Position numbers and translations under genes: made by a program
The notes under the pieces: generated by a model
Seen by the model: the letters and a program-made list of their open reading frames with translations, nothing else
Database searches by the model: none
What the model was told of the DNA's origin: nothing
In this document: piece by piece, positions 1 to 64,000 of the stretch
How the letters are laid out: each line of letters opens with the position of its first letter
Numbering within the stretch: the stretch's first letter is position 1
Source of the DNA: Lentisphaerota bacterium
Lineage (GTDB): Bacteria; Verrucomicrobiota; Kiritimatiellia; RFP12; UBA1067
Reading direction: 5' to 3'
NCBI GenBank assembly: GCA_015061665.1
Contig: SUWC01000001.1
Location: 35,737-99,736, forward strand
Length of the DNA: 64,000 nt

Positions 1-957
1 GTTGAACATTGCCTCTATTTCGTCGCCCGAATACTTGATCGGCACTTCGTCCTTCGCCTCGCCTATGTCGCTTGCAGCAGCCGAAACTGTCAAAGTTCCG
101 TTGGAAAAGCGAAGTTTTGTTGAATGCGCCTCGTCCATCGACATTACACTTGCTCTTTCAAGGGCATTAACGAAAAGCTGACGATCAATCACTATGCTCT
201 GGGCGAAACTCTGGGGAATAACCTGCTTGTAGTTCGGATATGTGTCGTCAACAAGCTTTGAGAATATCGAAATATTCCCTAAGGTAAAGCGAACCTGCGT
301 ATTCTGAACCATCACCTTGATGTCGCCTTCGCTTCCGAGCGACCTCTGAAGCTCCTGAACTGTCTTCGGAGGCAGAATTATGTCCTTTTCCGCGTCAACA
401 GGCACTTCCATCTCGTTTTCAACAAGTGCAAGGCGGCGTCCGTCTGTCGCCACCATTGTAAGCTTGTTGCTGCGGAAGCTCATCAAAACACCCTTGAGGG
501 TCCTGCGGGTGTCATCCTGTGACGCTGCATAGGCAGTTTTGCGGAGCATTTCCTTCAAAACCGTCTGGCTAACACTGTACTCATAGCTCGTTTCGTCGGA
601 GGGCAACCTCGGAAAGTTTACCTCGGAAAGACCTGTCAGCTTGAAATTCGCCGAACCTGCCCTGATTTTAGCCTTTTCTTCCTCGTTTACCTCAATTCCG
701 ATGACTCCTTCGTCCGCACATGATATCGAGTTGAACAGAAGCTTCACAGGCAGTGTGGTCTTGCCGGGTTCCTCGGTTTCGCATTCAACTTCGCAGACAA
801 TCGATATGTCGAGGTCAGTAGTAGTCATCCGGAGTACCTTGCCTTCGGACTCAAGAAGGACATTCTGCAGCACAGGCAGGGAAGCCTTCGAATTGACGAC
901 ATTCTGGACCGCCTTAAGTCCTTCGATGAACTTGGATCTTATGATGTTAAACTTCAT
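1..957 (-). CDS. dnaN: DNA polymerase III beta sliding clamp (5' part; gene continues beyond window start)
   Basis: Minus-strand ATG at 957 gives MKFNIIRSKFIEGLKAVQNVVNSKASLPVLQNVLLES, a typical beta-clamp N-terminus. It lies directly downstream of dnaA on the same strand (the classic dnaA-dnaN pair). The six-frame track misses it because the ORF runs off the window. Confidence 0.8.
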   Translation of the reverse strand, partial: MKFNIIRSKFIEGLKAVQNVVNSKASLPVLQNVLLESEGKVLRMTTTDLDISIVCEVECETEEPGKTTLPVKLLFNSISCADEGVIGIEVNEEEKAKIRAGSANFKLTGLSEVNFPRLPSDETSYEYSVSQTVLKEMLRKTAYAASQDDTRRTLKGVLMSFRSNKLTMVATDGRRLALVENEMEVPVDAEKDIILPPKTVQELQRSLGSEGDIKVMVQNTQVRFTLGNISIFSKLVDDTYPNYKQVIPQSFAQSIVIDRQLFVNALERASVMSMDEAHSTKLRFSNGTLTVSAAASDIGEAKDEVPIKYSGDEIEAMFN

Positions 958-1232
958 TTTGATTTCCTTTGACTGGTTGACCTTTTACAACTTTCATCAA
1001 CACGCTTCTGATTGTACCAAATATGACTAATAATATAAAGAGTCTTTGTATTATTATTATAGATGTTCACAATGTTGATAAATCAGTTTTAGCATTGATT
1101 TTATTGGGTTTTTCGCGTTTTTTTCTGTTGATGGAAAGTTAATCTTCATGATTGCGTCCTGTTGCCAACTTTCGGGGCTGTTGATTGCTGTAGACAACTT
1201 GCGCGGTTATGGGCCATGTTGTCGACAGGTTT
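958..1232. other. Candidate oriC segment: AT-rich unwinding element plus DnaA-box-like motifs (dnaA-dnaN spacer)
   Basis: AT-rich stretch around 1020-1130. Five TGTTG(A/C)-type motifs, the reverse complement of TTATCAACA-like DnaA boxes, at about 1074, 1125, 1160, 1179 and 1217. The best one is TGTTGATAA at 1074-1082. Confidence 0.45.
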
Positions 1233-2681
1233 TCAGCTGAGCGAAAGATCCTTTCCGTCCGTCAGTTTGTAGCCGAATTCGGACAGTATTTCCTCCAGTG
1301 TCTGCTTGAGGTCGTTCTCCACGTCGAGCCTTTTCTGGATGGTTTTTACCCCATGTAGTATAGTTGCGTGCTTTTTCTCGAACTTTTCGGCAATTTCCGG
1401 CAGGCTTTTTGCCGTAAACTTGCGTGAAATGTACATTGCGAGCTGTCTTGGGGTAACAAGTGACGCCGTTCGCTCGGTAGAAAGTATGGATTGGACGGTT
1501 ACGCCGTACTTTTTCGCTACCGCAGCCTGGATTTCCTCGACTGTTAGTTTTTTTATCGTCTGCTCCTTGTCGATGAAGTCCTTCAGTAGCTTTGAAAGAA
1601 GTATTGGCGATAGTTCGGCTGTAGGGCTGTTTGAAATTATCACCTTTACCTTTGCCAACGCACCTTCCATTGCCCTAACATGCGTTTTGATGTTTTCAGC
1701 AATGAATGTCAGCGTGGAAATTGGTATAGGTGGACGGTAGCTTTCGGATTTTTTCTGCAGAATTGCCAATCTAGTCTCATAGCTAGGTGACTCGATCTCC
1801 TGCACCATTCCCCCGACGAATCGCGATATCAACCTTTCTTCAAGTGCCGGAAGGTTCTTTGGTGCGACGTCAGAGGTCATCACAATCTGCTTTTTCTTTC
1901 CCTGAAGGTAGTTGAAGGTGTTGAAGAACTCTTCCTGGACGATTTTTCCCTTCTGGAAGAACTGCACGTCGTCAACAAGCAGTACGTCGATGTTTCGGTA
2001 TTTCTCTCGAAATGAATTTATCTGACCGTTTTGCAGGTAATTGACGTATTCATTAAGAAATGTCTCTGCTGTAAGATAGCAGATGGCCATACCTGGGTTC
2101 TTGCGCTTCAGCTCGTTACCGATTGCCTGCATCAAGTGGGTTTTTCCAAGTCCGGTCCCGCCGTGTATGAACAACGGGTTGTAGCCGCTCTCCCCTGGAT
2201 GCTTGACCACTCCTTTCGCAGCTGAATATGCCCAGCTGTTTGATGGACCGGCAACGAATTCGTCAAATGTGTATTCGTCGCGAAGCGGCATAGTCGAAAT
2301 GAATGTAGTCGCCTGGTGCTGTGGTGTAATGGATAGTTCTGGCAATCCCGGTGTCTGGGATTTCTGGGCGGTCGGCGGTATTATGATTGATGGACGCTTT
2401 CTTTCGTCTAGCTTGAACTCCATCTTCAAAGCTGGGTTTGCTCCCACCAACGTCAAGCAACCTTTTATTCGTGTCGCATAATTAGACTGAAGAAAATCGG
2501 CTGCAAATGAATTGGTGGTGTAAAATCGGAAAACGTCATCATCTGTCTCGACGCTTGAGATCATTGAGAAATACCGCTCCATCTGATCCTTTTCTTCCTG
2601 GGTCGGTAGGGACGAAATATATACTGTCTTGGCCCTGTCCCACAGGTCCTTCGACGCCATGTCTATTGTTTCGTTGCTCAT
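1233..2681 (-). CDS. dnaA: Chromosomal replication initiator DnaA
   Basis: 482-aa ORF with AAA+ Walker A GGTGLGKTHLMQAIGN and a C-terminal DNA-binding region. Classic gene order with dnaN downstream. Confidence 0.95.
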   Translation of the reverse strand: MSNETIDMASKDLWDRAKTVYISSLPTQEEKDQMERYFSMISSVETDDDVFRFYTTNSFAADFLQSNYATRIKGCLTLVGANPALKMEFKLDERKRPSIIIPPTAQKSQTPGLPELSITPQHQATTFISTMPLRDEYTFDEFVAGPSNSWAYSAAKGVVKHPGESGYNPLFIHGGTGLGKTHLMQAIGNELKRKNPGMAICYLTAETFLNEYVNYLQNGQINSFREKYRNIDVLLVDDVQFFQKGKIVQEEFFNTFNYLQGKKKQIVMTSDVAPKNLPALEERLISRFVGGMVQEIESPSYETRLAILQKKSESYRPPIPISTLTFIAENIKTHVRAMEGALAKVKVIISNSPTAELSPILLSKLLKDFIDKEQTIKKLTVEEIQAAVAKKYGVTVQSILSTERTASLVTPRQLAMYISRKFTAKSLPEIAEKFEKKHATILHGVKTIQKRLDVENDLKQTLEEILSEFGYKLTDGKDLSLS

Positions 2682-2744
2682 TTGTCTATTCTTCCTATTT
2701 TTCGCCCTCTATAATAGCATAAGGGGGATTGAAAATCATCAAAA

Positions 2745-2830
2745 AGAAGTTATCAACATTTCACCAAGTTATTAACAGGCTGTCAACATTTGTAGATAGT
2801 TGTCAAAGAAGTATTGTACCACTATATATT
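2745..2830 (+). promoter_or_regulatory. DnaA-box-like cluster upstream of dnaA (autoregulatory or origin-associated)
   Basis: TTATCAACA at 2750-2758, TTATTAACA at 2769, CTGTCAACA at 2780 and GTTGTCAAAG at 2800, in an AT-rich spacer between the dnaA start and the mnmG stop. Confidence 0.4.
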
Positions 2831-3040
2831 GTGTCGCATAATCTAGATGACAGAGACTATTATGAGCCATTGCTTATTGATCGCTTTCTTTGGTATTTCG
2901 ATATATTCCGACTGCATCCGATTTGCTAGTGATAGCTATATAATAATTATCAATTCAATATAATACAGTTTATAGCCTTCAATTCTTACCATCTGATTAT
3001 CTAGATCATATTTTGCCCATGTAGCCTCTAACATCGCATT

Positions 3041-5281
3041 TTATACGTGCCCGCGCTTAATGATGATTGCCAAAACTAAAATGTCAGATGGGTTTACGCC
3101 CGGTATTCTCGATGCCTGGCCAAGATTATCAGGACGAATCTTCTTCAGCTTTTCCCTACTCTCGTATCTAACAGCAACACACTTATCGTAGTCAAGCCAT
3201 GCAGGGATTGCAATGGATTCATCATCTTTTGCCTTTTCTGCAGCCTTCTTTTCCTGATCAATATACGGTGAATATTTAACTATGATTCGAAGTTCGTCTA
3301 GGATTTCTTTTTTCGTAAAGTACGAAGCAATTTTCTCATTTTGAGACATCATTTGAACTAGTGAAGCCTCAATATCATCTGGAATTATATGATTCGCATT
3401 CCATTTTTGTCCGATTAGTTTTCCACTTTGAATTTGCAGCCAATTCATAACTGATGCGATACATTCAAGTTCGTCCGGTTTTTTGATACCCACGTAAGCA
3501 GCAATATTGTTTAGACGAAACCTTGCATTGTCCTGACGAAGTATCAACCTGCGTTCCGCCCGGCTTGTAAACATGCGATAAGGTTCATCAGTCCCTTTTG
3601 TCACAAGATCATCTATTAGAACTCCTATATATGCATCTTGTCTGCTCAATACTATTTGTGGTTTTTTTGAAGCGTTTAGGGACGCATTAATGCCCGATAT
3701 AATTCCTTGGGCTGCCGCTTCTTCATATCCTGTCGTTCCATTGATCTGTCCAGCGAAATACAATCCACTTACATGCTTCGATTCGAGCGTATGCCTTAGT
3801 TCGCGTGAATCTATAGCATCATATTCAATTGCGTATGCATAGGCCAAAAATTCTGCGTTTTCAAGTCCTGGTACGGAATGAACCATTTTTTCCTGTACAT
3901 CTCGTGGTAGACAGCAGCTCAGTCCGTTTGGATAAATGACTGTACCAGCAGAGTCTTCCGGCTCGAGTATTACATGATGTTGTTTGACATCTTTAAAACG
4001 TACGATTTTATCTTCGATGGAAGGACAATATCTAACTCCAGTGCCAGATATTTTTCCGCCGTATAGAGCTGATTTCTCGAGATTGTTTTTAATTATTTCG
4101 TGGGTTTCTTGTGTCGTATGCGTTAACCAACAAGGAAATTCAGGTAAATTATCATATGAGTTGTGAGTTTTGTTCCACGTGGAACAATTATCTAAACGTT
4201 TATCGCTTTTGTTTTCACCCGTAGTGCCTTTGCAGGTATTAAATTGTCCATTTTGAGGCTCTTGAGTTGCTACGGGTTCATCTAAATTGTTCCACGTGGA
4301 ACAAATTGACAGGGAATGTTGCTCCTTGAAGTAATACGGTGAGATAAATTTCAAAAACATGTCATCCAAACTCCGAGTATTGGGTTTATGCGACATGTTC
4401 CACGTGGAACAATTTAAATTTCTGGTATTTATAAATTTTTGCTGTTGATAGTCGTGGTGAAATAGCGGATGTGGTATTTCGCCATTTTGAGGCTCACATT
4501 TTGAGAAGTTACATGATGAAGCCTTAAGTCGAGGAGGGGTTCCTGTTTTAAGGCGGATTAAATGAAATCCTAGGGACTCCAGCGAGCTAGACAGCTTGTT
4601 AATTGCTGGACGTCCATCGCCGCCTGATTCAATACACTCCTTACCGATCCAAATTCTGCCACGCAAGGATGTACCTGAGGTTATGACGATTGATTTGGCG
4701 GTATATACATTACCAGAGTCGGTCTTGACACCAATAGCGCAAATATTGTCACGCGATTGGTTGCAATATGTGAAAGTATCAACTTTTGTATTGTTGATAG
4801 TGTTGATATCTCTGTTGATATTTGGGGTATTGACAATACCGGATTCGATAAGTTCAGGATTGTTTATGTTATTATGTGTAATGTCTTCTGTGAGAATAGA
4901 TGTAGCAGCTTCTTCGACTACAGTGAGGTTGGGTTGCCGCAGGACGACGTTTTGTAATCTGGCTGTGTATTCCTGCTTTGCACATTGCGTCCTGGTTGCC
5001 CAAACAGCTGGACCACGGCTAAGATTGAGTGTCTTTGACTGAAGGGCAGTTGCATCTGCATTGCGCCCCATCTCGCCACCAAGTGCATCGATCTCGTAGA
5101 CGAGGTGGCTTTTTGCGAGTCCACCAATTGCCGGATTGCATGGCATTCGCCCTATGGCGCCGATCTGTGATGTAATGAGAAGAGTGGATGAACCCATGCG
5201 TGCGGACGCGAGTGAGGCTTCGACTCCTGCGTGACCGCCGCCAATGACTATGACGTCGTAAGAATTGGAAGGTTTGTTCAT
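3041..5281 (-). CDS. mnmG: tRNA uridine-5-carboxymethylaminomethyl modification enzyme MnmG (GidA), with an in-frame insertion of about 115 aa
   Basis: N-terminal FAD motif [21 protein letters not shown]. Conserved LKTGTPPRL and [11 protein letters not shown] blocks, but about 115 extra residues sit between them. Total 746 aa against the usual 620-630. Confidence 0.9.
4170..4500. repeat. AT-rich, roughly 110-bp tandem repeat (3 units) inside the mnmG ORF, each unit carrying the perfect palindrome GTTCCACGTGGAAC
   Basis: Palindromes at 4172-4185, 4289-4302 and 4397-4410. Units also share CCATTTTGAGGCTC. Translated on the minus strand as CSTWN x3 and EPQNG x2. The reading frame is preserved. 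Confidence 0.8.
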
Positions 5282-5404
5282 AACACCTAGATTATATCAT
5301 TTATTTGGGGGATTTGTGAACAGGCTATGTTAATAAGTTATGCGAAGGAATTAAATCTATCAAATTGCAAAAAAGCCCGTATTTATTGGGTAAAATCGAC
5401 TTTG

Positions 5405-5480
5405 GGCATGCTTGTCAACAGTGAAAATATAATATGATGTAAACAGTTATAGCAAAGTTATCAACAGAGTTTGTTAACAT
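5405..5480. promoter_or_regulatory. Divergent promoter region of mnmG and the downstream gene, with DnaA-box-like TTGTCAACA/TTATCAACA motifs
   Basis: TTGTCAACA at 5412-5420, TTATCAACA at 5458-5466 and TTTGTTAACA at 5470, in an AT-rich spacer. Confidence 0.35.
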
Positions 5481-5498
5481 GAAGACAACATTATTGAG

Positions 5499-6449
5499 AT
5501 GGTGAATCCTATGCAGTGGAAACTTTCGAGTAGGCTGGATAACCCCCAACTGACGCTGGATATTGAGATATGGTATAATAAGGGGGTGAAAATAATATTT
5601 TTGTTTATTGACGGCGTGGGGATGCGCGAGGCGGCTGCGGACAATCCTGTCAACGAGGAGGTTTGTCCGACGCTAATGCGCCTGATATCCCGCCATGCAA
5701 AGCCGATTGACGCATGTCTCGGCGTGGACGGCCTGCCGCAGAGTGCGACAGGGCAGGCAACAATGTTCACGGGAGTAAACTGTTCCGCTGCCATGGGAAG
5801 GCACTGCGAGGGCTTCCCGGGGCCGTCTCTTCGTCGCATAATAGAGGAGAACAATCTCTTCCTCCAGCTCAAGAAGCGCGGCCTAGCCGTCAGATTTGCG
5901 GATGCATATCTTGTCGATTCGGCTGACGACCTTGCAGCGAGGCGCTTCAAATCGGTTACAACGGTCATGGCGCTCACGACTCCCGAGGTGATAACGACTG
6001 TCGATGACCTCAAGCAAGGTCGGGCACTTATGCAGGACCTGACGCGCGAGACTATCCAGGAGCGGTACCCGGACTGCCGCGTCATATCGCCAAAACGCGC
6101 CGCGGAGGATCTTGCCGAAATAGCGCACGACTATGACTTCACCCTCTACGAGTTTTTCCAAACGGATGTGTCTGGACACTCGATGGACTACGCGCGTGCG
6201 TGCGCAGTGCTTCGGACGTACGACCAGTTTCTGTCGCAGCTGATCCGGCTTGTCGAGATCGAGGGCATAACGCTCGTCATGACGGCCGACCACGGGAACA
6301 TAGAATGCATGACTGAACGCGGGCATACAAGAAGCCCCGTGCCTTTCATTGCATATGGTCCGCGTGAGTCAGACCTGCGAGATCAGGTTGAATCGTTGAT
6401 CGACGTCACCCCCGCGCTGCTGAGGGTTTTCGACAGCGTCGGGAGGTAA
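5499..6449 (+). CDS. Alkaline-phosphatase-superfamily metalloenzyme (cofactor-independent phosphoglycerate mutase / phosphopentomutase-like)
   Basis: IIFLFIDGVG near the N-terminus and LVMTADHGN near the C-terminus are characteristic of the iPGM/DeoB metalloenzyme fold. Start is uncertain: alternatives are GTG near 5585 after AAGGGGG, or ATG at 5624. Confidence 0.55.
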   Translation: MVNPMQWKLSSRLDNPQLTLDIEIWYNKGVKIIFLFIDGVGMREAAADNPVNEEVCPTLMRLISRHAKPIDACLGVDGLPQSATGQATMFTGVNCSAAMGRHCEGFPGPSLRRIIEENNLFLQLKKRGLAVRFADAYLVDSADDLAARRFKSVTTVMALTTPEVITTVDDLKQGRALMQDLTRETIQERYPDCRVISPKRAAEDLAEIAHDYDFTLYEFFQTDVSGHSMDYARACAVLRTYDQFLSQLIRLVEIEGITLVMTADHGNIECMTERGHTRSPVPFIAYGPRESDLRDQVESLIDVTPALLRVFDSVGR

Positions 6450-6477
6450 AACTCGACTGTAAAATATTTTTTAAAAT

Positions 6478-6515
6478 ACCCCCTTGCGCGCAAGGCGGCT
6501 AATATGATATACTAT
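6478..6515 (+). promoter_or_regulatory. Promoter of the tRNA cluster: CCCCCTTGCGC(-35)-N18-TATACT(-10)
   Basis: TTGCGC at 6484-6489 lies inside the perfect palindrome CCTTGCGCGCAAGG. TATACT at 6508-6513. The same architecture recurs at 12988-13017. Confidence 0.6.
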
Positions 6516-6530
6516 TTCTTGTTTTCGATT

Positions 6531-6607
6531 GGGGCTGTAGCTCAACTGGATAGAGCATCAGACTACGAATCTGAGGGTTGTGGGTTCGACTCCCGCCAGC
6601 CCCGCCA
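6531..6607 (+). tRNA. tRNA-Arg (anticodon ACG)
   Basis: GGGGCTGTAGCTCAACTGGATAGAGCATCAGACTACGAATCTGAGGGTTGTGGGTTCGACTCCCGCCAGCCCCGCCA. Cloverleaf with anticodon loop CTACGAA, encoded CCA. Confidence 0.9.
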
Positions 6608-6620
6608 GTCGAAACCAGAT

Positions 6621-6697
<77 letters not shown>

Positions 6698-6732
6698 AAT
6701 TCCGTGAAGATCTGGCTCACGGCGACACACGG

Positions 6733-6809
6733 CGGACCGTAGCGCAGCCTGGTAGCGCGTTTGCTTGGGGTGCAAAAGGTCACGAGTTCAAATCTCGTCG
6801 GTCCGACCA
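6733..6809 (+). tRNA. tRNA-Pro (anticodon GGG)
   Basis: Acceptor CGGACCG/CGGTCCG, anticodon stem TTTGC/GCAAA with loop TTGGGGT, T-loop TTCAAAT, CCA end. Confidence 0.85.
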
Positions 6810-6859
6810 CCTTGCAGAAGGTGATGCGTTGTGTTTGAGGTGCGGATTCGCACAATTAT

Positions 6860-6933
6860 GGTGGGATGGCCGAGCGGTTAGGTAGTGGACTGCAAATCCA
6901 CGTACAGCGGTTCAACTCCGCTTCCCACCTCCA
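6860..6933 (+). tRNA. tRNA-Cys (anticodon GCA)
   Basis: Acceptor GGTGGGA/TCCCACC, anticodon stem GTGGA/TCCAC with loop CTGCAAA, T-loop TTCAACT, CCA end. Confidence 0.85.
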
Positions 6934-7046
6934 TTCAATTCCCTGTCAAAAGTTTTGTCCGTTGTCTGGTCGTACCCATGCGGGTAGGGCACGTGATCAC
7001 GTTAATATGGTAGAATATGGGTGTAGTCAAAACCAAACGGATCATT

Positions 7047-8225
7047 ATGAAGAAGAGCATCATTTTTGCAGCAATGCTTGTGGCGTCCGCCGTTAACGCG
7101 GGGGATGGAGATGGTTCGGCCTCTAGCCGCGACCTTCAGTCCGAGATCGACGCGATCGCCAAGGCTGGCGGCGGTACGCTGCGCCTTGAGGCCGGCACGT
7201 ACAGGACCGGCGCCTTGTTTTTCAAGCCCGGCGTCAACCTTCACCTTGAAAAGGGCGCGACGATAGTCGGCGTGGACGATGCCGCGGGCTATCCGATGTG
7301 CGAGACGCGAATCGAGGGGGAGACGTGCATGTACTACCCCGCGCTCATCAACGCCGACCGCTGCGACGGATTCACCATTACGGGCGAAGGCGTGGTTGAT
7401 GGACACGGAGCCAACACCTGGGAGGATTTCTGGACGAAGCGCGCCGAGGCTCGCAAGACGGGCGCGGATTTCCGCAACAAGACGCTGATGCGCCCGCGCG
7501 TCCTGTACGTGTCGCGCTCGAAGAACGTCGACGTCTCCGGAGTGACGTTCAAGAACTCTAAGTTCTGGACGACTCACTACTATGACTGCGAAGACGTTGT
7601 AGTGCACGACTGCGCAATCATCGCGGACGTGCTGAAGGATTCGAGGGGGAAGGAACTTAAGGGCCCCTCTACGGACGCGATCGACATCGACAAGTGCCGC
7701 CGCTTCACGGTGCGCAACGTCGACATATCCGTCAACGACGACGGCGTTGTCGTGAAGGGCGGGAAGGGTCCCTGGGCGGACGACTACGAAAAGTTCCCGG
7801 GCAACGGACCGTCGGCCGACGTCCTCGTCGAGAACTGCACCTTCCGCTATCCGACGCACAGCGCGCTCACGCTCGGCTCGGAGTGTCCTGCGGCGACCAA
7901 CGTCACGATGCGCGCCTGCAAGATGGACGGATGCGGAAACATGCTCAACCTTAAGATGCGCACCGATACGCCGCAGCACTACGCGAACGTGCTTGTCGAG
8001 GACTGCACGGGAAGCTGCAAGACGTTCCTGCGCGTCCAGTCGTGGTCGCAGTACCACGATGCCCAGGGACGCTCCGCCCCGGAGCTGAAGAGCTACGCGG
8101 ACGGTGTTACGCTCAGGCGAAACGACATCTCCGCGAAGAACGAGAGGGAAATCGTCTGGCGCAGCGACATCTTCGAAATCACAAATCTGGTCCTAGAGGA
8201 CAACAAGATCAGCATTCTCCAATAA
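7047..8225 (+). CDS. Secreted glycoside hydrolase family 28 (polygalacturonase-like, right-handed beta-helix)
   Basis: Signal peptide MKKSIIFAAMLVASAVNA. GH28-type motifs STDAIDID (like NTDGID) and DDGVVVKGG (like GDDCIAIKSG), with a parallel beta-helix repeat pattern. Alternative start ATG at 7017. Confidence 0.75.
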   Translation: MKKSIIFAAMLVASAVNAGDGDGSASSRDLQSEIDAIAKAGGGTLRLEAGTYRTGALFFKPGVNLHLEKGATIVGVDDAAGYPMCETRIEGETCMYYPALINADRCDGFTITGEGVVDGHGANTWEDFWTKRAEARKTGADFRNKTLMRPRVLYVSRSKNVDVSGVTFKNSKFWTTHYYDCEDVVVHDCAIIADVLKDSRGKELKGPSTDAIDIDKCRRFTVRNVDISVNDDGVVVKGGKGPWADDYEKFPGNGPSADVLVENCTFRYPTHSALTLGSECPAATNVTMRACKMDGCGNMLNLKMRTDTPQHYANVLVEDCTGSCKTFLRVQSWSQYHDAQGRSAPELKSYADGVTLRRNDISAKNEREIVWRSDIFEITNLVLEDNKISILQ

Positions 8226-8226
8226 G

Positions 8227-9624
8227 ATGAAATATCTTGCGGCAGCATTCGCCCTGTTATCGTCCGCGCTGGCGCCAGCTGTCGGAGGCGAGTACCTCTG
8301 GCCCAGCGCGGTGCTCTCGCTTCCGCCCGCCGCCGCGTCCACCGGCGCGGTCGTTTCGGTGCGGGGCGTCGTCACGTTCGTATCGGGACTCGAGTCCAAC
8401 CGCTTTGTCATCGCGTCCGAGGATCACCCGAACCAGCGCGGCATAGAGGTTTTCCTGAAGAAGGACTGCGAGGAGCTTGTCCATGGAGCGGTGGTTCTCC
8501 TCTCTGGAACGCTGGCCGAGCGCAACGGCGCATACTCGATAGATGCGGACAGCATAGACATCCTGCGCGTCGAGCATCTGCCGATTCCCTCCGTCGCGAA
8601 GCAGGCGGACTACCGGCGAGGACTTCTCGAAGGACGCGTCGTTACGCTGAGGGGAACGGTGCGAGAAGTCGTACCGGCGGCGATTGAAGGCGTTGAAGTG
8701 TCGCACGTCCTGTTGCTGATGGACGGGTACACGGCGCTGGTGAGGCTCCCCTGGACAGTCGACGGCGACAGGCTGCTCGGAGAACCCATCGAAGTCACCG
8801 GACTCGTCCGAGGCGTATTCAGCGACGGTAAGCGGATCGACTCCGCCCTTGAGGTGGAGAACGCCGACGGCATCGTCATGCTGCGCGCCAAGTCTGCGAT
8901 GCGGGTGCTCGTGTACATGTTCATTGCCCTTGGCGCCGTTCTCGTTTGCGTGACGGCCGTACTTCTTCTTCTCTGGATGCGCGTCCTGCGCGAACGGCGA
9001 GAGGCGTCGGTTGTCGCTGCGGAACGCTCGCGCATGGCGGCGGACCTCCACGACACGATCGAGCAGCACCTTGCCGGCGCGAATCTCCTTGCCGCGAGCG
9101 TGATGCAGCTCAAGGAGACGCCGGAAAACGTCCGCGACGCCATGAAAAGCATGATGTCGCTTCTCGCCAACGCGAAGATGGAGGTGCGCAGCGCCGTTCT
9201 CAACCTAAGGACCGTCGGAGGCGAGACGCAGACGCTCGCAGCGGCGGTCGCCGGGCTTGCAGCCGCGCTTGCAAGGACCGGAGTGCGCACGCACTACCAT
9301 CTGCGCGGACTACCGGAGTCGATGCCCGAGGGCGAGCGGCAGGACATCATCCTCATCATTAGCGAGGCCACCACGAACGCCGTGAAGCACGGGCACGCAA
9401 AGACCATAGTCTTCACGTGCGATCCGCGCGCAGACGGATTCGTTCTGCGCGTACTGAACGACGGCGAGCCGTTCGAGATCGACAGCGCGCTCGGTCCGGA
9501 GACCGGCCACTACGGACTTTCCGGAATGCGCGAACGCGCGCTTAGAAACAGGATTGCGCTTTCCTGGGGAGTCAGGGGCAGGTGGTCGTACGTTCAACTA
9601 GAATCGGAGGGACAAAATGGTTAA
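8227..9624 (+). CDS. Sensor histidine kinase (HisKA_3/NarX-DegS type) with periplasmic tandem OB-fold-like sensor domain
   Basis: Signal/TM at the N-terminus, a second TM (VLVYMFIALGAVLVCVTAVLLLLWM), H-box HDTIEQHLAGANLL and an HATPase_c region (NAVKHGHAKTIVF...GLSGMRERA). Confidence 0.85.
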   Translation: MKYLAAAFALLSSALAPAVGGEYLWPSAVLSLPPAAASTGAVVSVRGVVTFVSGLESNRFVIASEDHPNQRGIEVFLKKDCEELVHGAVVLLSGTLAERNGAYSIDADSIDILRVEHLPIPSVAKQADYRRGLLEGRVVTLRGTVREVVPAAIEGVEVSHVLLLMDGYTALVRLPWTVDGDRLLGEPIEVTGLVRGVFSDGKRIDSALEVENADGIVMLRAKSAMRVLVYMFIALGAVLVCVTAVLLLLWMRVLRERREASVVAAERSRMAADLHDTIEQHLAGANLLAASVMQLKETPENVRDAMKSMMSLLANAKMEVRSAVLNLRTVGGETQTLAAAVAGLAAALARTGVRTHYHLRGLPESMPEGERQDIILIISEATTNAVKHGHAKTIVFTCDPRADGFVLRVLNDGEPFEIDSALGPETGHYGLSGMRERALRNRIALSWGVRGRWSYVQLESEGQNG

Positions 9625-10231
9625 GGTTGTTGTAATCGACGATCATGCGGTCGTGAGGATGGGGCTGAAGTACATGCTCGACGTCCACAAGAGCGAATTT
9701 GCCTTCGCCGGCGACTGGCCGAAGGGCGAAGGCGCGGCGCAGTTCGTTATGAAGGTCGACCCCGACCTTGTGCTTCTCGACATCCGCATGCCCGACCGCG
9801 ACGGAATCGCCGTGCTTGAGGACATACTTCTCATGCGCCCGCAGCAGAAGGTCATCATGCTCACTACGAGCGACGCGGACAACGACGTCTACCGCGCGCT
9901 GAACCTCGGGGCAAGGGGATACCTGCTGAAGGACCGCGACGCCAACGAGATACCCGACGCAATCCACCGCGTCATGAACGGAGGGAAATACGTTCCCGAT
10001 GTCGTGATGGAGCTGTTCCGCAAGCGGCAGATGACGGCGAACCTCACGCCGCGCGAGGAGGAGGTAATGAAGCATCTCCGCGACGGCCTCACGAACGAGA
10101 CGATCGCGACACGCATGGGGATCACCCGCGATTCGGTCAAGCTCCACCTCAAGAACATCTTCGCAAAGCTCGGCGTCAGCGATCGCATATCGGCGCTCCG
10201 CGAAGCCGTCACGCGCGGGTTCCTGCACTGA
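9617..10231 (+). CDS. NarL/FixJ-family response regulator (REC + LuxR-type HTH)
   Basis: MVKVVVIDDHAVVRMGLKYML...LDIRMPDRDG receiver; C-terminal LTPREEEVMKHLRDGLTNETIATRMGITRDSVKLHLKNIFAKLGV. It overlaps the kinase stop by 8 nt. Confidence 0.9.
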   Translation: MVKVVVIDDHAVVRMGLKYMLDVHKSEFAFAGDWPKGEGAAQFVMKVDPDLVLLDIRMPDRDGIAVLEDILLMRPQQKVIMLTTSDADNDVYRALNLGARGYLLKDRDANEIPDAIHRVMNGGKYVPDVVMELFRKRQMTANLTPREEEVMKHLRDGLTNETIATRMGITRDSVKLHLKNIFAKLGVSDRISALREAVTRGFLH

Positions 10232-10273
10232 AATGCGGCACCGCGCATTGCCGGAATTTGGTAAAATAGGGGC

Positions 10274-12328
10274 ATGGCGAAAAAACTGTGTACCTTGATT
10301 CTCGCGGCATGGGCGCTTGTCCGGACGGACGGCGCGTTCGTGCCGATTACGCGCGAGGACGCCGCCGAGGGGCGGGAGGTCTGCGTAACAGGAGTCGTGA
10401 CCGCGGTCGCCTACTGGCAGAAGAACAGCTGCATAGTGGCCTCTGTCGACGATCCCGACGGCATGGCGGTCTACGTGGCAGGCGAGCATCCCGACAGCAA
10501 TCACGTGGTGATCGAGGACGGCCCGGTCGAGGTAGGCGACGTGCTGGAAATCAAGGGCCGGACGATTCCAATGCTGTTTTCCCCGGGGATCTACGCCAGG
10601 AGCTTTGCGCGGATATCGCGCAAGAAGCTTCCGCCTGCACCCCTCAGGTCGCTGTCGGACTTTGGGTTCGGCGTACTCGACAACAGGCGCACCCGCATGG
10701 CCGGGGTGGTTTCACATGTGACCGAGTCGCAGACGAACCAGGTCGAGATGACGCTCGCGACCGCGCAGGGCAATGTCGACACTCGTGTGCGCGCGCCGTT
10801 CGAGGCGGCGAGGAGGCTGCTTGACGCCGAAGTTCTCGTGGAAGGCGTCGCAATGAGCAGATACAACCTCCGCGCGGAATTTCTCGGCATCCGCCTCGAG
10901 GTAAACTCGATTGACGACGTCAAGGTCACGAAGAACCCTCCTCCCGACCCGTTCTCGGCGAGGCGCACGCCGCTTAACGCGATCCTGTCGTGGCGTCCTG
11001 AGGGACACGACGGACATCGCTGCGTCGTGCGAGGAACCGTTACTGCAACAGGCGTCGACGGTGTTTTCTACATGCAGTCGGGCGAGTGCGCCGTTCGGGC
11101 TAAGGCGTTCGAGGGCCGTGCGCCGCGGGCAGGCACCGCAATCGAGGCATCCGGATTCCCCGAGATGATCGGCGATGTCGGACAGCTTGTCGACGTGCTC
11201 TGGCGCGAACTGCCGGTAGAGCCGGAGCGCATCGATCCGATAGAGATCGGCCTTTCGAACATAACGAACGTTTCGTTCAATTCCGACATTGTCTTCAACA
11301 ACCTCGACTGCCGCCTTGTATCGCTTTGCGGACGCCTGTTCAGAATAGAGAGGATGTCCGGCGGCTTTGACATGATAATGGACGTGGATGGCGCGAGCGT
11401 GGGCGTAATCGTGCATGGCGAGATGCCGCGCTGGATAGCCGACGAGCTTGAGTATCTGCCCCTTGTGTCCGTCTCCGGCATAATGCGCATCGCGACGGCC
11501 GACGGCGCAAACGGCCGCAGGCCCGGCGTATCGGCCGTGTCGATCGAGGTGCAGGACCAGTCGGCCGTCCGCTTCGTCCCCGACGGAGAGTGGCGCGAGA
11601 GGAGGAATGCGCGTATGCTCGTCGTCGCGCTTTATGTGTTTGGCGGACTGCTGTCTGTTGCCGGCATCTGGCTTGTGTGGCGCGTGCGACAGCGCGCAGC
11701 GCGCGAGAGGTTTCTGCTGGCCGAGCGAAGGCGCATGGCCGACGACCTTCACGATACGATAGAGCAGCACCTGGCCGGCGCCCGGATACTCCTCTCCACG
11801 GCCGTGGACAACATGCCGGCGGACGGCGAGGCTAGCGCGAAGGCGCTTTCGATGGCGCAGGAGGTTCTTGGCGAGGCGAAACGCCAGATTCGCGACGTAA
11901 TCATGAACCTGCGGCAGGAGGAGACGATTGCGAAGCCGCTCGAGGAACTGCTTGCGGCTGTCGTCTCCGAACTGAACGCACGCGGCATAGCCAAGTCGAG
12001 GATGCGCCTGAGGGGCGTGCCGAAGGACCTCTCCGCGAGCGCGAAGGCAGACGTCCTGGCGATCGTCCGTCAGGCGGTCGCGAACGCGATGAAGCACGGC
12101 GGGGCGAAGAACATCGTCATCGTCAGCGATCCTGCCGGCGAAGGGTTCGTGCTGAAGATACTGAACGACGGCGCGGAGTTCGACGCATCGTCCGCGCCTG
12201 GACCCGAGGCGGGGCACTTCGGGCTCTCCAACATGCGCGAAAGGGCGCGAAGGAGCGGGTTTTCAATCGCGTGGTCGCGCGAGGGCGCGTGGAACTGCGT
12301 GGTGCTTGCGAGAGGAGTGAAGAGATGA
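10274..12328 (+). CDS. Sensor histidine kinase (HisKA_3 type), paralogue with a larger periplasmic domain
   Basis: N-terminal signal, a periplasmic region of about 420 aa with OB-like modules, a TM (LVVALYVFGGLLSVAGIWLVW), H-box HDTIEQHLAGARILL and HATPase_c (NAMKHGGAKNIVI...GLSNMRERA). Confidence 0.85.
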   Translation: MAKKLCTLILAAWALVRTDGAFVPITREDAAEGREVCVTGVVTAVAYWQKNSCIVASVDDPDGMAVYVAGEHPDSNHVVIEDGPVEVGDVLEIKGRTIPMLFSPGIYARSFARISRKKLPPAPLRSLSDFGFGVLDNRRTRMAGVVSHVTESQTNQVEMTLATAQGNVDTRVRAPFEAARRLLDAEVLVEGVAMSRYNLRAEFLGIRLEVNSIDDVKVTKNPPPDPFSARRTPLNAILSWRPEGHDGHRCVVRGTVTATGVDGVFYMQSGECAVRAKAFEGRAPRAGTAIEASGFPEMIGDVGQLVDVLWRELPVEPERIDPIEIGLSNITNVSFNSDIVFNNLDCRLVSLCGRLFRIERMSGGFDMIMDVDGASVGVIVHGEMPRWIADELEYLPLVSVSGIMRIATADGANGRRPGVSAVSIEVQDQSAVRFVPDGEWRERRNARMLVVALYVFGGLLSVAGIWLVWRVRQRAARERFLLAERRRMADDLHDTIEQHLAGARILLSTAVDNMPADGEASAKALSMAQEVLGEAKRQIRDVIMNLRQEETIAKPLEELLAAVVSELNARGIAKSRMRLRGVPKDLSASAKADVLAIVRQAVANAMKHGGAKNIVIVSDPAGEGFVLKILNDGAEFDASSAPGPEAGHFGLSNMRERARRSGFSIAWSREGAWNCVVLARGVKR

Positions 12329-12939
12329 TTCGAGTGGCGATAATCGATGACCACGCCGTGGTCCGCATGGGGCTCAAGTACGCCGTCATGCTGGCTAAGG
12401 ACATGGAGCTCGCTTTCGAGCTGGAGGACGGCAAGGGCGCAGCTGCGGCTGTCGTCATGGAGAAGCCGGACGTCACACTTCTCGACATCCGCATGCCGGA
12501 CGTGGACGGACTTAGCGCACTGGAGTCGATACTGTCCGTAAAGTCTACCGCCAGGGTCATCATCCTTTCGACGAGCGAGGCGGAGGAGGATATATACCGC
12601 TCGGTCAAGCTTGGTGCGAAGGGGTATGTCGTGAAGGACCGCGATTCGTCCGAGATACTGAATGCGATTCGCATAGTTGCAGAGGGCGGCGAGTATTTTC
12701 CCGAGGCGGTCAAGGAGACCTTCCGCCAGCGGCAGCAGATGCCGGACCTCACGCCGCGCGAAGTCGAGGTCCTGGGGATGGTCTCCAAGGGACTGTCGAA
12801 CCAGGAGATCGGGAACAGTCTAGGCGTCGGCGCGGAGACCGCAAAGATACACATAAAGCACATCTTTGACAAGATGGGCGTCGCAAACCGGGCGGAATGC
12901 GTCGCAGAGGCGATTCGCCGCGGTCTCATGCGCGTGTAG
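12325..12939 (+). CDS. NarL/FixJ-family response regulator (REC + LuxR-type HTH), second copy
   Basis: MIRVAIIDDHAVVRMGLKYAV...LDIRMPDVDG; LTPREVEVLGMVSKGLSNQEIGNSLGVGAETAKIHIKHIFDKMGV. ATGA start/stop overlap with the upstream kinase. The track ORF is extended 5' to 12271. Confidence 0.9.
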   Translation: MIRVAIIDDHAVVRMGLKYAVMLAKDMELAFELEDGKGAAAAVVMEKPDVTLLDIRMPDVDGLSALESILSVKSTARVIILSTSEAEEDIYRSVKLGAKGYVVKDRDSSEILNAIRIVAEGGEYFPEAVKETFRQRQQMPDLTPREVEVLGMVSKGLSNQEIGNSLGVGAETAKIHIKHIFDKMGVANRAECVAEAIRRGLMRV

Positions 12940-12974
12940 AGAACGAACGGTGAAACTGCTCGGTGCAAAAAAAA

Positions 12975-13020
12975 TTCAAATACCCCCTTGCGCGAACGAC
13001 CGAACTTATGATATACTATG
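12975..13020 (+). promoter_or_regulatory. Promoter of tRNA-Leu: CCCCCTTGCGC-N18-TATACT
   Basis: TTGCGC at 12988-12993 and TATACT at 13012-13017. Nearly identical to the 6478-6515 promoter, including the flanking ATGATATACTAT. Confidence 0.6.
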
Positions 13021-13032
13021 TCTCGTTTTACC

Positions 13033-13117
13033 GCTCGGGTGGTGAAATTGGCAGACACGCATGCTTGAGGTGCATGTGGAGAGATCCTTGCGGGTTCGAG
13101 TCCCGCCCCGAGCACCA
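13033..13117 (+). tRNA. tRNA-Leu (anticodon GAG)
   Basis: Acceptor GCTCGGG/CCCGAGC, anticodon stem CATGC/GCATG with loop TTGAGGT, long variable arm, T-loop TTCGAGT, CCA end. Confidence 0.85.
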
Positions 13118-13167
13118 CCCGCCGCATGGCGGTATTTTTTTTATCCGAAGGTCCGAAAGAACGAAGG

Positions 13168-13614
13168 ATGCACAGGGAAGAAGAACCAGAGAGGCTGCTG
13201 GTCGACATCGCTCGACTGGACGCCGAGGGCGAAGAGCTTGAAGGCGAGGTTGACATAATCGACCTCGACGAGGAGTTCGTGCACCCTTTCGGAGGCGTCC
13301 GCTACAGGCTTTCGGCCCAGCAGTTCGGAACTGAGGTTCTCGTGCGGGGGCATCTGGAGCAGGATTTCACCCTGGTGTGCAGCAGGTGCGGCGAAGACTT
13401 CGACACCACCGTAAAAGTGGACGATTTCACGGTCTCGGTACAGGTCGACGACAAGACAGAGGTCGTCGATTTGACGGATGACGCAAGAGATAGTATAATA
13501 TTGGCCCTACCGACTTACCCTCTCTGCGATGAGGCATGTCCGGGGATAGCCCAGAAGGTCGAGTCTTCGACTGACGACCGGTGGAGCGCCCTGGATGGGT
13601 TGAAGGTAGAGTAA
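13168..13614 (+). CDS. yceD: YceD/DUF177 family protein (23S rRNA accumulation protein)
   Basis: Acidic protein with a C-terminal CSRCGEDF...CDEAC zinc-ribbon-like pair. Sits in the conserved position upstream of rpmF-plsX. Alternative start ATG at 13126. Confidence 0.65.
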   Translation: MHREEEPERLLVDIARLDAEGEELEGEVDIIDLDEEFVHPFGGVRYRLSAQQFGTEVLVRGHLEQDFTLVCSRCGEDFDTTVKVDDFTVSVQVDDKTEVVDLTDDARDSIILALPTYPLCDEACPGIAQKVESSTDDRWSALDGLKVE

Positions 13615-13651
13615 ACGATGTTGAACAAGAAGAAAGCAAGGAGCAGACAAA

Positions 13652-13840
13652 ATGGCCAGTCCCAAGCATAAGAAGTCCAAAATGCGCAAGCGTCAGCGCG
13701 TAGCACAGCTCGAGAAGCCGATTCTCGCCGATGTCTCAACGTGCCCCGCGTGCGGCGCCGCGAAGCGTTCGCACCGTGCGTGCCCCAAGTGCGGTACGTA
13801 CAATGGTCGCAAGGTCGTCGCTGTTGCTAGCGCCGAATAA
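13652..13840 (+). CDS. rpmF: 50S ribosomal protein L32
   Basis: MASPKHKKSKMRKRQRVAQLEKP...CPACGAAKRSHRACPKCGTYNGRKV, the canonical L32 with its zinc ribbon. Confidence 0.95.
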   Translation: MASPKHKKSKMRKRQRVAQLEKPILADVSTCPACGAAKRSHRACPKCGTYNGRKVVAVASAE

Positions 13841-13869
13841 TTGCAAACCCCGTTATTCTGCACGTCGCC

Positions 13870-14927
13870 ATGACGCGGATAGCGCTTGATGCGATGGGGG
13901 GCGACTATGCCCCCAAGCAAGTCGTTGTCGGTGCGGTTGAGGCCGCAGTCGGCATTCCTGACGTGAAGATATACCTTGTCGGTCGCAAAGACGCGATTGA
14001 CAAGGTAGTTGCGGCCCTCGCAAAGGACCGCAAAGCCCTTTACTCCTCTGCCGTCTCAAAGGGACTTCTTGAGGTTGTCGACGCGCCGGACCAGGTCGAG
14101 ATGGATGAAGTCCCTGTCGATGCGGTCCGCAGGAAGAAGGATTGCTCCATCAATGTGGCGATGCGCCTCGTCAAGGATGGCACGGCGGATGTTTTCGTCT
14201 CCGCAGGCAATTCCGGCGCCGTCGCGACGAGCGCGATCCTCAATCTCGGCCGCATCAAGGGCGTGAAGCGCCCCGCGATCGCGATGGTCCTCCCAACGAA
14301 GAAGCCCAGCCGTCCGCTGCTTCTTCTTGACGCAGGCGCGAACATGGACTGCCATCCGGAATGGCTCGTCCAGTTCGCGATCATGGGCAACGTCTATTCG
14401 AAGACCGTCCTGCGCCGCGAAAGCCCTGCCGTCGGCCTCCTTTCGATCGGAACGGAGGACTGCAAGGGCAACGAGCTTATCCACGAGACGTATCCCCTCC
14501 TCAAGAACACCGACGGAATCAACTTCGTAGGCAACATAGAGGGGCACGACATCTGCGGCGGCGAGATCGACGTCGCGGTTGCGGACGGTTTCGTCGGCAA
14601 CGTGGTCCTTAAGACCGTCGAGTCCGTCGCGCACGCAATCGGCGGCTGGCTGAAGACGGAGCTCAAGAAGAGCCTCTTCCGCAAGATATGCGCGCTGATG
14701 CTCAAGGGCGCGTTCAATTCGCTGAAGAAGCAGATGGACCCCGAGGTCTACGGAGGCGCTCCGCTTCTGGGCGTCCCTGGCAATGTCATAATCACGCACG
14801 GCAATTCAACCCACAAGGCAATATTCTACGCCGTCAAAGCCGGCGTCGCTGCGGCGACCAACGACGTGTCGGGCCTTATCGAGAAATCGATCGCCGAACA
14901 CGCCGAAAAGGCGCAAGAAACGCAGCA

Positions 14928-14931
<4 letters not shown>
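13870..14931 (+). CDS. plsX: Phosphate acyltransferase PlsX
   Basis: [25 protein letters not shown]; 353 aa; conserved position after rpmF. Confidence 0.9.
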
Positions 14932-17609
<2,678 letters not shown>

Positions 17610-17642
17610 CGCAGGGCGCGATTCGCAACGGAAAGGTGAGGC

Positions 17643-18002
17643 ATGGACGAAGACGAGAGATACGTCGACGAGTTCGGCTTCCCCCTGCCGCGTTTCAAGC
17701 CCCTCGACCCGGAGAAGCGCGGACGCCACGAGACATTCGCGTCAGCGGCGAAGGCCGCCCTGACTGAACTGACGACGGTGCACGATCCGTTCTTCGATTC
17801 GCTTGCGGACGTCTGGCGCAAGCTCTTTCCGCGCCTGCCGATCCGCCCTGGCCGCTTCGACGACGGCAAGATCGTCCTTTACGTGAAGAACGCGCCGACG
17901 AGCTTTGCCATGCGTCCGCAGCTCCCGCGCATAAAGAGGGCGCTGTCCGCGCTGCCCAACGCACCCAGGCGCATAGACCTCAGGCTTGAGATACATGCAT
18001 AA
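17643..18002 (+). CDS. DUF721 / DciA-like small protein (tentative)
   Basis: 119 aa. C-terminal KIVLYVKNAPTSFAMRPQLPRIKRALSALPNAPRRIDLRL resembles the DUF721 pattern. SD AAAGGTGAGG before the ATG. Confidence 0.4.
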   Translation: MDEDERYVDEFGFPLPRFKPLDPEKRGRHETFASAAKAALTELTTVHDPFFDSLADVWRKLFPRLPIRPGRFDDGKIVLYVKNAPTSFAMRPQLPRIKRALSALPNAPRRIDLRLEIHA

Positions 18003-18007
18003 AACAA

Positions 18008-18039
18008 GTAAGGCGCGTGGTTTTGACCACGCGCCTTTA
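18008..18039. terminator. Bidirectional hairpin terminator between the convergent DciA-like gene and acpP
   Basis: Perfect 11-bp stem AAGGCGCGTGG / CCACGCGCCTT (18010-18020 and 18027-18037) with loop TTTTGA; U-rich on the acpP side. Confidence 0.6.
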
Positions 18040-18062
18040 CTCATGATTTGGTATGCGACCGC

Positions 18063-18320
18063 TTACTTGGCTTCGTCACCGTAGCCCTTGGACTTGAGGT
18101 AATCGACAACCTTGCCGACCGTCGTGAGCTTTTCGGCGTCCTCCTCGGGGATAGCCGCGCCAAATTCTTCTTCGAACGCCATGATGAGCTCGACCGAGTC
18201 AAGGGAGTCTGCGCCAAGGTCATCGATGAACGACGCCTCGGGCGTGACCTGCTCAGCATTGACGCCGAGCTGCTCGACGATAATCTCTTTCACGCGATCT
18301 TCAAGCTTTCCTGCTGCCAT
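18063..18320 (-). CDS. acpP: Acyl carrier protein
   Basis: 85 aa with the DSLDSVEL phosphopantetheine attachment motif. Confidence 0.95.
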
Positions 18321-18349
18321 TTTGATGTCTCCTTCGTTAAGTGGTTATT

Positions 18350-18395
18350 GATATTGTATCAAATTATCCCCGCAGAGCGCAAGGGGGGGGCTCTG
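18350..18395 (-). promoter_or_regulatory. acpP promoter (minus strand): CCCCCCCTTGCGC-N18-TACAAT
   Basis: Reverse complement of 18353-18382 gives TTGCGC...TACAAT with 18-nt spacing. The -35 lies inside the palindrome GCAGAGC...GCTCTGC. Confidence 0.55.
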
Positions 18396-18417
18396 CGGTC
18401 CTAGAGAACGGACCTGG

Positions 18418-20610
18418 CTACTGCGCCTCCATCAGCCTGACGTCGAACACGCCGCCAGCGAGTCCGCCGTTGGTCGAGGCGAATGTGACGCGGATCTTGC
18501 CGTCCGCGCGCAGGGCTGCGACTTCGGGGGGGACGGGGTACGTCTCGGTGAAGAATTTGCCCCCGTGCCTGCCTTCGAGCTTGACCGTCGCCAGGCGAAC
18601 GCCGTTCGCGAGCACGTCGAAGGCGCGTCCGCGGTCGTCGCCCCAGTAAGTCGCCTCGATCGCGACGTTCTTAGCTCCCTTAGGGTCGAGCGTGTAGGCG
18701 AACCACGAGCCGTGGCGCCAGTGCTTGCCGGAGTGGTAGCCCTTTGCTGTGTTCTCGGAGGTCTGCATGTCGTGCTCGGTCTCGGGCTGCTGCTCGCCGG
18801 GCATGACGCGGTCGCGCGTGCGGCGTTCGCGCTCGCGCTCGGCCTTTGCGGCGGCCTCAAGCGCGGCCTTGCGGGCGACCATCTTTTCGGCGGTCGTGAA
18901 CTCCCAGTATATCTGGTAGCGGCACTCGTGCAGCTTGAAGAAGGGAACGAGGCCCTTCGTGTCGAGCGGCTTGCCGGCCTCGCGGAACTCCACCTTGTCG
19001 GCGTCCACGAGCGGGCCCCACGCGACGTGGCCCATGCGGCTGTCGTCGGCGAAGAGTCCGTCAAGGCGGTCTTTGCCGCAGTCTTTGCCCATTACGATCG
19101 GACCGCGCATCACCGCGCCCCAGTCGCTTCCGTCGGGGAGCATCTCGACATGCCAGTCCATCGGGCGCGACGCCGTGATCTTTGCGCCTTTCTGCCAAGA
19201 GCCCGTGTGCTTTGCGTACTTGTCGCCTTCGCGGACGTAGAGCGTGCCCTTGAAGGGTTTGAGGAACTCAATCGTCGTCTTTCCGCCGTCGGGGAAGTCG
19301 GTCTTCTGCCGCAGGACGCCCCTGAGCTCGGAGTCGATGAAGAGGTTTACGTAGATCTTGTCCTTGCCCGAGCGCGCGTAGATGAAACGACCGTACTTGC
19401 CGGGGTTCTCCATCCCCGTTCCGACGCAGCACCAGAAGCAGTTCGTGGGCGTCGAGTAGACGCGGTAGTGGGCTGGGCGCGTGGGCGTGAAGTAGACGAA
19501 GCCGGGTTTCCGCGTGTTGATGGACGCAAGGAGGTGGTTGTAGAGCGCGCGCTCGTAGAAGGCCGCGTACTCGGGCTTCGGATCGTGCTCGAAGAGCCTC
19601 TCGGTAAGGCGGAGCATGTTGTATGTGTTGCACGTTTCGGGCCCCTGGCGGTCGGCCATGAGCTTCGCGAAGCTGTCGAGGGCGTGGAAGTGCTCGCCGA
19701 CGGAGTTGCCGCCGAAGGCGACGCTGCGGCGCGTGACGATCGTGCGCCACACGAAGTCCGCCGCATCCCAGCGCCTGTCGTCGCCTGAGAGCTGCGCCGT
19801 GCGGGCGAGTCCGACGAACTTCGGGATCTGCGTGTTGGCGTGGTAGCCGGTGAGCCTGTCCTCGTGCCTGTAGAGCGGCTCGAAGACGCGGTTGTGCTCC
19901 CAGCGGCGCGCCGCGTCGATGTACTTGGCGTCGCCCGTGATGGCGTAGACGTCAGCGAACGTCTCGTTCATTCCGCCGAACTCCTGGTCGAGCATGTGCT
20001 GCATCTTGCCGACGTCGAGCTCCGACGTGAGGTCAATCGCCCAGTCGGAGAGCGCGACGAGGACGCTCCTGGCCTGCCTGACGCCGGCGAGTTCGTATGC
20101 GTCGCGAAGTCCGGCGAAGGTCTTGTGGACGTTGTACCACGGCACCCAGTGCTTGAAGATGACGCCGACGTCCCCGGCCTTGATGCTGCTCCACAGCTCC
20201 CGGCCCTTCGGCACGCCGTCGCACCTTCCGTCGCCGTTCGCCTTCTGGCAGCGCGCCAGCTCCGAGACAATGTACTCGAGCCGCTTTTTGAGGTGGCCGT
20301 CGGCGTCGTTGCCCGAGGCGATGAAGTTCGCGAGCGCGCTCATGTAGTGGCCTAGCGTGTGGCCGTCGAGCCCGCAGCTCTCCCAGTTGCCGTAGCTGTC
20401 GGCTTTCTTGGGCAGCCCCGCCTCTCGCAGAAACGGCGCGAGGAGCCTGTCGGGGTCGAGCTCGTCGACATAGCTGAGGCCGGCCTTGACGGCAGGCGTG
20501 AATACGCTGGACTCGGCTAGCCGCACTTCGGAAAGAGGGCACAGCTCGACCTTGTCCCCGGTCGGCGCGACGGACATGACCGCCGCGAAAAGAATGCATA
20601 TCGTGTTCAT
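18418..20610 (-). CDS. Glycoside hydrolase family 127 (DUF1680; beta-L-arabinofuranosidase-like) with extra C-terminal domain
   Basis: Signal-like N-terminus MNTICILFAAVMSVAPT. GH127-type cysteine motifs (CNTYNMLRL, CCVGTGMENPGKYG). Track ORF extended to 20646. Confidence 0.7.
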   Translation of the reverse strand: MNTICILFAAVMSVAPTGDKVELCPLSEVRLAESSVFTPAVKAGLSYVDELDPDRLLAPFLREAGLPKKADSYGNWESCGLDGHTLGHYMSALANFIASGNDADGHLKKRLEYIVSELARCQKANGDGRCDGVPKGRELWSSIKAGDVGVIFKHWVPWYNVHKTFAGLRDAYELAGVRQARSVLVALSDWAIDLTSELDVGKMQHMLDQEFGGMNETFADVYAITGDAKYIDAARRWEHNRVFEPLYRHEDRLTGYHANTQIPKFVGLARTAQLSGDDRRWDAADFVWRTIVTRRSVAFGGNSVGEHFHALDSFAKLMADRQGPETCNTYNMLRLTERLFEHDPKPEYAAFYERALYNHLLASINTRKPGFVYFTPTRPAHYRVYSTPTNCFWCCVGTGMENPGKYGRFIYARSGKDKIYVNLFIDSELRGVLRQKTDFPDGGKTTIEFLKPFKGTLYVREGDKYAKHTGSWQKGAKITASRPMDWHVEMLPDGSDWGAVMRGPIVMGKDCGKDRLDGLFADDSRMGHVAWGPLVDADKVEFREAGKPLDTKGLVPFFKLHECRYQIYWEFTTAEKMVARKAALEAAAKAERERERRTRDRVMPGEQQPETEHDMQTSENTAKGYHSGKHWRHGSWFAYTLDPKGAKNVAIEATYWGDDRGRAFDVLANGVRLATVKLEGRHGGKFFTETYPVPPEVAALRADGKIRVTFASTNGGLAGGVFDVRLMEAQ

Positions 20611-20666
20611 GAAGATATTGTAGCAAAACCAAGGGCGCTGCGCCATTACCCAATCGGGGGGTTACG

Positions 20667-21183
20667 ACCAACGCATTAAAAGCCGATCCTTCCCCTTCGG
20701 GGCCCCTGGATCTTTTTTAATGCGTTGGAAGTGTCTCAGCAACCAGCAGCCAGCAGCGCAGTGTCCAATCCGAATGGTCGTGGCGCGTCTAGTGAGACCC
20801 TAGGACATACTAGGGGCAACAAATCGGCCGCGCCCGATCATCTTTTGTGCGTAGGCATCGAGCCTACGCTCCGATGGCTTTTCCCTGCATGCGGGCCGAG
20901 GCAGTGCTGATGCTCTTGCCGATCATGAGAAGCAGTTCCCGCGACTCGGCCTGCAGCGACTCGACTGCATCGAACCCGCGCGGGCTCGATGCCCGCGCGT
21001 TCACAAAAAAGACGGGCGCGCCCGATGAATGCGCCTTGGACGCATCCTGAAAGTCCAAGATGCGCGCCACGACCGCCCGGATTGGGCGCTGATCGCTGGT
21101 TGTTGGCTGCTGAAACACTTCCAACGCATCAAAAATTCGTTCTACACCGCGTCAGCGGGGAGAAGGAATTTTTGATGCGTTGG
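20667..21183. mobile_element. MITE-like non-autonomous element (about 517 bp) with 45-bp terminal inverted repeats, each capped by an outer hairpin
   Basis: Left: hairpin ACCAACGCATTAAAA...TTTTAATGCGTTGG (20667-20728), then TIR AAGTGTCTCAGCAACCAGCAGCCAGCAGCG. Right: TIR CGCTGGTTGTTGGCTGCTGAAACACTT, then hairpin CCAACGCATCAAAAATTC...GAATTTTTGATGCGTTGG (21121-21183). No credible ORF inside. Internal GGCGCGCCCGAT occurs twice. Confidence 0.55.
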
Positions 21184-21280
21184 CCGTATGGGGGCCTGTC
21201 CGTTTGGGGCGATTTTATGATATAATTCTACACAAGTTGGCTAAATTTATCCAAACAACCCTTAAACGGAGATAATCGAA

Positions 21281-22387
21281 ATGCCAAAGGCATCCTACAA
21301 GGTATCCGACTTCGGAACCACGAAGTACGGCGAGAAGGCCCGCAAGTTCACTCTCAAGGGCGCAGGCGGCGTCATCCTCGAGGTCAGCGACTACGGCGGC
21401 AAGGTCGTCCGCCTTTTCACCCCCGACGCAAAGGGCAAGCTCAAGGACGTCGTCGTCGGATTCGACTCTCCCGAGGGATGGGACAACGGCGACCCCTACT
21501 GGGGCGCGCTGATCGGGCGCTACGGCAACCGCATCGCGAAGGGCCAGTTCAAGATGGACGGCAAGACGTACAAGCTCCCCGCGCTCAACAACGCGCCCGC
21601 GGGCATAGGATGCAACCTCCACGGCGGAGCGCGCGGATGGGACGCGTACGTCTGGGACGCGAAGCCGTTCGTGAAGGGCGACAATGTCGGAGTCGTATTC
21701 ACGCACACCTCGCCCGACGGCGACGAGGGCTTCCCCGGCAAGGTCGAGGTCAAGGTCACCTACACGCTGACGGCGAAGAACGTCTGGCGCGTCGACTACG
21801 AGGCGGTGCCCGACAAGAAGACGCCCATCAACATGACGCAGCACGTCTACTTCAACTTCAAGGGCGAGTCCGGCGGAACGATCGAGGACCACATCCTCAA
21901 GATACCCGCCTCCAAGGTCACGCCCACCGACGCGGGGCAGATTCCGACCGGCAAGCTCGCCAAGGTCGATGGAACCCCGTTCGACTTCCGCAAGGGAATG
22001 CGCATCGGCGAGCGCATCAACGAGAAGAACGAGCAGCTCGAGTTCGGGCGCGGCTACGACCACAACTGGGTGCTCGACAAGGGCGAGATGGCGCTCGGCA
22101 AGAAGGCGAAGGGCAAGATGAACTTCGCGGCCGAGCTCTACTGCCCGCTCAACGGACGCTTCGTGAAGATCTACACTACCGAGCCCTGCATCCAGATGTA
22201 CTCCGCGAACTGGGCGGACTACAACCAGACCGCAAAGGGCGGCGAGCACCTTTCGTTCCGCTGCGGATGTGCGCTCGAGACGCAGCACGCGCCAGACTCC
22301 CCGAACCAGCCCAAGTGGCCGACCACTTTCGTCGAGGCGGGCGAGAAGTACAAGACGACGACCGAATTCCGCTTCGGCGCCAGGTAA
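21281..22387 (+). CDS. galM: Aldose 1-epimerase (galactose mutarotase)
   Basis: 368 aa; mutarotase fold motifs (GYDHNW, YCPLNG...; NLHGG); SD GGAG upstream. Confidence 0.85.
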   Translation: MPKASYKVSDFGTTKYGEKARKFTLKGAGGVILEVSDYGGKVVRLFTPDAKGKLKDVVVGFDSPEGWDNGDPYWGALIGRYGNRIAKGQFKMDGKTYKLPALNNAPAGIGCNLHGGARGWDAYVWDAKPFVKGDNVGVVFTHTSPDGDEGFPGKVEVKVTYTLTAKNVWRVDYEAVPDKKTPINMTQHVYFNFKGESGGTIEDHILKIPASKVTPTDAGQIPTGKLAKVDGTPFDFRKGMRIGERINEKNEQLEFGRGYDHNWVLDKGEMALGKKAKGKMNFAAELYCPLNGRFVKIYTTEPCIQMYSANWADYNQTAKGGEHLSFRCGCALETQHAPDSPNQPKWPTTFVEAGEKYKTTTEFRFGAR

Positions 22388-22419
22388 CGCGACAGGAACG
22401 ACGAAAGGATGCTTCTGAA

Positions 22420-22797
22420 ATGATAGAGACAATAGCGACCGCGAACGCGCCCAAGGCGCTCGGACCCTACAGCCAGGCGCTGAAGGCCGGCGGCTTCATA
22501 TACTGCTCCGGACAGATCCCGATCAACCCCGCCACGAACGCAATCGAGGCGACGACGATCGAGGACCAGACGCGCCAGTCGATCACGAACCTCAGGAACG
22601 TGCTCGAGAAGGCGGGCTCCTCGCTCTCGAAGGTCCTCAAGACGACGGTCTTCATCAAGGACATGAACGACTTCGCGGCGCTCAACGGCGTCTACGCGGA
22701 GATGTTCGGCGACACGAAGCCTGCGCGCAGCTGCGTCGAGGTCGCGCGCCTGCCGAAGGACGTCAAGGTCGAGATCGAGTGCATCGCCCTCGCCTGA
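22420..22797 (+). CDS. ridA: RidA/YjgF-family reactive-intermediate deaminase
   Basis: MIETIATANAPKALGPYSQALKAGGFIYCSGQIPINP...; 125 aa. Track ORF 21478..22797 is an over-extension in this frame. Confidence 0.85.
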   Translation: MIETIATANAPKALGPYSQALKAGGFIYCSGQIPINPATNAIEATTIEDQTRQSITNLRNVLEKAGSSLSKVLKTTVFIKDMNDFAALNGVYAEMFGDTKPARSCVEVARLPKDVKVEIECIALA

Positions 22798-22816
22798 GGG
22801 CCCGCGTCACACGGCC

Positions 22817-23455
22817 ATGCTGATAACATATCCGCTCAAGTCCGGACTGTACGTCAACATGACGAACAGATGTTCGTGCTCGTGCACGTTCTGCCTGCGC
22901 AACAACGGCAAGGGCGTGTACGGCACGGACTCCCTGTGGCTGGAGCGCGAGCCCACCGTGGACGAGGTCCTCGCCTCGATCCGCGCGTGGGACCTCTCGC
23001 GCTTCAAGGAGCTCGTGTTCTGCGGCTACGGAGAGCCCACGATGCGCCTCTACGACGTCCTCGAAGTAGCCCGCAGGGTGAAGGAGATGCGCCCCGAGCT
23101 CCTCGTGCGCATCAACACGAACGGACTCAGCGACCTAGTCTACGGAAAGAAGACTGCCCCGCTTTTAAAGGGGCTGGTCGATACGGTTTCAATCTCCCTC
23201 AACACGCCCGATCCCGACGAATACGTAAGGATATGCCGTCCGAAGTTCGGCCCCGGCAGCTGGGAGGCGATGGTCGAGTTCGCGAAGGACTGCACAGCCA
23301 GCGTTCCAGACGTCGTCTTCACCGTCGTAGACGAGCCGGTGACGTCGAAGGAAGCCCAGGAACGCTGCCGCGCGATAGCGGCCTCCGTCGGCGCGCGCCT
23401 GCGAGTTCGACCCTGCGAGACCACTACCGACGGACCGCCTCCGCCAGGGCGATGA
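22817..23455 (+). CDS. Small radical SAM protein (TatD-associated-type, about 210 aa)
   Basis: YVNMTNRCSCSCTFC gives a CxxxCxxC cluster in a short protein. Confidence 0.6.
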   Translation: MLITYPLKSGLYVNMTNRCSCSCTFCLRNNGKGVYGTDSLWLEREPTVDEVLASIRAWDLSRFKELVFCGYGEPTMRLYDVLEVARRVKEMRPELLVRINTNGLSDLVYGKKTAPLLKGLVDTVSISLNTPDPDEYVRICRPKFGPGSWEAMVEFAKDCTASVPDVVFTVVDEPVTSKEAQERCRAIAASVGARLRVRPCETTTDGPPPPGR

Positions 23456-23532
23456 CGTCCACCAAACTGCCGGAATGACGCGGTGCGGCAGGATTTGATA
23501 TAATATTAGCTTCCACAACCAAGGAGGCAAAA

Positions 23533-25011
23533 ATGGGCGGCTTTTGCGGAGTTATATCGAAAGAAGACTGTGTAAACGATCTCTTCTTCGGTACAGACTA
23601 TCATTCACATCTCGGTACGCATCGCGGCGGAATGGCGGTGCTGAAGGCGGACGGAACGTTCCATCGCTCCATCCACAACATCCAGAACTCCCCGTTCCGC
23701 TCCAAGTTCGAGAACGACGTGCTGCGCTTCGCGGGCAATGTCGGCATCGGCGTAATCAGCGACACAGACCCCCAGCCGCTTGTGATGTGCTCAAAGCTCG
23801 GCACCTTCGCCATCGTCACGGTCGGGCTCATCTCCAACATCGACGAGATCAAGAAGGAGCTGTTCGAGAAGAACAACTTCCAGCTCCAGTATTCGACGAC
23901 CTCCGGCATGGTCGGCCCGACTGAGGTCGTATCTGCGCTCATCGCGACGCAGGACTCCATAATAGACGGTATAAAGTACGTCCAGCAGCGCATAACGGGC
24001 AGCTGCTCGATCCTGATCGTCGACGAGAGCGGGCGCCTCTACGCGGCGCGCGACCGCTGGGGCCGCACCCCGATCATCCTGGGCAAGAAGGACGGCTCGA
24101 TGATCGCCCTCATGGAAAGCTGCGCAATGCCGAACCTCGGCTACGAATATGTCCGCGACCTGGGCCCCGGCGAGGTCGTCGAACTGACGCCCGAGTGCGA
24201 CATCACGCTAGTCAAGCCAGGCGACAAGATGGCGATCTGCTCGTTCTTCTGGGTATACTACGGCTATCCGGCGTCGTCCTACGAGGGGCGCAACGTCGAG
24301 ATGACGCGCTACCGCTGCGGGTCGGCGCTCGCAAAGCGCACGCCGACTTCCGCCGACGCTGCGTGCGGCATCCCTGACTCGGGGACTTCCCACGCGCTCG
24401 GATACGCGCACGAGGCGGGCATCAAGTTCGCGCGTCCATTCGTCAAGTACACCCCGACGTGGGCGCGTTCCTTCATGCCGCAGGACCAGCGCAGCCGCGA
24501 GCACGTGGCGTCCATGAAGCTCATCCCGATCCCCGGCCTCATCAAGGACAAGAGCCTTGTCTTCTGCGACGACTCGATCGTGCGCGGAACGCAGCTCGGC
24601 AAGCAGGCGGCGAAGCTCTACTCGCTCGGCTGCAGGGAGACCCACATGCGCATCGCGTGCCCCCCGCTCGTCTTCCCCTGCCAGTTCATCAACTTCTCGC
24701 GCTCCAAGAGCGTGTACGACCTCATAACGCGCCGCTACATACGCGGACACGAAGGCGAGGGCGCGGACCTGCAGAAGTACATCGACCCCGACACCGAGAG
24801 CTACGCGAAGATGGTGGACTTCATCCGCGAGAAGCTGAACCTGACGTCGCTCGCGTTCCAGCGCATCGACGACCTCATAAAGGCGATAGGGCTTCCGGCG
24901 GACAAGGTGTGCACCTACTGCTGGACTGGGCGCGACGTCTCGATACAGGGCGACAACGGCTGCACTCACATGTGCGCGAGCTGTCCCCACGCCGCACAAA
25001 ATGTGATATAA
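23533..25011 (+). CDS. purF: Amidophosphoribosyltransferase (PurF), divergent N-terminus
   Basis: Type I PRTase motif VFCDDSIVRGTQ; SPP/PC motif CPPLVFPCQF; PurF-like C-terminal cysteines CTYCWTG...CTHMCASC; strong SD AAGGAGG. N-terminus is MGGF-CGVI, implying Cys5 after a 4-residue propeptide. Confidence 0.65.
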   Translation: MGGFCGVISKEDCVNDLFFGTDYHSHLGTHRGGMAVLKADGTFHRSIHNIQNSPFRSKFENDVLRFAGNVGIGVISDTDPQPLVMCSKLGTFAIVTVGLISNIDEIKKELFEKNNFQLQYSTTSGMVGPTEVVSALIATQDSIIDGIKYVQQRITGSCSILIVDESGRLYAARDRWGRTPIILGKKDGSMIALMESCAMPNLGYEYVRDLGPGEVVELTPECDITLVKPGDKMAICSFFWVYYGYPASSYEGRNVEMTRYRCGSALAKRTPTSADAACGIPDSGTSHALGYAHEAGIKFARPFVKYTPTWARSFMPQDQRSREHVASMKLIPIPGLIKDKSLVFCDDSIVRGTQLGKQAAKLYSLGCRETHMRIACPPLVFPCQFINFSRSKSVYDLITRRYIRGHEGEGADLQKYIDPDTESYAKMVDFIREKLNLTSLAFQRIDDLIKAIGLPADKVCTYCWTGRDVSIQGDNGCTHMCASCPHAAQNVI

Positions 25012-25078
25012 TACTCTTTATCCGCCATGCGTGGCGGAAAATTCCACGATAAACTCTACGGAAGAAAGAAGGAAAAAG

Positions 25079-26245
25079 ATGAACTGCAGATACAACTGCC
25101 TGAATCCGATCGCCGAGTGCGGTCTGAAGAATCTTGGCGACGGCTATGTCCGCACCGAGAAGTTCGAGGATGCCGAAGCCGTTTTCGTGCGCTCGGCCAA
25201 GATGGACGAACTGGCCGTCGGGCCCAACCTGCTCGCGGTCGCGCGCGCCGGCGCCGGCGTCAACAACATCCCGCACGCCGAGTACGCCAAGAAGGGCATC
25301 GTCGTGTTCAACACGCCTGGCGCGAACGCCAACGGCGTCAAGGAGCTCGTGATCGCCGCGCTGCTGCTCGCAAGCCGCGACGTGATCGGCGGAATCGACT
25401 GGGTCAAGGCCAACGCCGAGGATCCCAACGTCGCAAAGGCGGCCGAGAAGGCGAAGAAGGCCTTTGCGGGAACTGAGATCATGGGCAAGAAGCTCGGCGT
25501 CATCGGCCTGGGCGCGATCGGGCGCAAGGTCGCCAACGCGGCGCTCGACCTCGGCATGGAGGTCTACGGCTACGACCCCTACCTCTCGATCGACGCGGCC
25601 TGGAAGCTCTCCAGCCAGGTCAAGCACTGCAAGAACGTCGAGTCGATCTACCAGAACTGCGACTTCATAACGATCCACGTTCCGGCGCTCGAGAACACGA
25701 AGGGCATGATCAACGCCGAGGCGATCGCGATGATGAAGACCGGAGTCGTCGTCGTCAACTGCGCGCGCGACGTGCTCGTCAACGAGAAGGACATGCTCGC
25801 CGCCATCGAGTCCGGCAAGGTCCGCAAGTACGTCTCCGACTTCCCCAACCCGACGACAGCCGGCAAGAAGGGCTGCATCGTCATCCCCCACCTCGGCGCT
25901 TCGACCGAGGAGGCGGAGGACAACTGCGCCGTGATGGCGGTCAACGAGATGCGCGACTTCATCGAGAACGGCAACATCGTCAACTCGGTGAACTACCCCG
26001 CCTGCACGCTCGGGCCGGCTAACAAGGCAGGGCGCCTTGCGATCTGCCACAAGAACGAGGCCAACATGATCGGCACGTTCACGTCGATCCTCGGCAACGC
26101 CAAGGTCAACATCGACGCGATCGCGAACAAGAGCCGCGGCGACTTCGCCTACACGCTCATCGACACGGATACGCCCGTGCCGGCCGACGTCGTGAAGGCC
26201 CTTGAGGCCAGCACGGCTGTCCTCAAGGTTCGTGTCGTCAAGTAA
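25079..26245 (+). CDS. serA: D-3-phosphoglycerate dehydrogenase (2-hydroxyacid dehydrogenase + C-terminal ACT domain)
   Basis: NAD-binding GVIGLGAIGRKVA; catalytic-domain motifs; ACT-like C-terminus FAYTLIDTDTPVPADVVKAL. SD AAGGAAAAAG. Track ORF extended to 25031. Confidence 0.8.
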   Translation: MNCRYNCLNPIAECGLKNLGDGYVRTEKFEDAEAVFVRSAKMDELAVGPNLLAVARAGAGVNNIPHAEYAKKGIVVFNTPGANANGVKELVIAALLLASRDVIGGIDWVKANAEDPNVAKAAEKAKKAFAGTEIMGKKLGVIGLGAIGRKVANAALDLGMEVYGYDPYLSIDAAWKLSSQVKHCKNVESIYQNCDFITIHVPALENTKGMINAEAIAMMKTGVVVVNCARDVLVNEKDMLAAIESGKVRKYVSDFPNPTTAGKKGCIVIPHLGASTEEAEDNCAVMAVNEMRDFIENGNIVNSVNYPACTLGPANKAGRLAICHKNEANMIGTFTSILGNAKVNIDAIANKSRGDFAYTLIDTDTPVPADVVKALEASTAVLKVRVVK

Positions 26246-26269
26246 AGCGCGCGAAGCCACGGGGGAAGA

Positions 26270-27457
26270 ATGGGATACGCAAAGAGAACGAGACCCGCCG
26301 CGCCCGCTTCCAGCGGCTCCGCGCAGCCTTCCCCCCAGTCCGCCTCCGCCGGAGCGAAGTCCGGCGGCAAGGCGGAGTCAATCTGGAACATGCAGATCGG
26401 CGGGAAGAAGGGCAAGGAGAAGATGTCCCGCACGGAGGTTCTGCTCTTCACTTCCGAACTCGCCGACCTGCTCGAGGCCGGCATGACGCTTGGCCAGGCC
26501 CTGCAGGCGCTTTCAAACCAGGGCGACGAGGCGAGCGGGCAGCGCTACGTATGCCGCGACCTCTGCGACAGGATCGTCCGAGGCGAGAATTTCTCCGACG
26601 CCTGCTTCAAGCACCCCAAGACGTTCGAGCCCCTCTACGGCAACATGATAAGGGCGGCCGAGGCGTCCGGCGCGATGGTCGAGGTCCTTCGCCGCCTGAA
26701 CGACCACTACGAGCGCTACGACAACATGCGCGGCAAGATCAAGAGCGCGCTCAGCTATCCGGTGATCGTCCTCGTATTCGGCATATGCGCGGTGATCGCG
26801 GCGCTGATATGGATCATCCCGCAGTTTCAGAAGGTGTTCGACTCCCTCGGCGCCTCGCTTCCGCTTCCGACGCGCATGCTCATCGGGATGTCTGACCTCG
26901 TTGTCCACTATGGCTGGGCTATGGCGATTGGCGCGGCGCTTGCGGGGTGGTGGTTCCACCACTGGTCCAAGACGCCGTCGGGACGGCTCAAGATCGACGG
27001 GTGGAAGCTCCGCGCGCCGCTTGTCTCCGGCATAATCGCCGCTGGCGCGTATTCGTCGCTCGCGTACACGCTCAAGACCCTCCTCTCCAACGGCGTCAAC
27101 GTCCTGCAGGCGCTCAAGATCGCCGAGGACACGTGCGGCAACGCAGTCATAGCGGAGGCGCTTTCCAACGCGCGCAAGCGCGTGACGGACGGTACGTCCA
27201 TCTCCGGACCGCTCGCGTCGTCCGGCGCGTTTCCGCGCATGATGACCGACATGCTTGCGATCGGCGAGCAGGCTGGCGACATGGCGAGCTCGCTGGAGCA
27301 CATAGGCCGTCGCTACCAGAAGGACATGGACCGCAGCATCGCCACGTTCACCAACGCCCTCGAGCCGATTCTGATCCTCGCGATCGCCGGCGTCGTCGGC
27401 TTTGTCGCGGTATCCATCCTGCTCGCGGTGTTCAAGGTATCCTCTTCCATAGGGTGA
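26270..27457 (+). CDS. Type II secretion / type IV pilus platform protein, GspF/PilC family (orphan)
   Basis: Two T2SSF-type repeats (TEVLLFTSELADLLEAGMTLGQALQAL and LKTLLSNGVNVLQALKIAED) plus TM segments. Low-complexity, A/S/G/K-rich first 50 aa. No gspE/D/G nearby. Confidence 0.65.
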   Translation: MGYAKRTRPAAPASSGSAQPSPQSASAGAKSGGKAESIWNMQIGGKKGKEKMSRTEVLLFTSELADLLEAGMTLGQALQALSNQGDEASGQRYVCRDLCDRIVRGENFSDACFKHPKTFEPLYGNMIRAAEASGAMVEVLRRLNDHYERYDNMRGKIKSALSYPVIVLVFGICAVIAALIWIIPQFQKVFDSLGASLPLPTRMLIGMSDLVVHYGWAMAIGAALAGWWFHHWSKTPSGRLKIDGWKLRAPLVSGIIAAGAYSSLAYTLKTLLSNGVNVLQALKIAEDTCGNAVIAEALSNARKRVTDGTSISGPLASSGAFPRMMTDMLAIGEQAGDMASSLEHIGRRYQKDMDRSIATFTNALEPILILAIAGVVGFVAVSILLAVFKVSSSIG

Positions 27458-27461
27458 CGAC

Positions 27462-28406
27462 ATGTCCGGCAAACTCGACGAGATAGGCGCGAAGATCGAC
27501 GGGCTCGGACTCTGGGAGGCCGTAGCGCCGTACAACTGGGCCGTGAAGCCGAAGGGCACGGTCTTTCCCTATTTCTGCACGCTCATGAAGGGCGAAGGCG
27601 CGCCCGTCAAGGTGCGCTTCCTCATGATAGAGGGCTGGCAGACTTTCCACGACTTCCTGCGCACGCGCATCGACCCCAATTTCGGCTTCTACACGACGCC
27701 GATGGAGATTCCCCATTTCGAGATGATCGTCCTAATGAACGGCGCGACGAAGGTCTTCAGGCACGACCCCGGCTACGTTCCGCGCGAGATCACGGATGCC
27801 GAGGCTGGAATAGTCGAGCGCATCCTCTGGGAGTCCTACGGCGTCATGATGCGCATGGAGTCTGACAAGGGACTGGCGATGAAGTACGCGGACGAGAAGG
27901 CCGTCTTCGCGCGCGTCGAGGAGGAGCCTGGCAAGTGGGCTGACGCGCCGCTTGCGATTCCTGATCCGCGTCCGCACGTCGAGCGCATATCGTTCCAGAA
28001 GGCGGATGCCGCCGCGGCGAAGGACCTTCCGTTCGCGCAGGAGGAGGTCCTTGAGGTTGACTTCCGCATAATGCCGTCGCTGATGACGGTGGAGAAGCGT
28101 CCGCGCTGCGCATACATACTCGGCGCGATAGACTCGAAGACGGGCGAACCGGTGATGCAGCTGAGGACGAGCGTTCAGGCGGACGGCGGGCTGCGCGCGA
28201 TGTGGGAGGGTATGCCTGCCAGGTTCCTGAAGGAGCTGATTGCGCGCAAGAAGATTCCCGGCGAGGTGAAGGTGCCGTCGCTTCGAGTCTTCCGCATGCT
28301 GCGTCCGCTCTGCATGGAGATCCCGTTCAAGCTGTCGTTGCACGACTCGCTGCCGCGCCTGAACGCGGCGTTCGCCTCCTGGGCATCACCCCCTACCGCC
28401 TCCTGA
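27462..28406 (+). CDS. Hypothetical protein (314 aa) of unknown function, immediately downstream of gspF
   Basis: Clean ORF with high-GC third positions; starts 5 nt after the gspF stop. No recognisable motif. Confidence 0.55.
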   Translation: MSGKLDEIGAKIDGLGLWEAVAPYNWAVKPKGTVFPYFCTLMKGEGAPVKVRFLMIEGWQTFHDFLRTRIDPNFGFYTTPMEIPHFEMIVLMNGATKVFRHDPGYVPREITDAEAGIVERILWESYGVMMRMESDKGLAMKYADEKAVFARVEEEPGKWADAPLAIPDPRPHVERISFQKADAAAAKDLPFAQEEVLEVDFRIMPSLMTVEKRPRCAYILGAIDSKTGEPVMQLRTSVQADGGLRAMWEGMPARFLKELIARKKIPGEVKVPSLRVFRMLRPLCMEIPFKLSLHDSLPRLNAAFASWASPPTAS

Positions 28407-28584
28407 TAAGGGCGTGTCGCATTCAACAGTAGCAGGTATTTGCGATGCGTCTGAAATCGCCCGATTTGACGCTCCTCAGACGAAGCTTGCATCCGCTTCG
28501 CAGATAGCAGCGAGGCAGTTGGAACGTTAGCATCCCTCGATTTCTCCTCGCGAGCAGCCCATGGCCCAGACAAGCAACCGCATG

Positions 28585-28745
28585 CGGCTTTCTAGGTTTC
28601 TAGGCTTCTAGAATTCTAGGCATCTAGATTTCTAGAGTTTCTAGAGTGGCCACTGGGCAGTGGCTAAACATCTAGAACCACTAGAACCACTAGCTTACTA
28701 GCCCCAGTCCCGCTAGATGGCGAGCCATTCGCCTAGATGCGCTAC
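28585..28745. repeat. CTAG-rich tandem octamer repeats (TTCTAGRN) followed by a CTAGAACCACTAGAACC / CCCAGTCCCGCTAGATGGCGAG block
   Basis: TTTCTAGGTTTCTAGGCTTCTAGAATTCTAGGCATCTAGATTTCTAGAGTTTCTAGAG; a paralogous block lies at 32820-32885. Confidence 0.7.
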
Positions 28746-28747
28746 TC

Positions 28748-28850
28748 AATTTGAAATCGTGCAGCGAGTGCGCGACGGCTACTCCGTGTTGTCTACGAAG
28801 CTCGGGCGCGTATCCGCATTTGGTTCCCCGCTCCTTGCTATTATGGGTTC
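28748..28850 (+). repeat. Conserved roughly 100-bp repeat element, copy 1 (candidate REP/REPIN-like unit or small RNA)
   Basis: CGTGCAGCGAGTGCGCGACGGCTACTCCGTGTTGTCTACGAAGCTCGGGCGCGTATCCGCATTTGGTTCCCCGCTCCTTGCTATTATGGGTTC. Near-identical at 32168-32270 and, inverted, at 35170-35290. Confidence 0.75.
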
Positions 28851-28879
28851 GGGTCAGGCCATAAGTTTTCGAAAGTGTA

Positions 28880-29135
28880 AGCTAGCGCCCCGCTAAATCC
28901 CCGCGCGAAGCTCCTATTTTTAGCGGAGGGGTGGCGGGAGCGGGGTGTGCCGAGTGAGACGCGCGCAGGCTGAGCCGTTGAATGACGTTGCACGCAACCA
29001 CTGATCATCGCCGAGGCTTGACTGACTAAGCGAAGCTTCTTGTCTTGAGCAAGAAGGCTCAAAGACCTGCGCGGTCGAGACCGAGGCAGCAGCCCCGGCC
29101 CGCCACCCCGTAGCGTCCGTGGGTCGCTGATATAT
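28880..29135. repeat. Further mosaic repeat blocks shared with 32925-33060 (CGCTAAATCC...TTTTTAGCGGAGGGGTGGCG hairpin; CACCCCGTAGCG)
   Basis: Collinear similarity to the 32.9-33.06 kb spacer, including a conserved CCGCTAAA / TTTAGCGG inverted repeat. Confidence 0.6.
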
Positions 29136-29168
29136 GGTATAATAAAGGTAGATGAAAGGAAATGAACT

Positions 29169-29423
29169 ATGCCGTACGCACTGGTAGAAGACAAGATAGC
29201 TGAGATTTCCCCGCAATATCGCGAGGAGTTATTGGCGTTTATTGATTACTTGCTGTACAGGCAGAAGAAGTCCGTTTCGGGGAATGGCGAGTCGCGTAAA
29301 GCCTCATCATTCATTGGTCAGAGGCGCAAGGGTGTCGGGCGCAAGCTTGGCGGATTTGAGGAAGGATTCCAAATGTCGCCGGATTTCGACGCGCCGTTGG
29401 AATCATTCAAGGAGTACATGTGA
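29169..29423 (+). CDS. DUF2281-like small protein (putative orphan type II antitoxin)
   Basis: 84 aa. N-terminal SPQYREELLAFIDYLLYRQKK resembles the DUF2281 pattern; C-terminal DFDAPLESFKEYM. SD AAAGGA. Only a 20-codon remnant follows after an ATGTGA overlap, so no intact toxin partner. Confidence 0.4.
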   Translation: MPYALVEDKIAEISPQYREELLAFIDYLLYRQKKSVSGNGESRKASSFIGQRRKGVGRKLGGFEEGFQMSPDFDAPLESFKEYM

Positions 29424-29695
29424 AATACCTTCTTTGGAGGTTCCCCACTTTTTCTGGCATGAAAAAGGCCACACCCCAGTAAACAAAGGGTGAAGTGGCA
29501 ATTTTCATTTTGTGTTAAGTGAAAATCCACTTCCGGTTTGTAATTGAACTCCGAGCGTTTGGGCTCCCGCGCGGCATCGACGACCCGCTCGTCGCTCCGC
29601 GACGCAACAAGGGCGAGCGTTAGCGAAGCCCCGTCTGCGATGGTCTGTGGTTAAAATACCACAAACTGTAACGCGGCTGGAAGCGGCGGCGCCTC

Positions 29696-29738
29696 CCATT
29701 CCTCATTCCCCGTTCCCCATTCCCCACTCCCCAAATAT
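29696..29738. repeat. C-rich heptamer tandem repeat (CCCATTC/CCCGTTC/CCCACTC x about 5)
   Basis: CCCATTCCTCATTCCCCGTTCCCCATTCCCCACTCCCC. Reverse complement of the G-rich block at 35045-35126. Confidence 0.8.
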
Positions 29739-29752
29739 GCTATAATATTAAC

Positions 29753-31351
29753 ATGGAACCTTGCGAAAAGAAAATTAAGGTGCCCACCACGGGGTTGTTT
29801 GACTTCCCTGAGCTTATACTCGGGGGCGAGGGAAAGTATGTAGACAAGACCGACCTTCTGTACAGGCTTGCCTCGCCAACGGCCGATGCGCAGCTTTTCA
29901 TCTCGCGTCCGCGTCGCTTCGGCAAGTCGCTCATGCTCTCCACTTTGAAGGCGATGTTCGAGGGACGTCGCGACCTATTCAAGGGCCTTGCCATCGATGC
30001 GCTTCCCTGGGAGGGATGGGAGCGGCCTCGCCCCGTGCTCTTTTTCGACATGTCGCGCCTTTCGCCGTCCGAAGGCCGTAAAGCGATGGAAATCGCCCTT
30101 GCCGGACAGATCCGAGAGGCTGCGGAAACGTTTGGCGTGGGTCCGCTGGACACGGGCTCCATAGGGTTCGCGTTCGACGAGTTGATCAGAAGGGTGGCGG
30201 CGACATCGAGCGACGGCAAGGTCGTCGTTCTGGTAGACGAATACGACGCGCCAATGACGAGCGTCCTTGACGATCATGAGTATCTGCGCTGGATGAGGTT
30301 CTTCCTGCATGATTTCTACTGCCGCCTCAAGAGCAATTCCGGCATCATCCGGTTCCTCATGATGACTGGCGTGACGAAGCTCACGAAGCTGTCGATCTTC
30401 TCTGGGCTGAACCACCTAACCGACCTTACGATGGATCCGCGCTTCGCGACATTGCTCGGCTACACGCCGGAGGAGCTGGACGGTCCCCTGCGCGAGAACG
30501 TCGAGGTGTTCGCCGCGCAGAACGGCATGGACTTCGCGGCCGCGAAGAAGGCGCTTCTCTCCTGGTACGACGGATATAGGTTTTCGCCCGACTCCGAGGC
30601 GAAGGTGTGCAATCCAGTGTCGCTCGGCAAGGCGCTGAAGACATGCAAGCTGAAGAACTACTGGGAGGCGACGGGCCACGCCACGATCATCGTCAACCGC
30701 ATCAAGGCCGCGGACGAGATTCCTGCGGACCTGAACGGACTGGTTGTTTCGCAGACGCAGCTTGATGTCTGCGATGCCGAGACGATGCCGATCGAGGCGT
30801 TGCTCTACCAGGGTGGATATCTGACCATCAAGCGTGTGCGCGCCTCGGGGCGCCTCGAACTTGGAATGCCGAACGAGGAAATCTCCACTTCCCTGTCCGA
30901 GGGCTACGTCGCGACCTTGCTTCGCAACGGCATGTCCGACTGGAACGAAGAACTGGCGGACGCGCAGGACGACTTGATCGAGAAGGGCGTGGAGACGCTT
31001 CTTAAGAAGAACCTCAAGTCCGCGTTCGCTGCGGTTCCGCACGAGTGGAAGATCGAGAGCGAGCGTGAGGCGAAGCGCTACTTCCTTTTGTTCATGAAGC
31101 TGATCGGCTCTGAGATCTCCGGCGAGCGGCAGAGCGCGCGCGGAAGGGCGGACGCGATACTCAAGGACAAGAGCGGCGTCTACGTCTTCGAGTTCAAGTA
31201 CGGCAAGTCGGCGGCGGAGGCGCTCCAGCAGGCCCGCACGAAGGAGTACGCGGGCCCCTGGCTCGACGGCGCGCCGCCGGTCTTCTACGTTGGCGTCAAC
31301 TATGATCCCGCGAAGCGCGGTATCGACGACCCGCTCGTCGAACCTGCGTAG
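29753..31351 (+). CDS. Predicted AAA-ATPase (PF09820-like) with C-terminal PD-(D/E)xK nuclease domain (DUF1703-like)
   Basis: N-terminus KIKVPTTGLFDFPELILGGEGKYVDKTDLL and the P-loop-like RRFGKSLMLS match the family. C-terminus GRADAIL...YVFEFKYGKS gives D...E-x-K. TATAAT sits 3 nt before the ATG (near-leaderless). Confidence 0.7.
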   Translation: MEPCEKKIKVPTTGLFDFPELILGGEGKYVDKTDLLYRLASPTADAQLFISRPRRFGKSLMLSTLKAMFEGRRDLFKGLAIDALPWEGWERPRPVLFFDMSRLSPSEGRKAMEIALAGQIREAAETFGVGPLDTGSIGFAFDELIRRVAATSSDGKVVVLVDEYDAPMTSVLDDHEYLRWMRFFLHDFYCRLKSNSGIIRFLMMTGVTKLTKLSIFSGLNHLTDLTMDPRFATLLGYTPEELDGPLRENVEVFAAQNGMDFAAAKKALLSWYDGYRFSPDSEAKVCNPVSLGKALKTCKLKNYWEATGHATIIVNRIKAADEIPADLNGLVVSQTQLDVCDAETMPIEALLYQGGYLTIKRVRASGRLELGMPNEEISTSLSEGYVATLLRNGMSDWNEELADAQDDLIEKGVETLLKKNLKSAFAAVPHEWKIESEREAKRYFLLFMKLIGSEISGERQSARGRADAILKDKSGVYVFEFKYGKSAAEALQQARTKEYAGPWLDGAPPVFYVGVNYDPAKRGIDDPLVEPA

Positions 31352-33240
31352 CAATAAGGGCGTGGAGCAGTCGACTTCCAAGTCACTGGCTGTTTCCACA
31401 ATTCCATAATTCCACAATTACCCTGCTTGCTGTGTAAGGGCTTGGCTTCGTTCGGGGCAACGGTCCTCGCCTTTTGATACGGCCGATTTGCGCGTCCTCA
31501 CGCGGCTCGGCAACCGCTAGGTTTGCCTTTGCCGCGAGTCCTGCTCAAATCGGCTCGTCTGAAAAGGTTCCGGTCCGCGCGGCCCCGATCGAAGCCAACC
31601 TTGCATTTTCGAAAACGTTCGCCGCGACGCCTTCGCGCCGGACGCCCCGGCCCCGCAGAGCCGTCCGGCTCCTCCCGCGCCCATCATCGGCAATCCGCCT
31701 CGCCTGGCTTCGTCGCGCGACGACGTGGCTTGCGCCGCGCCGCCGCGCGTCCTTGCCATGCTCGCGTCTTGCCGCGCTGGACGCGAGCCGGAGGCGTTCG
31801 ACCTGCTCCGCCAGTTCGTCCGTCGCTAGTCGTTGCGTCTCGCTTGTGCCGCATTGCGCGCTGCCGTGCGTGGTCCTCCCCGGTCCAAAACGGGCTTCTC
31901 GCCAGTGAGTCAAGCCTTTGCGGTCAAACAACAAAAAGGGCGTGGAGCAGTCGACTTTTCAGTCGCTACGCATTCGCCTTCCTCGCGCGCTCCCGATTCG
32001 TCTGATTCGGTGCGAGGCCTGTGAATGTCCGTCGCGGGATGCGCCTGTCGCGAAGCGATCAGGTTGGGTGAGCGCAAAGCGCGAACTGCGAAGCAGCCGC
32101 CAGGCCCCGCGCGACGGACCCCCTGCAAGTGTCATTCCTTGCCAATGTATTCGTCCAGATGCGCTGCTCTATGTGAAATCGTGCAGGGAGTGCGCGACGG
32201 CTACTCCGTGTTGTCTACGAAGATCGGGCGCGTATCCGCATTTGGTTCCCCGCTCCTTGCTATTAGGTGTTAAGACAAGAAACCACGAAATACACCAAAT
32301 ACACGAAAGGGGAGACAAAGTGACCGTCCTAGGCCAATCGACACTTCGCACGAAAAACATTATCGTGCCTATTGCACTGAATGTTACATATTTGCTAAAA
32401 TATGGGTGGCGAAGGCGAAAGCCGGAGTCACCGGCAGGCGGAAAAGTTTCCGCTGATGGCGAGGAGTAATCCTCGCCATTACTTTTATCGTTGTAAATTG
32501 AGACTAAGCAGTCGTTTGCAATTTACTCTTCAAAGACTGTCTATGTTGATGATGTCCACCCCGCGGAATATAGACTATTTCAAGTCGCTGATACTCTTTG
32601 CACGCTAGAATTAACGAGGGCGAAGCTAGATGCAGGAGATAGGCTTTCTGCATCTGAGTTTGAGTTCTTTGGAGGAATTCAGAACTTGAGGAAGCAATAT
32701 TTAAAGCCAATCTCCCGCAAGCGCCTGTGAAGAAATTGCTTTCGATGCGCTTATCCACTATGGGCCCGTGCATCGAGTGCGCGACGGCTAGAACAGAGAA
32801 TGTAAAATAAAAAGTGTAAAATGTAAACCTCTAGAACCACTAGAACATCTAGCCCCAGTCCCGCTAGATGGCGAGTTATTCACCTAGAAGAATGTAAAAT
32901 GTAAAGTGTAAAATGTAAAGTTGCTAGCGCATCGCTAAATCCCAGTGCGACGCTCACATTTTTAGCGGAGGGGTGGCGAGCCGCCCGCCCGCACGGATCG
33001 GGCGACGTCGTCGGGCGCCACCCCGTAGCGACTGAGAAGCCCCGGCTCGCCGCCGTAGCGCTCACGGGGTCATGCGACCACACGAGTGCTCACCCCCCCA
33101 GATCGCCGCATACCACTATATATTGTGCCCGACATAGGCCAATCGACGCTTCGTATACAACCCCGTAAAAAAATTCACATTTCCCCCTTGCGGGGGAAGA
33201 GAAAATGTGCTAAGATATAGTCGTCAAGTAAGAAAAGGAG
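31352..33240. repeat. 1.9-kb repeat-rich spacer with no credible ORF
   Basis: Contains AAGGGCGTGGAGCAGTCGACTT x2 (31358, 31925); the 100-bp element copy 2 (32168-32270) and a partial copy at 32750-32790; TGTAAAATGTAAA heptamer runs (32800-32930); and blocks shared with 28.6-29.1 kb. All track ORFs here look like GC-driven artefacts. Confidence 0.7.
33185..33222 (+). promoter_or_regulatory. Promoter of the secreted-protein gene: CCCCCTTGCGG-N17-TAAGAT
   Basis: TTGCGG at 33188-33193 inside the palindrome-like CCCCCTTGCGGGGG; TAAGAT(ATAG) at 33211; SD AAAAGGAG before the ATG at 33248. Confidence 0.55.
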
Positions 33241-33247
33241 ACTGCAA

Positions 33248-34984
33248 ATGAAAAAACTACTTACTGTATTAGCTGCCTCGGTTGGCATCGCGGCTTTTGC
33301 GGCGGAAGGTGATCCGCTCTCGGCCACGAGCTTCGAGAACTATAGTGGCGACTTCAGCGTCACCAAGGGCGATGCTGGTGGCGATTCTGTTCCAGCTGGC
33401 GATCGCACTTGGGCAGGTGATGCTGACGCGGATGGCGACACGAACGTCATCACCGAGTATGGCGAAGCTACTAAGCCCGCGAACCGTCCTGACTACTATG
33501 CCGGAAACAATCAGGCGCAGTCCAAGTTTCTTAAGGTCGACTCCACCGCTGGTCTTGCCCGCTATGTAAACGCAGGCGGCGGTGCGCAAGGTTTGGGCTC
33601 GAACGTCTACTTTGACATGGACGTTCAGTTCACGGTCTCCGACAGCGTTCAGGAAGCTGCCGAGGGCGACAAGCTCCTCGTCTGGCTCTATGCGCCGGAT
33701 ACCGAGAACGCTCAGACCAACCTTGTCATCACGGCGGCGACGATTGCCAGCAACTTGGAAACGACGCCGGTTAACTATGTCGTCGCGGTTCCTGAGACAT
33801 CTGTTCAGGCTGACACGTGGTATCGTCTGACTGTTGTTTCGACCACAAAGGATGTGAGCAGTGCTGCGGTTCCCCACTTCCAGGTCTATATTGACGGCAA
33901 GCAGGCGATTCCTACGGGCACGATGGCTTCCGATGGTGCGATTACCGCGCTTCTGGGGCATGACGGCCTCTTCGGCAGCCTTGTTGCGTACAATCAGGAG
34001 GACGACACCACCACCACCCTCACCTCTGTCACGTTCAAGGGCACGGGTGCGGTTGATGATCTCGTCGTCACCACCGTCAAGCCGAGCTTCATCCCGGAAG
34101 ACGTACTCCCGTTCGCAATCGGCGATCAGCCGTATGCTTCCCTTGCTGATGCGCTTGATGCGGCCGAGGATAGTGATGTGATTAAGGTTATGGCCAATAA
34201 CACAAGCGACATTGGCGAAATTGGCGAGGCTACGATTGACCTTAACGGCAAGACGCTGACATTCAGTGCAGATGAGATAGAGGTTACTGTTGGCCTTGTG
34301 TTTATCAACTCTGCGGCTGCTGAGGCTACGGTTGCCGGATCGGAGGGAACGACATTCTTGGTTCAAGACGGTACATTGACGATTGGCGCATCTGACGATG
34401 CTGGTGCAGTCACGATGACCGCAGTGATCGCTGCCTACAACACGGTCAAGGTCTATGGTTCCAATACTAAGCCGGCTCTCAGCAATGATGGTGACCTCAA
34501 GGCATGGTCGACGGCGGCAGATGAAGATGGTTATTACACGGCTGTTGCGGGTGGCGGAGAGCCGACGAGCGACACGTATGATATTCCTGGAGATGCTTCG
34601 CTCAGCGATGGCGGCACGATAACGGTTCCTAATGGAACTGCCAAGATCAAGCTCGGTGACAATGATGTCACGGCTGGCTTTACGATCAACGGCACGACCG
34701 CGACGCTCAAGGCGCCTGTCATTGAGGCGACGGCTGATACGACCGATGAAGACACCAAGGACGAGGCTCTCGTTGTCACCGACACTGAGGTCAAGATCGG
34801 TGTGAAGGCTGTCAAGGGCCTCTACTACGGAGTCGGCTCCAGCACCGACGTTACGAAGGTTGCACGTCCTGCGGCGCTCATCAAGTTCACGGGCGACAAC
34901 AGGGTCGAGATCTTCACGAAGGACAAGACCGAGAATGCCGACGGCGAGTTCTACAAGGTCTACGTCGACATCAAGGCTGAGTAA
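33248..34984 (+). CDS. Secreted protein of unknown function (578 aa; signal peptide; Asp/Thr-rich beta-rich)
   Basis: MKKLLTVLAASVGIAAFAAEG signal peptide, strong SD, consensus promoter and a strong intrinsic terminator, consistent with a highly expressed extracellular protein. Confidence 0.8.
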   Translation: MKKLLTVLAASVGIAAFAAEGDPLSATSFENYSGDFSVTKGDAGGDSVPAGDRTWAGDADADGDTNVITEYGEATKPANRPDYYAGNNQAQSKFLKVDSTAGLARYVNAGGGAQGLGSNVYFDMDVQFTVSDSVQEAAEGDKLLVWLYAPDTENAQTNLVITAATIASNLETTPVNYVVAVPETSVQADTWYRLTVVSTTKDVSSAAVPHFQVYIDGKQAIPTGTMASDGAITALLGHDGLFGSLVAYNQEDDTTTTLTSVTFKGTGAVDDLVVTTVKPSFIPEDVLPFAIGDQPYASLADALDAAEDSDVIKVMANNTSDIGEIGEATIDLNGKTLTFSADEIEVTVGLVFINSAAAEATVAGSEGTTFLVQDGTLTIGASDDAGAVTMTAVIAAYNTVKVYGSNTKPALSNDGDLKAWSTAADEDGYYTAVAGGGEPTSDTYDIPGDASLSDGGTITVPNGTAKIKLGDNDVTAGFTINGTTATLKAPVIEATADTTDEDTKDEALVVTDTEVKIGVKAVKGLYYGVGSSTDVTKVARPAALIKFTGDNRVEIFTKDKTENADGEFYKVYVDIKAE

Positions 34985-35007
34985 GCTCTAGCGACAGCGA
35001 AAACGAG

Positions 35008-35042
35008 GCCCGTGGCAGAAATGCCGCGGGCTTTGTTTTTTT
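35008..35042 (+). terminator. Rho-independent terminator
   Basis: Stem GCCCGTGGC / GCCGCGGGC (one mismatch), loop AGAAAT, followed by TTTGTTTTTTT. Confidence 0.75.
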
Positions 35043-35044
35043 GG

Positions 35045-35126
35045 ATGGGGAATGGGGAACGGGGAATGGGGAACGGGAAGAGGGGGAATGGGGAATGGGA
35101 AGAGGGGGAACGGGGAATGGGAAGGG
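35045..35126. repeat. G-rich heptamer tandem repeat (GGGGAAT/GGGGAAC x about 11), potential G-quadruplex-forming
   Basis: GGGGAATGGGGAACGGGGAATGGGGAACGGGAAGAGGGGGAATGGGGAATGGGAAGAGGGGGAACGGGGAATGGGAAGGGC. Inverted copy of the 29696-29738 block. Confidence 0.8.
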
Positions 35127-35169
35127 CTCGGCAAGATTCGCATCACGAATGCCTATTCGAGGCTACACG

Positions 35170-35290
35170 AAAATTGGCGCCCGAAGACTATATTCGCTGA
35201 ACCCATAATAGCAAGGAGTGGGGAACCAAATGCGGATACGCGCCCTTGCCGCGAAGCCAATACGGAGTAGCCGTCGCGCACTCGCTGCAC
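35170..35290 (-). repeat. Conserved roughly 100-bp repeat element, copy 3 (inverted orientation), immediately upstream of the RAYT gene
   Basis: Reverse complement reads CGTGCAGCGAGTGCGCGACGGCTACTCCGTATTGGCTTCGCGGCAAGGGCGCGTATCCGCATTTGGTTCCCCACTCCTTGCTATTATGGGTTC. Confidence 0.75.
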
Positions 35291-35423
35291 GTATTCAACG
35301 TCGATAGGCGCGTCTTTGGCGTAAGGGTAGCGCGTAATCGCAAACACAGACAACCTCGCGGCTTTCCAGCTTTTGAAAATGATATAATATCAAAGATTTC
35401 AAATTAGCCTGGAGGCGAGATAC

Positions 35424-36797
35424 GTGGAAATAAAAGCCGAGATACAGCCATCGAAGTTAAGACGATGCAATGGTTGGGATTACCGCCAGCCTTGCATCTA
35501 TCAGATAACAATTGTTTTAGCCAATAGGAAAAGCCAGCTGCTGGGGCGGCTTGTGGTGGGGGAAGCTGCCGCGCCAGAGGGCAAATCAAGTCGTTCTGTG
35601 CTTGAAGCGGCAGCTTCAAGTTACACTTCTCTTTCCCCGGCGGGCGAGGCGGTAAAGGCCGAATTTTTCAAGATAGGCGAGCATCACCCTGAGATAAAGC
35701 CGCTTGAAATCATGGTTATGCCCGATCACTGCCATTTCATAATTCGCGTAATGCGGCCGATGGCCAAGCCGCTCGGCAACGCGATAGGCGGCTTCAAGGC
35801 CGGCAGCTCAAAGGCAGCAATCGGAAAGCCTGGCCTATGGGCAGATGGCTTTCAAGATACCATACTCTTTCACGAGGGCCAGCTCGCGGCGATGTTTACC
35901 TATTTGCGCGACAACCCACGAAGGCTGGCAGTTAAACGGCTGATGCCAGAGCTTTTCAGGGTAAGAAGGGGCTTGAAACTGCCGCTTCAAGTGGGAAGCA
36001 ACCACGAGCTGCCGCTCGTGGCACAGAACAAGAACCCCGAGCTGCCGCTCGTGGCACAGAACAACAACCCCGAGCTGCCGCTCGTGGCTGAGAGCAACTT
36101 GAAGCTGCCGCTCGTGGCACAGAACAAGAACAAGTCGGCTTTCTTGAGTTGCTCTGAGCCAAAGGCGGAAGCCTTTGGTTTCTTCACCGCCATCGGCAAC
36201 CACTTTCTTCTTAGAGCGCCAAGTATATTGCAGGTTCAGGTATCGCGGCGAGATTTTGCCTATAGGCGCGTGGCGAAGCCGGGCGGCGGGGTTAAGATAG
36301 AGCGCGATGACGCCGGCTGCCCTTTGGCGGCGGCGGCAACGCCAGCTTTCATCGAAAAGCGCGATGAGCTGATGGCAGCCGCTGAACATGGCGCCGTTTT
36401 GATAAGTCCCTGCATCAGCGACGGCGAAAGAGAAATCGCGAGGCTTGCTTTTTCGAAGGGCTTGAAGGTTGTCACCCTTTCGAACAAAGGCTTTTCACCG
36501 CTTTACAAGCCTGGCGGCAAGCTCTTTGATATGACAGCCAATGGCAATTTGCTTATGCTCGCGCCAATAAACTGGCCATATTGCCCAGGCGAGAAAAAGA
36601 TGACTCGCATCGACGCCTGCATACTCAACCGAATCGCCCAGTGGCTAGCCGGGAGCGGGGCTGCCAAGATCGACTACAAGGGCATGAAGCCCAATGACAT
36701 CGACCGCCTCGCTAGGAGCGCCATTTACCGGCACCAACTCGCCACTTCAGCTGCGATAGCGCCTGCGGCGCGAACCACGAAAACGCGGCTCATCTGA
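35424..36797 (+). CDS. REP-associated tyrosine transposase (RAYT; IS200/Y1 HuH) fused via an 11-aa tandem-repeat linker to a C-terminal domain of about 230 aa of unknown function
   Basis: Conserved RAYT blocks: ITIVLANRKSQLLGRL; the HuH motif MPDHCHFIIRV; LWADGFQDTILFHE; and the catalytic-Tyr motif TYLRDNPRRLAV (the Y-x-x-x-N-P helix). Then ELPLVAQNKNP x4-5. Then a C-terminal region (ISPCISDGEREIARLAFSKGLKVVTL...) with no recognised motif. Confidence 0.75.
   Translation: MEIKAEIQPSKLRRCNGWDYRQPCIYQITIVLANRKSQLLGRLVVGEAAAPEGKSSRSVLEAAASSYTSLSPAGEAVKAEFFKIGEHHPEIKPLEIMVMPDHCHFIIRVMRPMAKPLGNAIGGFKAGSSKAAIGKPGLWADGFQDTILFHEGQLAAMFTYLRDNPRRLAVKRLMPELFRVRRGLKLPLQVGSNHELPLVAQNKNPELPLVAQNNNPELPLVAESNLKLPLVAQNKNKSAFLSCSEPKAEAFGFFTAIGNHFLLRAPSILQVQVSRRDFAYRRVAKPGGGVKIERDDAGCPLAAAATPAFIEKRDELMAAAEHGAVLISPCISDGEREIARLAFSKGLKVVTLSNKGFSPLYKPGGKLFDMTANGNLLMLAPINWPYCPGEKKMTRIDACILNRIAQWLAGSGAAKIDYKGMKPNDIDRLARSAIYRHQLATSAAIAPAARTTKTRLI
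35974..36135 (+). repeat. 33-bp tandem repeat (4 copies plus a degenerate fifth) inside the RAYT-fusion ORF, each unit forming the hairpin CCACGAGC-TGCC-GCTCGTGG
   Basis: GAGCTGCCGCTCGTGGCACAGAACAAGAACCCC repeated at 36007, 36040, 36073 and 36106. In frame, encoding ELPLVAQNKNP. Confidence 0.85.
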
Positions 36798-37003
36798 CGC
36801 GCGGCTCAAGGCTTGCAAATTCTCCGCGCAAGGGGTTGTGGGAGCGCGGTAAAAATCGCCAAGAAAATATTTTGCCTCTTAATGGCCATAAAAACCACAA
36901 TATATTGGGGTGTTTTGATTTCCTATCGCCACTAGGGGCGAAAGTTTGCTAAAATAATAAGTGATAGTGGGTAAATTGTGCCTTCTGCAGGCGCTATTCT
37001 CCT

Positions 37004-37091
37004 GTTATCTACAGTTGTCGATAACTTGTCGGCAACCCTGTTGGCAAGATGATGAAGTTGTCAAAGGGATGTTGACAAGTCTGTTGGCAGA
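37004..37091 (+). promoter_or_regulatory. Array of six direct repeats T(T)GTYRRCAA immediately upstream of the megaprotein gene (candidate operator)
   Basis: TTGTCGATAA 37016, TTGTCGGCAA 37026, TGTTGGCAAG 37039, TTGTCAAAG 37058, TGTTGACAAG 37070 and TGTTGGCAG 37083, spaced 10-19 bp apart. The array ends 13 nt before the GTG start. Confidence 0.45.
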
Positions 37092-37103
37092 AAGGAACGA
37101 AAG

Positions 37104-40100
37104 GTGAAGATAGATAGCGCGAAAGCGACGCTGAAGCGGCTGATGACGGCCATCTTTGCGATGGTCGGCGTCAGCGTATGCGCTCGCGGTGCGGTCACGT
37201 ACCCCGTCACGGCCGAAGAAGCAGCCTCCTACGGCGGCGCAACCGGCGGCGACATCGTCAACATGATCGTCGAGGACGGCGGCAGCGTCTATCTCGCGCA
37301 CATCTTCACCAACACGGCCGCTTCGGCCACCCTTACGATTCCCTCCGCCAACAAAATCATGTCCGGCACTGGTCGCATCCTCCTCGTCGGAGGCGGCGGC
37401 GCGGGCGGCGGCGACTGCGGAGGAGGCGGTGGCGCGGGCGGCGTCGTGATCTCCAACAACTGGACCTTTGCCGAAGGCAGCATGACGGTCTCCGTCGGCG
37501 CTGGCGGCGCGTCGGCGGCGCGCGGGGACGCGGGCCACGACGGCTCGGCCACTACTCTCCTTCTCGGCGGCGTCACCTGGACGGCCCTGGGCGGCGGCGG
37601 CGGCGCTAAGTGCAACAATGTGGACGCTAAGAGCGGCGGCTCGGGCGGCGGCGGTGCGCGCAGCATGGCGAAGGGCAACGGACTTCAGCCCTCCCACGCC
37701 ACTACGCCCGGCTTCGGCAACGGCGGCGGCGCGGCAAACGACTACCGGGGCGGCGGAGGCGGCGGCGCGGGCAGCGCAGGCGCAAATGCCGTAGGCAATG
37801 TTTCCGGCAACGGCGGCGACGGCATTGAGTCGGACATCACCGGCGTTTCGAAGTGGTATGGCGGCGGCGGTGGCGGCGGCGGAAACGCCAGCGACCTTGC
37901 CGGACGCGGCTTCGGCGGCAAGGGCGGCGGTGGACACGGCTCCCTCAGCGGCAACTACTACGGCAGCCAGGGATATGCCCACGGCTGGAACGGCGAACCC
38001 GGCACCGGCGGTGGCGGCGGCGGCAGCGGCGGCGACTCCTCTGATGTCGCCAGCGGCGCGGGCGGAAGCGGCATTGCCGTTATCCGCTATCAGGTTGACC
38101 TCTCCGAAGGCGGCGACCCGCTGACGTCAGCGGACAAGGTGCGCGTTGCGCCGATTACCGCTGAAGAGGCTGTCGCGCTTGGCGGCGCGACGGGCGGCGA
38201 CCTGATAAGGAAGGTCCGCAACGACGACGGGACCTTTGACGTCGTCCACATCTTTACGAACACGGCTTCCGCGGCGGTTTTCGGCATTGGCGCGGTCAAT
38301 GGCGTCATAGCCGACTCTGGACGCTTCCTGGCGGTCGGCGGCGGCGGCGGCGGTGGCTCCACGGCTGGCGGCGGCGGCGGCGCGGGCGGCTTTGTCGCTG
38401 GCAATGTTACGCTTTCACAGGGACAGTATCAGGTAATCGTCGGCGCAGGCGGAGCGGGAGGCGCCAGCTCCAACGTCCGCAACCGCGGAACCGTCGGCTC
38501 TGACACAACGATCACGAACCTCACGACGTCCACCCAGATCGCGCTTGCACTTGGCGGCGGCGCGGGCGGTACGCTCGGCTCCACGCCTAACACCCACCGT
38601 CCTGGCGGCAACGGCGGTTCTGGCGGTGGAAGCGTGCGCGGCTATTCGACGTCGGAAGACGGCTCGTATTCCGGCAAGGCGTTGCAGCCCACAGAGGGCT
38701 ACCCTGCTGGTGGTTATGGATGCGATGGCGGGACTGGCAAGAACGACAATAACTACGGTGGCGGCGGCGGTGGCGCTGGCGGTGCCGGTGTTGGCGGCAC
38801 GGACTGCACGGGCGGCGCGGGTATGGAGTCCGACATACTTGGCTATGTGCAGATGTTTGCCGCAGGCGGCGATGGCGCGGCCAGGGGATACTATCCTGGC
38901 GCTGACGGCGAGGTCGCGACCGGCAACGGCGGTGGCGGCGGCGGTGGCAACGCGAACGCTGGCGCCGGCGGCGGAACCGGCGGCTCGGGCGTTGTAGTGA
39001 TCCGCTATACGATTCGCGGCGGAGAGATCAAGGAGATGGAGGACGGCTCCACGCTCTACAAGTTCGACGGCGACGCCATCTTCACGCTCGAAGGCGCAGC
39101 ACAGGTTCGTGTTCTCGCAGTCGGCGGCGGTGGCGCTGGTGCGTCTGGGGCAAAAGGCGCTGGTAGCCGTGGTGGAAATGGCGGTGGCGGCGCTGGTGGT
39201 TTTGTAGATGTAACGAATGTCTGGTCAGGTGCCTCGTATACTATAGCGGTAGGTGCAGGTGGTGTCACCGATTCCGTTACTGGATCAGATGCATCTAGCA
39301 GGAACGGCGGAGACACTGTTATTTCAACTTCCGGAAACGCTGTAATAACTGCCTTGGGCGGCGGCGGCGGCGGTGCATACGGCCCAGGCGCAGCCGGTGG
39401 ATCGGGCGGCGGCGGTTCGTGCTCTGACACATCGCCTTATGCTGCTGGTTTAGGAGGTACTGCATCACAGGGCTATGACGGCGGCATCGGCACACAGGCT
39501 ATTGGCCGTTCTGGTGCAGGCGGCGGTGGCGCAGGCGGTCCTGGTGCAAACACGGCAACAAACAACACTGGTGCTGATGGCGGTGCGGCCAAGGAAAGTG
39601 ACATTTCTGGAACAATTCAGTATTATGCTGCTGGTGGCGGCGGCGGTGCTCGTACAGGAACAGGCGGTAAAGGCGGTGCCGGTGCAGATAAAGTCGTTAT
39701 CGGCGGCACTGGTGGCGGCGATGCCACGACGGCCAAGGGCCTTGATGGCACCGGTTCCGGCGGTGGCGGCGGCAGCAACAGCTCCGTCGGTGGCGCTGGT
39801 GGCTCGGGTATCGTCTATATCCGCGTTATACGCTACATGCCGAAGACGCCTGAGCCCGAGTATATTTTCGAGTATGCGAACACCGAGTACGTCGTGTTCG
39901 AGCGCGAGGCTATCGACGAGGATGTGTTCACGATTACCACCGGGGACAATGTCTCCACCAACCGCATTGCGGCGACTGCGAAGGGCGTCTACACCTACAC
40001 TCTCGCCCTCACTGCTGATGCGCGTGCGAAGGGCTTCACGTGGTTCGACGGGACGACTGAGGACAAGCACGTCACGCTGACGATCTCAAAGACGATTTCC

Positions 40101-43100
40101 GAGATCTACTCCATCCACCAGTACGGCTGGCAGATCGGCGAGGAGCGTCCCCCGCTCCAGCTCGACATGAACCCCGAGGGCGTGCCCTACTTGACTCAGT
40201 TCGCCAATTCCGAGCTTGGCCCGTGGGCAACCAAGTCGTGGGACGACTTCGAGGAAGTGCCCGGCACCTACTGGCTGCGCATCGTAGTTGAGGAGAGCGA
40301 CAACTACACAGGCGTTACGAGCGATCCTGTAAGCTTCAAGGTCTGGGAGTATAATGCGACGAAGTATCCGACCTACCTCGGCTACCACAAGGACATCGTG
40401 GTCGACGCGACTACGTTTGCGGGTGTTACCGAGACGCTCACGGACTTCCCGATGCTCGTCAAGGTCTCCGAAGATCTCATCCCCGACTTCTACAAATACG
40501 CCGATTCGTCCGACGGCTACGAAGGCATCCGCTTCACCGTGCCTGGGCCCGACGGCGCAGCGGTTGAGGTCCCGTTCGAAGTCAACGAGTGGAACGAAGG
40601 CGGCGAATCCTCGTTCTGGGTGAAGGTTCCGTCCTTCGCTCCTGGCGCATACGCCGTCACGATCAACTACGGCGACATCGGCGGGGAGCTGCCCGAGAAC
40701 GATCCCTCGCAGGTGTGGAGCGACTACATAGCGGTCTGGCACCTTGACTCGGGGCACTATACCGAGGATGCGACCGGTCACGGCTATACGCTTTCGGGCG
40801 GCACAATGACGGCGGGCGCGGACTCCGTCTTCGGCTCGTCGACATACGCCAGCAACGGCACGCTCGTCGCAAAGGAATGGGAAGGCGACTATCCCTCCAG
40901 CGGCAGCAACTTCACCTACACCGCCTGGTACAAGGCGCAGGGATACAGCGGCAACATGAACTTTGCGGGCAGGAAGCCCCTGACGGGCTCGTACGATCCC
41001 GGCGGCTGGATGCTGAGGCTTGAAGAAAGCGTTTCTACAACCATACGATTCTATACCTCGACGAACTCCGCAGGAGCCTACTACACGATCAAGGACATCC
41101 CTGCGCTCAAAGACAACTGGGACTTCATCGCCATTGCATCCTCGGGAGTCAGGTTTGACGTTACAGTGAACGACGCCGTGAAGGCGTCGGAAACAAATCC
41201 TCAATACCTGATCTACAGCGGAGACACGCCCGATCAGCTCAATGTCATGACAAAGTTTATGGCGGCGGATGAAGTGCGCGTGACGGAGAAGGTCCGCAGC
41301 CAGGCGTGGCTCCTTGCGGAGTACCTGCAGGGCAAGCTTTCGTCCGAGAACCCCGGCATCGTCGTGGGCGACGAAACGTTCGTCACCCCCGGCGCGACGT
41401 TCTCCAACAAGTGGCTTGAGTACCCGACGATCAACCCGATTCGCTGGTTTGCGGGGCAGACGACGTCCATCAGCCTCGGCAGCGCGCTGTACGGCGAGGT
41501 GGAGTATGTCTTCAACGGTGCGGACGGTTCGGCGCTTACGAACGCCATTCCGACTACGGCAGGGTCGTACGACGTCGTGTTCTTTGTCAGGGAGATCGAT
41601 TCGGGAACCTGCACATACGCAGGACTTGTCTACGCCTATCCCGAAGTCATCGACATCCTTGTGAAGAACGACGGCACTGGCGGCCTTGGCGGCACGACTG
41701 GCTCGGCCACGCTCTCCGGCCGCGTCCTTCTCGCCAACGACGACGACCTCGCAGGCTTCGAGATCTCCGGGCAGTGCTACTGGCAGACTAACGAAACCGC
41801 CGACACCTACTGGGTGCACGAAGCCGAGTCGTCGGTGTTCCTGCTGAACATGATGGGGCAGGGCACGATCAATACGTTGATGTCCAAGGAACCTGTAGAC
41901 GAGCTATGCGGCGCGACCCGCATCTGGCATCTGGACAATGTCCGTATCGGCAACACTGAGTATGATGATTTGCAACCGTCGGACCGTATGTGCTATCTGC
42001 CGTGGTCAAGCACATCCAAGGTGCTTTCTGAGAATGGTAGCTATATAACGACAAAAACTGCTGCGAATTGTGCTCATCTTGCGATGCGTAGCGTTTCGGG
42101 CGCTGCTGTGTATTCGCCCTGCTATACGAACGGCATCGGCACGATCTACTTTGACGCCGTCAACGCGTGGACGGTGGACAACAACTATCCGACCAACTAC
42201 ACGATTGTCATTGAGTATGCGACGAACTGCGTTGAAAGCGTTGGATATGACAAGCTGCCAACGGACGCCAATCTAACCACTCTTATAGAAGTACTTGACG
42301 AAGAGGAGAACGTTGTCGATTCCTACAACGGCGTTGACTACGAGCGCGCCAACTGGCAGCCGATCGACATGGTTCCTCTCTACTACGACGGAAAAGATTT
42401 CCAAACCAGCTACTCCAAGACTTTTGGCGACGTCGTCAACTCGTTCGACGGACCTGTTTCGTCTCTCTGTCTCGACGAGACAGTTGGCGGAGGACGCGAC
42501 AGGTTCTTCCGCATCCGTGTCCCCGTCCTTGACGAGCTTGACGGCTACCGCGGGCCGATCCGCTTCAGGATCAAGCGTACGACGACCAAGGGTGTCGGCC
42601 TTGACAGTAACAACTTCATCCTTCTCGACAACCTTATCGTCTCGTATCCTGCGATGACGGCGAACCTTGAGCCGAGGGGCAAGTTCGATCCGACGCGCTA
42701 CGGAAAGAAGGCGCTTGGCACGGAGTGTGCGTTCGACGTTCCGTTCCCCGCAGTCGGCGATTCCATCAAGGGCCTTGCGAAGGGGAGCTTCGAGACGAAC
42801 CCGCTCGTCGTGGATGCGGATACTTCGACGTTCGTGACGGGCGCGAAGCTCCACTACCGCTGGCGCTACCTCAACCAGGATTTCGGTGAATGGGCCGCGG
42901 TCGCCGTTGCGCCGAACACGTGGGAGGCTGCAACCCCGCTCAACCTTTCCGACTACTCCGACCGCCCGGGCGACGTCGAGTACTGGTACGAGCTTCTGCA
43001 GAACGCGCCGTACTACTCGTACACCGACTACTCGGGACTCGGCATTGGTCTTGGCGGACTCTACAGCGAGAACATCCCCGTCGTCACCAACCGCTGCGAC

Positions 43101-46100
43101 ATGGGCACGCTCGAGAGCTGCGGCACTGACTGGTTCGTGCGTCTGCGCGAGGGGAAGAGTCCCTACGAATCGCTTCAGATCGCGATCGACGACGGCAGCA
43201 AGACTAACATCGTCTACATGGAAGTCGTCAAGGACCACACGTGGCGCGGGTACTTGCAGACGTTCACCAACCAGGCCGGCACCGTCAGGATGCAGGTTCG
43301 CGGAGTCAACTGCCAGACGTTCGGCTCGGGCGAGTTCGTCGAAAGCGTCACCAACATGTACAGCGTCGCGGCGCTTACTAACATGCCGGTAAGCACGACC
43401 ATGGAGCTTGGCACGGAGGACGACTGGAACGACCTCGACATCGACGCGATGACGGGCTACCTCATGTTCCAGGTCGACGACTCCACGAGGTCGCTCACGA
43501 TCGTGCACGCTGACTACCAGTCGTTCAACGAGTGGAACGACGCGAAGGGCTCGAAGTTCGTCGGCAACTCGACCGACAACCTCACCAAGAGCGGAACGGC
43601 CGCGGGCAAGAAGAAGTATGTCGGCGACTGGAGCGCTTGGACGAGCATGGGCGCGGGGTCCGACGACTGGACGGTACCGTACGTCGGCTGGGCCGACCTA
43701 ACCCACATGCTGGGCCGTGAGCCGAACGTGGAGTTCCAGAGCGACACGTCGGGCAACTGGCAGGTCGGCCCCGGCATCTGGGTCTCGAAGTGGTACGACG
43801 ACTCGCGCAACAACATGGGCGTCGCGCTTCAGATGGCGGGCCAGGGACGCGGCTACGTGCAGATGACCGACTCCAACATCCTCCCGCGTGGCTTCGGGAC
43901 GCTCAGCTTCAACGCGCGCCTCGCGCAGACAATCGGATTCGAGGACTTCGTCTACTACGAGGGCGTGACGCCCAAGTCGCTTACGAACTACACCTTCGTG
44001 GCGCGCGGCGCGTTCGACACATCGAACAACACTGCGTTCCGCGGCAAGGCGTCGCTCTCGCTCGTCGCGCACTACCGTCCGAAGATCGGCTGCTACGAAT
44101 TCCGCGTCGAGCAGGTCCAGGCGAACAACAACACAAACCCCTCCGGCATCAACAACAGGAGCCAGCGCTTCAGCCTCTACCGCTGGAGGGTCGGGGACGA
44201 CGGGACGATTGAGCCGACGCTTCTCGGAAGCTACATGAACGACTCGTTCAACATTCCCAACACGTCCGGCTCCACCGGCACCTACATGCCGCTCTACATT
44301 TCCGTCTCGAACGACGTCAGCGGCGCGGTCTGCATTATGGCTGGCGTTTGCAGAGAAGGTGTTTCGGCCTCGAGCAACACGGGCACCGAGAGCGGGAAGA
44401 ACTTCTATTCGCTCTGCTACAAGGACACTTCGTCCTACAAGATCACGTCTGGAACGTACGGCTGCCTCTCGGCGAACTGCCCGGCTAAAATGATTCGTCC
44501 GTTCCACTACGACAAGCCGGTTCCATTCCTCAACGCGGGGCCTGCGGCAAACACGATCGACAGGTACTCCAACAACGCCATAACGTTCCCTGGAACAAAG
44601 CAAGACTGCTACGCCGAGCTTCTTACGACAGACCTTGAGGACCTGACGTGGGCCACGACCCCAGGCCGCTTCGTCAACTTCGCCGACAGCGGATCGGTCT
44701 ACGGCTTCACTGCGCCGACTACGGCCGTTACGCAGAAGCTGATCGTCTACACGGTTCCGGTTTCGGAAGTCTCGAGCGCCACGGCATCCAAGGACTGGAA
44801 GTGGACCGCGGTCACGAACATCGTCGTAAGCGGCTTCGGCTCGAACGGAAAGCTGACGGCGTACAACGTCCCGCTCTACGTTGCCGAGGACAGCTACATC
44901 AAGATCGCGGTCGACGGCAAGCCGACGGATACGAGGCGCGACGTCGTTATCGACTCGCTGACGGTTACGGCGTGGCGCGGAGCTAGCTGGAACGAGGACA
45001 TAGACGACCTCATCACGTACGCCCCCAACAACTTCGAGCCGTCCGAGATCAGGTGCAACTTCAACGAGTTCTCGTTCTTCGACGCGTGGGTGACGAACAT
45101 CACCGTTACCGGCAACACCAAGACGAACGCGCTTCTCCTTTCCGCGCGCAGGACGCCTGCGGGCGGGGTGTGCGGCATCAAGTCGCCGCTTATGAACGGC
45201 GAGCCGCTCGGCAGCGACAAGGGCAGCCGCGGCATTGGCCTGGGCATGGTCTCGTTCAGCTACCGCAACGCGCAGCCTAACGTCAACCTGCTCGTCCAGA
45301 TCGCGACGAACGGCGTCGGCTCGGCCAACATGGCGACGATCAACAACTTGAGCGAAGACAACTGGGTCACGTGGACGAACGTCAGCTTCAGCGCCGGCAG
45401 CGGGCGCCCGTCGTCCGGCGTCGCCAGCGTCTACCTCGGCCTCCACGGCGTCGAGGGCGCGCTTCGCGTCATCATGGACCCGGCTGTCGTCAACGCGGTG
45501 TCGAAGCAGCTCAACCCGAGCCTCTTCGGCGACATTTTCATCACCGGCATCAAGTGCACTGACGAGCCGGAGCTCGACGACTCGAGCTGGTGGGGCTGGA
45601 ACCTGCGCGGAGTCGGCATATCCTCCGCCAGCGGCTCAGACGAGGAGAACCGCATGTACCTTCCCGACATGACGCAGAGCGCGGACGAACTTGGCATGAG
45701 CATGGCGCTCAACAACTCCGTTAGCGTCGACACCTACGACGAAGACTCCGAGACGTACAAGGCGAACATGCCGTTCGTGCAGACTCCGGTCTTCGGCACG
45801 AACCTCGTCGGCGAGATCATGTTCCGCGCGAGGAAGTACGGGTACAGCGACGCGGCGACCGATGCGCAGGATGCGTACGTCACGCTTCTTGGCGCGAAGG
45901 AGGACGCGCCCGAGAAGTTCACAGAAATCACGAACTTCTGCGTCAACGCGAAGACGTTCAAGACGTACAGCTACAAGACGGAGCCAGGCGTCGACTACGC
46001 GGCGTTCAGGCTTGCGGTAAGCGGCGTTGACGGAGTCGACAGGGCGGGCATCTGGCCCGGTTCGGGCAGCCCGGTCCGCGTCATCCTCGACGAGGTCCTC

Positions 46101-48497
46101 GTAACGGAGGCCGTCCGCGCCAAGATGGGCTTCAGGAACGTCGGCGCGTTCAGGGGCTATCCGGGCACGCGCAACTTCATCATGAACGACCTTCTCATAG
46201 TCCCGAACGTCCCAAGCGAGCAGGAGCAGCCGCTCTGCAACGAGACGTGGGGCGTGCAGTGCGAGATATACAAGGAGCTTCTCCCAGACGAGATCGACCT
46301 TGGGAGGACGCCGAACGTCCGCCTGCACTACTTCGAGGGCAAGCTGCCCTGGGGCTGGAACAACTGGAAGACGAAGGAGAGCGCGAAGACGGTCAGGCTG
46401 ACGCTGGCGACTGACTCCACTGAGGACAACCTCGTCTACCGTTCGAGCAACAAGTCGCTTCCCGCGAACGTGATCGCGCCTATCGCGACGTCGGGCGTCA
46501 CGTACCAGTACATGCTCGAGGTCGAGTTCTGGCAGGTCGGCAGCACGGTTCCTTCGACGAACTGGCTTACGTCCGCGCAGTGGACGAAGCCGGAGTGGTA
46601 CAACCAGATCGACTTCAACGCGGAGGGCGGCGCTTTCTCGGCGTACACGATCCTCGACACTGTCGCCCCGCACTGGGCGTGGATCAACGAGGTGAACCTC
46701 TTCGACGAGTACGACATGGACCTCCAGAACAGCGAGGTCTCCAACCAGTACATCGAAGTCGCGGTTCCCGCCGAGGCGGACATCTCGGGCTGGAAGATCA
46801 AGATGCTCGAGGCTGTCGGCGGGCATGGCGAAGTCGTGACGAACACGCTTGCGGTATTCGGCGAGAACGGGCTTTCGGGCACGAAGCCGGGCCTGCTCGG
46901 GATGGACGCGAACAAGGTCTACCGCGTGATCGCGACGCCGAAGGTGTCGTCGCAGTACCTCAGGAAGAGCGACGGAACGCTTGACGGAACGTGGCAGGTC
47001 CAGATACCGACGTCGACGATATCGGCGGCGGGCGAGATCCTCGGCATCCAGCCGTTCGGGCTCCAGCTTGTCCGCGCGAGCGACATCGTCGAGCACGAGA
47101 TCGTGTGCATTGGAACGAACTGGTGGGGCAACTCCGTGAACTACGGCGGGTCGTACCATCCGACGAACACGGTGAACACGCTCAACAAGAGCGTGAAGGG
47201 CGCGAACTTCTTCTACGTCGGCGCGGACGAAGGCGGCGACGGCAGGTCGGTCGACGTGTTCAAGGAACGCGGCGAGACGGTCGATTCGTGGACGAACCGC
47301 TGGGTGAAGACGCCTGGTCGCATCAACACGGACGAGAACGGCAAGAAGCAGGACATCGACCCGAACCATCCGACGCCGAACGGCGACACGATCATCGTCT
47401 ACTGCAACCTCGACACGACTATGGGCGAGAGGCTGACGCAGACGGCGGGCGACGTCGTCGATTCGCCGCGCAACGAGATACAGTACCTCGTGAAGGGCAG
47501 CGAACTCGGCCTGACGATCAGGTACAAGGCGGCGCCGTGGTTCAAGCTCGAGTCCGTCACGACGAACATGGTCGGCTCGGCCGTCTCGACCGAGATTCCG
47601 TTCACGACGATATCCGAGGCGGAGCGCCTTTACGAGACGGTCGTCGGCATCGGGGCGTCCAACAACTTCTCGGTCGTCGCGAAGCCGAACGTTCAGGACA
47701 AGCTCAGGGAGCTCGGGCTTGGCGACGACAACCGCTATACCGACGCGGTGGTCGACTGGCTCTCCGGCGGACGCACCCTGAAGGGCGAGTTCGCGAACGA
47801 CGACGGCGAGATCAGGCTTGCGGAGTACAGGGGGCTGAACGGCAGCTTCATAACGAACCTCACGCTGACGTCGATGTACTGGCTCGACATGGACCCGACG
47901 GCCGGCGGCCTTGCGCTGTACGGCGGCATGTCGTCCGCCCCGACGCCTCGCACGTACGAGTACTTCGACGGCTACATGATCGACGAGACCGGCGCGGAGG
48001 TTGCGAACTACAGCAGCTTCACGAACCTGCGCATGAACGTGAAGATGTGGATCACGAACGAGAACGACAACACCGCGTGGGCGCCTTACACGCTGCGCGG
48101 CGTGAGGCCCGGCGAGACGACGGTCGGCTCGAAGTTCTCGCTCAAGCAGTGGGCGGCGGACACGAACGTAACGTTCAAGATCACGGGCCTTCTCGGCAAC
48201 GGCCTAGTCAGTTCGAGCGACAGGAATGCGTGGGTGCCGCTTAGGTGGTTCGTCTTCAGGTGCGACGACGACTTCGTCAGCACGTCGTTCGACGAGAACT
48301 TCGAGACGAAGATCGAGATCGACGACCCCTACACGCCCGCGTCGCCGGGCTACGCGGCGTGGCGCCGCTGGTTCGAGCTGCACGGCGGAAAGTTCGGCCA
48401 GGGCTGCAACCTGTTCTATTTCTGGTCGCTTGACGACGTAACGAAACCGATTGGATTCGAGATGCTCGAGAAGGAGAACTACTATGAGTACGAGTAA
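37104..48497 (+). CDS. Giant secreted/cell-surface protein (3797 aa) with triplicated N-terminal glycine-rich module
   Basis: GTG start; signal-peptide-like MKIDSAKATLKRLMTAIFAMVGVSVCA. Three modules of about 300 aa, each with V-x-AEEA-x-GGATGGD...HIFTNTAS, then LLVGGGGAGGG...GGGGAGG-V...VSVGAGGA, ending GGSG(I/V)xxIRY. The remaining 2800 aa or so are Thr/Asn/Gly/Tyr/Trp-rich and beta-strand-like. Confidence 0.85.
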   Translation: MKIDSAKATLKRLMTAIFAMVGVSVCARGAVTYPVTAEEAASYGGATGGDIVNMIVEDGGSVYLAHIFTNTAASATLTIPSANKIMSGTGRILLVGGGGAGGGDCGGGGGAGGVVISNNWTFAEGSMTVSVGAGGASAARGDAGHDGSATTLLLGGVTWTALGGGGGAKCNNVDAKSGGSGGGGARSMAKGNGLQPSHATTPGFGNGGGAANDYRGGGGGGAGSAGANAVGNVSGNGGDGIESDITGVSKWYGGGGGGGGNASDLAGRGFGGKGGGGHGSLSGNYYGSQGYAHGWNGEPGTGGGGGGSGGDSSDVASGAGGSGIAVIRYQVDLSEGGDPLTSADKVRVAPITAEEAVALGGATGGDLIRKVRNDDGTFDVVHIFTNTASAAVFGIGAVNGVIADSGRFLAVGGGGGGGSTAGGGGGAGGFVAGNVTLSQGQYQVIVGAGGAGGASSNVRNRGTVGSDTTITNLTTSTQIALALGGGAGGTLGSTPNTHRPGGNGGSGGGSVRGYSTSEDGSYSGKALQPTEGYPAGGYGCDGGTGKNDNNYGGGGGGAGGAGVGGTDCTGGAGMESDILGYVQMFAAGGDGAARGYYPGADGEVATGNGGGGGGGNANAGAGGGTGGSGVVVIRYTIRGGEIKEMEDGSTLYKFDGDAIFTLEGAAQVRVLAVGGGGAGASGAKGAGSRGGNGGGGAGGFVDVTNVWSGASYTIAVGAGGVTDSVTGSDASSRNGGDTVISTSGNAVITALGGGGGGAYGPGAAGGSGGGGSCSDTSPYAAGLGGTASQGYDGGIGTQAIGRSGAGGGGAGGPGANTATNNTGADGGAAKESDISGTIQYYAAGGGGGARTGTGGKGGAGADKVVIGGTGGGDATTAKGLDGTGSGGGGGSNSSVGGAGGSGIVYIRVIRYMPKTPEPEYIFEYANTEYVVFEREAIDEDVFTITTGDNVSTNRIAATAKGVYTYTLALTADARAKGFTWFDGTTEDKHVTLTISKTISEIYSIHQYGWQIGEERPPLQLDMNPEGVPYLTQFANSELGPWATKSWDDFEEVPGTYWLRIVVEESDNYTGVTSDPVSFKVWEYNATKYPTYLGYHKDIVVDATTFAGVTETLTDFPMLVKVSEDLIPDFYKYADSSDGYEGIRFTVPGPDGAAVEVPFEVNEWNEGGESSFWVKVPSFAPGAYAVTINYGDIGGELPENDPSQVWSDYIAVWHLDSGHYTEDATGHGYTLSGGTMTAGADSVFGSSTYASNGTLVAKEWEGDYPSSGSNFTYTAWYKAQGYSGNMNFAGRKPLTGSYDPGGWMLRLEESVSTTIRFYTSTNSAGAYYTIKDIPALKDNWDFIAIASSGVRFDVTVNDAVKASETNPQYLIYSGDTPDQLNVMTKFMAADEVRVTEKVRSQAWLLAEYLQGKLSSENPGIVVGDETFVTPGATFSNKWLEYPTINPIRWFAGQTTSISLGSALYGEVEYVFNGADGSALTNAIPTTAGSYDVVFFVREIDSGTCTYAGLVYAYPEVIDILVKNDGTGGLGGTTGSATLSGRVLLANDDDLAGFEISGQCYWQTNETADTYWVHEAESSVFLLNMMGQGTINTLMSKEPVDELCGATRIWHLDNVRIGNTEYDDLQPSDRMCYLPWSSTSKVLSENGSYITTKTAANCAHLAMRSVSGAAVYSPCYTNGIGTIYFDAVNAWTVDNNYPTNYTIVIEYATNCVESVGYDKLPTDANLTTLIEVLDEEENVVDSYNGVDYERANWQPIDMVPLYYDGKDFQTSYSKTFGDVVNSFDGPVSSLCLDETVGGGRDRFFRIRVPVLDELDGYRGPIRFRIKRTTTKGVGLDSNNFILLDNLIVSYPAMTANLEPRGKFDPTRYGKKALGTECAFDVPFPAVGDSIKGLAKGSFETNPLVVDADTSTFVTGAKLHYRWRYLNQDFGEWAAVAVAPNTWEAATPLNLSDYSDRPGDVEYWYELLQNAPYYSYTDYSGLGIGLGGLYSENIPVVTNRCDMGTLESCGTDWFVRLREGKSPYESLQIAIDDGSKTNIVYMEVVKDHTWRGYLQTFTNQAGTVRMQVRGVNCQTFGSGEFVESVTNMYSVAALTNMPVSTTMELGTEDDWNDLDIDAMTGYLMFQVDDSTRSLTIVHADYQSFNEWNDAKGSKFVGNSTDNLTKSGTAAGKKKYVGDWSAWTSMGAGSDDWTVPYVGWADLTHMLGREPNVEFQSDTSGNWQVGPGIWVSKWYDDSRNNMGVALQMAGQGRGYVQMTDSNILPRGFGTLSFNARLAQTIGFEDFVYYEGVTPKSLTNYTFVARGAFDTSNNTAFRGKASLSLVAHYRPKIGCYEFRVEQVQANNNTNPSGINNRSQRFSLYRWRVGDDGTIEPTLLGSYMNDSFNIPNTSGSTGTYMPLYISVSNDVSGAVCIMAGVCREGVSASSNTGTESGKNFYSLCYKDTSSYKITSGTYGCLSANCPAKMIRPFHYDKPVPFLNAGPAANTIDRYSNNAITFPGTKQDCYAELLTTDLEDLTWATTPGRFVNFADSGSVYGFTAPTTAVTQKLIVYTVPVSEVSSATASKDWKWTAVTNIVVSGFGSNGKLTAYNVPLYVAEDSYIKIAVDGKPTDTRRDVVIDSLTVTAWRGASWNEDIDDLITYAPNNFEPSEIRCNFNEFSFFDAWVTNITVTGNTKTNALLLSARRTPAGGVCGIKSPLMNGEPLGSDKGSRGIGLGMVSFSYRNAQPNVNLLVQIATNGVGSANMATINNLSEDNWVTWTNVSFSAGSGRPSSGVASVYLGLHGVEGALRVIMDPAVVNAVSKQLNPSLFGDIFITGIKCTDEPELDDSSWWGWNLRGVGISSASGSDEENRMYLPDMTQSADELGMSMALNNSVSVDTYDEDSETYKANMPFVQTPVFGTNLVGEIMFRARKYGYSDAATDAQDAYVTLLGAKEDAPEKFTEITNFCVNAKTFKTYSYKTEPGVDYAAFRLAVSGVDGVDRAGIWPGSGSPVRVILDEVLVTEAVRAKMGFRNVGAFRGYPGTRNFIMNDLLIVPNVPSEQEQPLCNETWGVQCEIYKELLPDEIDLGRTPNVRLHYFEGKLPWGWNNWKTKESAKTVRLTLATDSTEDNLVYRSSNKSLPANVIAPIATSGVTYQYMLEVEFWQVGSTVPSTNWLTSAQWTKPEWYNQIDFNAEGGAFSAYTILDTVAPHWAWINEVNLFDEYDMDLQNSEVSNQYIEVAVPAEADISGWKIKMLEAVGGHGEVVTNTLAVFGENGLSGTKPGLLGMDANKVYRVIATPKVSSQYLRKSDGTLDGTWQVQIPTSTISAAGEILGIQPFGLQLVRASDIVEHEIVCIGTNWWGNSVNYGGSYHPTNTVNTLNKSVKGANFFYVGADEGGDGRSVDVFKERGETVDSWTNRWVKTPGRINTDENGKKQDIDPNHPTPNGDTIIVYCNLDTTMGERLTQTAGDVVDSPRNEIQYLVKGSELGLTIRYKAAPWFKLESVTTNMVGSAVSTEIPFTTISEAERLYETVVGIGASNNFSVVAKPNVQDKLRELGLGDDNRYTDAVVDWLSGGRTLKGEFANDDGEIRLAEYRGLNGSFITNLTLTSMYWLDMDPTAGGLALYGGMSSAPTPRTYEYFDGYMIDETGAEVANYSSFTNLRMNVKMWITNENDNTAWAPYTLRGVRPGETTVGSKFSLKQWAADTNVTFKITGLLGNGLVSSSDRNAWVPLRWFVFRCDDDFVSTSFDENFETKIEIDDPYTPASPGYAAWRRWFELHGGKFGQGCNLFYFWSLDDVTKPIGFEMLEKENYYEYE

Positions 48498-48930
48498 AGG
48501 CAGACGCATAAGGCAGTCTGCCGGACTGCTTACGCTCGCCGCGGCGGTCGCCCTTGGACTGGGCGGCTGCTCCGGCGGCTGTTCGCGCGAGGAGAAGCCG
48601 GAGGTCCCCGGCGCGGTCGATCCTGCGAAGGCGAGTTCGTTCGCCGACCGGATGCACGACCCCGAGTACCTCAAGGCGCTCAAGGCGTCCGAAGAGGGCA
48701 TGCGCGCGATCATGAAGCGGACTGTAGAGCTTCAGAAGGCGCTCGAGGCGGCGAAGGCGGAGAACCCGGACTCTCCCGAGGTCAAGCGCCTTCAGGCCGA
48801 GCTCGACAAGTGCGCGGCGGAGCTCGAGGCCAACAGGCAGCAGGCCCAGCAGGTCGTGCGCGACCGTCTGCACAAGGCCCGCGCCGAGCAGGAGAAATTT
48901 GTTGAAGAACAACAGAGGAAGGGGAACTGA
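48484..48930 (+). CDS. Small lipoprotein with long coiled coil (possible periplasmic chaperone-like partner of the megaproteins)
   Basis: MSTSKGRRIRQSAGLLTLAAAVALGLGGCSGGCS gives a lipobox; the remainder is a heptad-like K/E/A/Q-rich helix. Overlaps the 3' end of the upstream giant ORF by 14 nt. Track ORF starts at 48451 in the same frame. Confidence 0.65.
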   Translation: MSTSKGRRIRQSAGLLTLAAAVALGLGGCSGGCSREEKPEVPGAVDPAKASSFADRMHDPEYLKALKASEEGMRAIMKRTVELQKALEAAKAENPDSPEVKRLQAELDKCAAELEANRQQAQQVVRDRLHKARAEQEKFVEEQQRKGN

Positions 48931-48933
48931 TTT

Positions 48934-51900
48934 ATGAAAGCGAAAATACTAAAGACACTGGCCCTCGCATTCGGCCTTGCGACAGCGTCGCTCGGCTTTG
49001 CAGGGGATATCTACGAAATACGTCCCTGCGACGAGTTCGGCGCCGCCAAGACATACGACCTGTCGCTGGCGAATCCTGCGGGTTCAGGCGAGAACCTCTA
49101 CTTCCTCATTCGCCTGAACAACAGGTACGACACCGCGACGTCGTCGTACGTCCCGTGGAAGCTGAACTACAAGGGCCTGTCGTCGGCATCGACCGCAGTG
49201 CGTCCGCAGATCGGCATCTACGTTTCGGGGCGTCCGTACTTCGCGACGATGGAGCAGGACCCGAAGGCGAAGAGCGACGCCTTCACGGACCTCATCTTCA
49301 AGTACACGACGCAGCCGGGCGACTTCGCGCTTCCGATCCGCCTTGCCACGTCGGCAGGTCCTGCTGACATCAAGCAGGGCGACGGCAACGAGTACGCGTG
49401 GTACGGCCTGACGACGGACAACTGGTCGTTGACGACCGGCGAGGGCGCGTCTGCGGAGGAGGTCACTCTTTCGTTCGGCAATCCCGCGCAGCCCGTGGCG
49501 GCTCCCGACGGGGCAAGGATCGCCGACTACACGCTTGAGCAGGCGCAGTTCTTCGTCCAGACGATTTTCTTCGACACCAAGTGGGAATCCGACGACGGCT
49601 CCGCCTGGCGCTATGTCCACCAGGATTCCAACATCACGTCGAACTACACTCCCAGCGTCGTCCTTCCCGCGGCCTCGACCGAGGCGCGCACGCTCTACGT
49701 GTGGTCGATGAACGACGAAGCCGTCTACGTCAAGGGCGGAACCGAGAAGAGCATGAAGCACCCCGACGGCGAGACGCGCCTGACGAAGGTCGGCACGCTC
49801 ACAATCCCCGGCGGCGCGACGTCCGTCAGCTTCGATTCCTGCGGACTTGACCTCTGGGGCGTGGCCGAGGGCGAATCGGCGCAGCTCGTCCTTTCCGCTT
49901 TCGACGAGTACTACACCTCCAGCGCCGACGGCACGATCGTCGAGGACTTCATCACAGTTCCGGTCAAGTGCGTCGAGCCCATGCCCGCGACGGTCGCCGT
50001 CACGGTCGATCCCGAGACGGCCAGGGCCAACAGCGCGAGCCACCTGAACCGCGCTGCGACTCTCACGGTCTACCTCACCCAGCCGCTTGAACAGGACATC
50101 GACGTCACGATCACGCCCGACATCGCGGGCCAGACGCTCGACATGACCAAGTATGTCAAGATGTCCACTTCCGCCACGAGTGTCAAGACCATCAACGCGC
50201 TCAGCGACACGGTCACGGTCACGCTTCCCAAGAACACCTCGGGCGCCGCGAACGGCGTTCCCGTTTACGTCTACACCCTCCGCGCCGACGAGTTCACGTC
50301 AGGCGGCTCCACGATTGACTTCATTCCGTCCGTCTCCGCCGAGGACATCGCGGCGACGGGCCTTTCGCCCGACGCTTTCCAGGTTGCCGCGCTCGAAGTC
50401 GTTGCGGATCCCACCGTCATCGTTGCGCCTTCGGCAGGCAGCGAGATAGGTGCAACGTCCGGCGTCGAGAAGGAAATCGAGATCGAGCTTGCCGACACGT
50501 ATGCGCACACGCAGCTCGTTCCGGGAACGGACAGCGGCTACACGATCCAGTTCAAGCAGAACGACGCCAGCACGTGGGTTGACCTTGCCGGTGAATACTA
50601 CATCGGGGCTGGCAACGTTCTGCGCGACGCAGACGGAAAGCTTCCCAAGATCAGGTATACGACTTCCTCTGTCGGCAGGACGACTGGCGACACGTTCAAC
50701 TCGTCCTTCCGCATCATCGAGCCGATCAACAACGGCAAGGTGGAGGTGTCCGTCCTTGCGACGGTCCAGGCTCCCAAGACGGTCATACTCGGAACCGACC
50801 GCAAGACGTACGACGAAGGCGATACGGGAGAGTTCTCGATCGCGCTCAACGAGCCGAACGACACGGGCGCCTCGCTGTGGGCCTATGTGGTTGCGGTCAA
50901 TGACGGCGCCAAGAAGGGCGACTTCAGGGCCGAGGGCTATGATTTCGTCATTACCTCCGACATGACGGACACTGAGAAGGCGGCTGCGACCGGCCTTGAG
51001 ATTCCCGCCGACACGACGGCTGTTTCTGGCGACGTCACGTTCCTCGACGGTGGATACAACGGGAGCAAGTTCTACTTCAAGGTAGTACTCTGCACGACTG
51101 CCAACTACGACGAGAGCGCCATCGTCTCCGGATACAACTGCGAGCAGACGAACGTGACGGTCAACAACGTTGAGCCGACAATTGCTCGCGTCGAGCTCAA
51201 CAACGAGCCGCCGGACGACACCGGCACGTATCCCAGCACGTATCCCGTCGGAATCGAGCAGACGCTCACCGTCAAGGTGAACGATCCTGGCCAGTACGAC
51301 CTCACGGCGACCGAGGAGGCTGACAAGTTCCGCGTCAAGTGGACGGTCAAGCGCACGGGCGGCGCGGCGTACATTCAGGAGCTGACGGGCAATCCCGACG
51401 ACATGGAGCTCAAGTACGCATTCCCGGCTGCGGGTACGTACACGATCACTGTCCAGGTCCAGGACAAGGACATGCGCGACTGGGCTGAGCTCAAGAGCGA
51501 GACATACGTCGTCATCATCGACCAGCCGCAGCTCACGGTCACGCTTCCCAACGAAGGCGTCTTCTTCGAGAACGAGAAGCGCGTCCAGATCAAGGTCGGC
51601 CTTGGCGGATACTTCGCCTCTACCGAGCCGATCGTCGTCATGGTGAAGGTGAACTCGCTCGCCGCGGCGGGCGCGCCCAACCCCGGCAAGTTCAAGCTCG
51701 ACTCCGCGCTTCTCACGGCCCCCGCTGGCTATGAGGCATACGCGGCGGCCGACACCTACTTCCTCACCTTCAACTCCGCCGATGCGCTTGACGTCTACGT
51801 CGAGGAGATGGACGGTACCGACGATTCGTCCGGCAAGGGCTTCCTGATCGTCGCGTCGGTCCTCAACGACAGCGTGTCCACCGATCCGACCAAGACCTGG

Positions 51901-54900
51901 GCCGAGTACTACAAGACGAACAACCGCGCGGTTGCGTACGTCGAGAACGCCGAGCCCGTCGTGACGGCTCCGGAGGAGAACGGAACGAACTACTGGACGA
52001 CGGCCAAGACGATTAGCTGGAGCATCAAGGGCACGGGCGACATTCCCGCGGACTTCGCGGGCATCGCGGCCTTCCCCGGCATCCGCGTCCAGTTGACGGG
52101 CGACCTGACGAACCCCGTCGACGAGTACATCACGGAGGGCAAGTCCTACTCCGTGACGCCCGACTTCGGAACGGGCACGGGCAGGCTTGACGTCTACCTC
52201 ACCGTAACCGACAAGGACGGCGGCGAGTTCACCCGCGTCTACAGCTACAACATGCCCGCCACGAAGACCCTGACTACGAATGCGACGGGTCCCGGCAGCG
52301 GCAACGGCAAGATACCGGTCTCCCAGACGTACGCAGCGGCGGACGGCCTCGGCGCGGGCCATGTCTATGTCCTCGGCACGGGCGTCGAGCCTCTTGCCGC
52401 CAACAGCTGGACGGTTGACTGGAACTGCAAGAACCTCAACACGGTCAACATCTACGCGTACGGCTACAAGGTCGGCGCGATCGAGGACGGAACGCTCGAC
52501 GCGGGTCGCGACATCGCGATGAATCCGTGGGGCGGACTCTGGACGACGGGCGACTGGTACACGTACGTCGACGGACAGAACCGCGACAGCTTCCCCTATG
52601 CCTGGATTCTCGCGGGCGGCAGCTCCGGCGGCGAGGAGGCGTCCTACGTGGCGTACGTCGCGCCCAAGTACGGCGCCGACGTCGCGCAGATTTCGCCGTT
52701 CAGCCTCCCGACGCAGACTCTCGAGGACGGCAGCGGCTATCCCGTGAGCTACGTCGAGGCCGTCTTCGCGAGGGAATGGCGCGCGGGCGACAACATGGGC
52801 GACATCAACGGCGACGGAGTGCCTGACTACTTCGCGCTCGCCAAGGCGTACAAGGGCGGCTACCTCGCCACTGCGGACGGCCTTGGGTCCGAACTCCCCG
52901 GCATCAACAACCTCAACGACGACGCCGACTTCTACCCGATCGCGCGTCTGATCGGAGCGGACAAGCTCGTTCCGAATCCGACGAGCCAGTGGAGCCGCGT
53001 CGACATCGGCCAGCCGTTCACGACGAGGCTTGAGATCCGCGGCTTCCACGACGGACTCAACTACGGCATGTTCAAGGTCGATGCGCGCGAGGCGTCCGAC
53101 GGCTGGGTCTCCGACCTCGATCTGAGCGTTCCCGAAAAGCTCGCGCTCGTCAGGCACGCGGAGGCGACCGGAGGCGAACTCGCCGAGGCGCTCCTCGGGA
53201 CGTACAACGCGGACGACGTCGAGAACTGGCTCACGACGGACGACCAGCAGGAGGCGGCCAAGAGGTACATCGACTCCACCTGGGCCAACTACAAGGCGGG
53301 CGATGCCACGACCTGGGGCTTCACGGTCGAGAACCGCACCGATCCCACGGTCGCGGATACCGACGGCGACGGCATGGCCGACGGCTACGAGTACTACTTC
53401 TGGTATGCGGCCACGGTCGGCTTCGACGCGGCGAAGGGTCCGGTCAAGGGCATGCGCTTCACGCTTAACCCCGCGACGTTCGAGACGGGCGTCGAGATTC
53501 CGAGCGAGGAGATCGCCCTCATCTTCAACCCGAACGTCGTCATCGACTGGACCAAGCAGGATACCGACAACGACGGACTCTACGACTGGGAGGAAATGCT
53601 CATCGGCACGAGCCCGATCTTCTGGGATACTGACGGCGACGGCACGAGCGACTTCTACGAGACATACTTCAACATCAACCCGATCGCGGCCGACAACGAC
53701 AGCGTCAACGGAAACATGAACCTCGACGGAGACTTCATGGCCAAGGCGAAGGTCGGAACGAAGAGGGATACCGGTGCTACGATCCCGATCATCGACACAG
53801 GCTATTTCTGGCTCTACACCGCGACCGACGGCACTATGTGGGCGTTCGAGGACCTTCTCGCGCTCGACACGACGGAGGAGTCCGCTCAGGTGACGGCCGT
53901 TGCGTTCCAGGTTGCGCCCTTCAACGGCGGATACATTCCGACGACGGAGAACACGAGGCCGAATAACCTGTTCCGCACGCGGACTGTTGAGGTCAACACG
54001 ACCGTCCAGCCTGTTGGCTCGACAGTCGACCTCTACCACCACCAGGTCTACCGCTTCTGGGGATTCGACCCGCGCACGGGCTGGTACAGGAACAACCAGG
54101 GTCTCGTGAACGGACGCTGGATCAAGAGCGGAACCGCCGGCACTGCGGTCAACACAGTCGACTACACCGCCCGCGACGAATTCAGGCTTCTTGAATACCG
54201 CTACATCGTCGGTCTCAGAAGCTACCAGGCCGATGAGGCGGACATTGCGGCCGACAAGAACACGATCGCCGGAATCGTCGCCTCGGCTACGACGAATCCG
54301 AACACGCCCTTCGACGGCAGGGTCTGGGGCGACTACTCCGACAAGCCCTACGGCCAGGCGCAGCACGGCGCCGATACTGACGGCGACGGCGTGCCGGACG
54401 GCTGGGAACTCTACGTCGGCGTGAACCCGAACATCAAGTGGACGATTCCCGCAGGCCCTGGCTGCGACGTCCTCTACCGCACGTCGACCACGTACAACGA
54501 CGGAACGCCCCGTCCTTACCTGGCGACCACGGATGCCGACAGGGACACGTACGACAGCGACAAGCTCTCCACTCTCGTCGCCGAGTACGCGGGCACCGAC
54601 TCCTGCGGCTGCTACGAGGCCTGCGATACGATCTACGCCAACCACCCGAGCAAGGCGGACGGCTGCATGTACCGCTGGTACAACAAGTTCTTCCCGACGG
54701 ATCCACGTGACCCCGACACCGACGGCGACACGGTTATCGACGGCGAGGAAGGCGCGAAGTGGACGACTGGCTTTGTGTTCAACAGGTGGGGCCAGAACGG
54801 CACCAAGAGGACCAACCACTTCACCGTCTACGGCCTGCCGCACGACAACGGCGGCATCTGCATCCCCGGCGGCGGCATGAGCCCGACGACGATCGATACC

Positions 54901-57900
54901 GACGAGGACGGACTCCCCGACGGATGGGAAATGCAGTACGCCGGCATTCTCATGAACGGCGAGTCGGTAGCCGAAGGCGTGTTCCCGGCCGGAGCGCCCG
55001 ACGAGGACATATACGACGACATCAGGGCTGCGCTTGCTGCCTACAGCGGCAAGATGGCCGCGATCGACGAAGTCGCGACTGAAGACACAGAGTCCGAAGA
55101 AGAGGACTCCGAAGAGCAGGGCGAAGGCGACACCCTCGATACCGAGGAGGACGACACCGGCAACGCCAAAAACTACTACGTGATCATGGGCATGGACCCG
55201 ACGGTCGCAGACGCCGGAACGAAGCTCATCGTCGGTGCGCGCGATCTCGACTGGGATGGCGACGGACTCCAGAACTGGCAGGAGTACATGGTTCAGGCCA
55301 TGCGTCACTTCCGCTACGACGACTGCCGCACCCCGCTCATGGGCTGCGACATCCCCGGCTACGACGAAGCGCAGGGCAAGATTGTCCGCGGTGAGTGGCT
55401 TGGCGAGGACGGCTACCTCAAGATGAGCTTTGTCGAGCCCTACGAGGAGGCCCAGCTCGATACGATCGGCGATACGCTTGGCTACAAGAACTTCGCCGCG
55501 TACGCCAAGGCGAATCCCGACATGCTGCGCGCACTCGGCTACTTCGCCGATCCTCCGCGCGACTGGGACAAGGCGAAGGTCAAGCTCGGCTACAAGTACC
55601 TCCTGCCGCCGACATGCTACTACGACATGCCCAGGGAGACGTACGAGGACTTCGAGACGTGGGAGGACGAGTTCGGCTACGAGCATGAGCTCTTCGACCT
55701 GGTCGGCGCCGATGGCGTCGTCGTCACGAACGACTTTGTGTCGTACAGCGAGGAGACTGGCTATAGCTACACGTCCGTCTACTCGGAATACCAGGACGGC
55801 AAGTTCTACTACTACGTCCAGTGCGAGCATCCGGCTCATCCCGAGTACGGCGCCGAGGAGTGGTGGGAGGTCGTCCCGAGGACCGTCGAGGTCGGGCTTG
55901 GCATCGCCACGCAGACCTGCAGCACCCCCTACTACGTCTCGACCGACCCGAGGTTGTGGGATACCGACAACGACGGCATGGACGACTACTGGGAGCTCTA
56001 CCACGGCCTCAACCCGCTGCTCGGACACTACGGACAGCTTGCAGACGAGGATACGGGACTGCTTGGCGGAACCGTCAGCGACATCATCTACGACGCGTAC
56101 CTCTATGGATCGTGGACCTTCACGACCACGTCTGTCGGCTACGACGGAACGATTGATCCGCCCATCAAGCACGTCAGCGCATGGCAGAACGCGTGGGTTG
56201 GCTGGAACAACGTCGAGACGCCGCTCTTCGACCCGATCAAGTTCCCGTGGATGATGGGTACCTACGACTGCGACGCCGACGGCGACGGATTCAGGAACAC
56301 CGAGGAGACGATCCTCGCGAACATCACGACGCCTGGCACGAAGCACACCGACCCGACGCCGCTGTGGATGACCGACACCACTGCCGGAACGAACCTGGTC
56401 GAGTCCCTGACCCATGTCCAGATGGTCCTCACCAACAAGTTCGGGCGCATCGTGCGCGACGGCGCGACCGGACTGCCGGTGATGACCGACGGCGTTGTCA
56501 CGAACGAACCAATCGTGCTTACGAAGAGCCCGTCGTACACCGCGCTCTACTACGTCAACGAGCAGCCGGTGCCGGATAGCCGCAAGTGGCCTTCCTTCAT
56601 GACGCAGTACGTCACCGCGTTCGAGGAGAACGAAGGCTACGACACCGACTCCGACTTCAAGAGCGACGGACGCGAGACGGTCAAGGCCACGGAGCCCATG
56701 ACCGACCCGATCGACTTCTCCGACCCGGCTCGCCGCCAGTCGATGTACTTCGGCGGTCGCGACAACCCGGGCATTGCGATAAACTTCCGCTCGGTCGTCC
56801 GCAACTCGTTCGGACAGGACCTGTTCAAGCAGTTCACGGTCGAGGCTTGGGTGCGTCCCGCCGAGATCACCGACGAAGACCAGTGCGTCGTCAGCCGCGC
56901 GATTAACTACGCCGGCTGGGACCTCGTCAACTCCAACGCCGTCATCCGCAGCAACTTCGCGATCGGCGTCGACGCCGAGGGCCATGCCTACGCCGAGTTC
57001 GAGGATTCGACCAAGAGGTCCGTCAGGATCACGGGCGGCGACCTCGCGGTCGACGAGTGGACGCATGTCGCAGCGACGTTCGACGGAGCGGAGTTCGCCC
57101 TCTACGTCAACGGCAAGAGAGTCGACATCCAGGCCACGGGGCTCATCCCCGCCAACGGCGTCATGACGACGACGCAGGATCCGCAGTACGGCTCGTACCT
57201 CGGCTTCCCGTACTCGACCTACTACGTCGGGCCTGCCGCGACGATCATCGGCGCGAAGGCTACTGGCAAGGCCGCGTTCAACGCGGGGCTTGCCGCAGAG
57301 GCGACCGACTGGGGCGAGATCGCCAGCAGCTTCTTCAAGGGAAGCGTTGACGAAGTCCGCGTCTGGGACGGCGCCCGCAGCCAGAGCCAGATCAACTCCG
57401 CCTGGAAGGTCCGCCTGTCCACGGAGCAGGTCAAGAGCATGCGCGAGACCGTCTTCAACCAGTTCAAGAACGGGGCGCGCAGAAACGACGGCACGTATAG
57501 GGACATCCTTGATCCCGAGCTGATCCAGCACTATACGTTCAGCACTCTCCCCGGCGCGACCGAAGAGGCAAACGTCCAGAGGATCGTCCCCGGCTTCCAG
57601 GCGAACGTCCTCGCGACCGTCCAGTCGCCTACCGACGGCTCGGTTCTGGAGAACCAGGTGATGGTCGGCTGGTGGCGCGACATCCTCTCCAACGAGGAGC
57701 TCAGCGACGACGCGGTCTACAACAATCCGTGGACGGTGCCGTGGATCCAGAATACGGTCAACCACCTGCCGCGCCTTGCCGGTACGTTCAGCGACAGCAT
57801 GTACTGGAGCGAGCAGTACGCCGGCTACACGCCCGCGTCCTTCCAGAACGTTGACAAGTTCGAGATCGCGAACGCGATGAACCCGTACACGCTCGAGCAG

Positions 57901-60900
57901 GACGACTACACCGACTCCTTCCTCCTGATGAAGCTGCGCCGCCTTGCGGTCTCCGGCGGAGCCGCCAACATGCTCTCCCGCTTCAGGTACGACCTGACTC
58001 ACGAGTTCACCGGAACCGACGACCTCGTGCCGGTTGGCTATGCGTTCGCGAAGCGCCTTGAGGAGACGTGGGACGGCCAGGGTCCTGAAGACGCCTGGAT
58101 GGTGACGTCCGATGGCGCGGTCGGCCTTGACGCCGATCCCGAAGACACGGGCATCCCGGTCTGGGCGCGCGACGCCTATCCCGACGCGGCCTCCTACTGG
58201 TACGCGGTCGCCAAGGGCCTCCTGCCCGACGGCGTGCTGCATCCCGAGTTCAAGAACCTCGTCGACGACGATGCGGACGGAATGCCCGACTGGTGGTCCA
58301 ACTTCTACTCGGTGCAGGGCGCGGCGTCCGACGACGACGACCTTGACGGCCTGAGCAACTACACCGAATACCTCCTCTCCGACGTGTTCGACCTCGGCGT
58401 CAGGTTCGACCCGAGGAAGTCGCACTCCGTCAGCAAGTACGAAAGCGACTACTTCTTCAAGATCGGCCAGCTCTACGCGGGCGAGATCTTCACCGACCAC
58501 GACATGATGGAGGACTTCTGGGAGAAGATACTCGGCACGGCCTACGTCAGCCGCTACCTCTGGGATGCCAAGACCGGCATTTCCGACAACGACGAGGACG
58601 GCTGGACGGCGTTCAGCGAGTGCCGCTACAACGAGTTCGTCTCGGGCATCCAGTCCAAGTTCATCAGCCACCAGGTCAATGCTGGCGAGGTGACGGACTA
58701 CCCGATTCCGACTGTCTCGGCCACGATCCGCTACAACGGAACGCAGCGCCTCTCCGAGGCCGACGCCACCAGCGCGACGGCGACGAACACAGTCGTTCCT
58801 CTCGTGGTCAAGGCGTACCGCCGCGGCACCACGACGCAGGCGAAGGGCGCGCTCAGCGACGCGCAGTGGACGATCTATCCCGGCCAGGCGGTCGAACGCG
58901 TCCAGAACCTCGGCATCTGGAGCGACAGGGTTGTCCATGGAACCCTCACGCCCGGCAACATCGACCCGAACTCCGTCGAACTCGAGTTCTCGTCCTTCCT
59001 CGGCAACGACCTCTACGTCTGGGAGATCTACGAGGAAGACGGCGTGACGCTGCGCGGCATGACGAACGGCACATACGAGGAATACCTCGAGTGGGTCGAC
59101 GCGTACGGCGTCTACGGCACGACGTACTACTCCGCCAGCGGGTTCAGGCCCGGGCGCATCAAGCTCCAGGTCGGAACCTCCGACTGGGCGAGCTTCACGG
59201 ATGACTTCGACATCACCGTCACGTCGGACGAGACGACCGAGAACGGCTACATCTGCTTCCAGGGAACCCGCGTCGGAACGATCAACCTCGTCACCGGCGA
59301 GTATGCGCTCGACCTCAAGAACTTCGAGCACTCCTCCCTCGGCGGCAGCACGAACGGAACGACGACGATCGTCAACTCGCTCGTCCGCATCAGCTACAGC
59401 GCGCAGGTGCCGACTCTCCAGTCGCAGAAGCTCAACCTCTACCTCGGGCGTCCCGACACGGGCGCTCTGCGCGAGGGCAGCAACGACTTCGTCGCGTTCT
59501 ACGACCTCGACTCCGACGGCGAGCTCACGCCCGGCGAGCCCTTCGGCTACATCCGCAACGTCGCCGTCAGCTGGTACAAGCCGTCCTTCGAGCTCGAGCT
59601 CACGGACTACAGCCCGGTCACGACGCGCATGAACCTCTGGGAGGGCCTGGCCGACAGGAAGCTTGCGCCGGTCGACGCCGTGTCCACGGACGACCCGCGG
59701 TTCAACGTCAGCACGAACCTCGAGCACGTCCTTGAGGCCGCCGTCGAGAACGACGAGAAGTACCTCCGCTACCGCGTCGCGCGCTGGACGGTCGACGGCT
59801 ATCCGCGCAACCTCGCCGGATTCCCGGCGCGCGAGGTCGCCTCCGGCTACGTCAACATGCTTGACGCGACGTGCCTCACCGAGCGCGAGATACTCGCCAA
59901 CGGCGACCTTGACCTCGACTGGGACTACTTCGCCGAGATCAGCGGCGCAGACGCGGTCGATCTGCTCGGCATCGACGTCACGAACGTCACGTATCTCGTC
60001 GTGATCGGCGAGGAGGGCACGTCGAGCTTCGAGAGGAACAGCAGCACGAACGACATCAGCGCGTTCAGCTACGTGATCTCCCGCCGCTTCGATGCGACGA
60101 GGGCGAAGGCGGTCCCGACGAACAACGCCCTGACGATGGTCGGCGCGCGTCCGAAGTTCAGCTGGAAGATCTCCGGCGAGAGCGACTGGGCGAAGGCGTT
60201 CGGCTCCAGCTACACGGCGTTCTCGCTGCGCGTGCTCGATTCCGCGAACAACGTCGTCTACAGCTCCGGCAACATGCGCATGCCCGCCTGCGACCGCAAC
60301 GGCGTCTACACATTCGAGCCGCCGATCTACGCGGACAGCGAGCTCAAGCCTGACGAGAGCTACACCTGGCAGGTCTCGATCAAGAACTCCAAGTTCAAGA
60401 GCGACTCCTGGTCGGAGAAGGCGAACCTCTACGTCAACACGCTCCAGAACAGCGACGAGTACGGCTCGATCGGCGTCTGCGCGAAGTACTTCGGACCCGA
60501 CAGCGTCCTCTCCGGCGGCAACATCGTCGTCGAGGCGTTCACGACGCCTGACTTCACGGGCGACCCCGCGGGACGCCACGTCATCAGGGCGAACTCCGGC
60601 AAGGCAAAGGCCGCCGCGTTCGACGTCGAGCACGAGGTCAACGCGACGATCATCGGCCTGCCGAAGGGCAAGTACTATGTCCGCGCGTACATCGACTCGA
60701 AGAAGTACGGCACGCAGTCCACGCGCCAGAGCTGGGAGTCCTGGGGCTACGCCTGCCCGCGCGAAAACGCGGTCAACGAGTGGATCTACTCGCCCACGGT
60801 CGTCGAGATCGGCAGCAAGCGCGATGCGGGTGACCTCGTCGACGTCTACATCGAGGACGTCGACACGAACCAGAACGGCCTGCCCGACGCGTGGGAGATG

Positions 60901-61494
60901 ATCAACAACGACGGCTCGCTCGACACGTCGGTCGAGACGATCGACGGAACGATCAGCGGCGTCGTCATCAACGACGCGCTCAACGGAGAGCTCACCACCG
61001 CCCAGGGCGACGGATCCGAGGCTGCGGGCCTTGCGGCCCACGCGCTCAACGCGATCAAGAACGCGGGCATCGCGGTCCTGGCGCTCGACGTCGATCCGTC
61101 CGGCAAGTCCAGCTACTCGGCGGCGCTCGTCGGCGTCGAGAGCGACACCGAGGCTGAAAGCTCCGGCAAGATCACGTCCATCGCGTTCGTCGACGGCAAG
61201 CTCGTCATCACGGCCGACGTCGACAGCACGGTGACGACGACGACTGGCGGCAGCTCCGGTCCTGAAAGCACGATCTGGACGACTTCCGGCTCGTCGGGCT
61301 CCGTCACGGTCAACGCCAAGGTCCTCTACAAGAACAACCTCTCCGAGGCCGATTGGAAGGACACGGGCGTGTACGTGACGCTGACCGTCTCCGAGGACGG
61401 AACGCAGTCCACCGGCGACATGGACCTCTCCGAGTTCCTCGAGTCGAAGGGCAACCCGGCGCAGATGTTCTTCTCGATCGCCGTTGAGAAGTAA
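48934..61494 (+). CDS. Giant secreted/cell-surface protein (4186 aa) with multiple thrombospondin-type-3-like Ca-binding repeats and a LamG domain
   Basis: Signal peptide MKAKILKTLALAFGLATASLGFA with SD AGGAAGGGG. At least 12 D-x-D-x-DG-x-x-D-x-(W/Y)-E motifs (for example DTDGDGMADGYEYYFW, DTDGDGVPDGWELY, DTDNDGMDDYWELY). LamG region (W-THVAATFDGAEFALYVNGKRV...GSVDEVRVWDGARSQSQI). Confidence 0.85.
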   Translation: MKAKILKTLALAFGLATASLGFAGDIYEIRPCDEFGAAKTYDLSLANPAGSGENLYFLIRLNNRYDTATSSYVPWKLNYKGLSSASTAVRPQIGIYVSGRPYFATMEQDPKAKSDAFTDLIFKYTTQPGDFALPIRLATSAGPADIKQGDGNEYAWYGLTTDNWSLTTGEGASAEEVTLSFGNPAQPVAAPDGARIADYTLEQAQFFVQTIFFDTKWESDDGSAWRYVHQDSNITSNYTPSVVLPAASTEARTLYVWSMNDEAVYVKGGTEKSMKHPDGETRLTKVGTLTIPGGATSVSFDSCGLDLWGVAEGESAQLVLSAFDEYYTSSADGTIVEDFITVPVKCVEPMPATVAVTVDPETARANSASHLNRAATLTVYLTQPLEQDIDVTITPDIAGQTLDMTKYVKMSTSATSVKTINALSDTVTVTLPKNTSGAANGVPVYVYTLRADEFTSGGSTIDFIPSVSAEDIAATGLSPDAFQVAALEVVADPTVIVAPSAGSEIGATSGVEKEIEIELADTYAHTQLVPGTDSGYTIQFKQNDASTWVDLAGEYYIGAGNVLRDADGKLPKIRYTTSSVGRTTGDTFNSSFRIIEPINNGKVEVSVLATVQAPKTVILGTDRKTYDEGDTGEFSIALNEPNDTGASLWAYVVAVNDGAKKGDFRAEGYDFVITSDMTDTEKAAATGLEIPADTTAVSGDVTFLDGGYNGSKFYFKVVLCTTANYDESAIVSGYNCEQTNVTVNNVEPTIARVELNNEPPDDTGTYPSTYPVGIEQTLTVKVNDPGQYDLTATEEADKFRVKWTVKRTGGAAYIQELTGNPDDMELKYAFPAAGTYTITVQVQDKDMRDWAELKSETYVVIIDQPQLTVTLPNEGVFFENEKRVQIKVGLGGYFASTEPIVVMVKVNSLAAAGAPNPGKFKLDSALLTAPAGYEAYAAADTYFLTFNSADALDVYVEEMDGTDDSSGKGFLIVASVLNDSVSTDPTKTWAEYYKTNNRAVAYVENAEPVVTAPEENGTNYWTTAKTISWSIKGTGDIPADFAGIAAFPGIRVQLTGDLTNPVDEYITEGKSYSVTPDFGTGTGRLDVYLTVTDKDGGEFTRVYSYNMPATKTLTTNATGPGSGNGKIPVSQTYAAADGLGAGHVYVLGTGVEPLAANSWTVDWNCKNLNTVNIYAYGYKVGAIEDGTLDAGRDIAMNPWGGLWTTGDWYTYVDGQNRDSFPYAWILAGGSSGGEEASYVAYVAPKYGADVAQISPFSLPTQTLEDGSGYPVSYVEAVFAREWRAGDNMGDINGDGVPDYFALAKAYKGGYLATADGLGSELPGINNLNDDADFYPIARLIGADKLVPNPTSQWSRVDIGQPFTTRLEIRGFHDGLNYGMFKVDAREASDGWVSDLDLSVPEKLALVRHAEATGGELAEALLGTYNADDVENWLTTDDQQEAAKRYIDSTWANYKAGDATTWGFTVENRTDPTVADTDGDGMADGYEYYFWYAATVGFDAAKGPVKGMRFTLNPATFETGVEIPSEEIALIFNPNVVIDWTKQDTDNDGLYDWEEMLIGTSPIFWDTDGDGTSDFYETYFNINPIAADNDSVNGNMNLDGDFMAKAKVGTKRDTGATIPIIDTGYFWLYTATDGTMWAFEDLLALDTTEESAQVTAVAFQVAPFNGGYIPTTENTRPNNLFRTRTVEVNTTVQPVGSTVDLYHHQVYRFWGFDPRTGWYRNNQGLVNGRWIKSGTAGTAVNTVDYTARDEFRLLEYRYIVGLRSYQADEADIAADKNTIAGIVASATTNPNTPFDGRVWGDYSDKPYGQAQHGADTDGDGVPDGWELYVGVNPNIKWTIPAGPGCDVLYRTSTTYNDGTPRPYLATTDADRDTYDSDKLSTLVAEYAGTDSCGCYEACDTIYANHPSKADGCMYRWYNKFFPTDPRDPDTDGDTVIDGEEGAKWTTGFVFNRWGQNGTKRTNHFTVYGLPHDNGGICIPGGGMSPTTIDTDEDGLPDGWEMQYAGILMNGESVAEGVFPAGAPDEDIYDDIRAALAAYSGKMAAIDEVATEDTESEEEDSEEQGEGDTLDTEEDDTGNAKNYYVIMGMDPTVADAGTKLIVGARDLDWDGDGLQNWQEYMVQAMRHFRYDDCRTPLMGCDIPGYDEAQGKIVRGEWLGEDGYLKMSFVEPYEEAQLDTIGDTLGYKNFAAYAKANPDMLRALGYFADPPRDWDKAKVKLGYKYLLPPTCYYDMPRETYEDFETWEDEFGYEHELFDLVGADGVVVTNDFVSYSEETGYSYTSVYSEYQDGKFYYYVQCEHPAHPEYGAEEWWEVVPRTVEVGLGIATQTCSTPYYVSTDPRLWDTDNDGMDDYWELYHGLNPLLGHYGQLADEDTGLLGGTVSDIIYDAYLYGSWTFTTTSVGYDGTIDPPIKHVSAWQNAWVGWNNVETPLFDPIKFPWMMGTYDCDADGDGFRNTEETILANITTPGTKHTDPTPLWMTDTTAGTNLVESLTHVQMVLTNKFGRIVRDGATGLPVMTDGVVTNEPIVLTKSPSYTALYYVNEQPVPDSRKWPSFMTQYVTAFEENEGYDTDSDFKSDGRETVKATEPMTDPIDFSDPARRQSMYFGGRDNPGIAINFRSVVRNSFGQDLFKQFTVEAWVRPAEITDEDQCVVSRAINYAGWDLVNSNAVIRSNFAIGVDAEGHAYAEFEDSTKRSVRITGGDLAVDEWTHVAATFDGAEFALYVNGKRVDIQATGLIPANGVMTTTQDPQYGSYLGFPYSTYYVGPAATIIGAKATGKAAFNAGLAAEATDWGEIASSFFKGSVDEVRVWDGARSQSQINSAWKVRLSTEQVKSMRETVFNQFKNGARRNDGTYRDILDPELIQHYTFSTLPGATEEANVQRIVPGFQANVLATVQSPTDGSVLENQVMVGWWRDILSNEELSDDAVYNNPWTVPWIQNTVNHLPRLAGTFSDSMYWSEQYAGYTPASFQNVDKFEIANAMNPYTLEQDDYTDSFLLMKLRRLAVSGGAANMLSRFRYDLTHEFTGTDDLVPVGYAFAKRLEETWDGQGPEDAWMVTSDGAVGLDADPEDTGIPVWARDAYPDAASYWYAVAKGLLPDGVLHPEFKNLVDDDADGMPDWWSNFYSVQGAASDDDDLDGLSNYTEYLLSDVFDLGVRFDPRKSHSVSKYESDYFFKIGQLYAGEIFTDHDMMEDFWEKILGTAYVSRYLWDAKTGISDNDEDGWTAFSECRYNEFVSGIQSKFISHQVNAGEVTDYPIPTVSATIRYNGTQRLSEADATSATATNTVVPLVVKAYRRGTTTQAKGALSDAQWTIYPGQAVERVQNLGIWSDRVVHGTLTPGNIDPNSVELEFSSFLGNDLYVWEIYEEDGVTLRGMTNGTYEEYLEWVDAYGVYGTTYYSASGFRPGRIKLQVGTSDWASFTDDFDITVTSDETTENGYICFQGTRVGTINLVTGEYALDLKNFEHSSLGGSTNGTTTIVNSLVRISYSAQVPTLQSQKLNLYLGRPDTGALREGSNDFVAFYDLDSDGELTPGEPFGYIRNVAVSWYKPSFELELTDYSPVTTRMNLWEGLADRKLAPVDAVSTDDPRFNVSTNLEHVLEAAVENDEKYLRYRVARWTVDGYPRNLAGFPAREVASGYVNMLDATCLTEREILANGDLDLDWDYFAEISGADAVDLLGIDVTNVTYLVVIGEEGTSSFERNSSTNDISAFSYVISRRFDATRAKAVPTNNALTMVGARPKFSWKISGESDWAKAFGSSYTAFSLRVLDSANNVVYSSGNMRMPACDRNGVYTFEPPIYADSELKPDESYTWQVSIKNSKFKSDSWSEKANLYVNTLQNSDEYGSIGVCAKYFGPDSVLSGGNIVVEAFTTPDFTGDPAGRHVIRANSGKAKAAAFDVEHEVNATIIGLPKGKYYVRAYIDSKKYGTQSTRQSWESWGYACPRENAVNEWIYSPTVVEIGSKRDAGDLVDVYIEDVDTNQNGLPDAWEMINNDGSLDTSVETIDGTISGVVINDALNGELTTAQGDGSEAAGLAAHALNAIKNAGIAVLALDVDPSGKSSYSAALVGVESDTEAESSGKITSIAFVDGKLVITADVDSTVTTTTGGSSGPESTIWTTSGSSGSVTVNAKVLYKNNLSEADWKDTGVYVTLTVSEDGTQSTGDMDLSEFLESKGNPAQMFFSIAVEK

Positions 61495-61519
61495 GTATCA
61501 AGCAAGAAAGAAAGCTCAA

Positions 61520-62659
61520 ATGAAAGCAAAGAAGACAATTCGCAAGGTTCTCGTAATCAACTCAGGGTCCAGCTCGCTCAAGTACCAGCTCTTCGACATG
61601 ACGAAGGGCGAGCGGCTGGCGAAGGGCCTGGTCGAGCGCATCGGCTGCGGCGGGCCCAAGGACCACACGGCCGCGCTCAAGAGCGTGGTCGAGGCCCTTG
61701 GCTGCCCGAAGGACATCGACGCGATCGGCCATCGCGTCCTCCACGGCGGCGAGGTGTTCAAGGACTCGGTGCTGATGACGAAGGCGAACATGAAGAAGTG
61801 CAAGGCGCTCGTCAAGTTCGGGCCCCTGCACATGCCGGCGAACCTCGGCGGCATCGAGGCGTGCGAGAAGATATTCAAGGGCGTGCCGAACGTCGCCGTC
61901 TTCGACACGGCGTTCCACCAGACGATGCCCGACTGCGCGGCGATGTACGCGATCGACCCGAAGTACTACAAGAAGATGGGAATCCGCAAGTACGGCTTCC
62001 ACGGCACCTCGCACAAGTTCATCGTCGAGGAGGCCGCGAAGTTCCTCAAGAAGCCCGTCTCGAAGGTCAACCTCGTCACGTGCCACATGGGCAACGGGTC
62101 GTCTCTCGCCGCCGTCAAGGAGGGCAAGTGCGTCGACACTTCTATGGGCCTCACGCCCCTCGCGGGCATGGTGATGGGCACGCGCTGCGGCGACATCGAC
62201 GCGGCGGCGGTCCTTTCCATCATGGAAGCCGAGAAGCTCACGCCCGCCGAGGCGGATACGCTCCTCAACAAGAAGTCGGGACTCCTCGCGCTCACGGGCT
62301 CGAGCGACTGCCGCGACATCTGCTCGAAGGCCGAGAAGGGCGACAAGGCGGCCGAGCTCGCGCTTGAGATGCTGGCCTACCGCACGGCGCTCTACATCGG
62401 CGGCTACAACACGATCATCGGCGGCGCCGACGCGATCATCATGACGGGCGGAATCGGCGAGAACTCGTCCGAGGTCCGCGAGCGCATCATCAACCGCCTC
62501 GGGGCGCTTGGCATCAAGCTCGACAAGCGGGCGAACAAGAAGTCCCACGGCGTCACGGCGGTGCTCTCCGCCAAGGGCTCGAAGATCCCCGTGATCGCGA
62601 TCCCCACGAACGAAGAGCTCATGATCGCAAGGGACTGCGTGAGGGTGCTTGGAAAGTAA
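61520..62659 (+). CDS. ackA: Acetate kinase
   Basis: MKAKKTIRKVLVINSGSSSLKYQLFDM canonical start. Track ORF is extended 36 nt 5'. Confidence 0.9.
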   Translation: MKAKKTIRKVLVINSGSSSLKYQLFDMTKGERLAKGLVERIGCGGPKDHTAALKSVVEALGCPKDIDAIGHRVLHGGEVFKDSVLMTKANMKKCKALVKFGPLHMPANLGGIEACEKIFKGVPNVAVFDTAFHQTMPDCAAMYAIDPKYYKKMGIRKYGFHGTSHKFIVEEAAKFLKKPVSKVNLVTCHMGNGSSLAAVKEGKCVDTSMGLTPLAGMVMGTRCGDIDAAAVLSIMEAEKLTPAEADTLLNKKSGLLALTGSSDCRDICSKAEKGDKAAELALEMLAYRTALYIGGYNTIIGGADAIIMTGGIGENSSEVRERIINRLGALGIKLDKRANKKSHGVTAVLSAKGSKIPVIAIPTNEELMIARDCVRVLGK

Positions 62660-62729
62660 TGTTGGCGGCTGATGCCGACGGCAATCGAAGCAAACCGCTG
62701 AACACAGGCAAATAGAAGGCAAAATAAAA

Positions 62730-63767
62730 ATGAACGCAATCAACGAAATCATCGCGCGCGCCTCGGCGCTCAACAAGACGGTCGTGCTCCCCGAGGGCAT
62801 GGACGCGCGCGTCATAACCGCCGCGTGCGCATGCGTCGACCGCAAGATCTGCACGCCAATCGTGCTCGGCACGGCGGAGGAGATCGCCGTCGCGGAGGCG
62901 TCGGCCGGACTCAGCCTCGCCGCGCGCGGCATCAAGACGATCGACTACACGCAGGGCGACGAGGAGCTCGAGAAGGCGTATCTCGAGGCCTGGAACGCAA
63001 AGGAGTCCAAGAAGCCCGCCGAGAAGCAGAAGATCATCGACCTCGCTGCCGCTCAGAAGACGCTCCGCACGAAGCGCATCTACTTCGGCGGAATGATGGT
63101 CAAGCTCGGGCGAGTCGACGGACTCGTCGCCGGCTCGATCGCCTCCACGGGCGACATGCTGCGCGCGGCGTTCCACACGCTCGGAACGCAGAAGGGCGTG
63201 AAGACGGCGTCTAGCTGCTTCATCCTAGACCTCCAGAACCCGACGCCTGCGGGCGACAGCGTGATCGCGTTCGGCGACTGCGCGGTCATCCCCAACCCGA
63301 CGTCCGAGCAGCTCGTAGACATCGGCCTTGCGACTGCGGCGACTTACCGCGAGCTCACGGGCAACGAGCCGCGCGTGGCGTACCTCTCCTTCTCCACGAA
63401 GGGGTCGGCCGCGGGCGATCTCGTCGAGAAGGTCCAGAAGGCGGTCGAGCTCGCGAAGCCCCGCTTCGCCGAGGCTGGGATCAAGATGGACGGCGAACTC
63501 CAGTTCGACGCGGCCATCGTTCCTTCCGTCGGGCAGCTCAAGAACCCGAAGGGCGAGATACAGGGCAACGCCAACGTCTTCATATTCCCCGATCTCCAGG
63601 CCGGCAACATCGGCTACAAGATCGCGCAGCGCATCGGAGGCGCGGTTGCGATCGGACCGAACCTCCAGGGCCTCGCGAAGGCGATGAACGACCTTTCGCG
63701 CGGATGCTCCGCCGAGGACATCGTCGGAACGATCTGCGTCACGCTTCTCCAGTCGACGACAAAGTAA
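62730..63767 (+). CDS. pta: Phosphate acetyltransferase (short, PTA_PTB domain only)
   Basis: 345 aa; VVLPEGMDARVI...; C-terminal GPNLQGLAKAMNDLSRGCSAEDIV; follows ackA. Confidence 0.85.
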   Translation: MNAINEIIARASALNKTVVLPEGMDARVITAACACVDRKICTPIVLGTAEEIAVAEASAGLSLAARGIKTIDYTQGDEELEKAYLEAWNAKESKKPAEKQKIIDLAAAQKTLRTKRIYFGGMMVKLGRVDGLVAGSIASTGDMLRAAFHTLGTQKGVKTASSCFILDLQNPTPAGDSVIAFGDCAVIPNPTSEQLVDIGLATAATYRELTGNEPRVAYLSFSTKGSAAGDLVEKVQKAVELAKPRFAEAGIKMDGELQFDAAIVPSVGQLKNPKGEIQGNANVFIFPDLQAGNIGYKIAQRIGGAVAIGPNLQGLAKAMNDLSRGCSAEDIVGTICVTLLQSTTK

Positions 63768-63785
63768 GGAAGAGCAAGGAAGAAG

Positions 63786-64000
63786 ATGACTAATGACGAA
63801 ATGATAGCCCGCGCCAGGGAGGTCTTCGACATCGAGATCGAAGGCCTTCGCAGGACGCGCGAATCGCTGGGCGAGAGCTTCACGAAGGCCGTGGAGCTCA
63901 TGCTCGGCTGCATACGCGCGGAGGGCATAATCGTCGTCACCGGCGTTGGCAAGAACCTTGCCGTCGCCGAAAAGATGAGCGCGATCTTCGCCTCGACGGG
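63786..64000 (+). CDS. SIS-domain sugar-phosphate isomerase (KpsF/KdsD-like arabinose-5-phosphate isomerase), 5' fragment
   Basis: MTNDEMIARAREVFDIEIEGLRRTRESL...GIIVVTGVGKNLAVAEKMSAIFAST is a typical KpsF/GutQ N-terminus and SIS motif. Runs off the window end. Confidence 0.7.
   Translation, partial: MTNDEMIARAREVFDIEIEGLRRTRESLGESFTKAVELMLGCIRAEGIIVVTGVGKNLAVAEKMSAIFAST

Follow-up and report, generated by a model that had tools for sequence, protein, structure and literature searches.

A probable origin-proximal parS array housed in a variable loop of MnmG in an uncultured Kiritimatiellia bacterium

The mnmG-dnaA region and the loops of MnmG

The window analysed, a 64 kb stretch from an uncultured Kiritimatiellia bacterium, carries the mnmG (gidA) gene on its minus strand (positions 3041..5281). 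The open reading frame (ORF) encodes a protein of 746 amino acids that aligns with the MnmG proteins of the PDB in three collinear stretches (phmmer, E values from 1e-149 to 1e-132) and matches both Pfam PF01134 (GIDA, FAD-binding) and PF13932 (SAM_GIDA_C, the C-terminal helical domain). Directly downstream, also on the minus strand, lies dnaA (1233..2681), an ORF whose orthologues in loci L002-L010 of relatives give Bac_DnaA Pfam matches and are followed by dnaN. A 94%-identical relative shows the order mnmG-dnaA-dnaN in three independent assemblies, and most of the other relatives share it; in one Verrucomicrobiae locus (L132) mnmG does not adjoin dnaA. Since dnaA adjoins mnmG, the region can be placed near the replication origin. 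A DnaA-box-like word, TTATCAACA, is present in the mnmG-dnaA spacer (2750..2758, plus strand) at a position kept in relatives, and further copies occur at 1073-1081 (minus strand) and 5458-5466 (plus strand). In L002, five to eight TTATCAACA-like boxes are clustered at a distance of about 6.3 kb from the array described below.

The mnmG product is about 117 residues longer than E. coli MnmG, in agreement with the figure of some 115 given in a preliminary description of this DNA. That description had recognised a single extra segment, whereas the excess is divided between two insertions. The one overlooked, loop 1 (aa 132-180; 4742..4888, minus strand), is delimited by the PDB alignment, has a GC content of 33%, contains three TATCAACA words (at 4792, 4801 and 4813) and is devoid of the palindromes considered here. 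Loop 2 (aa 276-377; 4151..4456, minus strand) does lie where the extra segment had been placed, between the LKTGTPPRL block and a CYITHT-like block: the alignment gap (query residues 275/378) leaves about 95-100 additional residues between LKTGTPPRL and PCWLTHT. On E. coli MnmG the insertion maps between residues 248 and 256, consistent with the tolerated loop that had been proposed. An AlphaFold model predicts loop 2 to be disordered, with pLDDT values of 26-45 at aa 266-383 as compared to 88-97 in many blocks of the core; the model used is from a run with 83 sequences, a 22-sequence run (pLDDT 52) having been set aside as too poor. Rfam and tRNA scans of the region returned no matches.

The peptide repeats ascribed to this segment, CSTWN and EPQNG, do occur three times and twice, respectively, in the protein. 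Only the former characterise the loop, however: the first EPQNG is part of the conserved core of MnmG and is aligned with QQHGD of the E. coli protein, and the second is missing in the 94%-identical relative. Similarly, the marked AT-richness attributed to the segment is real but modest (37% GC in the loop versus 44% in the remainder of the gene), and more striking is the difference between the entire mnmG-dnaA island, at about 42-46% GC, and the rest of the window, at 61%. A chimeric contig as the source of this island was ruled out, as gene order and GC dip recur in three independent assemblies; both are seen in more distant relatives as well.

Palindromes in loop 2 as probable parS sites

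Loop 2 contains three perfect palindromes, as originally noted. The 16-mer TGTTCCACGTGGAACA is found, in exact form, at 4396..4411, 4288..4303 and 4171..4186 (listed in the direction of the gene), where it is read as CSTWN at aa 291-295, 327-331 and 366-370, respectively. Its 14-mer core, GTTCCACGTGGAAC, likewise has exactly three occurrences (4172, 4289 and 4397), and an 18-mer extension, TTGTTCCACGTGGAACAA, is exact in two copies while the third begins with A. The three sites form a compact array of 241 bp. The remainder of the 64 kb window contains no match to the palindrome, even allowing three mismatches, and three matches were reached in none of 100 shuffled sequences, indicating that the clustering is not random. 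The three tandem units of about 110 bp into which the region had been divided did not withstand analysis: Tandem Repeats Finder detected no tandem repeat in the loop region and, once the palindromes are removed, the units align with each other no better than shuffled sequence. The only recurring parts are some 20-34 nt around each palindrome and a 14-nt word, CCATTTTGAGGCTC, at 4248 and 4482, the latter repeat being missing from the 94%-identical relative.

The sequence TGTTCCACGTGGAACA is identical to that of the parS2 and parS3 sites of Pseudomonas aeruginosa. These sites are perfect palindromes showing the highest affinity for ParB in vitro, and ChIP-seq analysis in P. aeruginosa found ParB bound to them and spreading over more than 20 kb (PMC4368675, PMC5098823). 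The same sequence is the parS site of P. putida, differs by one base from the Myxococcus xanthus site (PMC7022226) and satisfies the general parS consensus TGTTNCACGTGAAACA, as quoted from Livny et al. 2007 in PMC7022226. Location of parS within ORFs is normal: nine of the ten sites of P. aeruginosa fall within coding sequence (PMC4368675). Direct reading of the sequence shows that TGTTCCACGTGGAACA, a symmetric C/G variant, has no stop codon in any of the six frames whereas the canonical site, TGTTTCACGTGAAACA, carries TGA in one of them. The three mnmG palindromes are very probably parS sites, constituting an origin-proximal array embedded in a loop of MnmG that is predicted to be disordered. 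About 1.5 kb separates the array from dnaA, and the origin is probably within a few kb of it.

A wider survey provides independent evidence of a link between this word and partition loci. Among 120 metagenome stretches containing the exact 16-mer, 62 have mnmG, dnaA, parA or parB within the stretch, and the fraction is 35 of 57 for stretches of at least 5 kb. Thus, the exact 16-mer marks parAB/mnmG/dnaA neighbourhoods in unrelated metagenomic bacteria; a search of the 120 stretches for close relatives of the organism studied here found none. One promising stretch, L062, was dismissed: it is a Firmicutes-like contig with a frameshift, and its parS is in rsmG.

No ParB or ParA was recognised in a motif scan of all ORFs in the 64 kb window, nor did tblastn give any significant match in the window or in 13 loci of relatives (with flanks of at most 10 kb on either side). 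The queries were the B. subtilis Spo0J and Soj proteins; they can be considered valid because they do detect parA and parB beside the 16-mer in metagenome stretches of other bacteria. ParABS homologues have been reported in Akkermansia, a member of the Verrucomicrobiota (PMC10197239), and par genes are near-universal (PMC7022226). A search for literature on ParB or chromosome partitioning in Kiritimatiellota found nothing on point.

Conservation of the word in three reading frames

Relatives' loci were compared; the protein search of genome contigs contributed one relative only (L001). Nine loci, whose MnmG proteins are 56-94% identical to that of the window, carry two to six copies of the parS word in the same loop of mnmG. 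The words occupy frames 0, 1 and 2 and are accordingly translated as CSTWN, FHVEH/Q or VPRGT. All but one of the 37 CSTWN, FHVEH, FHVEQ and VPRGT motifs are encoded by the exact 14-mer, the lone exception showing a single synonymous change, so that codons are identical in 36 of 37 motifs although the GC content of the gene spans 39-57%. One of the sites in L006 is the canonical TGTTTCACGTGAAACA. At the DNA level, the 16-mers stand out as islands of identity within a diverged, indel-rich loop and are kept in L002 and L009. Between the motifs the loop sequence is unconserved and its length variable, the MnmG proteins of relatives ranging from about 590 to 940 aa. No parS word was found outside mnmG in 186 kb of the relatives' flanks.

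The pattern extends to larger protein samples. At least one motif is present in each of the 120 closest MnmG homologues (Kiritimatiellia-type), and at least two in 119 of them. In MnmG of Verrucomicrobiae/Limisphaerales, FHVE[HQ] is found in the same loop in 119 of 120 proteins, with two copies in 110. Taken together, 239 of the 240 homologues, drawn from two PVC lineages, have palindrome-type motifs in this loop. The use of the word irrespective of frame, the near absence of synonymous variation and the occurrence of the motifs in 120/120 and 119/120 homologues indicate that it is the DNA, rather than the peptide, that is conserved. At the position where nearly all relatives have PLFHVEH, encoded by an exact parS word, the window has PLFHHDY, encoded by TATTTCACCACGACTA (4449..4464, minus strand). 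Nine of the 16 positions of this sequence agree with the parS word, and its left half agrees with TGTTTCAC in seven bases out of eight; the alignment with the frame-1 sites of relatives suggests that it is probably a decayed ancestral parS.

Alternative readings, proposed mechanism and implications

The preliminary description had envisaged a repeat or MITE-like insertion or, alternatively, a protein-level innovation. In-frame palindromic insertions into genes are known in Rickettsia, and the Rickettsia palindromic elements resemble the present case in that housekeeping genes tolerate palindromic DNA in frame, with a peptide segment added to the protein surface. A selfish repeat of this kind could have entered the mnmG loop three times, or once with subsequent duplication. 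The palindromes could act as terminal inverted repeats (arms of 21-24 nt, 92-95 nt apart), the 14-nt direct repeat borders part of the region and the loop is somewhat AT-rich. However, Rickettsia elements are dispersed, about 100-150 bp long, similar over their whole length and patchy in distribution, whereas here no more than a 16-bp word is shared, at a single locus, with inheritance across two PVC lineages. The stretches separating the palindromes are mutually unrelated and show no whole-length similarity over 100-150 bp, and the 14-nt repeat is not shared even with the 94%-identical relative. The lack of extra copies in the 64 kb window (up to three mismatches) and in the 186 kb flanking mnmG in relatives, a check that had been suggested for mobility, argues against it, while the location of the palindromes, in one and the same loop of 239 of 240 homologues, points to an inherited cis-element and not to a patchy mobile one. 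In addition, the word equals a known protein-binding site. Mobile origin thus appears extremely unlikely.

Just as improbable is that the loop represents a lineage-specific repeat domain of MnmG, with CSTWN and EPQNG serving a structural, metal-binding or interaction role. Maintenance of the open frame through every insertion and the recurrence of pentapeptides containing Cys, His or Trp would be in line with this idea. Yet the three unrelated peptides that relatives have at the same place are translations of one DNA word, with identical codons in 36 of 37 motifs in spite of the spread in gene GC; the sequence between motifs is neither conserved nor constant in length, the region is predicted to be disordered, and EPQNG is not kept even at 94% identity. 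A role as a different cis-element (an operator for another regulator, a DnaA-related origin element or an mRNA structure controlling mnmG-dnaA expression) deserves consideration given that the region adjoins dnaA, that any two copies are mutually complementary and could form RNA duplexes of 16-24 bp, and that the half-site TGTTCCACG is loosely DnaA-box-like. RNA structure would allow covarying changes, however, and the word is invariant across phylum-level distances. Identification of the palindrome as a DnaA box was rejected because the box repeated in this clade, TTATCAACA, is a different word. Finally, the exact 16-mer is a proven ParB site and marks parAB/mnmG/dnaA neighbourhoods in metagenomes. 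We consider this possibility very unlikely.

Interpreted as parS, the array shows both likenesses to and differences from characterised centromeres. P. aeruginosa and P. putida parS sites have the same 16 bp as the sites in the window (PMC4368675, PMC5098823, PMC7022226) and, as in the window, several sites cluster within a few kb of oriC and dnaA, mostly in coding sequence. In Pseudomonas, the four main sites are distributed over about 16 kb in different genes and spacers, whereas those of the window are confined to 241 bp in the loop of one gene; moreover, ParB has been characterised in Pseudomonas, whereas the window comes from an uncultured Kiritimatiellia bacterium. The parS site in B. 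subtilis spo0J is, likewise, a 16-bp palindrome with a CACGTG core, origin-proximal and situated in an undisrupted ORF, although the host gene is parB (spo0J) rather than mnmG and the word of the window is the stop-free variant rather than the TGA-containing one. M. xanthus, Corynebacterium glutamicum and Streptomyces, like the window, have several close parS sites that make up one near-origin centromere region; theirs comprises 10-24 sites over tens of kb near parAB (PMC7022226), as opposed to two to six sites in one coding loop, with no parAB recognised within 10 kb, in the present clade.

In the ParABS literature, parS is centromere-like DNA bound by the chromosome-partition protein ParB as a dimer. 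By analogy with the species studied there, ParB would load at the mnmG parS sites and, as a CTP-dependent clamp, spread over some 10-20 kb around the array; the resulting partition complex would be moved by ParA and recruit the SMC condensin, leading to segregation of the new origin regions. Binding, spreading and a function in segregation are what we infer for this organism from that analogy. The target of selection would be the DNA word, its reading in the local frame determining the peptides of the loop. In-frame duplication and loss of parS-bearing segments could make the array expand and contract, which would account for the 590-940 aa range of MnmG length in the clade. The extra peptide loop of MnmG is almost certainly a by-product of the retention of parS sites there, and the stop-free C/G variant may be favoured because it fits any frame of an ORF.

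While parS itself is a known element, its conserved and expandable placement in the MnmG loop across two PVC lineages was not found reported, and no account of parS in mnmG/gidA was found in the searchable literature. The arrangement may be an undescribed case, and an unusually clean one, in which protein sequence is dictated by a DNA cis-element: a protein-binding word as the selected unit inside an ORF, with three frames yielding three peptides from one 16-mer. In practical terms, the centromere/origin region of an uncultured Kiritimatiellia genome can be located from its sequence alone, which is useful when MAG assemblies are oriented or checked and when ParB ChIP or Hi-C experiments are planned. 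CSTWN, FHVEH/Q and VPRGT can be used as fingerprints of embedded parS sites in protein databases, and annotators should not call such MnmG inserts MITEs, inteins or new domains. The array also accounts for the varying length of MnmG in the clade and for its odd inserts of low complexity. On balance, we slightly favour the view that in Kiritimatiellia and Verrucomicrobiae the centromere has long been housed in the MnmG loop, where selection for ParB-site DNA, rather than for a role of the protein, has led to MnmG proteins of up to 940 aa (about 625 aa in the shortest forms of the clade) and creates, maintains and expands a peptide insertion in this protein.

Palindromes in a predicted disordered loop of MnmG

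The 746-aa ORF on the minus strand at 3041-5281 is unambiguously mnmG/gidA (PDB MnmG matches at E = 1e-149 to 1e-132; Pfam GIDA and SAM_GIDA_C), with dnaA (1233-2681, minus strand) directly downstream. The perfect palindromes reported in the preliminary description are real and non-random: the 14-mer GTTCCACGTGGAAC has three exact matches at 4172, 4289 and 4397, a number reached in none of 100 dinucleotide-preserving shuffles. The 16-mer that contains it, TGTTCCACGTGGAACA, has no further match elsewhere in the 64 kb window with up to 3 mismatches allowed. The proposed tandem units of about 110 bp did not hold up. Tandem Repeats Finder detected no tandem repeat and, without their 16-mers, the "units" (108, 108 and 117 nt) align with each other no better than with shuffled versions. 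What recurs is confined to the immediate surroundings of each palindrome, about 20-34 nt, and to a single 14-nt word, CCATTTTGAGGCTC (copies at 4248 and 4482), which is absent from a 94%-identical relative. The loop is indeed lower in GC than the remainder of mnmG (37% versus 44%), but the difference is modest rather than marked.

Alignment to solved MnmG structures confirmed an extra segment at aa 276-377 (loop 2; nt 4151-4456), which bears the palindromes, but also revealed a second one at aa 132-180 (loop 1; nt 4742-4888; 33% GC). The first EPQNG, previously taken for a repeat of the insert, is part of the conserved MnmG core. An AlphaFold model built from an 83-sequence alignment (mean pLDDT 67.7, usable) gives pLDDT values of 88-97 for many core blocks and of 26-45 for aa 136-177 and 266-383, where secondary structure is essentially absent. 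Both insertions are thus predicted to be disordered, in agreement with the idea of an insertion tolerated in a surface loop.

Conservation of a DNA word

Identity to the closest MnmG homologues is 53-94%; one of these carries the name Kiritimatiellae, and the sole genome match for the window's MnmG is a Kiritimatiellia MAG. Homologues range in length from 590 to 940 aa, the variation falling in the same two loops. Their loop 2 contains the peptides CSTWN, FHVEH/FHVEQ or VPRGT, precisely what TGTTCCACGTGGAACA encodes in its three reading frames. The DNA of nine relatives' mnmG loci (L001, L002, L005-L011) was compared. In every one, loop 2 contains the word 2-6 times, with frames 0, 1 and 2 in use, and the exact 14-mer encodes 36 of the 37 peptide motifs, the only deviation being a single synonymous TCC-to-TCT change. 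Of the L006 sites, one (position 10933) is TGTTTCACGTGAAACA, the canonical form of parS (the centromere-like site of partition protein ParB), in a permissive frame read VSRET. Outside mnmG, these loci (186 kb) contain no site with up to 2 mismatches. When the loop DNA of the window is aligned with that of the 94% relative and a 75% relative, the three 16-mers are perfectly identical amid diverged, indel-bearing sequence. The motif occurs at least once in all of the 120 best homologues listed, and at least twice in 119. Three-frame use, the exact 14-mer, the lack of outside copies and the homologue-wide presence together indicate that what is conserved in loop 2 is DNA sequence instead of a peptide, and that this parS-like word is inherited in place and is not mobile.

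Sites are spaced by 72/75/72 nt in L010 and 93/93/96/96 nt in L006; these regular spacings look like recent duplications. Spacers in the window have diverged. A near-universal first site, PLFHVEH, reads PLFHHDY in the window's sub-clade and retains 7/8 of a half-site; we infer that it is a decayed parS site.

Probable identity of the word as parS

The sequence TGTTCCACGTGGAACA, and with it each of the three 16-mers of the window, is identical to parS2/parS3 of Pseudomonas aeruginosa, a perfect palindrome. These are the highest-affinity ParB sites of that organism (PMC4368675) and are occupied in vivo, with spreading over more than 20 kb (PMC5098823). P. putida parS is also TGTTCCACGTGGAACA and the M. 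xanthus site is one base away, the general chromosomal consensus being TGTTNCACGTGAAACA (PMC7022226). It is normal for parS to lie within a gene, since 9 of 10 P. aeruginosa sites are in coding sequence (PMC4368675). On either strand, canonical TGTTTCACGTGAAACA carries a TGA stop in one frame; the C/G variant, TGTTCCACGTGGAACA, has no stop in any of the six frames and is therefore freely embeddable in ORFs. The palindromes are very probably parS centromere sites embedded in an MnmG loop that is predicted to be disordered. Searches of the 64 kb window, and of up to 10 kb around mnmG at 13 loci of relatives, found no ParB or ParA gene. Support from the literature is indirect: Akkermansia muciniphila, also of the Verrucomicrobiota, has ParABS homologues (PMC10197239), and few bacterial families reportedly lack par genes (PMC4368675, PMC7022226).

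The two origins previously envisaged for the segment fare poorly. A MITE- or RPE-like mobile element in the loop is highly improbable: dispersed copies are absent from the 64 kb window and from the 186 kb flanking the relatives' mnmG, the palindrome-stripped units lack whole-element similarity, and presence is not patchy, extending to 120/120 listed homologues and 119/120 listed Verrucomicrobiae/Limisphaerales MnmG. A protein-level repeat innovation, which is just as improbable, is at odds with the retention of one DNA word across three frames and with the absence, bar one codon, of synonymous variation. The chances of an RNA structure or an operator of another kind are scarcely better, as the word does not covary but stays constant, and is itself a site with proven ParB binding; a DnaA-related element is disfavored by the clade's different DnaA-box word (TTATCAACA).

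As an independent check, a scan of metagenome contigs for the exact 16-mer returned at least 120 stretches (GC 26-74%). Among the matches listed, mnmG, dnaA, parA or parB is present in 62 of 120, and in 35 of the 57 that reach 5 kb or more, so the 16-mer marks partition/origin neighborhoods in unrelated bacteria. The listed matches also include five distant MnmG genes (37-46% identical) with the word in the same loop ("...DLFHVEH/Q..."). Homology searching with one of these five (L070) led to Verrucomicrobiae/Limisphaerales MnmG, where FHVE[HQ] lies 30-90 residues past TGTPPR in 119 of the 120 listed, with two copies in 110; the parS-in-loop arrangement is thus common to Kiritimatiellia and Verrucomicrobiae. 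In a Verrucomicrobiae contig, L132, the parS-bearing mnmG (10001-11992) has no dnaA, dnaN or parAB within 10 kb, and the mnmG-dnaA link thus seems specific to Kiritimatiellia loci. Three Bacteroidota-like mnmG genes (L025 1174, L060 1802, L061 4603) carry the exact word in the C-terminal helical region, read (N/F)VPRGT, which suggests an independent parS capture by mnmG in another phylum. On a Firmicutes-like, frameshift-ridden gut contig (L062 1075), the 16-mer is in rsmG (gidB), read CSTWN, adjoining mnmG, mnmE and a ParB/Noc-like gene.

The origin region

Three independent assemblies of the 94% relative share the gene order Metalloenzyme gene, mnmG, dnaA, dnaN, and the other Kiritimatiellia loci have it with one inversion; a chimeric window was rejected because of this recurrence. 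GC content dips to 42-46%, against about 61% in the genome otherwise, over an island of about 6-8 kb that spans mnmG, dnaA and dnaN (window 1-5500), and mnmG has a GC3 of 37%. Since the island recurs in independent assemblies and distant relatives (L001, L002, L006-L008), the dip is a conserved origin-region property, not the mark of a chimera or recent transfer. Just beyond the GC transition lie four tightly clustered tRNA genes (Arg-ACG, Met-CAT, Pro-GGG, Cys-GCA; 6531-6933); tRNA-Leu-GAG is at 13033-13117.

The most over-represented 8-mer of the island is TATCAACA. Its 9-mer form, TTATCAACA, differs from the E. coli DnaA box at one position and occurs at 1073-1081, 2750-2758 and 5458-5466, with zero copies past 8 kb in the window; it is conserved in position both in the spacer separating mnmG from dnaA and upstream of mnmG. 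Relatives have clusters of 5-8 such boxes in a conserved spacer flanked by a coiled-coil gene and an HTH gene: in L002 (17367-17485) the cluster is about 6.3 kb away from the parS array, and equivalents occur in L001 (18096-18157), L008 (4136-4250), L006, L009 and L133. This spacer, probably oriC, falls outside the window, immediately before position 1. Loop 1 of MnmG holds three direct TATCAACA words (4792, 4801, 4813; spaced 9-12 nt; read as 11 residues). Outside the window they are restricted to its close relatives (L002 and L009, with one word in L005), and they could be extra DnaA-box-like sites or mere I-N codon repeats.

In the mechanism that we propose, the three sites would serve as nucleation points for ParB dimers, which would load as sliding clamps in a CTP-dependent manner and extend across the origin region, where ParA and SMC would act on the complex to segregate and organize the origin. 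Array size would shift as segments that carry a site are duplicated or lost in frame; in the window's sub-clade, three frame-0 sites would serve, the first having decayed. While parS, the exact TGTTCCACGTGGAACA and intragenic parS are each already known, no account of an expandable parS array kept in one housekeeping-enzyme loop, in three frames and two PVC lineages, was found in the searchable literature. Such conserved, expandable housing of parS in a single MnmG loop would be a neat feature of these bacteria.

Follow-up and report, generated by a model that had tools for sequence, protein, structure and literature searches.

A 526-bp segment at 20663-21188 of the window (the whole 64,000-nucleotide stretch of DNA analysed here, to which positions refer unless a locus is named) is very probably a copy of an ISAs1-family insertion sequence (IS), made non-autonomous by an internal deletion that removed its transposase gene. 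The element lies between a GH127 gene (18418-20646, minus strand; PF07944) and galM, which encodes an aldose 1-epimerase (21281-22387, plus strand; PF01263). Its extent rests on an alignment of the ends of related copies, on the breaks that such copies leave in assemblies, and on a contig, L089, that diverges from the window at the element terminus.

Ends, symmetry and fold of the element

A sequence-only reading had described a hairpin, inverted repeat, body, inverted repeat, hairpin layout of about 517 bp at 20667-21183. All of the sequences that it quoted are present, and both hairpins and the inverted repeat were confirmed. The core of the proposed extent therefore stands, but its ends do not: an alignment of 88 ends places the true termini 5 nt further out, at 20663 and 21188. 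In this alignment, similarity starts exactly at TACGG, the flanks outside it are unrelated, and the boundary reads TACGGCCAACGCAT. The sharpness of this boundary places the hairpins inside the element and thereby fixes the window copy at 20663-21188. Its termini, TACGACC...GGCCGTA, carry one mismatch (TACGA for TACGG).

The element is an imperfect palindrome with a hairpin just inside either terminus, the stems measuring 14-18 bp. The left hairpin (20668-20728), recognised by folding and in the end alignment, is of the L type, found on the four-helix-bundle side of the parent IS described below. Its arms CCAACGCATTAAAA and TTTTAATGCGTTGG (20668-20681 and 20715-20728) are 100% complementary and form a 14-bp outer stem, with a 5-bp inner stem and a CCCC/GGGG tip. 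The right hairpin (21121-21183) has arms at 21121-21143 and 21161-21183 that are 96% complementary, an 18-bp outer stem and an inner CCGC/GCGG stem. Folded as single-stranded DNA, the left hairpin reaches -18.9 kcal/mol (z = -5.8 against shuffles) and the right hairpin -29.9 kcal/mol (z = -10.3), while the whole 531 nt fold with a z of about -15 on either strand; the stability of the hairpins and of the 531-nt folds is far beyond chance.

The best-conserved portion of the inverted repeat is a 41-nt core at 20714-20754 and 21095-21135, 88% complementary, whose left arm contains TTTTTAATGCGTTGGAAGTGTCTCAGCAACCAGCAGCCAGC, a motif found at 78 loci. The repeat had been given a length of 45 bp; an inverted repeat does exist, but its collinear blocks extend about 210 bp into each arm, and the left half and the reverse-complemented right half are about 69% identical in a global alignment across about 230 nt. 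The collinear inverted blocks I1, I2, I8, I5 and I4 share a symmetry centre near 20924.5. Similarly, the internal duplication of GGCGCGCCCGAT noted before is a genuine repeat, but it is really one inverted-repeat block that is itself palindromic.

The left subterminal blocks I2, I8 and I5 (20759-20869) belong to a collinear set that is also present in the full-length copy at locus L051, where blocks I1-I3, I6 and I8 are collinear. They hold a terminator-like ATCGGCCGCGCCCGAT with a T-run (20823-20847) and a hairpin, GCGTAGGC-ATCGA-GCCTACGC (20849-20869), in whose 8-bp stem two compensatory pairs distinguish the left copy from its right-arm twin, as read directly from block I5. The right subterminal region (20973-21120) is of the R type, which lies 3' of the transposase stop in the parent, and consists of mirror-image blocks together with the core repeat arm at 21095-21135.

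These two end types recur throughout the family, with the outer stem in common and the loop different, and the window copy has one of each. Among 17 distinct ends with the L-type hairpin, 96% of cells are paired and two pairs show compensatory changes: one varies between T-A and C-G at the tenth position of the stem, the other, within the inner stem, between GATTC...GAATC and GATCC...GGATC. The R-type hairpin is represented by 12 distinct ends. This lends modest support to the hairpins being conserved as structures, given that the 3' arm is fixed by the search pattern and that the copies are related.

No second copy of the element was found in the 64-kb window. Rfam 15 returned only tRNAs, elsewhere in the window, when the whole window was searched at the gathering threshold, and its best hit in region 20500-21350 at E up to 10 scored 13.7 bits against a gathering score of 219 (E = 8.6). 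The tRNAs comprise four genes within 400 bp (6531-6930, plus strand) and a fifth 6 kb downstream (13033-13114, plus strand).

The parent insertion sequence and the deletion

The longest copy, at L051 (5312-7626 of that locus), measures 2315 bp and contains three ORFs. Its 388-aa ORF (6207-7373) matches the NF033564 model "ISAs1 family transposase" at 2.2e-105 and 352 bits (cut-off 70) over model positions 1-314 of 314, and the 388-389-aa ORFs of L051 and L047 match NF033564, PF13808 and PF01609. A 125-aa ORF (5516-5893, minus strand) matches TIGR02436 at 1.8e-19 and PF05635 at 6.7e-13, the four-helix bundle of the 23S rRNA intervening-sequence (IVS) type, which we take to be the fold of the DGR accessory protein Avd. 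The third, a 106-aa ORF, has no family match. The four-helix-bundle gene and the 106-aa ORF overlap and read in the same direction, both in L051 (5516-6170, minus strand) and in L077 (1728-2382, plus strand).

In this parent layout the transposase reads to one end of the IS, and the four-helix-bundle and 106-aa ORFs read to the other. Each gene unit is then followed by about 200-210 bp of non-coding subterminal repeat, ending in a 60-nt hairpin and the terminus TACGG. The 60-nt hairpin contains two inverted copies of CCAACGCATYAAAA, and a second conserved stem-loop follows each gene.

The parent agrees with the ISAs1 family (ISAs1, IS1358, ISEc1 / H-repeat; NF033564) in that the transposase of the full-length copies spans the whole model, with DDE_Tnp_1_assoc and DDE_Tnp_1, and in that the copies have terminal inverted repeats and target duplications of 9-10 bp. 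The duplications are perfect in three copies: GAACCCCTCC in L051 (10 bp), GGGCTAAAGT in L058 (10 bp) and GAAATCTGG in L077 (9 bp). Of the eight copies compared, L009, L016, L047, L053 and the window copy have none. Members of the family in ISfinder have target duplications of 8-10 bp and, typically, a length of 1.2-1.5 kb with one ORF and terminal repeats of 14-22 bp. The parent described here is larger, at about 2.3 kb with three ORFs, and its repeats form blocks of about 210 bp with a 60-nt hairpin; the window copy, moreover, differs from the family in having no transposase at all. The four-helix-bundle gene and the 106-aa ORF are an unusual passenger or accessory pair for an ISAs1-family IS. 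Although the 125-aa protein matches TIGR02436 and PF05635 like other four-helix-bundle and 23S rRNA intervening-sequence proteins, its gene resides in an IS instead of an rRNA intervening sequence or a DGR, and the window version is a dead fragment of 35 codons.

Among PLSDB plasmids the closest annotated transposases are cyanobacterial members of the ISAs1 family, at about 43% identity, and the element DNA itself matched no plasmid. An ISAs1 copy on a Nostoc plasmid, with a transposase 43% identical, revealed no clear terminal repeats at the sensitivity used, and a literature search on ISAs1 end structure and on IS elements of Kiritimatiellae found nothing specific. By analogy with other DDE transposases, the enzyme would bind the terminal repeats and insert the element with a staggered cut of 9-10 bp.

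Comparison with these longer copies accounts for the window element. By BLAST, it splits into two segments, 1-310 and 300-526, which overlap by 11 nt and match opposite ends of L051, L077 and L053; its right subterminal region aligns to L051 7395-7626, beginning 22 nt past the transposase stop codon at 7373. The window copy lacks about 1.8 kb: all of the transposase gene, the 106-aa ORF and the greater part of the four-helix-bundle gene. The junction, CGACTGCATCG at 20962-20972, was located by comparison with L053, which measures 925 bp and shares 98% identity with the window element. L053 retains the segment that the window lacks, with CGACGGCATCG at its left edge and CGACTGCATCG at its right edge. 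A lone CGACTGCATCG stands in place of this pair in the window copy, and the deletion therefore took place at an 11-bp direct repeat (10/11 identical); the sequence spanning the junction is AGCGACTCGACTGCATCGAACCCG. Slippage or recombination between the near-identical repeats (CGAC[G/T]GCATCG) would have removed the intervening 1.8 kb. Because the deletion joined the two subterminal repeats of the parent, the product has the appearance of one long hairpin-capped palindrome.

Next to the junction, at 20864-20971 on the minus strand, BLASTP reveals the 3' remnant (35 codons plus stop) of the four-helix-bundle (TIGR02436 / PF05635) gene, with 30 of 35 residues (86%) identical to residues 91-125 of the protein encoded by L051 5516-5893 (minus strand). 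The earlier statement that the element contains no credible ORF consequently holds for intact genes and misses this remnant of a real one. In fact, the ORFs of the element reach at most 86 aa and match no Pfam family. The 86-aa ORF (20864-21124, minus strand) is a chimera, in which the four-helix-bundle remnant supplies the last 35 residues and the others come from read-through into the right arm. An 86-aa protein is listed in public gene calls at this position, at L079 3584-3844 and at L089 2023-2283; a look-up of the exact protein for other copies gave no record. A tblastn search with the transposase found no match in the element, and the 64-kb window contains no full-length copy and no transposase gene. 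With both ends intact, the window copy could still serve as a substrate for a transposase supplied in trans by a full-length copy.

Copies across genomes and the question of a MITE

A 20-nt motif, TTTTRATGCGTTGGAAGTGT, at the junction of hairpin and inverted repeat was scanned in one genome per GTDB species. It matches at 78 loci, which answers the copy count that had been proposed as a check; the flanks are unrelated, and nearly all of the loci belong to Kiritimatiellae MAGs from rumen or gut. Three loci without a hairpin (L029, L031 and L056) look like chance matches, judged by their flanks. The others are in MAGs assigned to Kiritimatiellae/Kiritimatiellia, or labelled Lentisphaerae, "uncultured bacterium RUG..." or similar, from rumen and gut samples. 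A single MAG, JAHBAE01 (a k=101 assembly), holds 37 motif loci, most of them no more than about 100 nt from a contig end; by BLAST, its contigs terminate 99-100 nt inside the element, i.e., at k-1, the signature of an assembly-breaking repeat. The ISAs1-family element is abundant, and has very probably proliferated, in rumen and gut Kiritimatiellae.

Multi-copy ends, different flanks, an ISAs1-family transposase in full-length relatives and target duplications in three copies bear out the proposal of a non-autonomous, MITE-like transposable element. The label MITE itself fares less well. Two inverted ends are present at seven loci, with element sizes from 234 to 2315 bp, and the short copies examined have their own junctions: L009 (475 bp), L053 (925 bp), L077 (1429 bp), in which the transposase is internally deleted, and L047 (2004 bp), in which the four-helix-bundle gene is mostly deleted. 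Since the junction differs in each short copy, internal deletions recur in this element family, and "internally deleted IS" is a better name for the window copy than member of an amplified MITE family.

The window copy could nonetheless be a genuine amplified MITE, the exact 526-bp form being multi-copy, mobilised in trans and inserted already miniaturised. We consider this doubtful, though it is the alternative that survives best. Both of its ends are complete, L089 carries a 100% identical copy with a different gene at its right end, which could be a second copy, and miniatures of about 235 bp exist in the same family (L016, and L058 with its perfect 10-bp duplication). More broadly, the window copy resembles bacterial MITEs and internally deleted ISs in being 526 bp long, non-coding and intergenic, in retaining both IS ends, and in having an autonomous partner in related genomes. 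Against amplification stand the separate junctions of every other short copy examined, which differ from what is seen in bacterial MITEs, and the lack of a target duplication at the window copy. The window junction was, in addition, found nowhere else, a weak argument, as the scan of metagenome contigs (0 matches) also failed to return the junction-bearing source contig, L079 and L083.

Some copies have a different organisation. The smaller form of about 235-240 bp (L016 7410-7643; L058 5309-5550) combines hairpin-capped ends with a short palindromic core, GCGTCCAGTGGGAAGCGGACGTGAATCCACACTTCACTGG, and may be the truly amplified MITE of this element family. A hairpin-less version of the GCGTCCAGTGGGAAGCGGACGTGAATCCACACTTCACTGG core, with inverted-repeat-like arms, lies inside the L053 element (about 880-990 in locus coordinates). 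In L035, L044, L064, L067, L078 and L014, AAGTGTCTCAGCAACC is followed by GTATCCCCCGA(C/G)... in place of the usual subterminal repeat; either the interior of these copies differs, or a further element has inserted at a constant position, and L035 has two ends of this type in tandem orientation. We note that L053 itself (JAZQMJ010000347.1) is a 1.9-kb contig binned as "Mailhella sp." with an element 98% identical to Kiritimatiellae copies, and it probably reflects mis-binning, not horizontal transfer.

The GH127/galM locus and its putative promoters

We infer that the element was inserted at the GH127/galM locus. The insertion is present, base for base, in independent assemblies, which cover the right junction (L079, L081-L084) and the left junction (L089-L092), and every assembly recovered for the two exact flanking-protein sequences carries it; it is therefore not an assembly artefact. 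The flanks read ...ATCGGGGGGT on the left and TGGGGGCCTG... on the right. The search for target-site duplications, which had been suggested as a check, thus succeeded in three copies of the family but gave no clean duplication here: the best offset, TCGGGGGGT versus TGGGGGCCT, agrees at 6/9 positions within a G-run and is not significant.

An empty site was not recovered, and the galM relatives P0001, P0003 and P0004 (85-93% protein identity) lie in different neighbourhoods; in L086, an RlmN-like radical-SAM gene (read from its translation) lies upstream of the galM relative. An empty-site pattern scan of metagenome contigs gave 0 matches in a collection that also missed the source contig.

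One assembly departs from this picture. L089 (sample 3300032167) matches window positions 15918-21189 at 100% identity; beyond them, where the window leads into galM, L089 (its positions 1-1962) has the 3' end of a GH95 gene. The two sequences diverge exactly at the element terminus (21188/21189), so that L089 independently confirms the boundary. Either recombination between two copies or an assembler crossover, via a second copy with the same right end beside GH95, produced this contig. The present flanks may accordingly be the product of recombination between copies and not the original insertion site, and the contig suggests that the element is a hotspot of rearrangement or mis-assembly; this would explain the absent duplication. 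As for the order of events, we lean towards the insertion of a longer copy at GH127/galM that then decayed in place; the insertion of an already deleted copy is a possibility to which we give less weight.

The stable fold of the element, its terminator-like hairpins with T-runs and the few compensatory changes in the hairpins would also fit a structured regulatory region native to the divergent promoter of GH127 and galM, such as paired terminators, an attenuator or a long-hairpin RNA. A sequence present once and kept at the same place in relatives had been named as the finding that would point this way; what we find instead are copies of the same sequence at dozens of unrelated loci beside unrelated neighbour genes. 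The element is collinear with the ends of a transposase-bearing IS and holds a gene remnant, it is absent at the galM relatives with 85-93% protein identity, and it has no Rfam match. We therefore regard a regulatory origin as highly improbable.

An inverton, in which a site-specific recombinase flips a promoter segment between inverted repeats, merits equally little credence. The repeats do flank about 340 bp in a divergent intergenic region, but they are the ends of a DDE-transposase IS, the orientation relative to the flanks is the same in all independent assemblies, no promoter-like site lies within the element, and the gene calls reaching about 4 kb to the left and right include no recombinase. 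Least credible of all is an IS200/IS605-type palindrome-associated element, with terminal hairpins that an HUH transposase would read as single-stranded DNA: prominent hairpins adjoin both ends, but the full-length copies encode a DDE ISAs1-family transposase and not TnpA/TnpB, and they have the terminal inverted repeats and 9-10-bp target duplications that IS200/IS605 elements lack. Regulatory RNA, inverton and IS200/IS605-type element are each contradicted by the features tested.

Returning to the internally deleted IS, the sequence-only reading had suggested that it supplies or disrupts promoters of the two neighbouring genes. Extended -10-like boxes, read directly from the sequence, are found on either side: TGCTACAAT (20617-20625, minus strand), the putative promoter of GH127, and TGATATAAT (21218-21226, plus strand), a putative promoter upstream of galM and 29 bp beyond the element end. 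A simple sigma-70 scan found no promoter-like site inside the element. The core promoters of both genes thus likely lie outside it, 29-37 bp from its ends, and the element would sit between two divergent extended -10 promoters, touching neither and acting mainly as 526 bp of hairpin-rich spacer. We note that the GH127 ORF is called from an ATG at 20646, while TGCTACAAT lies 6 nt before an in-frame ATG (20610-20608, minus strand) that opens a signal-peptide-like N-terminus (MNTICILFAAVMSVAP...). The ATG at 20610 and TGCTACAAT point to an alternative start, suggesting a leaderless transcript and a shorter protein.

Each hairpin consists of an A-tract, a G+C stem and a T-tract, and 20696-20710 plus its T-run is flagged as terminator-like. 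This is the layout of a bidirectional terminator, lengthened by another 9 base pairs, and it may block read-through both ways. We favour a role for the hairpins as putative transposase-binding repeats that may also limit transcription into and out of the element.

It is improbable, in our estimate, that these copies represent a distinct ISAs1 subgroup in which the long structured ends and the four-helix-bundle and 106-aa proteins function in transposition or its control, and whose remnants act as bidirectional insulators. Were this so, the Avd-like four-helix-bundle protein might bind hairpin DNA or RNA, and the hairpin-capped remnants left behind would insulate transcription between host genes in both directions.

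In sum, the window element is real but ordinary mobile-DNA debris, and a striking 526-bp palindrome is explained as the remains of an IS and not as a regulatory RNA. For annotation, this means that the spurious 86-aa gene call at 20864-21124 can be removed, and that the element should be marked as probably prone to rearrangement or mis-assembly, since L089 shows an alternative junction. It also identifies a repeat family that fragments the assemblies of rumen Kiritimatiellae MAGs. To the biology of insertion sequences, the element family adds a minor curiosity in its structured ends and its four-helix-bundle passenger.

Follow-up and report, generated by a model that had tools for sequence, protein, structure and literature searches.

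A strain-variable, repeat-rich accessory region where synteny ends on a Kiritimatiellia chromosome, probably reshaped by host recombination

Introduction

Repeat-rich DNA of low coding content can be compared with several described systems: integrated mobile elements, delimited by attL and attR and leaving an attP-type junction in the excised circle; cis-regulatory DNA with arrays of short operators; REP/BIME-type elements, spread by RAYT-like HUH enzymes; and recombination hotspots. The locus described here lies on a Kiritimatiellia metagenome contig, of which a stretch of 64 kb (the window) was analysed. The variable region covers about 8.4 kb (28406-36823) of this gut/rumen chromosome and its features are collected in Table 1. 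It is probably an accessory region that differs between strains, located at a synteny breakpoint and rearranged by host recombination or slippage between repeats.

Table 1. Features of the variable region and its edges (window coordinates)
Feature	Position	Strand	Remarks
Region start, unassigned non-coding DNA	28406..28588	.	adjoins DUF6930 stop codon; without codon periodicity
Diverged copy of ATAAGGGCGTG motif	28406-28427		repeat family D9
CTAG octamer array TTTCTAGG, 6.9 copies	28589..28645	.	regular 8-nt period, partly palindromic; I10
Block 1, left copy of shared core: CTAGAACCA repeats, then CTAGCCCCAGTCCCGCTAGATGGCGAG..ATTC.CCTAGA	28665..28737	+	D3, D8
CTAGAACCA repeats	28672-28693 and 32826-32852
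100-123-nt element, copy A	28727..28849	+	D2, I1
Block 1, right half: GCTAGCG..CGCTAAA..TTTAGCGGAGGGGTGGCG, long hairpin closed by CGCCACCCCGTAGCG	28881..29120	+	D6
DUF2281/VapB-like antitoxin gene, 84 aa	29169..29423	+	Pfam PF10047, E = 1.3e-12
21-codon stub VKYLLW...	29420..29482	+	overlaps antitoxin stop codon; read from sequence
68-nt module	29503..29570	+	95.6% to L041, there 3' of 23S_rRNA_IVP gene
Stray 3' end of paralogous AAA-ATPase gene (..GIDDPLV..)	29569..29625	+	D12, 26 nt at 96% identity with 31315-31340
CCCCATT heptamer array, 5.6 copies	29695..29733	.	inverse of 35045-35121 array; I4, I6
AAA-ATPase_like + PDDEXK_9 gene, 532 aa	29753..31351	+	Pfam E = 2.2e-46 and 1.9e-9
36-nt repeat CAATAAGGGCGTGGAGCAGTCGACTT.., first copy	31352..31387	+	directly 3' of ATPase stop codon; second copy 31932-31967, 86% identical, family D10
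AAGGGCGTGGAGCAGTCGAC, two copies	31356 and 31936
TTCCACAA octamer array, 3.2 copies	31394..31419	.
Filler lacking a coding signal, GC-rich (62-67%)	31420..32148	.	contains second 36-nt repeat
100-123-nt element, copy B	32149..32271	+	D2, 93% identical to copy A
29-nt junction motif ..TAGGCCAATCGAC..	32320..32348	+	second copy 33125-33153, 86%, family D11
Promoter-like site TTGCAC, 18 nt, TAAAAT	32372-32401	+	read by eye
85-nt three-hairpin RNA candidate	32404-32488	+	MFE -45.7 kcal/mol, z = -5.6
DUF3800 gene 3' stump, about 75 codons	32505..32730	+	96% identical to L015
Lone left 47-nt sub-module of 100-nt element	32744..32790	+	D7, I3
Block 2, left part: TGTAAAA array, CTAGAACCA/core copy (32824-32888), second TGTAAAA array	32799..32919	+	D3, D5, D8
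TGTAAAA heptamer arrays	32799-32827 and 32891-32919
Block 2, right part: GCTAGCG..TTTAGCGGAGGGGTGGCG..CGCCACCCCGTAGCG frame, short hairpin	32923..33040	+	D6, 88%
578-aa protein gene, signal-peptide-like N-terminus	33248..34984	+	translation
GGGGAAT heptamer array, 10.7 copies	35045..35121	+	D4
Inverted copy C of 100-nt element, 5' of RAYT-like gene	35197..35298	-	I1, I2, 85-90%
RAYT-like gene, 457 aa	35424..36797	+	HUH/Y1 N-terminal domain; conserved C-terminal domain of unknown kind
38-nt interspersed motif ACCACGAAAACGCGGCTCATCTGACGCGCGGC	36768..36805	+	forms aberrant 3' end of RAYT-like ORF
Right edge, upstream region of 3,797-aa Gly_rich_2 gene	36824..37103	+	L041 similarity resumes; Pfam Gly_rich_2

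Extent and coding content of the region

Coding density in the region is only 57%, and its gene content is as described in the original prediction, which had been made from the sequence alone: four genes, coding for the VapB-like protein, the AAA-ATPase and the proteins of 578 and 457 aa. In the DNA between them the codon-position GC signal is absent. The core genes on either side have a GC spread between codon positions of 0.3-0.5; the value is at most 0.13 in 28400-28999, 29000-29149, 29300-29449 and 31400-33350 (0.03-0.12 in the GC-rich filler), and 0.16-0.18 in the antitoxin gene and in 29450-29749. The Pfam scan of the ORFs called in the gaps, the filler included, gave no match, and for a called ORF of 129 aa (31545-31934, minus strand) just five relatives turned up, all fragmentary, with ORF limits that shift and with indels or deletions. 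These results bear out the proposal that such ORFs are GC-driven artefacts. Neither the four genes of the island nor the further window ORFs scanned have an integrase or recombinase domain, and no Rfam family, PADLOC model, phage or plasmid match was found.

Synteny comparison, which had been put forward as a way of delimiting the island, sets its left limit precisely, because the gene order in common with four relatives (L009-L012; 2-Hacid_dh, T2SSF, DUF6930) stops exactly at the DUF6930 stop codon. On the right, similarity to the close strain L041 resumes at 36824 (L041 5005-5679 versus window 36824-37498, 96%), and conservation of the giant Gly_rich_2 gene is seen in this strain only, not in the four relatives. 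The description of an accessory island is supported; its placement between conserved core genes holds on the left side and, on the right, in regard to L041 only.

At this locus three strain variants (L041, L015 and L024) differ in content from the window: they have the same modules in other orders and orientations, and different cassettes. In L041 the cassette is that of the 23S_rRNA_IVP gene, flanked by two of the three CTAG arrays of this strain; the GC-rich filler, element copy B and the RAYT-like gene are missing from L041. L024 diverges from the window at 29570, which is the right end of the 68-nt module, and L023 at 30027. As module order and content differ among the three variants, the recombination hotspot that had been suspected is corroborated, with a mechanism that we infer. 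Contigs from other samples agree with the window at 99.2-100% over common stretches (99.99% for one contig of 15.5 kb), so that the arrangement is no assembly artefact. Contigs of the window strain from several samples are 99.99-100% identical over each common stretch; the region is thus stable on short time scales and its variability is seen only between lineages.

Gene remnants and the RNA candidate

Much of the apparently non-coding DNA is gene wreckage that is still recognisable: the 3' stump of a DUF3800 gene, a 21-codon stub at the place expected for the toxin partner of the antitoxin, and the 3' end of an AAA-ATPase gene. The stretches lacking credible ORFs are indeed without coding signal, although the first reading overlooked that a good part of them consists of such wreckage.

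The antitoxin matches NCBIfam TA_VapB with E = 1.1e-13, its 51 bits falling short of the cutoff of 60. The stub that follows may be what is left of the gene for the partner toxin; L015 has the C-terminal fragment of a PIN protein (Pfam PIN, E = 3e-8) after the same antitoxin. The stray ATPase 3' end is also backed by tblastn with AAA residues 522-531, and with it comes the downstream AAGGGCG motif in a diverged copy. The complete ATPase is a member of a Kiritimatiellia family of very large size: a cutoff of E <= 1e-20 gives at least 7,999 relatives, most of them from short contigs. In other genomes the relatives are single copies amid ordinary genes and have a -10 box of their own. The DUF3800 gene is found in three states of decay, being intact in L015 (229 aa; Pfam DUF3800, E = 4.4e-9), internally deleted in L041 and deleted at the 5' side in the window.

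Small RNAs had also been suggested. A single candidate speaks for this, a strongly folding RNA of 85 nt whose 3' end is a terminator-like stem of 12 pairs with a U tract, and it matches no Rfam family. In L041 the DUF3800 start comes immediately after the copy of this candidate (z = -6.4). The 578-aa secreted-protein gene has a weak GC3 signal, no Pfam family and only 33 relatives (best identity 66%), among which it diverges fast.

Composite blocks and the 100-nt element

The two composite blocks (28590-29120 and 32800-33040) have about 70 nt and about 56 nt in common. The block 1 core is 90-93% identical to 32824-32888 and constitutes a recombination joint: in L015, ordered as DUF3800, core, 100-nt element, hairpin and DUF2281, the left half of block 2 is joined to the right half of block 1 and the crossover falls within the core of about 70 nt. 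The block 1 right half, conserved in L015, lies upstream of the promoter-like TGATATATGGTATAAT of the antitoxin gene and its hairpin has an MFE of -112 kcal/mol (z = -3.0). The block 2 right part lies upstream of the secreted-protein gene, and its hairpin is not significant on its own (z = -0.5).

Direct repeats of this kind (families D3 and D8) bounding a segment, with an exact reciprocal junction in L015, could mean that about 4.15 kb (28700-32850) are a present or former integrated mobile element, the blocks being attL and attR and L015 the attP-type junction of an excised circle or of a donor. The cargo, a toxin-antitoxin remnant, an AAA-ATPase/nuclease and DUF3800, is also typical of small islands. 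However, neither the segment nor the scanned window ORFs contain an integrase, recombinase or relaxase, a tRNA that could serve as target is lacking (the nearest one is at 13 kb), and L041 shows yet another order, with two cores and no such unit. Moreover, L015 is a linear contig of 2 kb, 86% identical on the DUF2281 side versus 96% on the DUF3800 side, and it is therefore the arrangement of another lineage, not the circle of the window strain. Such an element is considered unlikely, and rearrangement by host recombination is preferred.

Copies A, B and C of the 100-nt element are 85-94% identical, and the fold of copy A has no excess structure in comparison with shuffled sequence (z = 0.2-0.5). 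The lone left 47-nt sub-module of the element comes next to the stop codon of DUF3800, on its 3' side, in L015 and L041 as in the window, and the 37-nt core of the element stands alone in L013 and L014. The six copies of this core, in unrelated contexts, are all identical, which hints at a sequence-specific function, for example as a binding site or an AAGGAG-N11-ATG translation-start module. Since these and other sub-modules recur separately, inverted or beside unrelated genes (L013, L014, L041), the notion of mosaic repeats reused in different orders is literally correct.

Tandem arrays and short repeats

All the repeats listed in the original prediction are real and lie at the positions given for them. 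The named motifs do not occur outside the region in the 64-kb window, where none would be expected by chance, and this island-specificity holds for these 64 kb only; a metagenome scan for the modules found three loci, the source contig itself not among them. Window-recurrent 16-mers cover 8.4% of the region but, in the 28 kb on the left side, no more than 1.1%, and 24 of the 63 CTAG sites of the window fall in two 1-kb bins.

The GGGGAAT array comes directly after the terminator hairpin (35005-35042) of the secreted-protein gene, contains a textbook G4N3G4N3G4N3G4 run (35047-35071) and is found in L041 too, with a different copy pattern. In that strain the TTCCACAA array is inverted inside the G-heptamer array, the 36-nt repeat follows the ATPase gene as well, and the 29-nt motif occupies the same two positions.

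The regular, partly palindromic CTAG array suggests another reading, in which the repeats would be cis-regulatory DNA: 7-9-nt operator arrays, likened to the 8-bp met boxes of a ribbon-helix-helix type repressor, or length-variable switches, with the blocks as shared regulatory leaders controlling the antitoxin, secreted-protein and giant surface-protein genes. The blocks lie 50-210 nt upstream of two unrelated genes, and the block 1 hairpin folds better than shuffled sequence; the CCCCATT array adjoins the ATPase -10 box (TATAAT, 7 nt upstream of the start codon); array copy numbers are unequal between the window and L041; and the region is rich in promoter-like sites, with 11 where 4.3 are expected. 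This reading is nevertheless doubtful, given that the region has no regulator gene, that the same arrays occur at junctions without a downstream gene, that the block 2 hairpin is not significant and that ATPase relatives elsewhere keep the same promoter without heptamers. With only two or three independent copies, a covariation test is impossible.

The RAYT-like gene

The AlphaFold2 model of the 457-aa protein matches IS200/IS605 TnpA and RAYT 4er8 in Foldseek, and the HxH and Tyr of its N-terminal domain are conserved; the match to NCBIfam REP_Tyr_transpos (E = 1.9e-7) is below the cutoff. The family, with at least 1,738 proteins and without a Pfam domain, is often encoded directly before hsdR in type I restriction-modification operons. 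Homology to relatives stops at 36712 and the last 28 codons are non-homologous; the ACCACGAAAACGCGGCTCATCTGACGCGCGGC motif of this end is 92-95% identical to one that, in L013 and L014, adjoins an unrelated gene directly 3' of its stop codon. Paired palindromes that are translated, at 35601-35620 and 35972-36131 (a 33-nt unit in 4.1 copies), bracket the catalytic core of the protein.

An enzyme with this fold, with an inverted copy of the 100-nt element 125 nt upstream of its gene, might have spread the repeats as REP/BIME-type elements. This is very improbable: its candidate hairpins are confined to its own ORF, with no copy elsewhere in the 64 kb, whereas the island repeats are non-palindromic (z about 0) and have nothing in common with these hairpins; L041 has most of the same repeats and no RAYT-like gene; and the loci of homologues are without island modules. 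No link between the gene and the island repeats was found.

Interpretation

The repeats, the gene stumps, the non-coding gaps and the reshuffling of modules in related strains are demonstrated by the comparisons above. According to the preferred explanation, host recombination, self-sufficient accessory genes would have been dropped into the region, truncated and rearranged, namely the VapB-like antitoxin minus its toxin, the AAA-ATPase/PDDEXK_9 gene, DUF3800, the fast-evolving secreted protein and the HUH/RAYT-like gene. The intergenic DNA would then consist of three components: i) stumps of accessory genes, ii) portable flanking modules carried along with the genes (promoter, leader and terminator pieces, both halves of the 100-nt element, and the 36-38-nt motifs 3' of stop codons), and iii) short tandem arrays at the module junctions (CTAG octamers, TGTAAAA, GGGGAAT/CCCCATT, TTCCACAA). 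Rearrangement may proceed by homologous or microhomology-mediated recombination of the host, together with slippage between repeats and no dedicated recombinase, and the arrays, hairpins and G-quadruplex-type run could be substrates or scars of these events. Compared with the systems mentioned at the outset, the region is an ordinary recombination hotspot, well documented here, rather than a new kind of system.

Setting and limits of the variable region

The left core genes of the window are leuS, plsX, the T2SS F gene and the DUF6930 gene, and the core genes ackA and pta are located on its right side (61.5-63.8 kb). The closest named relatives of the DUF6930 protein come from Kiritimatiellia MAGs of sheep colon and rumen-type samples (59-64% identity). 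Among JGI metagenomes, the window is matched by a 136-kb contig (sample 3300031555), and contigs from other samples are 99.2-100% identical to it over the common stretches, including 15.5 kb at 99.99%. Because these independent contigs have the same arrangement, a chimera or another assembly artefact is ruled out.

Four relatives keep the order 2-Hacid_dh, T2SSF, DUF6930; downstream of DUF6930 their DNA matches nothing in the window, and the giant genes were not found in the 10 kb that follow. The variable region can be placed at 28406-36823 because of this stop in synteny and the comparisons with L041, L015, L024 and L023, contigs of related strains or lineages. Its left edge is thus at DUF6930 and its right edge at 36823. 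L041 represents this locus in a related lineage, where identity is 89% for the ATPase 3' end, 85-87% for the secreted-protein gene and 96% for the upstream region of the giant gene, the latter from window position 36824 onward. It has neither the filler, nor copy B of the 100-nt element, nor the RAYT-like gene, its two cores stand in another arrangement, and the TTCCACAA module is inverted within the G-heptamer array. L024 departs from the window at 29570 and then continues like L041, and L023 carries a mosaic ATPase allele. The hotspot of insertion and recombination proposed in the original prediction is borne out with caveats, since module order and cassettes differ in L041, L015 and L024. 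As to its position between conserved core genes, the left flank is indeed conserved, conservation across genera being shown for that side only.

Some features of the flanks are also worth describing. An antisense ORF of 3,580 aa (50299-61041, minus strand) overlaps the second giant ORF and is presumably a GC-driven artefact. Window 1-6000 has 42-47% GC, compared with ~62% elsewhere, and ends at a cluster of four tRNA genes (6531-6933). On it are a 746-aa ORF and, at 1233-2681 on the minus strand, the gene of a DnaA-like protein; this part may represent a foreign segment of its own or, alternatively, the true dnaA region, atypical in composition. Upstream of the giant gene, the stretch 36950-37103, 96% conserved in L041, contains repeated TTGTC / TTGGCA motifs, and a palindromic pair of DnaA-box-like 9-mers, TTATCTACA GT TGTCGATAA, is found at 37005-37024. 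An oriC in the region was rejected: DnaA-box-like 9-mers are dispersed, with that pair and a single one in the AT-rich part, and the GC skew has no minimum there, although the window encodes a DnaA-like gene.

Repeats and module junctions

All the repeats that had been named are present where they were predicted, and a frame shared by two blocks was additionally found. No island repeat motif has a copy elsewhere in the 64-kb window. Recurrent 16-mers cover 8.4% of the region vs 1.1% of the left core. CTAG occurs 63 times in the 64 kb, the number expected from base composition being ~230, and 24 of the 63 sites are inside two 1-kb bins. The coordinates of the main features are collected in the table.

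Features of the variable region and its right flank
Feature	Position in the window	Position in other contigs	Remarks
CTAG octamer array	28589-28645		
CTAGAACCA repeats	28672-28693 and 32826-32852		
100-nt element (100-123 nt)	A 28727-28849 (+), B 32149-32271 (+), C 35197-35298 (-)		
CCCCATT array	29695-29733		inverse of GGGGAAT
Filler	31420-32148		62-67% GC, no coding signal, missing from L041
Promoter-like TTGCAC-18-TAAAAT and RNA candidate	32372-32488	L041 1043-1162	promoter read by eye
TGTAAAA arrays	32799-32827 and 32891-32919		
GGGGAAT array	35045-35121		
Translated palindromes of the RAYT-like gene	35586-35627 and 35972-36131	same sites in L025-L033	inverted, bracketing the HUH catalytic core
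Giant ORF 1, 3,797 aa	37104-48497		Gly_rich_2 domain (Pfam)
Giant ORF 2, 4,186 aa	48934-61494		follows giant ORF 1; both together occupy 37.1-61.5 kb

The 100-nt element occurs three times, twice in direct and once in inverted orientation, with 85-94% identity, and has one 47-nt partial copy; it is composite. In the window as well as in L015 and L041, its left 47 nt are found by themselves behind the stop codon of DUF3800, and its 37-nt core, TAGCAAGGAG(C/T)GGGGAACCAAATGCGGATACGCGCCC, which is invariant in six copies, is found alone upstream of an unrelated gene in two further contigs (L013 and L014). Its fold is no better than that of shuffled sequences (z = 0.0 to 0.7). A metagenome scan with this element returned 3 loci and missed the source contig, so that it is unfit as a genome-wide census. 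Two copies of AAGGGCGTGGAGCAGTCGAC are separated by 580 nt.

The arrays are direct tandem repeats positioned at module junctions; that they work as operators or phase-variation switches is, in our opinion, improbable. The stretch GGGGAATGGGGAACGGGGAATGGGG at 35047-35071 (+) is, from its sequence alone, a G-quadruplex motif, defined as at least four runs of at least three G with short loops. Runs of this type (G4-N3, four times) are seen in both heptamer arrays, at 35047-35071 (+) and 29695-29733 (G-rich minus strand); they are located on opposite strands, 5.3 kb apart, flanking the ATPase and secreted-protein genes.

Block 1 (28590-29120, upstream of the antitoxin gene) and block 2 (32800-33040, upstream of the secreted-protein gene) share a ~70-nt core and a ~56-nt GCTAGCG..TTTAGCGGAGGGGTGGCG frame. 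L015 has a hybrid block whose left half is that of block 2 and whose right half is that of block 1, with the junction in the shared core. This reciprocal junction, together with the direct repeats at both ends (28665-28737 vs 32824-32888, 90-93% identical), would suit att sites of an integrated element; however, no integrase was found among the ORFs scanned and the nearest tRNA is at 13033-13117, and we consider this explanation of the blocks rather doubtful.

Composition of the DNA lacking open reading frames

The four island genes are those originally listed (antitoxin-like, AAA-ATPase/PDDEXK, secreted protein and RAYT-like), and they give a coding share of 57%. Codon-position GC spread is 0.3-0.5 in core genes. 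Across 31400-33350 and most of 28400-29450 it does not exceed 0.13, and over the antitoxin gene and 29450-29749 it reaches 0.16-0.18. The DNA without ORFs is made up of gene wreckage, portable modules, filler and tandem arrays at module junctions. The stretch 32505-32730 corresponds to the final 75 codons of a DUF3800 gene, of which L015 has the intact form (229 aa, Pfam E = 4.4e-9) and L041 one with an internal deletion; a further copy of the ATPase 3' end is found at 29569-29625. The RAYT-like ORF ends in 28 codons that have no homology to any relative and partly consist of a 38-nt motif, which in L013 and L014 follows the stop codon of an unrelated gene. For the GC-rich filler, a second decayed ATPase gene was rejected, as tblastn matches only a 10-residue stump at 29570-29599.

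A 129-aa gene called in the filler has only five fragmentary relatives, with different ORF limits and internal deletions. The ORFs in the gaps had been regarded as artefacts, which is supported: they show no codon-position GC signal and the 129-aa ORF is not conserved. Knowledge of such loci helps to avoid false gene calls in GC-rich filler.

Accessory genes and RNA candidate

The 84-aa protein is a DUF2281/VapB-like antitoxin, with Pfam and NCBIfam model matches. As in toxin-antitoxin operons, a stop/start overlap is present, its stop codon overlapping an ORF that begins VKYLLW; unlike in type II VapBC modules, the intact adjacent toxin gene is missing and this next ORF has only 21 codons. 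We infer that the latter is the stump of a toxin gene, cut to 21 codons, and that the antitoxin is therefore an orphan. The L015 copy of this antitoxin has a PIN C-terminal fragment next to it downstream.

The 532-aa protein (AAA-ATPase_like and PDDEXK_9, Pfam) belongs to a family with at least 7,999 relatives at E <= 1e-20 in Kiritimatiellia, most of them on 2-5-kb contigs, as expected because multi-copy genes break assemblies. Other genomes have single copies between ordinary genes, each with a -10 box a few bases before the ATG. The TATAAT-like box is located 6-9 nt before the ATG in the window (29741-29755) and in two relatives (L034 ~5985-6003 and L035 ~3985-4003), and its position suggests that the transcripts may be leaderless. 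The heptamers and the AAGGGCGTG motif are not part of the ATPase gene unit, since these two relatives have the promoter without either motif. For the 578-aa protein, with its signal-peptide-like start, no Pfam family was found, and its only 33 relatives diverge fast.

It had also been proposed that the region could harbour small RNAs. One structured candidate supports this (32404-32488, 85 nt), whereas no Rfam family matches: in Rfam 15 only tRNAs outside the region reach the gathering score, the best matches within it (19-25 bits) being far below. The region contains no CRISPR or tRNA. The candidate has three hairpins with GAAA and GUAA loops (z = -5.6) and ends in a 12-pair terminator-like stem followed by a U tract. 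There are two near-identical copies in all, the second one in L041 (z = -6.4). In L041 the start of DUF3800 comes immediately after it, a junction that the first bases of L015 match, and it may therefore be a leader or attenuator, now orphaned by deletion.

The RAYT-like gene and its family

The 457-aa protein has a HUH/Y1 N-terminal domain, for whose predicted structure Foldseek gives TnpA and RAYT as matches (probability 1.0, TM-score to target 0.52-0.65). Its family has no Pfam domain and comprises at least 1,738 proteins with full-length identities of 56-70%; HxH and Tyr are invariant in it. The C-terminal domain is modelled mostly with low confidence, and no PDB fold match was found beyond the HUH domain. 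Among eight distinct loci examined, the gene is placed in a type I R-M operon, directly before hsdR, in four, and stands alone in the other four, window included. The observation refers to window 35424-36797 and to L026, L027, L028-L030, L031 and L033. The R-M layouts are hsdM-hsdS-(ApeA/HEPN)-(669 aa)-X-hsdR and hsdM-hsdS-X-220 aa-hsdR, where X is the RAYT-like gene. A 23S_rRNA_IVP gene is found in L046 two genes upstream of the closest homologue, and in L041 (4112-4976) a 116-aa 23S_rRNA_IVP-like gene, between two CTAG-octamer arrays ~810 nt apart, occupies the place of the RAYT-like gene.

Each gene contains perfect 20-nt hairpins of the CTTGAAGCGGCAGCTTCAAG type, with 8-9-bp stems closed by GC and a TGCC or GGCA loop, which encode variable PxxAQ / LEAAASS linkers. 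Their copy number explains the length range of the family (384-496 aa). Hairpin density is 2.5 per kb in these genes vs 0.04 per kb outside, and four of the six outside matches are in the neighbouring hsdR (L031 at 8422 and 10687; L033 at 8425 and 9060). The stems differ among genes and match between the two sites within one gene, and the complementarity between sites exceeds that of all codon shuffles in 5/7 genes. In L025, one of the homologous loci, a perfect palindrome is kept while the encoded peptide changes. Directly downstream of the full gene, this locus also has a mini-copy (11290-11560), reduced by extensive deletion to four short fragments in collinear order.

This gene might be thought to be the source of the island repeats. 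Such a REP/RAYT origin is unlikely: the hairpins occur only inside the RAYT-like gene (0 copies elsewhere in the 64-kb window), L041 has repeats without the gene, the 100-nt element is not palindromic and the arrays are direct tandem repeats.

The protein shares with RAYT (structure 4er8) and IS200/IS605 TnpA the HUH/Y1 fold, the conserved HxH and Tyr, and inverted palindromes flanking the catalytic core. On the other hand, it remains below the NCBIfam and Pfam cutoffs (REP_Tyr_transpos 31 bits vs 80; Y1_Tnp E = 0.19), it has an extra conserved C-terminal domain, its palindromes are within the ORF and translated, the family is often located before hsdR in type I R-M operons, and no dispersed REPs were seen in the 64-kb window. 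In Rickettsia palindromic elements, palindromic units are also inserted in frame and translated within protein genes; here, however, the units are 20-nt hairpins that cluster in one gene family, at two permissive sites, and in the hsdR next to it, and they are not spread through many genes.

In the paper library searched, no description was found of the family, its R-M placement or the paired translated palindromes. It could tentatively be an undescribed domesticated HUH/Y1 family of Kiritimatiellia, associated with type I R-M and carrying its own in-frame REP-like hairpins. If functional, the enzyme may have its own gene or the R-M operon as its target (switching, excising or regulating hsdR, or as a defence partner), and the window copy would be an orphan left by a decayed R-M operon. 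The family might open a new question, as it would link a transposase-derived enzyme to restriction systems.

Origin of the mosaic

Passive reshuffling is the best-supported reading of the region. Accessory cassettes would arrive with their own promoters and flanks, and host recombination between re-used modules or arrays would then reshuffle and delete them. The four island genes and a scanned subset of the remaining window ORFs contain neither a recombinase nor an integrase domain. A phage, plasmid or viral origin was rejected: 28410-33250 has no DNA-level match in plasmid and phage collections, viral contigs were negative in three motif scans, and the only PHROG match was marginal (L015 DUF3800 protein, E = 0.008). 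PADLOC models matched neither any island protein nor this DUF3800 protein at E <= 0.01.

With regard to integrons, no recombinase domain of the IntI tyrosine type was found in the window ORFs scanned; as regards attC-type repeats, re-used 36-38-nt motifs follow genes (31352-31387 and 36768-36805), and the L041 cassettes are flanked by CTAG arrays. The search for MITEs revealed no terminal inverted repeats and no significant fold, and between block 1 and block 2 a TGTAAAA array is replaced, with no clean insertion.

Comparison with known systems

The BIMEs/REP of enterobacteria and the BOX elements of Streptococcus pneumoniae are short intergenic modules of varied order and orientation. The island modules are likewise combined in varied order and orientation, with a RAYT-type gene near, but they are mostly non-palindromic, have no copies elsewhere in the 64 kb and are unlike the hairpins of the RAYT-like gene.

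The region is a further example of an already known kind of locus and opens no new biological question. It indicates that uncultured gut/rumen Kiritimatiellia have strain-variable loci with accessory gene turnover and re-used short lineage-specific modules, and it is useful for strain typing and for explaining breaks in the assemblies of these genomes. In the minimal mobile elements or strain-variable intergenic cassettes of Neisseria, and in plasticity zones generally, a fixed site by conserved genes contains cassettes that differ by strain, without mobility genes of their own and with decayed gene fragments remaining. The island is similar in its fixed site, strain-dependent cassettes, lack of mobility genes and presence of gene fragments. 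Since there are no mobility genes at the site, exchange presumably takes place via host recombination; natural transformation is not known for this organism. Compared with the Neisseria elements, conservation of the island's flanks across genera is shown for the left one only, and short tandem arrays and re-used sub-modules are unusually frequent in the island.

Follow-up and report, generated by a model that had tools for sequence, protein, structure and literature searches.

The 64-kb stretch of DNA analysed here (hereafter the window) carries a gene encoding a predicted two-domain protein of 457 aa. The open reading frame (ORF), assigned to positions 35424-36797 in the first-pass annotation, is present and intact, starts with GTG, and is preceded at a distance of 8 nt by a GGAGG box. 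Only a single copy of this fusion gene occurs in the window, and relatives have one per locus. Its neighbours are an upstream gene for an unannotated 578-aa protein and a downstream gene for a 3,797-aa glycine-rich protein, and farther upstream are genes for an AAA-ATPase/PD-(D/E)XK protein and for a T2SS-F protein. The gene product is 100% identical to MBE6381446.1, a "hypothetical protein [Lentisphaerae bacterium]", and all four members of the MBE6381446.1 cluster, which come from different sources, are 457 aa long. Features of the gene and of the encoded protein are as follows.

35411..35415, + strand: GGAGG box, similar to a ribosome-binding site, found by direct reading of the sequence 5′ of the GTG start
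35424..36797, + strand: complete ORF, GTG start; Y1 HUH domain, repeat loop and predicted DprA-like domain
35424..35990, + strand: Y1 HUH (RAYT-like) nuclease domain, aa 1-189
35727-35735, + strand: metal-binding HuH motif, H102-C-H104
35901-35903, + strand: catalytic Tyr160
35913-35918, + strand: Asn164-Pro165
36159..36743, + strand: predicted DprA/SLOG-type Rossmann-fold domain, approximately aa 246-440, with motifs GN..LL, SPCISxGE, KPxG..FD and LxLAP

Class 2 (TnpA-REP-like) TnpA-Y1 proteins are defined by the signature YxxxNP, in place of which IS200 proteins have YxxxQ (PMC6006769). The class 2 signature is matched by residues Y160-L-R-D-N164-P165 of the window protein. H104, Y160 and N164 are invariant across 75 diverse homologs, 90% or more of which also have H102, so the earlier statement that the HuH motif and the catalytic tyrosine are retained was borne out. 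In the AlphaFold model, Y160 and N164 are placed on a helix (residues 153-173), with the polar third ligand four residues past the tyrosine. The model contains the catalytic-core fold of the Y1 HUH transposase superfamily, and its N-terminal part matches the TnpA proteins of IS608 and ISDra2. Sequence profiles gave weaker signals. The Pfam family Y1_Tnp (PF01797) scored 12.3 bits (E 0.19) against the window protein, short of the gathering cut-off of 23, and it matched 38 of the 75 relatives at E ≤ 0.1. The NCBIfam model REP_Tyr_transpos (NF047646) scored 31.1 bits (E 1.9e-7), below its cut-off of 80; for the relatives it gave 26-55 bits, always above the score of transpos_IS200. The RAYT likeness first read from short aligned blocks is thus clear by fold and in the preference for the RAYT over the IS200 model, but weak by sequence, with the family cut-offs of Pfam and NCBIfam missed. 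Together, these data support the assignment of the N-terminal domain as a Y1 HUH enzyme that is closer to RAYTs than to IS200 transposases.

The C-terminal part of about 230 residues had been described as devoid of recognisable motifs, and structure prediction had been proposed for it. The first of these points holds at the level of families, as no match was found in Pfam, NCBIfam or PADLOC, but not at the level of structure. A full-length AlphaFold model, computed from a diverse alignment (A4) of 75 sequences, reached a pLDDT of 86.3 and a pTM of 0.82; the two domains pack together, and disorder is limited to the termini and to aa 197-243, which comprise the repeats (pLDDT < 50). In this predicted structure the C-terminal domain has the Rossmann-type fold of the DprA core, and Foldseek agreed with the domain-fold assignment of the full model. 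A poorer model of the C-terminal part alone (shallow alignment, pLDDT 59) served as a secondary check only and placed DprA, LOG, ShosA, MilB and Rcl first. Because DprA, LOG and ShosA still rank at the top when this part is modelled on its own, the fold can be attributed to the C-terminal domain itself. With a confident model in hand, we therefore predict a DprA/SLOG-type Rossmann domain, which most likely binds single-stranded DNA (ssDNA). Pfam DNA_processg_A (PF02481) matched none of the 75 family members, and a profile search of PDB sequences gave DprA (5mll) at E 1.8. Designed ankyrin repeats, suggested for aa 309-362 by a search of PDB sequences with the single protein, were rejected as spurious, because the model has a beta-alpha-beta Rossmann unit at this place.

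A search of 5.8 billion proteins yielded 1,738 homologs, and the best 120, of 384-496 aa and sharing 56-70% identity with the query, all extend over the full length. A second search, with a profile from the diverse alignment A3, brought no gain, as it recovered practically the same set of close homologs. When the C-terminal 222 aa were used as the query, 725 clusters (at 50% identity) were obtained, most of them consisting of proteins of 320-460 aa that matched at their own C-termini. At least 520 loci (one genome per species) carry the fusion gene; they belong to Kiritimatiellia, Lentisphaerae, Victivallales and many Bacteroidales, and the assemblies in question are, with few exceptions, of rumen or gut origin. 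In four genomes the gene is present twice, as divergent copies, and in the pair compared (L022 and L038 of RUG10619) the hairpins described below differ. The search of other genomes recommended earlier has thus located the fusion in gut and rumen Kiritimatiellia, Lentisphaerae and Bacteroidales, and the fusion of a Y1 domain to a large C-terminal domain is genuine. Repeat tracts are prone to assembly errors, and a frameshift or mis-assembly within the tract could in principle have joined two separate genes. There are, however, hundreds of independent full-length homologs, many without repeats, four records have the identical 457-aa protein, and both domains pack in one confident model. Given the many full-length homologs and the four records of equal length, we regard such an artefact as already refuted and its residual probability as negligible.

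The DNA encoding the loop between the domains, and several other segments of the gene, form hairpins. Tandem Repeats Finder reported 4.1 copies of a 33-bp unit at positions 36000-36131 (score 180), and the repeat tract folded as ssDNA is more stable than its shuffled versions (z = −4.3). Besides the tandem array, three further hairpins with 8+4+8 architecture, absent from the first-pass annotation, were found within the ORF (35601-35620, 35972-35991 and 36159-36178). The individual elements, with scores of the covariance model R1 where available, are listed below.

35587..35624, − strand: reverse element CTTGAAGC-tgcc-GCTTCAAG with tail CACAGAAC; R1 45.4 bits (in the training set)
35601-35620, as read on the plus strand: perfect hairpin CTTGAAGC-GGCA-GCTTCAAG
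35972..35991, + strand: degenerate element CTTGAAAC-TGCC-GCTTCAAG, 7/8 of the stem paired, tail decayed, encoding LKLPLQV; R1 11.6 bits
35998..36137, + strand: tandem array of three full elements and one partial, encoding ELPLVAQNKNP units; each 33-bp unit is a 20-nt hairpin CC(A/C)CGAGC-TGCC-GCTCGTGG followed by the 13-nt tail CACAGAACAAGAA
36145..36182, − strand: reverse element CCAAAGGC-ttcc-GCCTTTGG with tail CTCAGAGC, encoding the PKAEAFG region; R1 37.6 bits
36159-36178, as read on the plus strand: perfect hairpin CCAAAGGC-GGAA-GCCTTTGG

Translation of the element at 35587..35624 gives the VLEAAASS region (aa 55-67), which is situated in a loop of the Y1 domain. It had been claimed that every unit of the array folds as a palindrome. 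This is true of the first, in which CCACGAGC-TGCC-GCTCGTGG is perfect (36002-36021), and nearly so of the units at 36035 and 36068, in which 7/8 of the stem is paired, but the fourth unit retains only the right half. The CCACGAGC-TGCC-GCTCGTGG palindrome has no copy elsewhere in the 64-kb window (0.00 expected from shuffles), and R1 detected no element in the 62.6 kb outside the ORF, where the best score was 10.7 bits (E 0.66). Three of the ten perfect hairpins of the window (stem ≥ 8) fall within the 1.37-kb fusion gene. No Rfam family matches the hairpins. The first-pass annotation also mentioned neighbouring 100-bp repeats; apart from duplicated intergenic segments near 28.7 kb and at 32.1-32.9 kb, nothing in the window qualifies, and these segments are unlike the hairpin element and have no R1 match.

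Comparison with related genes defined the element as a 20-nt hairpin, composed of an 8-bp stem and a TNCC loop with invariant closing C-G pairs, and a conserved 3′ tail, CACAGAAC(AGGCCG). The 33-bp unit of the window corresponds exactly to this hairpin and a 13-nt tail. In the clade of the window protein, all hairpins oriented by their TNCC loop run into the tail CACAGAAC(AGGCCG), whether they lie with or against the ORF; the tail is 3′ of the hairpin, and on the opposite strand it reads GTTCTGTG and lies 5′. Since the tail was not a criterion in the selection of elements, it constitutes independent evidence for one element family. Within 40 homologous genes, the count of hairpins with stems of 7 bp or longer was 101, against approximately 18 expected from codon shuffles (mean of about 0.45 per gene), and 34 of these genes hold at least one. 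The hairpins fall in sites of variable length, i.e. after aa ~46-60, in the GFK-LWE loop, between the domains and occasionally farther downstream. Their position is kept within lineages, at aa ~60 in the PVC clade and at aa ~143 in Bacteroidales.

Stem sequences are lineage specific, and the same palindrome may be found in different reading frames and orientations (e.g. encoding IGDNIAD or LSAIISPI). At one position of the gene the stem is CTTGAAGC, CTTGGGGC, CTTGGCGC or CTTGGAGC, in every case opposite an arm that pairs with it; variation at one site involves the pairs GAA/TTC, GGG/CCC, GGC/GCC and GGA/TCC, and the peptide LEAAASS becomes LGAGAPS or LGASAPS. In an alignment of 35 elements, which was chosen for pairing and whose 98% pairing is therefore by construction, six of the eight stem pairs have changed on both sides, with the closing pairs and the loop invariant. 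All six reading frames are open in 23 of the 35 elements, as compared with 29.5% of shuffles. Most Bacteroidales members have a different hairpin, TGTTGCGTTG-N-CAACGCAACA, lineage variants of which include TGTTGTGGC/GCCACAACA and TGTTGCTGT/ACAGCAACA. Many family members, such as P0256, P0267 and P0154, contain no repeats at all. These observations support the view that the repeats are DNA elements and not an evolved linker, and it is the insertion of DNA elements, rather than evolution of the protein, that makes the family vary in length. The original reading of the palindromes as REP-like DNA within the ORF is upheld by their two orientations, constant tail and covarying stems; its companion, that the repeats form a dedicated linker, was abandoned in view of the many members lacking them and of the same element in other surface loops, in either orientation.

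A check of copy number between strains had been proposed, and the number does vary: among proteins with at least 98% identity, the difference amounts to 0-3 units, each of 30 nt. In one cluster (90% identity), the 10-aa unit LEAAASSTGG (30 nt) is present once, twice or three times ahead of the conserved LEAAASS hairpin, and one protein of this cluster has lost 43 aa, with a single LEAAASS copy left. Another cluster spans 431 to 476 aa. Tandem copy numbers taken from metagenome assemblies can be erroneous; the window protein is identical in four records.

In REPtrons, the RAYT gene is flanked by its own REP elements. In relatives of the window gene, perfect hairpins (stem ≥ 8) number 1.52 per kb within the gene, as against 0.19 per kb across some 380 kb of flanking DNA. 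Many of the outside hairpins are the same element, located within ~100 nt of the gene or in frame in intact hsdM or hsdR genes, where they sometimes form inverted pairs. Element arrays occur on both sides of the gene at one locus (L024), and near-gene copies are also present at three others (L020, L021 and L011). Most Bacteroidales loci have one hairpin inside the gene (aa ~140-170) and an identical or nearly identical one 45-110 nt upstream and/or 1-50 nt downstream, which is a REPtron arrangement with an additional intragenic copy. Such flanking is known only from the relatives, because the window has no element outside the ORF. In a metagenome scan with a 17-base pattern, chance matches prevailed, and 115 of the 122 matches listed had no hairpin; among the seven listed that form one, five lie in or within 90 nt of a fusion-type gene and the other two are doubtful and GC-rich. 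The elements thus appear, within this limited sampling, to be tied to the gene and not scattered like classical REPs. No dispersed intergenic copy was found in the 62.6 kb of the window outside the gene. Clustering of neighbouring genes revealed no universal partner, and tnpB is absent among the neighbour genes at the examined loci. Type I restriction-modification genes recur near divergent members of the PVC group (HsdS at nine loci, HsdR at eight and HsdM at five or more), and the fusion gene is often placed between hsdS (or an ApeA-HEPN gene) and hsdR. A position within a type I restriction-modification operon recurs at about 10 loci.

Several other origins of these structures have to be weighed. 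The gene and its flanking hairpins might constitute an autonomous insertion sequence of the IS200/IS605 type, with the hairpins as its ends and the internal copies as nested remnants; hairpins just up- and downstream of the gene in many relatives, a genomic context that varies and repeatedly includes type I restriction-modification operons, and the fold shared with IS608 and ISDra2 TnpA agree with this. We nevertheless consider it decidedly unlikely. The copy number is low, a single gene per locus and in the 64-kb window; where two are present in a genome, they are divergent subfamilies with different hairpins; the same palindrome stands on both sides, so that no distinct left and right ends can be told apart; and the protein has YxxxNP instead of the YxxxQ of IS200 (PMC6006769). 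These four features speak against an element of the IS200 type, and in addition tnpB is missing and the RAYT model outscores the IS200 model. A role of the hairpins as RNA, influencing translation or stability of their own transcript, has a slightly smaller chance of being correct. Concentration of the hairpins in the transcript and a structure kept at a conserved position are in line with such a role, and REPs of other systems influence mRNA stability (PMC3733652). Yet with two orientations and a tail that is polar at the DNA level, the mRNA would carry sometimes the tail and sometimes its complement, further copies are found ahead of the start codon and in other genes, and Rfam offers no matching family. 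The independence of the tail from orientation speaks for an element at the DNA level and against an RNA regulator.

Least credible of these, apart from the assembly artefact, is an ordinary low-complexity disordered linker made by replication slippage, whose palindromes would be a codon side effect of ELPL/LEAAAS peptides unrelated to the Y1 enzyme. The predicted disorder of the repeat segment, the gain and loss of whole tandem units among near-identical proteins and the confinement of the window copies to the ORF speak for it, but a linker of this kind does not account for a hairpin with its tail in both orientations, in different frames, at several sites, in non-coding flanks and in other genes. 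Nor does it explain why stems change by compensatory pairs as the peptide changes, or why the Bacteroidales hairpin, though different, is the same inside and beside the gene. The orientation-independent tail has largely refuted this explanation already, and we give it very little weight.

On balance, we think it probable that the gene represents an undescribed subclass of RAYT-like Y1 HUH proteins fused to a DprA-like domain, with cognate REP-like elements in and around its own gene. The enzyme would be a class 2 TnpA-Y1 ssDNA nuclease/ligase permanently joined to a DprA/SLOG-type Rossmann domain, and the hairpin with its tail its putative cognate substrate. By analogy with TnpA-REP and REPs, it may bind and cleave the hairpins on ssDNA. 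The DprA-like domain could hold the single-stranded tail or flank, or recruit RecA; the long tail (8-14 nt, compared with the 4-nt GTAG of REPs) is a candidate ligand of this extra domain. Enzyme activity, rather than replication slippage, would produce new copies. The copies have been added in frame, by insertion or duplication, at tolerant sites of the gene, which in the window are a loop near aa 55-67 and the loop between the domains (aa 183-253), and they are translated as disordered peptide. In relatives, elements also flank the gene in a REPtron-like manner and reside in frame in neighbour genes. The picture of a mobile REP may be wrong, as the elements are not dispersed in high copy, and local duplication through slippage or recombination may account for the change in tandem copy number. 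A more far-reaching version, which we judge unlikely, though somewhat less so than an insertion sequence, holds that the Y1-DprA enzyme acts mainly in cis, writing and erasing coding-compatible hairpin cassettes of 30-38 nt both within its own gene and in others no more than a few kb away, including those of type I restriction-modification, with the DprA-like domain coupling cleavage to ssDNA capture or RecA-dependent repair. If true, the system would be a local, enzyme-driven generator of in-frame variation in protein length and not a genome-wide REP system.

One of the nearest known systems to the proposed RAYT-DprA subclass is E. coli TnpA-REP/RAYT (PDB 4ER8; class 2 TnpA-Y1, subclass 2.2), which has about 165 aa as against 457 aa here and lacks the added DprA-like domain. 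Its REPs bear a 5′ GTAG tag, while the elements described here have an 8-14-nt 3′ tail (CACAGAAC...) and are devoid of the canonical 5′ GT[AG]G at the foot of the hairpin; E. coli REPs are dispersed in hundreds of copies, whereas the present elements concentrate within the gene and next to it. Subclass 2.4 is marked by REPs inserted in frame into tnpA-REP genes, and REP insertions in unrelated genes have been cited as well (Quentin et al. 2018, PMC6006769). Subclass 2.4 proteins have a median length of 194 aa and the motifs NH[IFV]H, WQ and YIxNNP, lack a C-terminal domain and go with REPs of the canonical GT[AG]G or "double-foot" kind (PMC6006769); in the family described here the corresponding motifs are DHxH, W[AE] and Y[LIV]xDNP, and inserted copies additionally occupy the loop between the domains and are arranged in tandem. 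In the survey of Quentin et al. (2018), the subclass with the longest proteins reaches a median of 325 aa, and the additions described at the C-terminus belong to the HTH/DnaA_C type (PMC6006769). From the TnpA of IS200/IS605 elements (IS608, ISDra2) the system differs in that it is not multi-copy, has neither tnpB nor distinct ends, and shows YxxxNP, not YxxxQ. The closest known proteins to the C-terminal domain are DprA (Smf) and ShosA, with Rossmann domains of the SLOG superfamily (PDB 4LJK, 3UQZ, 3MAJ and 8ZVA). Compared with these, the domain has no detectable sequence-profile similarity (PF02481 is not matched) and no SAM or winged-helix accessory domains, and it is fused to a nuclease.

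Rickettsia palindromic elements, too, are short repeats that protein-coding genes accept without loss of frame and that appear as insertions on the surface of the translated protein. They are 100-150 bp long and spread genome-wide, in contrast to the 30-38-nt elements tied to one gene here, and no Y1 enzyme is known to be associated with them.

In the literature searched, we found no paper linking a DprA-like domain with RAYT or Y1 transposases. The suggestion of a previously undescribed architecture is therefore upheld for the DprA fusion, but the in-frame REP insertions are known and the architecture is widespread. As Quentin et al. (2018) had already described such insertions in tnpA-REP genes, the system is not categorically new; it is of specialist interest for the DprA fusion and the gene-restricted element. 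The C-terminal half of the family proteins has so far had no domain call, and those proteins that are named are "hypothetical protein" or "transposase". The function of RAYTs and the spread of REPs are still unsettled, and the family provides new handles on both. The permanent attachment of a domain of the DprA type, predicted to bind ssDNA, directs attention to the ssDNA/RecA side of the mechanism, and the short, sharply defined element (e.g. CCACGAGCTGCCGCTCGTGGCACAGAACAAGAA) is ready for binding and cleavage assays. Because the elements are linked to the gene and their number varies between near-identical strains, their gain and loss could be traced in metagenomes.

The following genes of the window lie on either side of the family gene, which encodes the fusion of a RAYT-like domain with a DprA/SLOG-type domain:

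29753-31351, ORF with AAA-ATPase_like (PF09820) and PDDEXK_9 (PF08011) domains, located 4 kb upstream
37104-48497, giant ORF of 3,797 aa, downstream of the family gene
48934-61494, giant ORF of 4,186 aa, downstream of the family gene

The N-terminal part of the 3,797-aa protein is long, repetitive and glycine-rich. DTDGDG-type (calcium-binding-like) motifs are repeated in the 4,186-aa protein, and DNA repeat families D2 and D5 are these motifs at the DNA level.

The intergenic sequence upstream of two ORFs, with starts at 29753 and 33248, contains duplicated segments (28698-28936 and 32149-32271/32849-32978), whose matches are 93% identical over 123 nt, 88% over 56 nt and 93% over 40 nt. They are probably the neighbouring "100-bp repeats" mentioned in the first-pass annotation and have no relationship to the hairpin element of the family gene.

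The spacer between the family gene and the gene upstream of it contains a G-rich tandem repeat (35045-35121; ATGGGGA × 10.7 or, in an alternative reading, a 29-nt unit × 2.6). Further away, an 81-nt repeat (6445-6525 and 12949-13029; 72% identity between copies) may represent a promoter or regulatory region common to both sites. It includes the palindrome-like sequence CCCCCTTGCGCGCAAGG as well as a stretch that is AT-rich.

At L028, the locus of a relative in another genome, seven copies of the palindrome GAAGCGGCGAGACGCCGCTTC, with a spacing of partly 48 nt, are present at positions 43-1597. The family gene of this locus lies about 4-5.6 kb downstream of them, and its own hairpin, ATCGGCGATAATATCGCCGAT, differs from this palindrome.

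Divergent relatives, sharing 39-60% identity with the window protein, are located inside type I restriction-modification operons (loci L002, L008, L011, L015, L016-L018, L032, L036 and L047). The adjoining hsdM and hsdR genes also carry hairpin elements in frame, some of them as inverted pairs.
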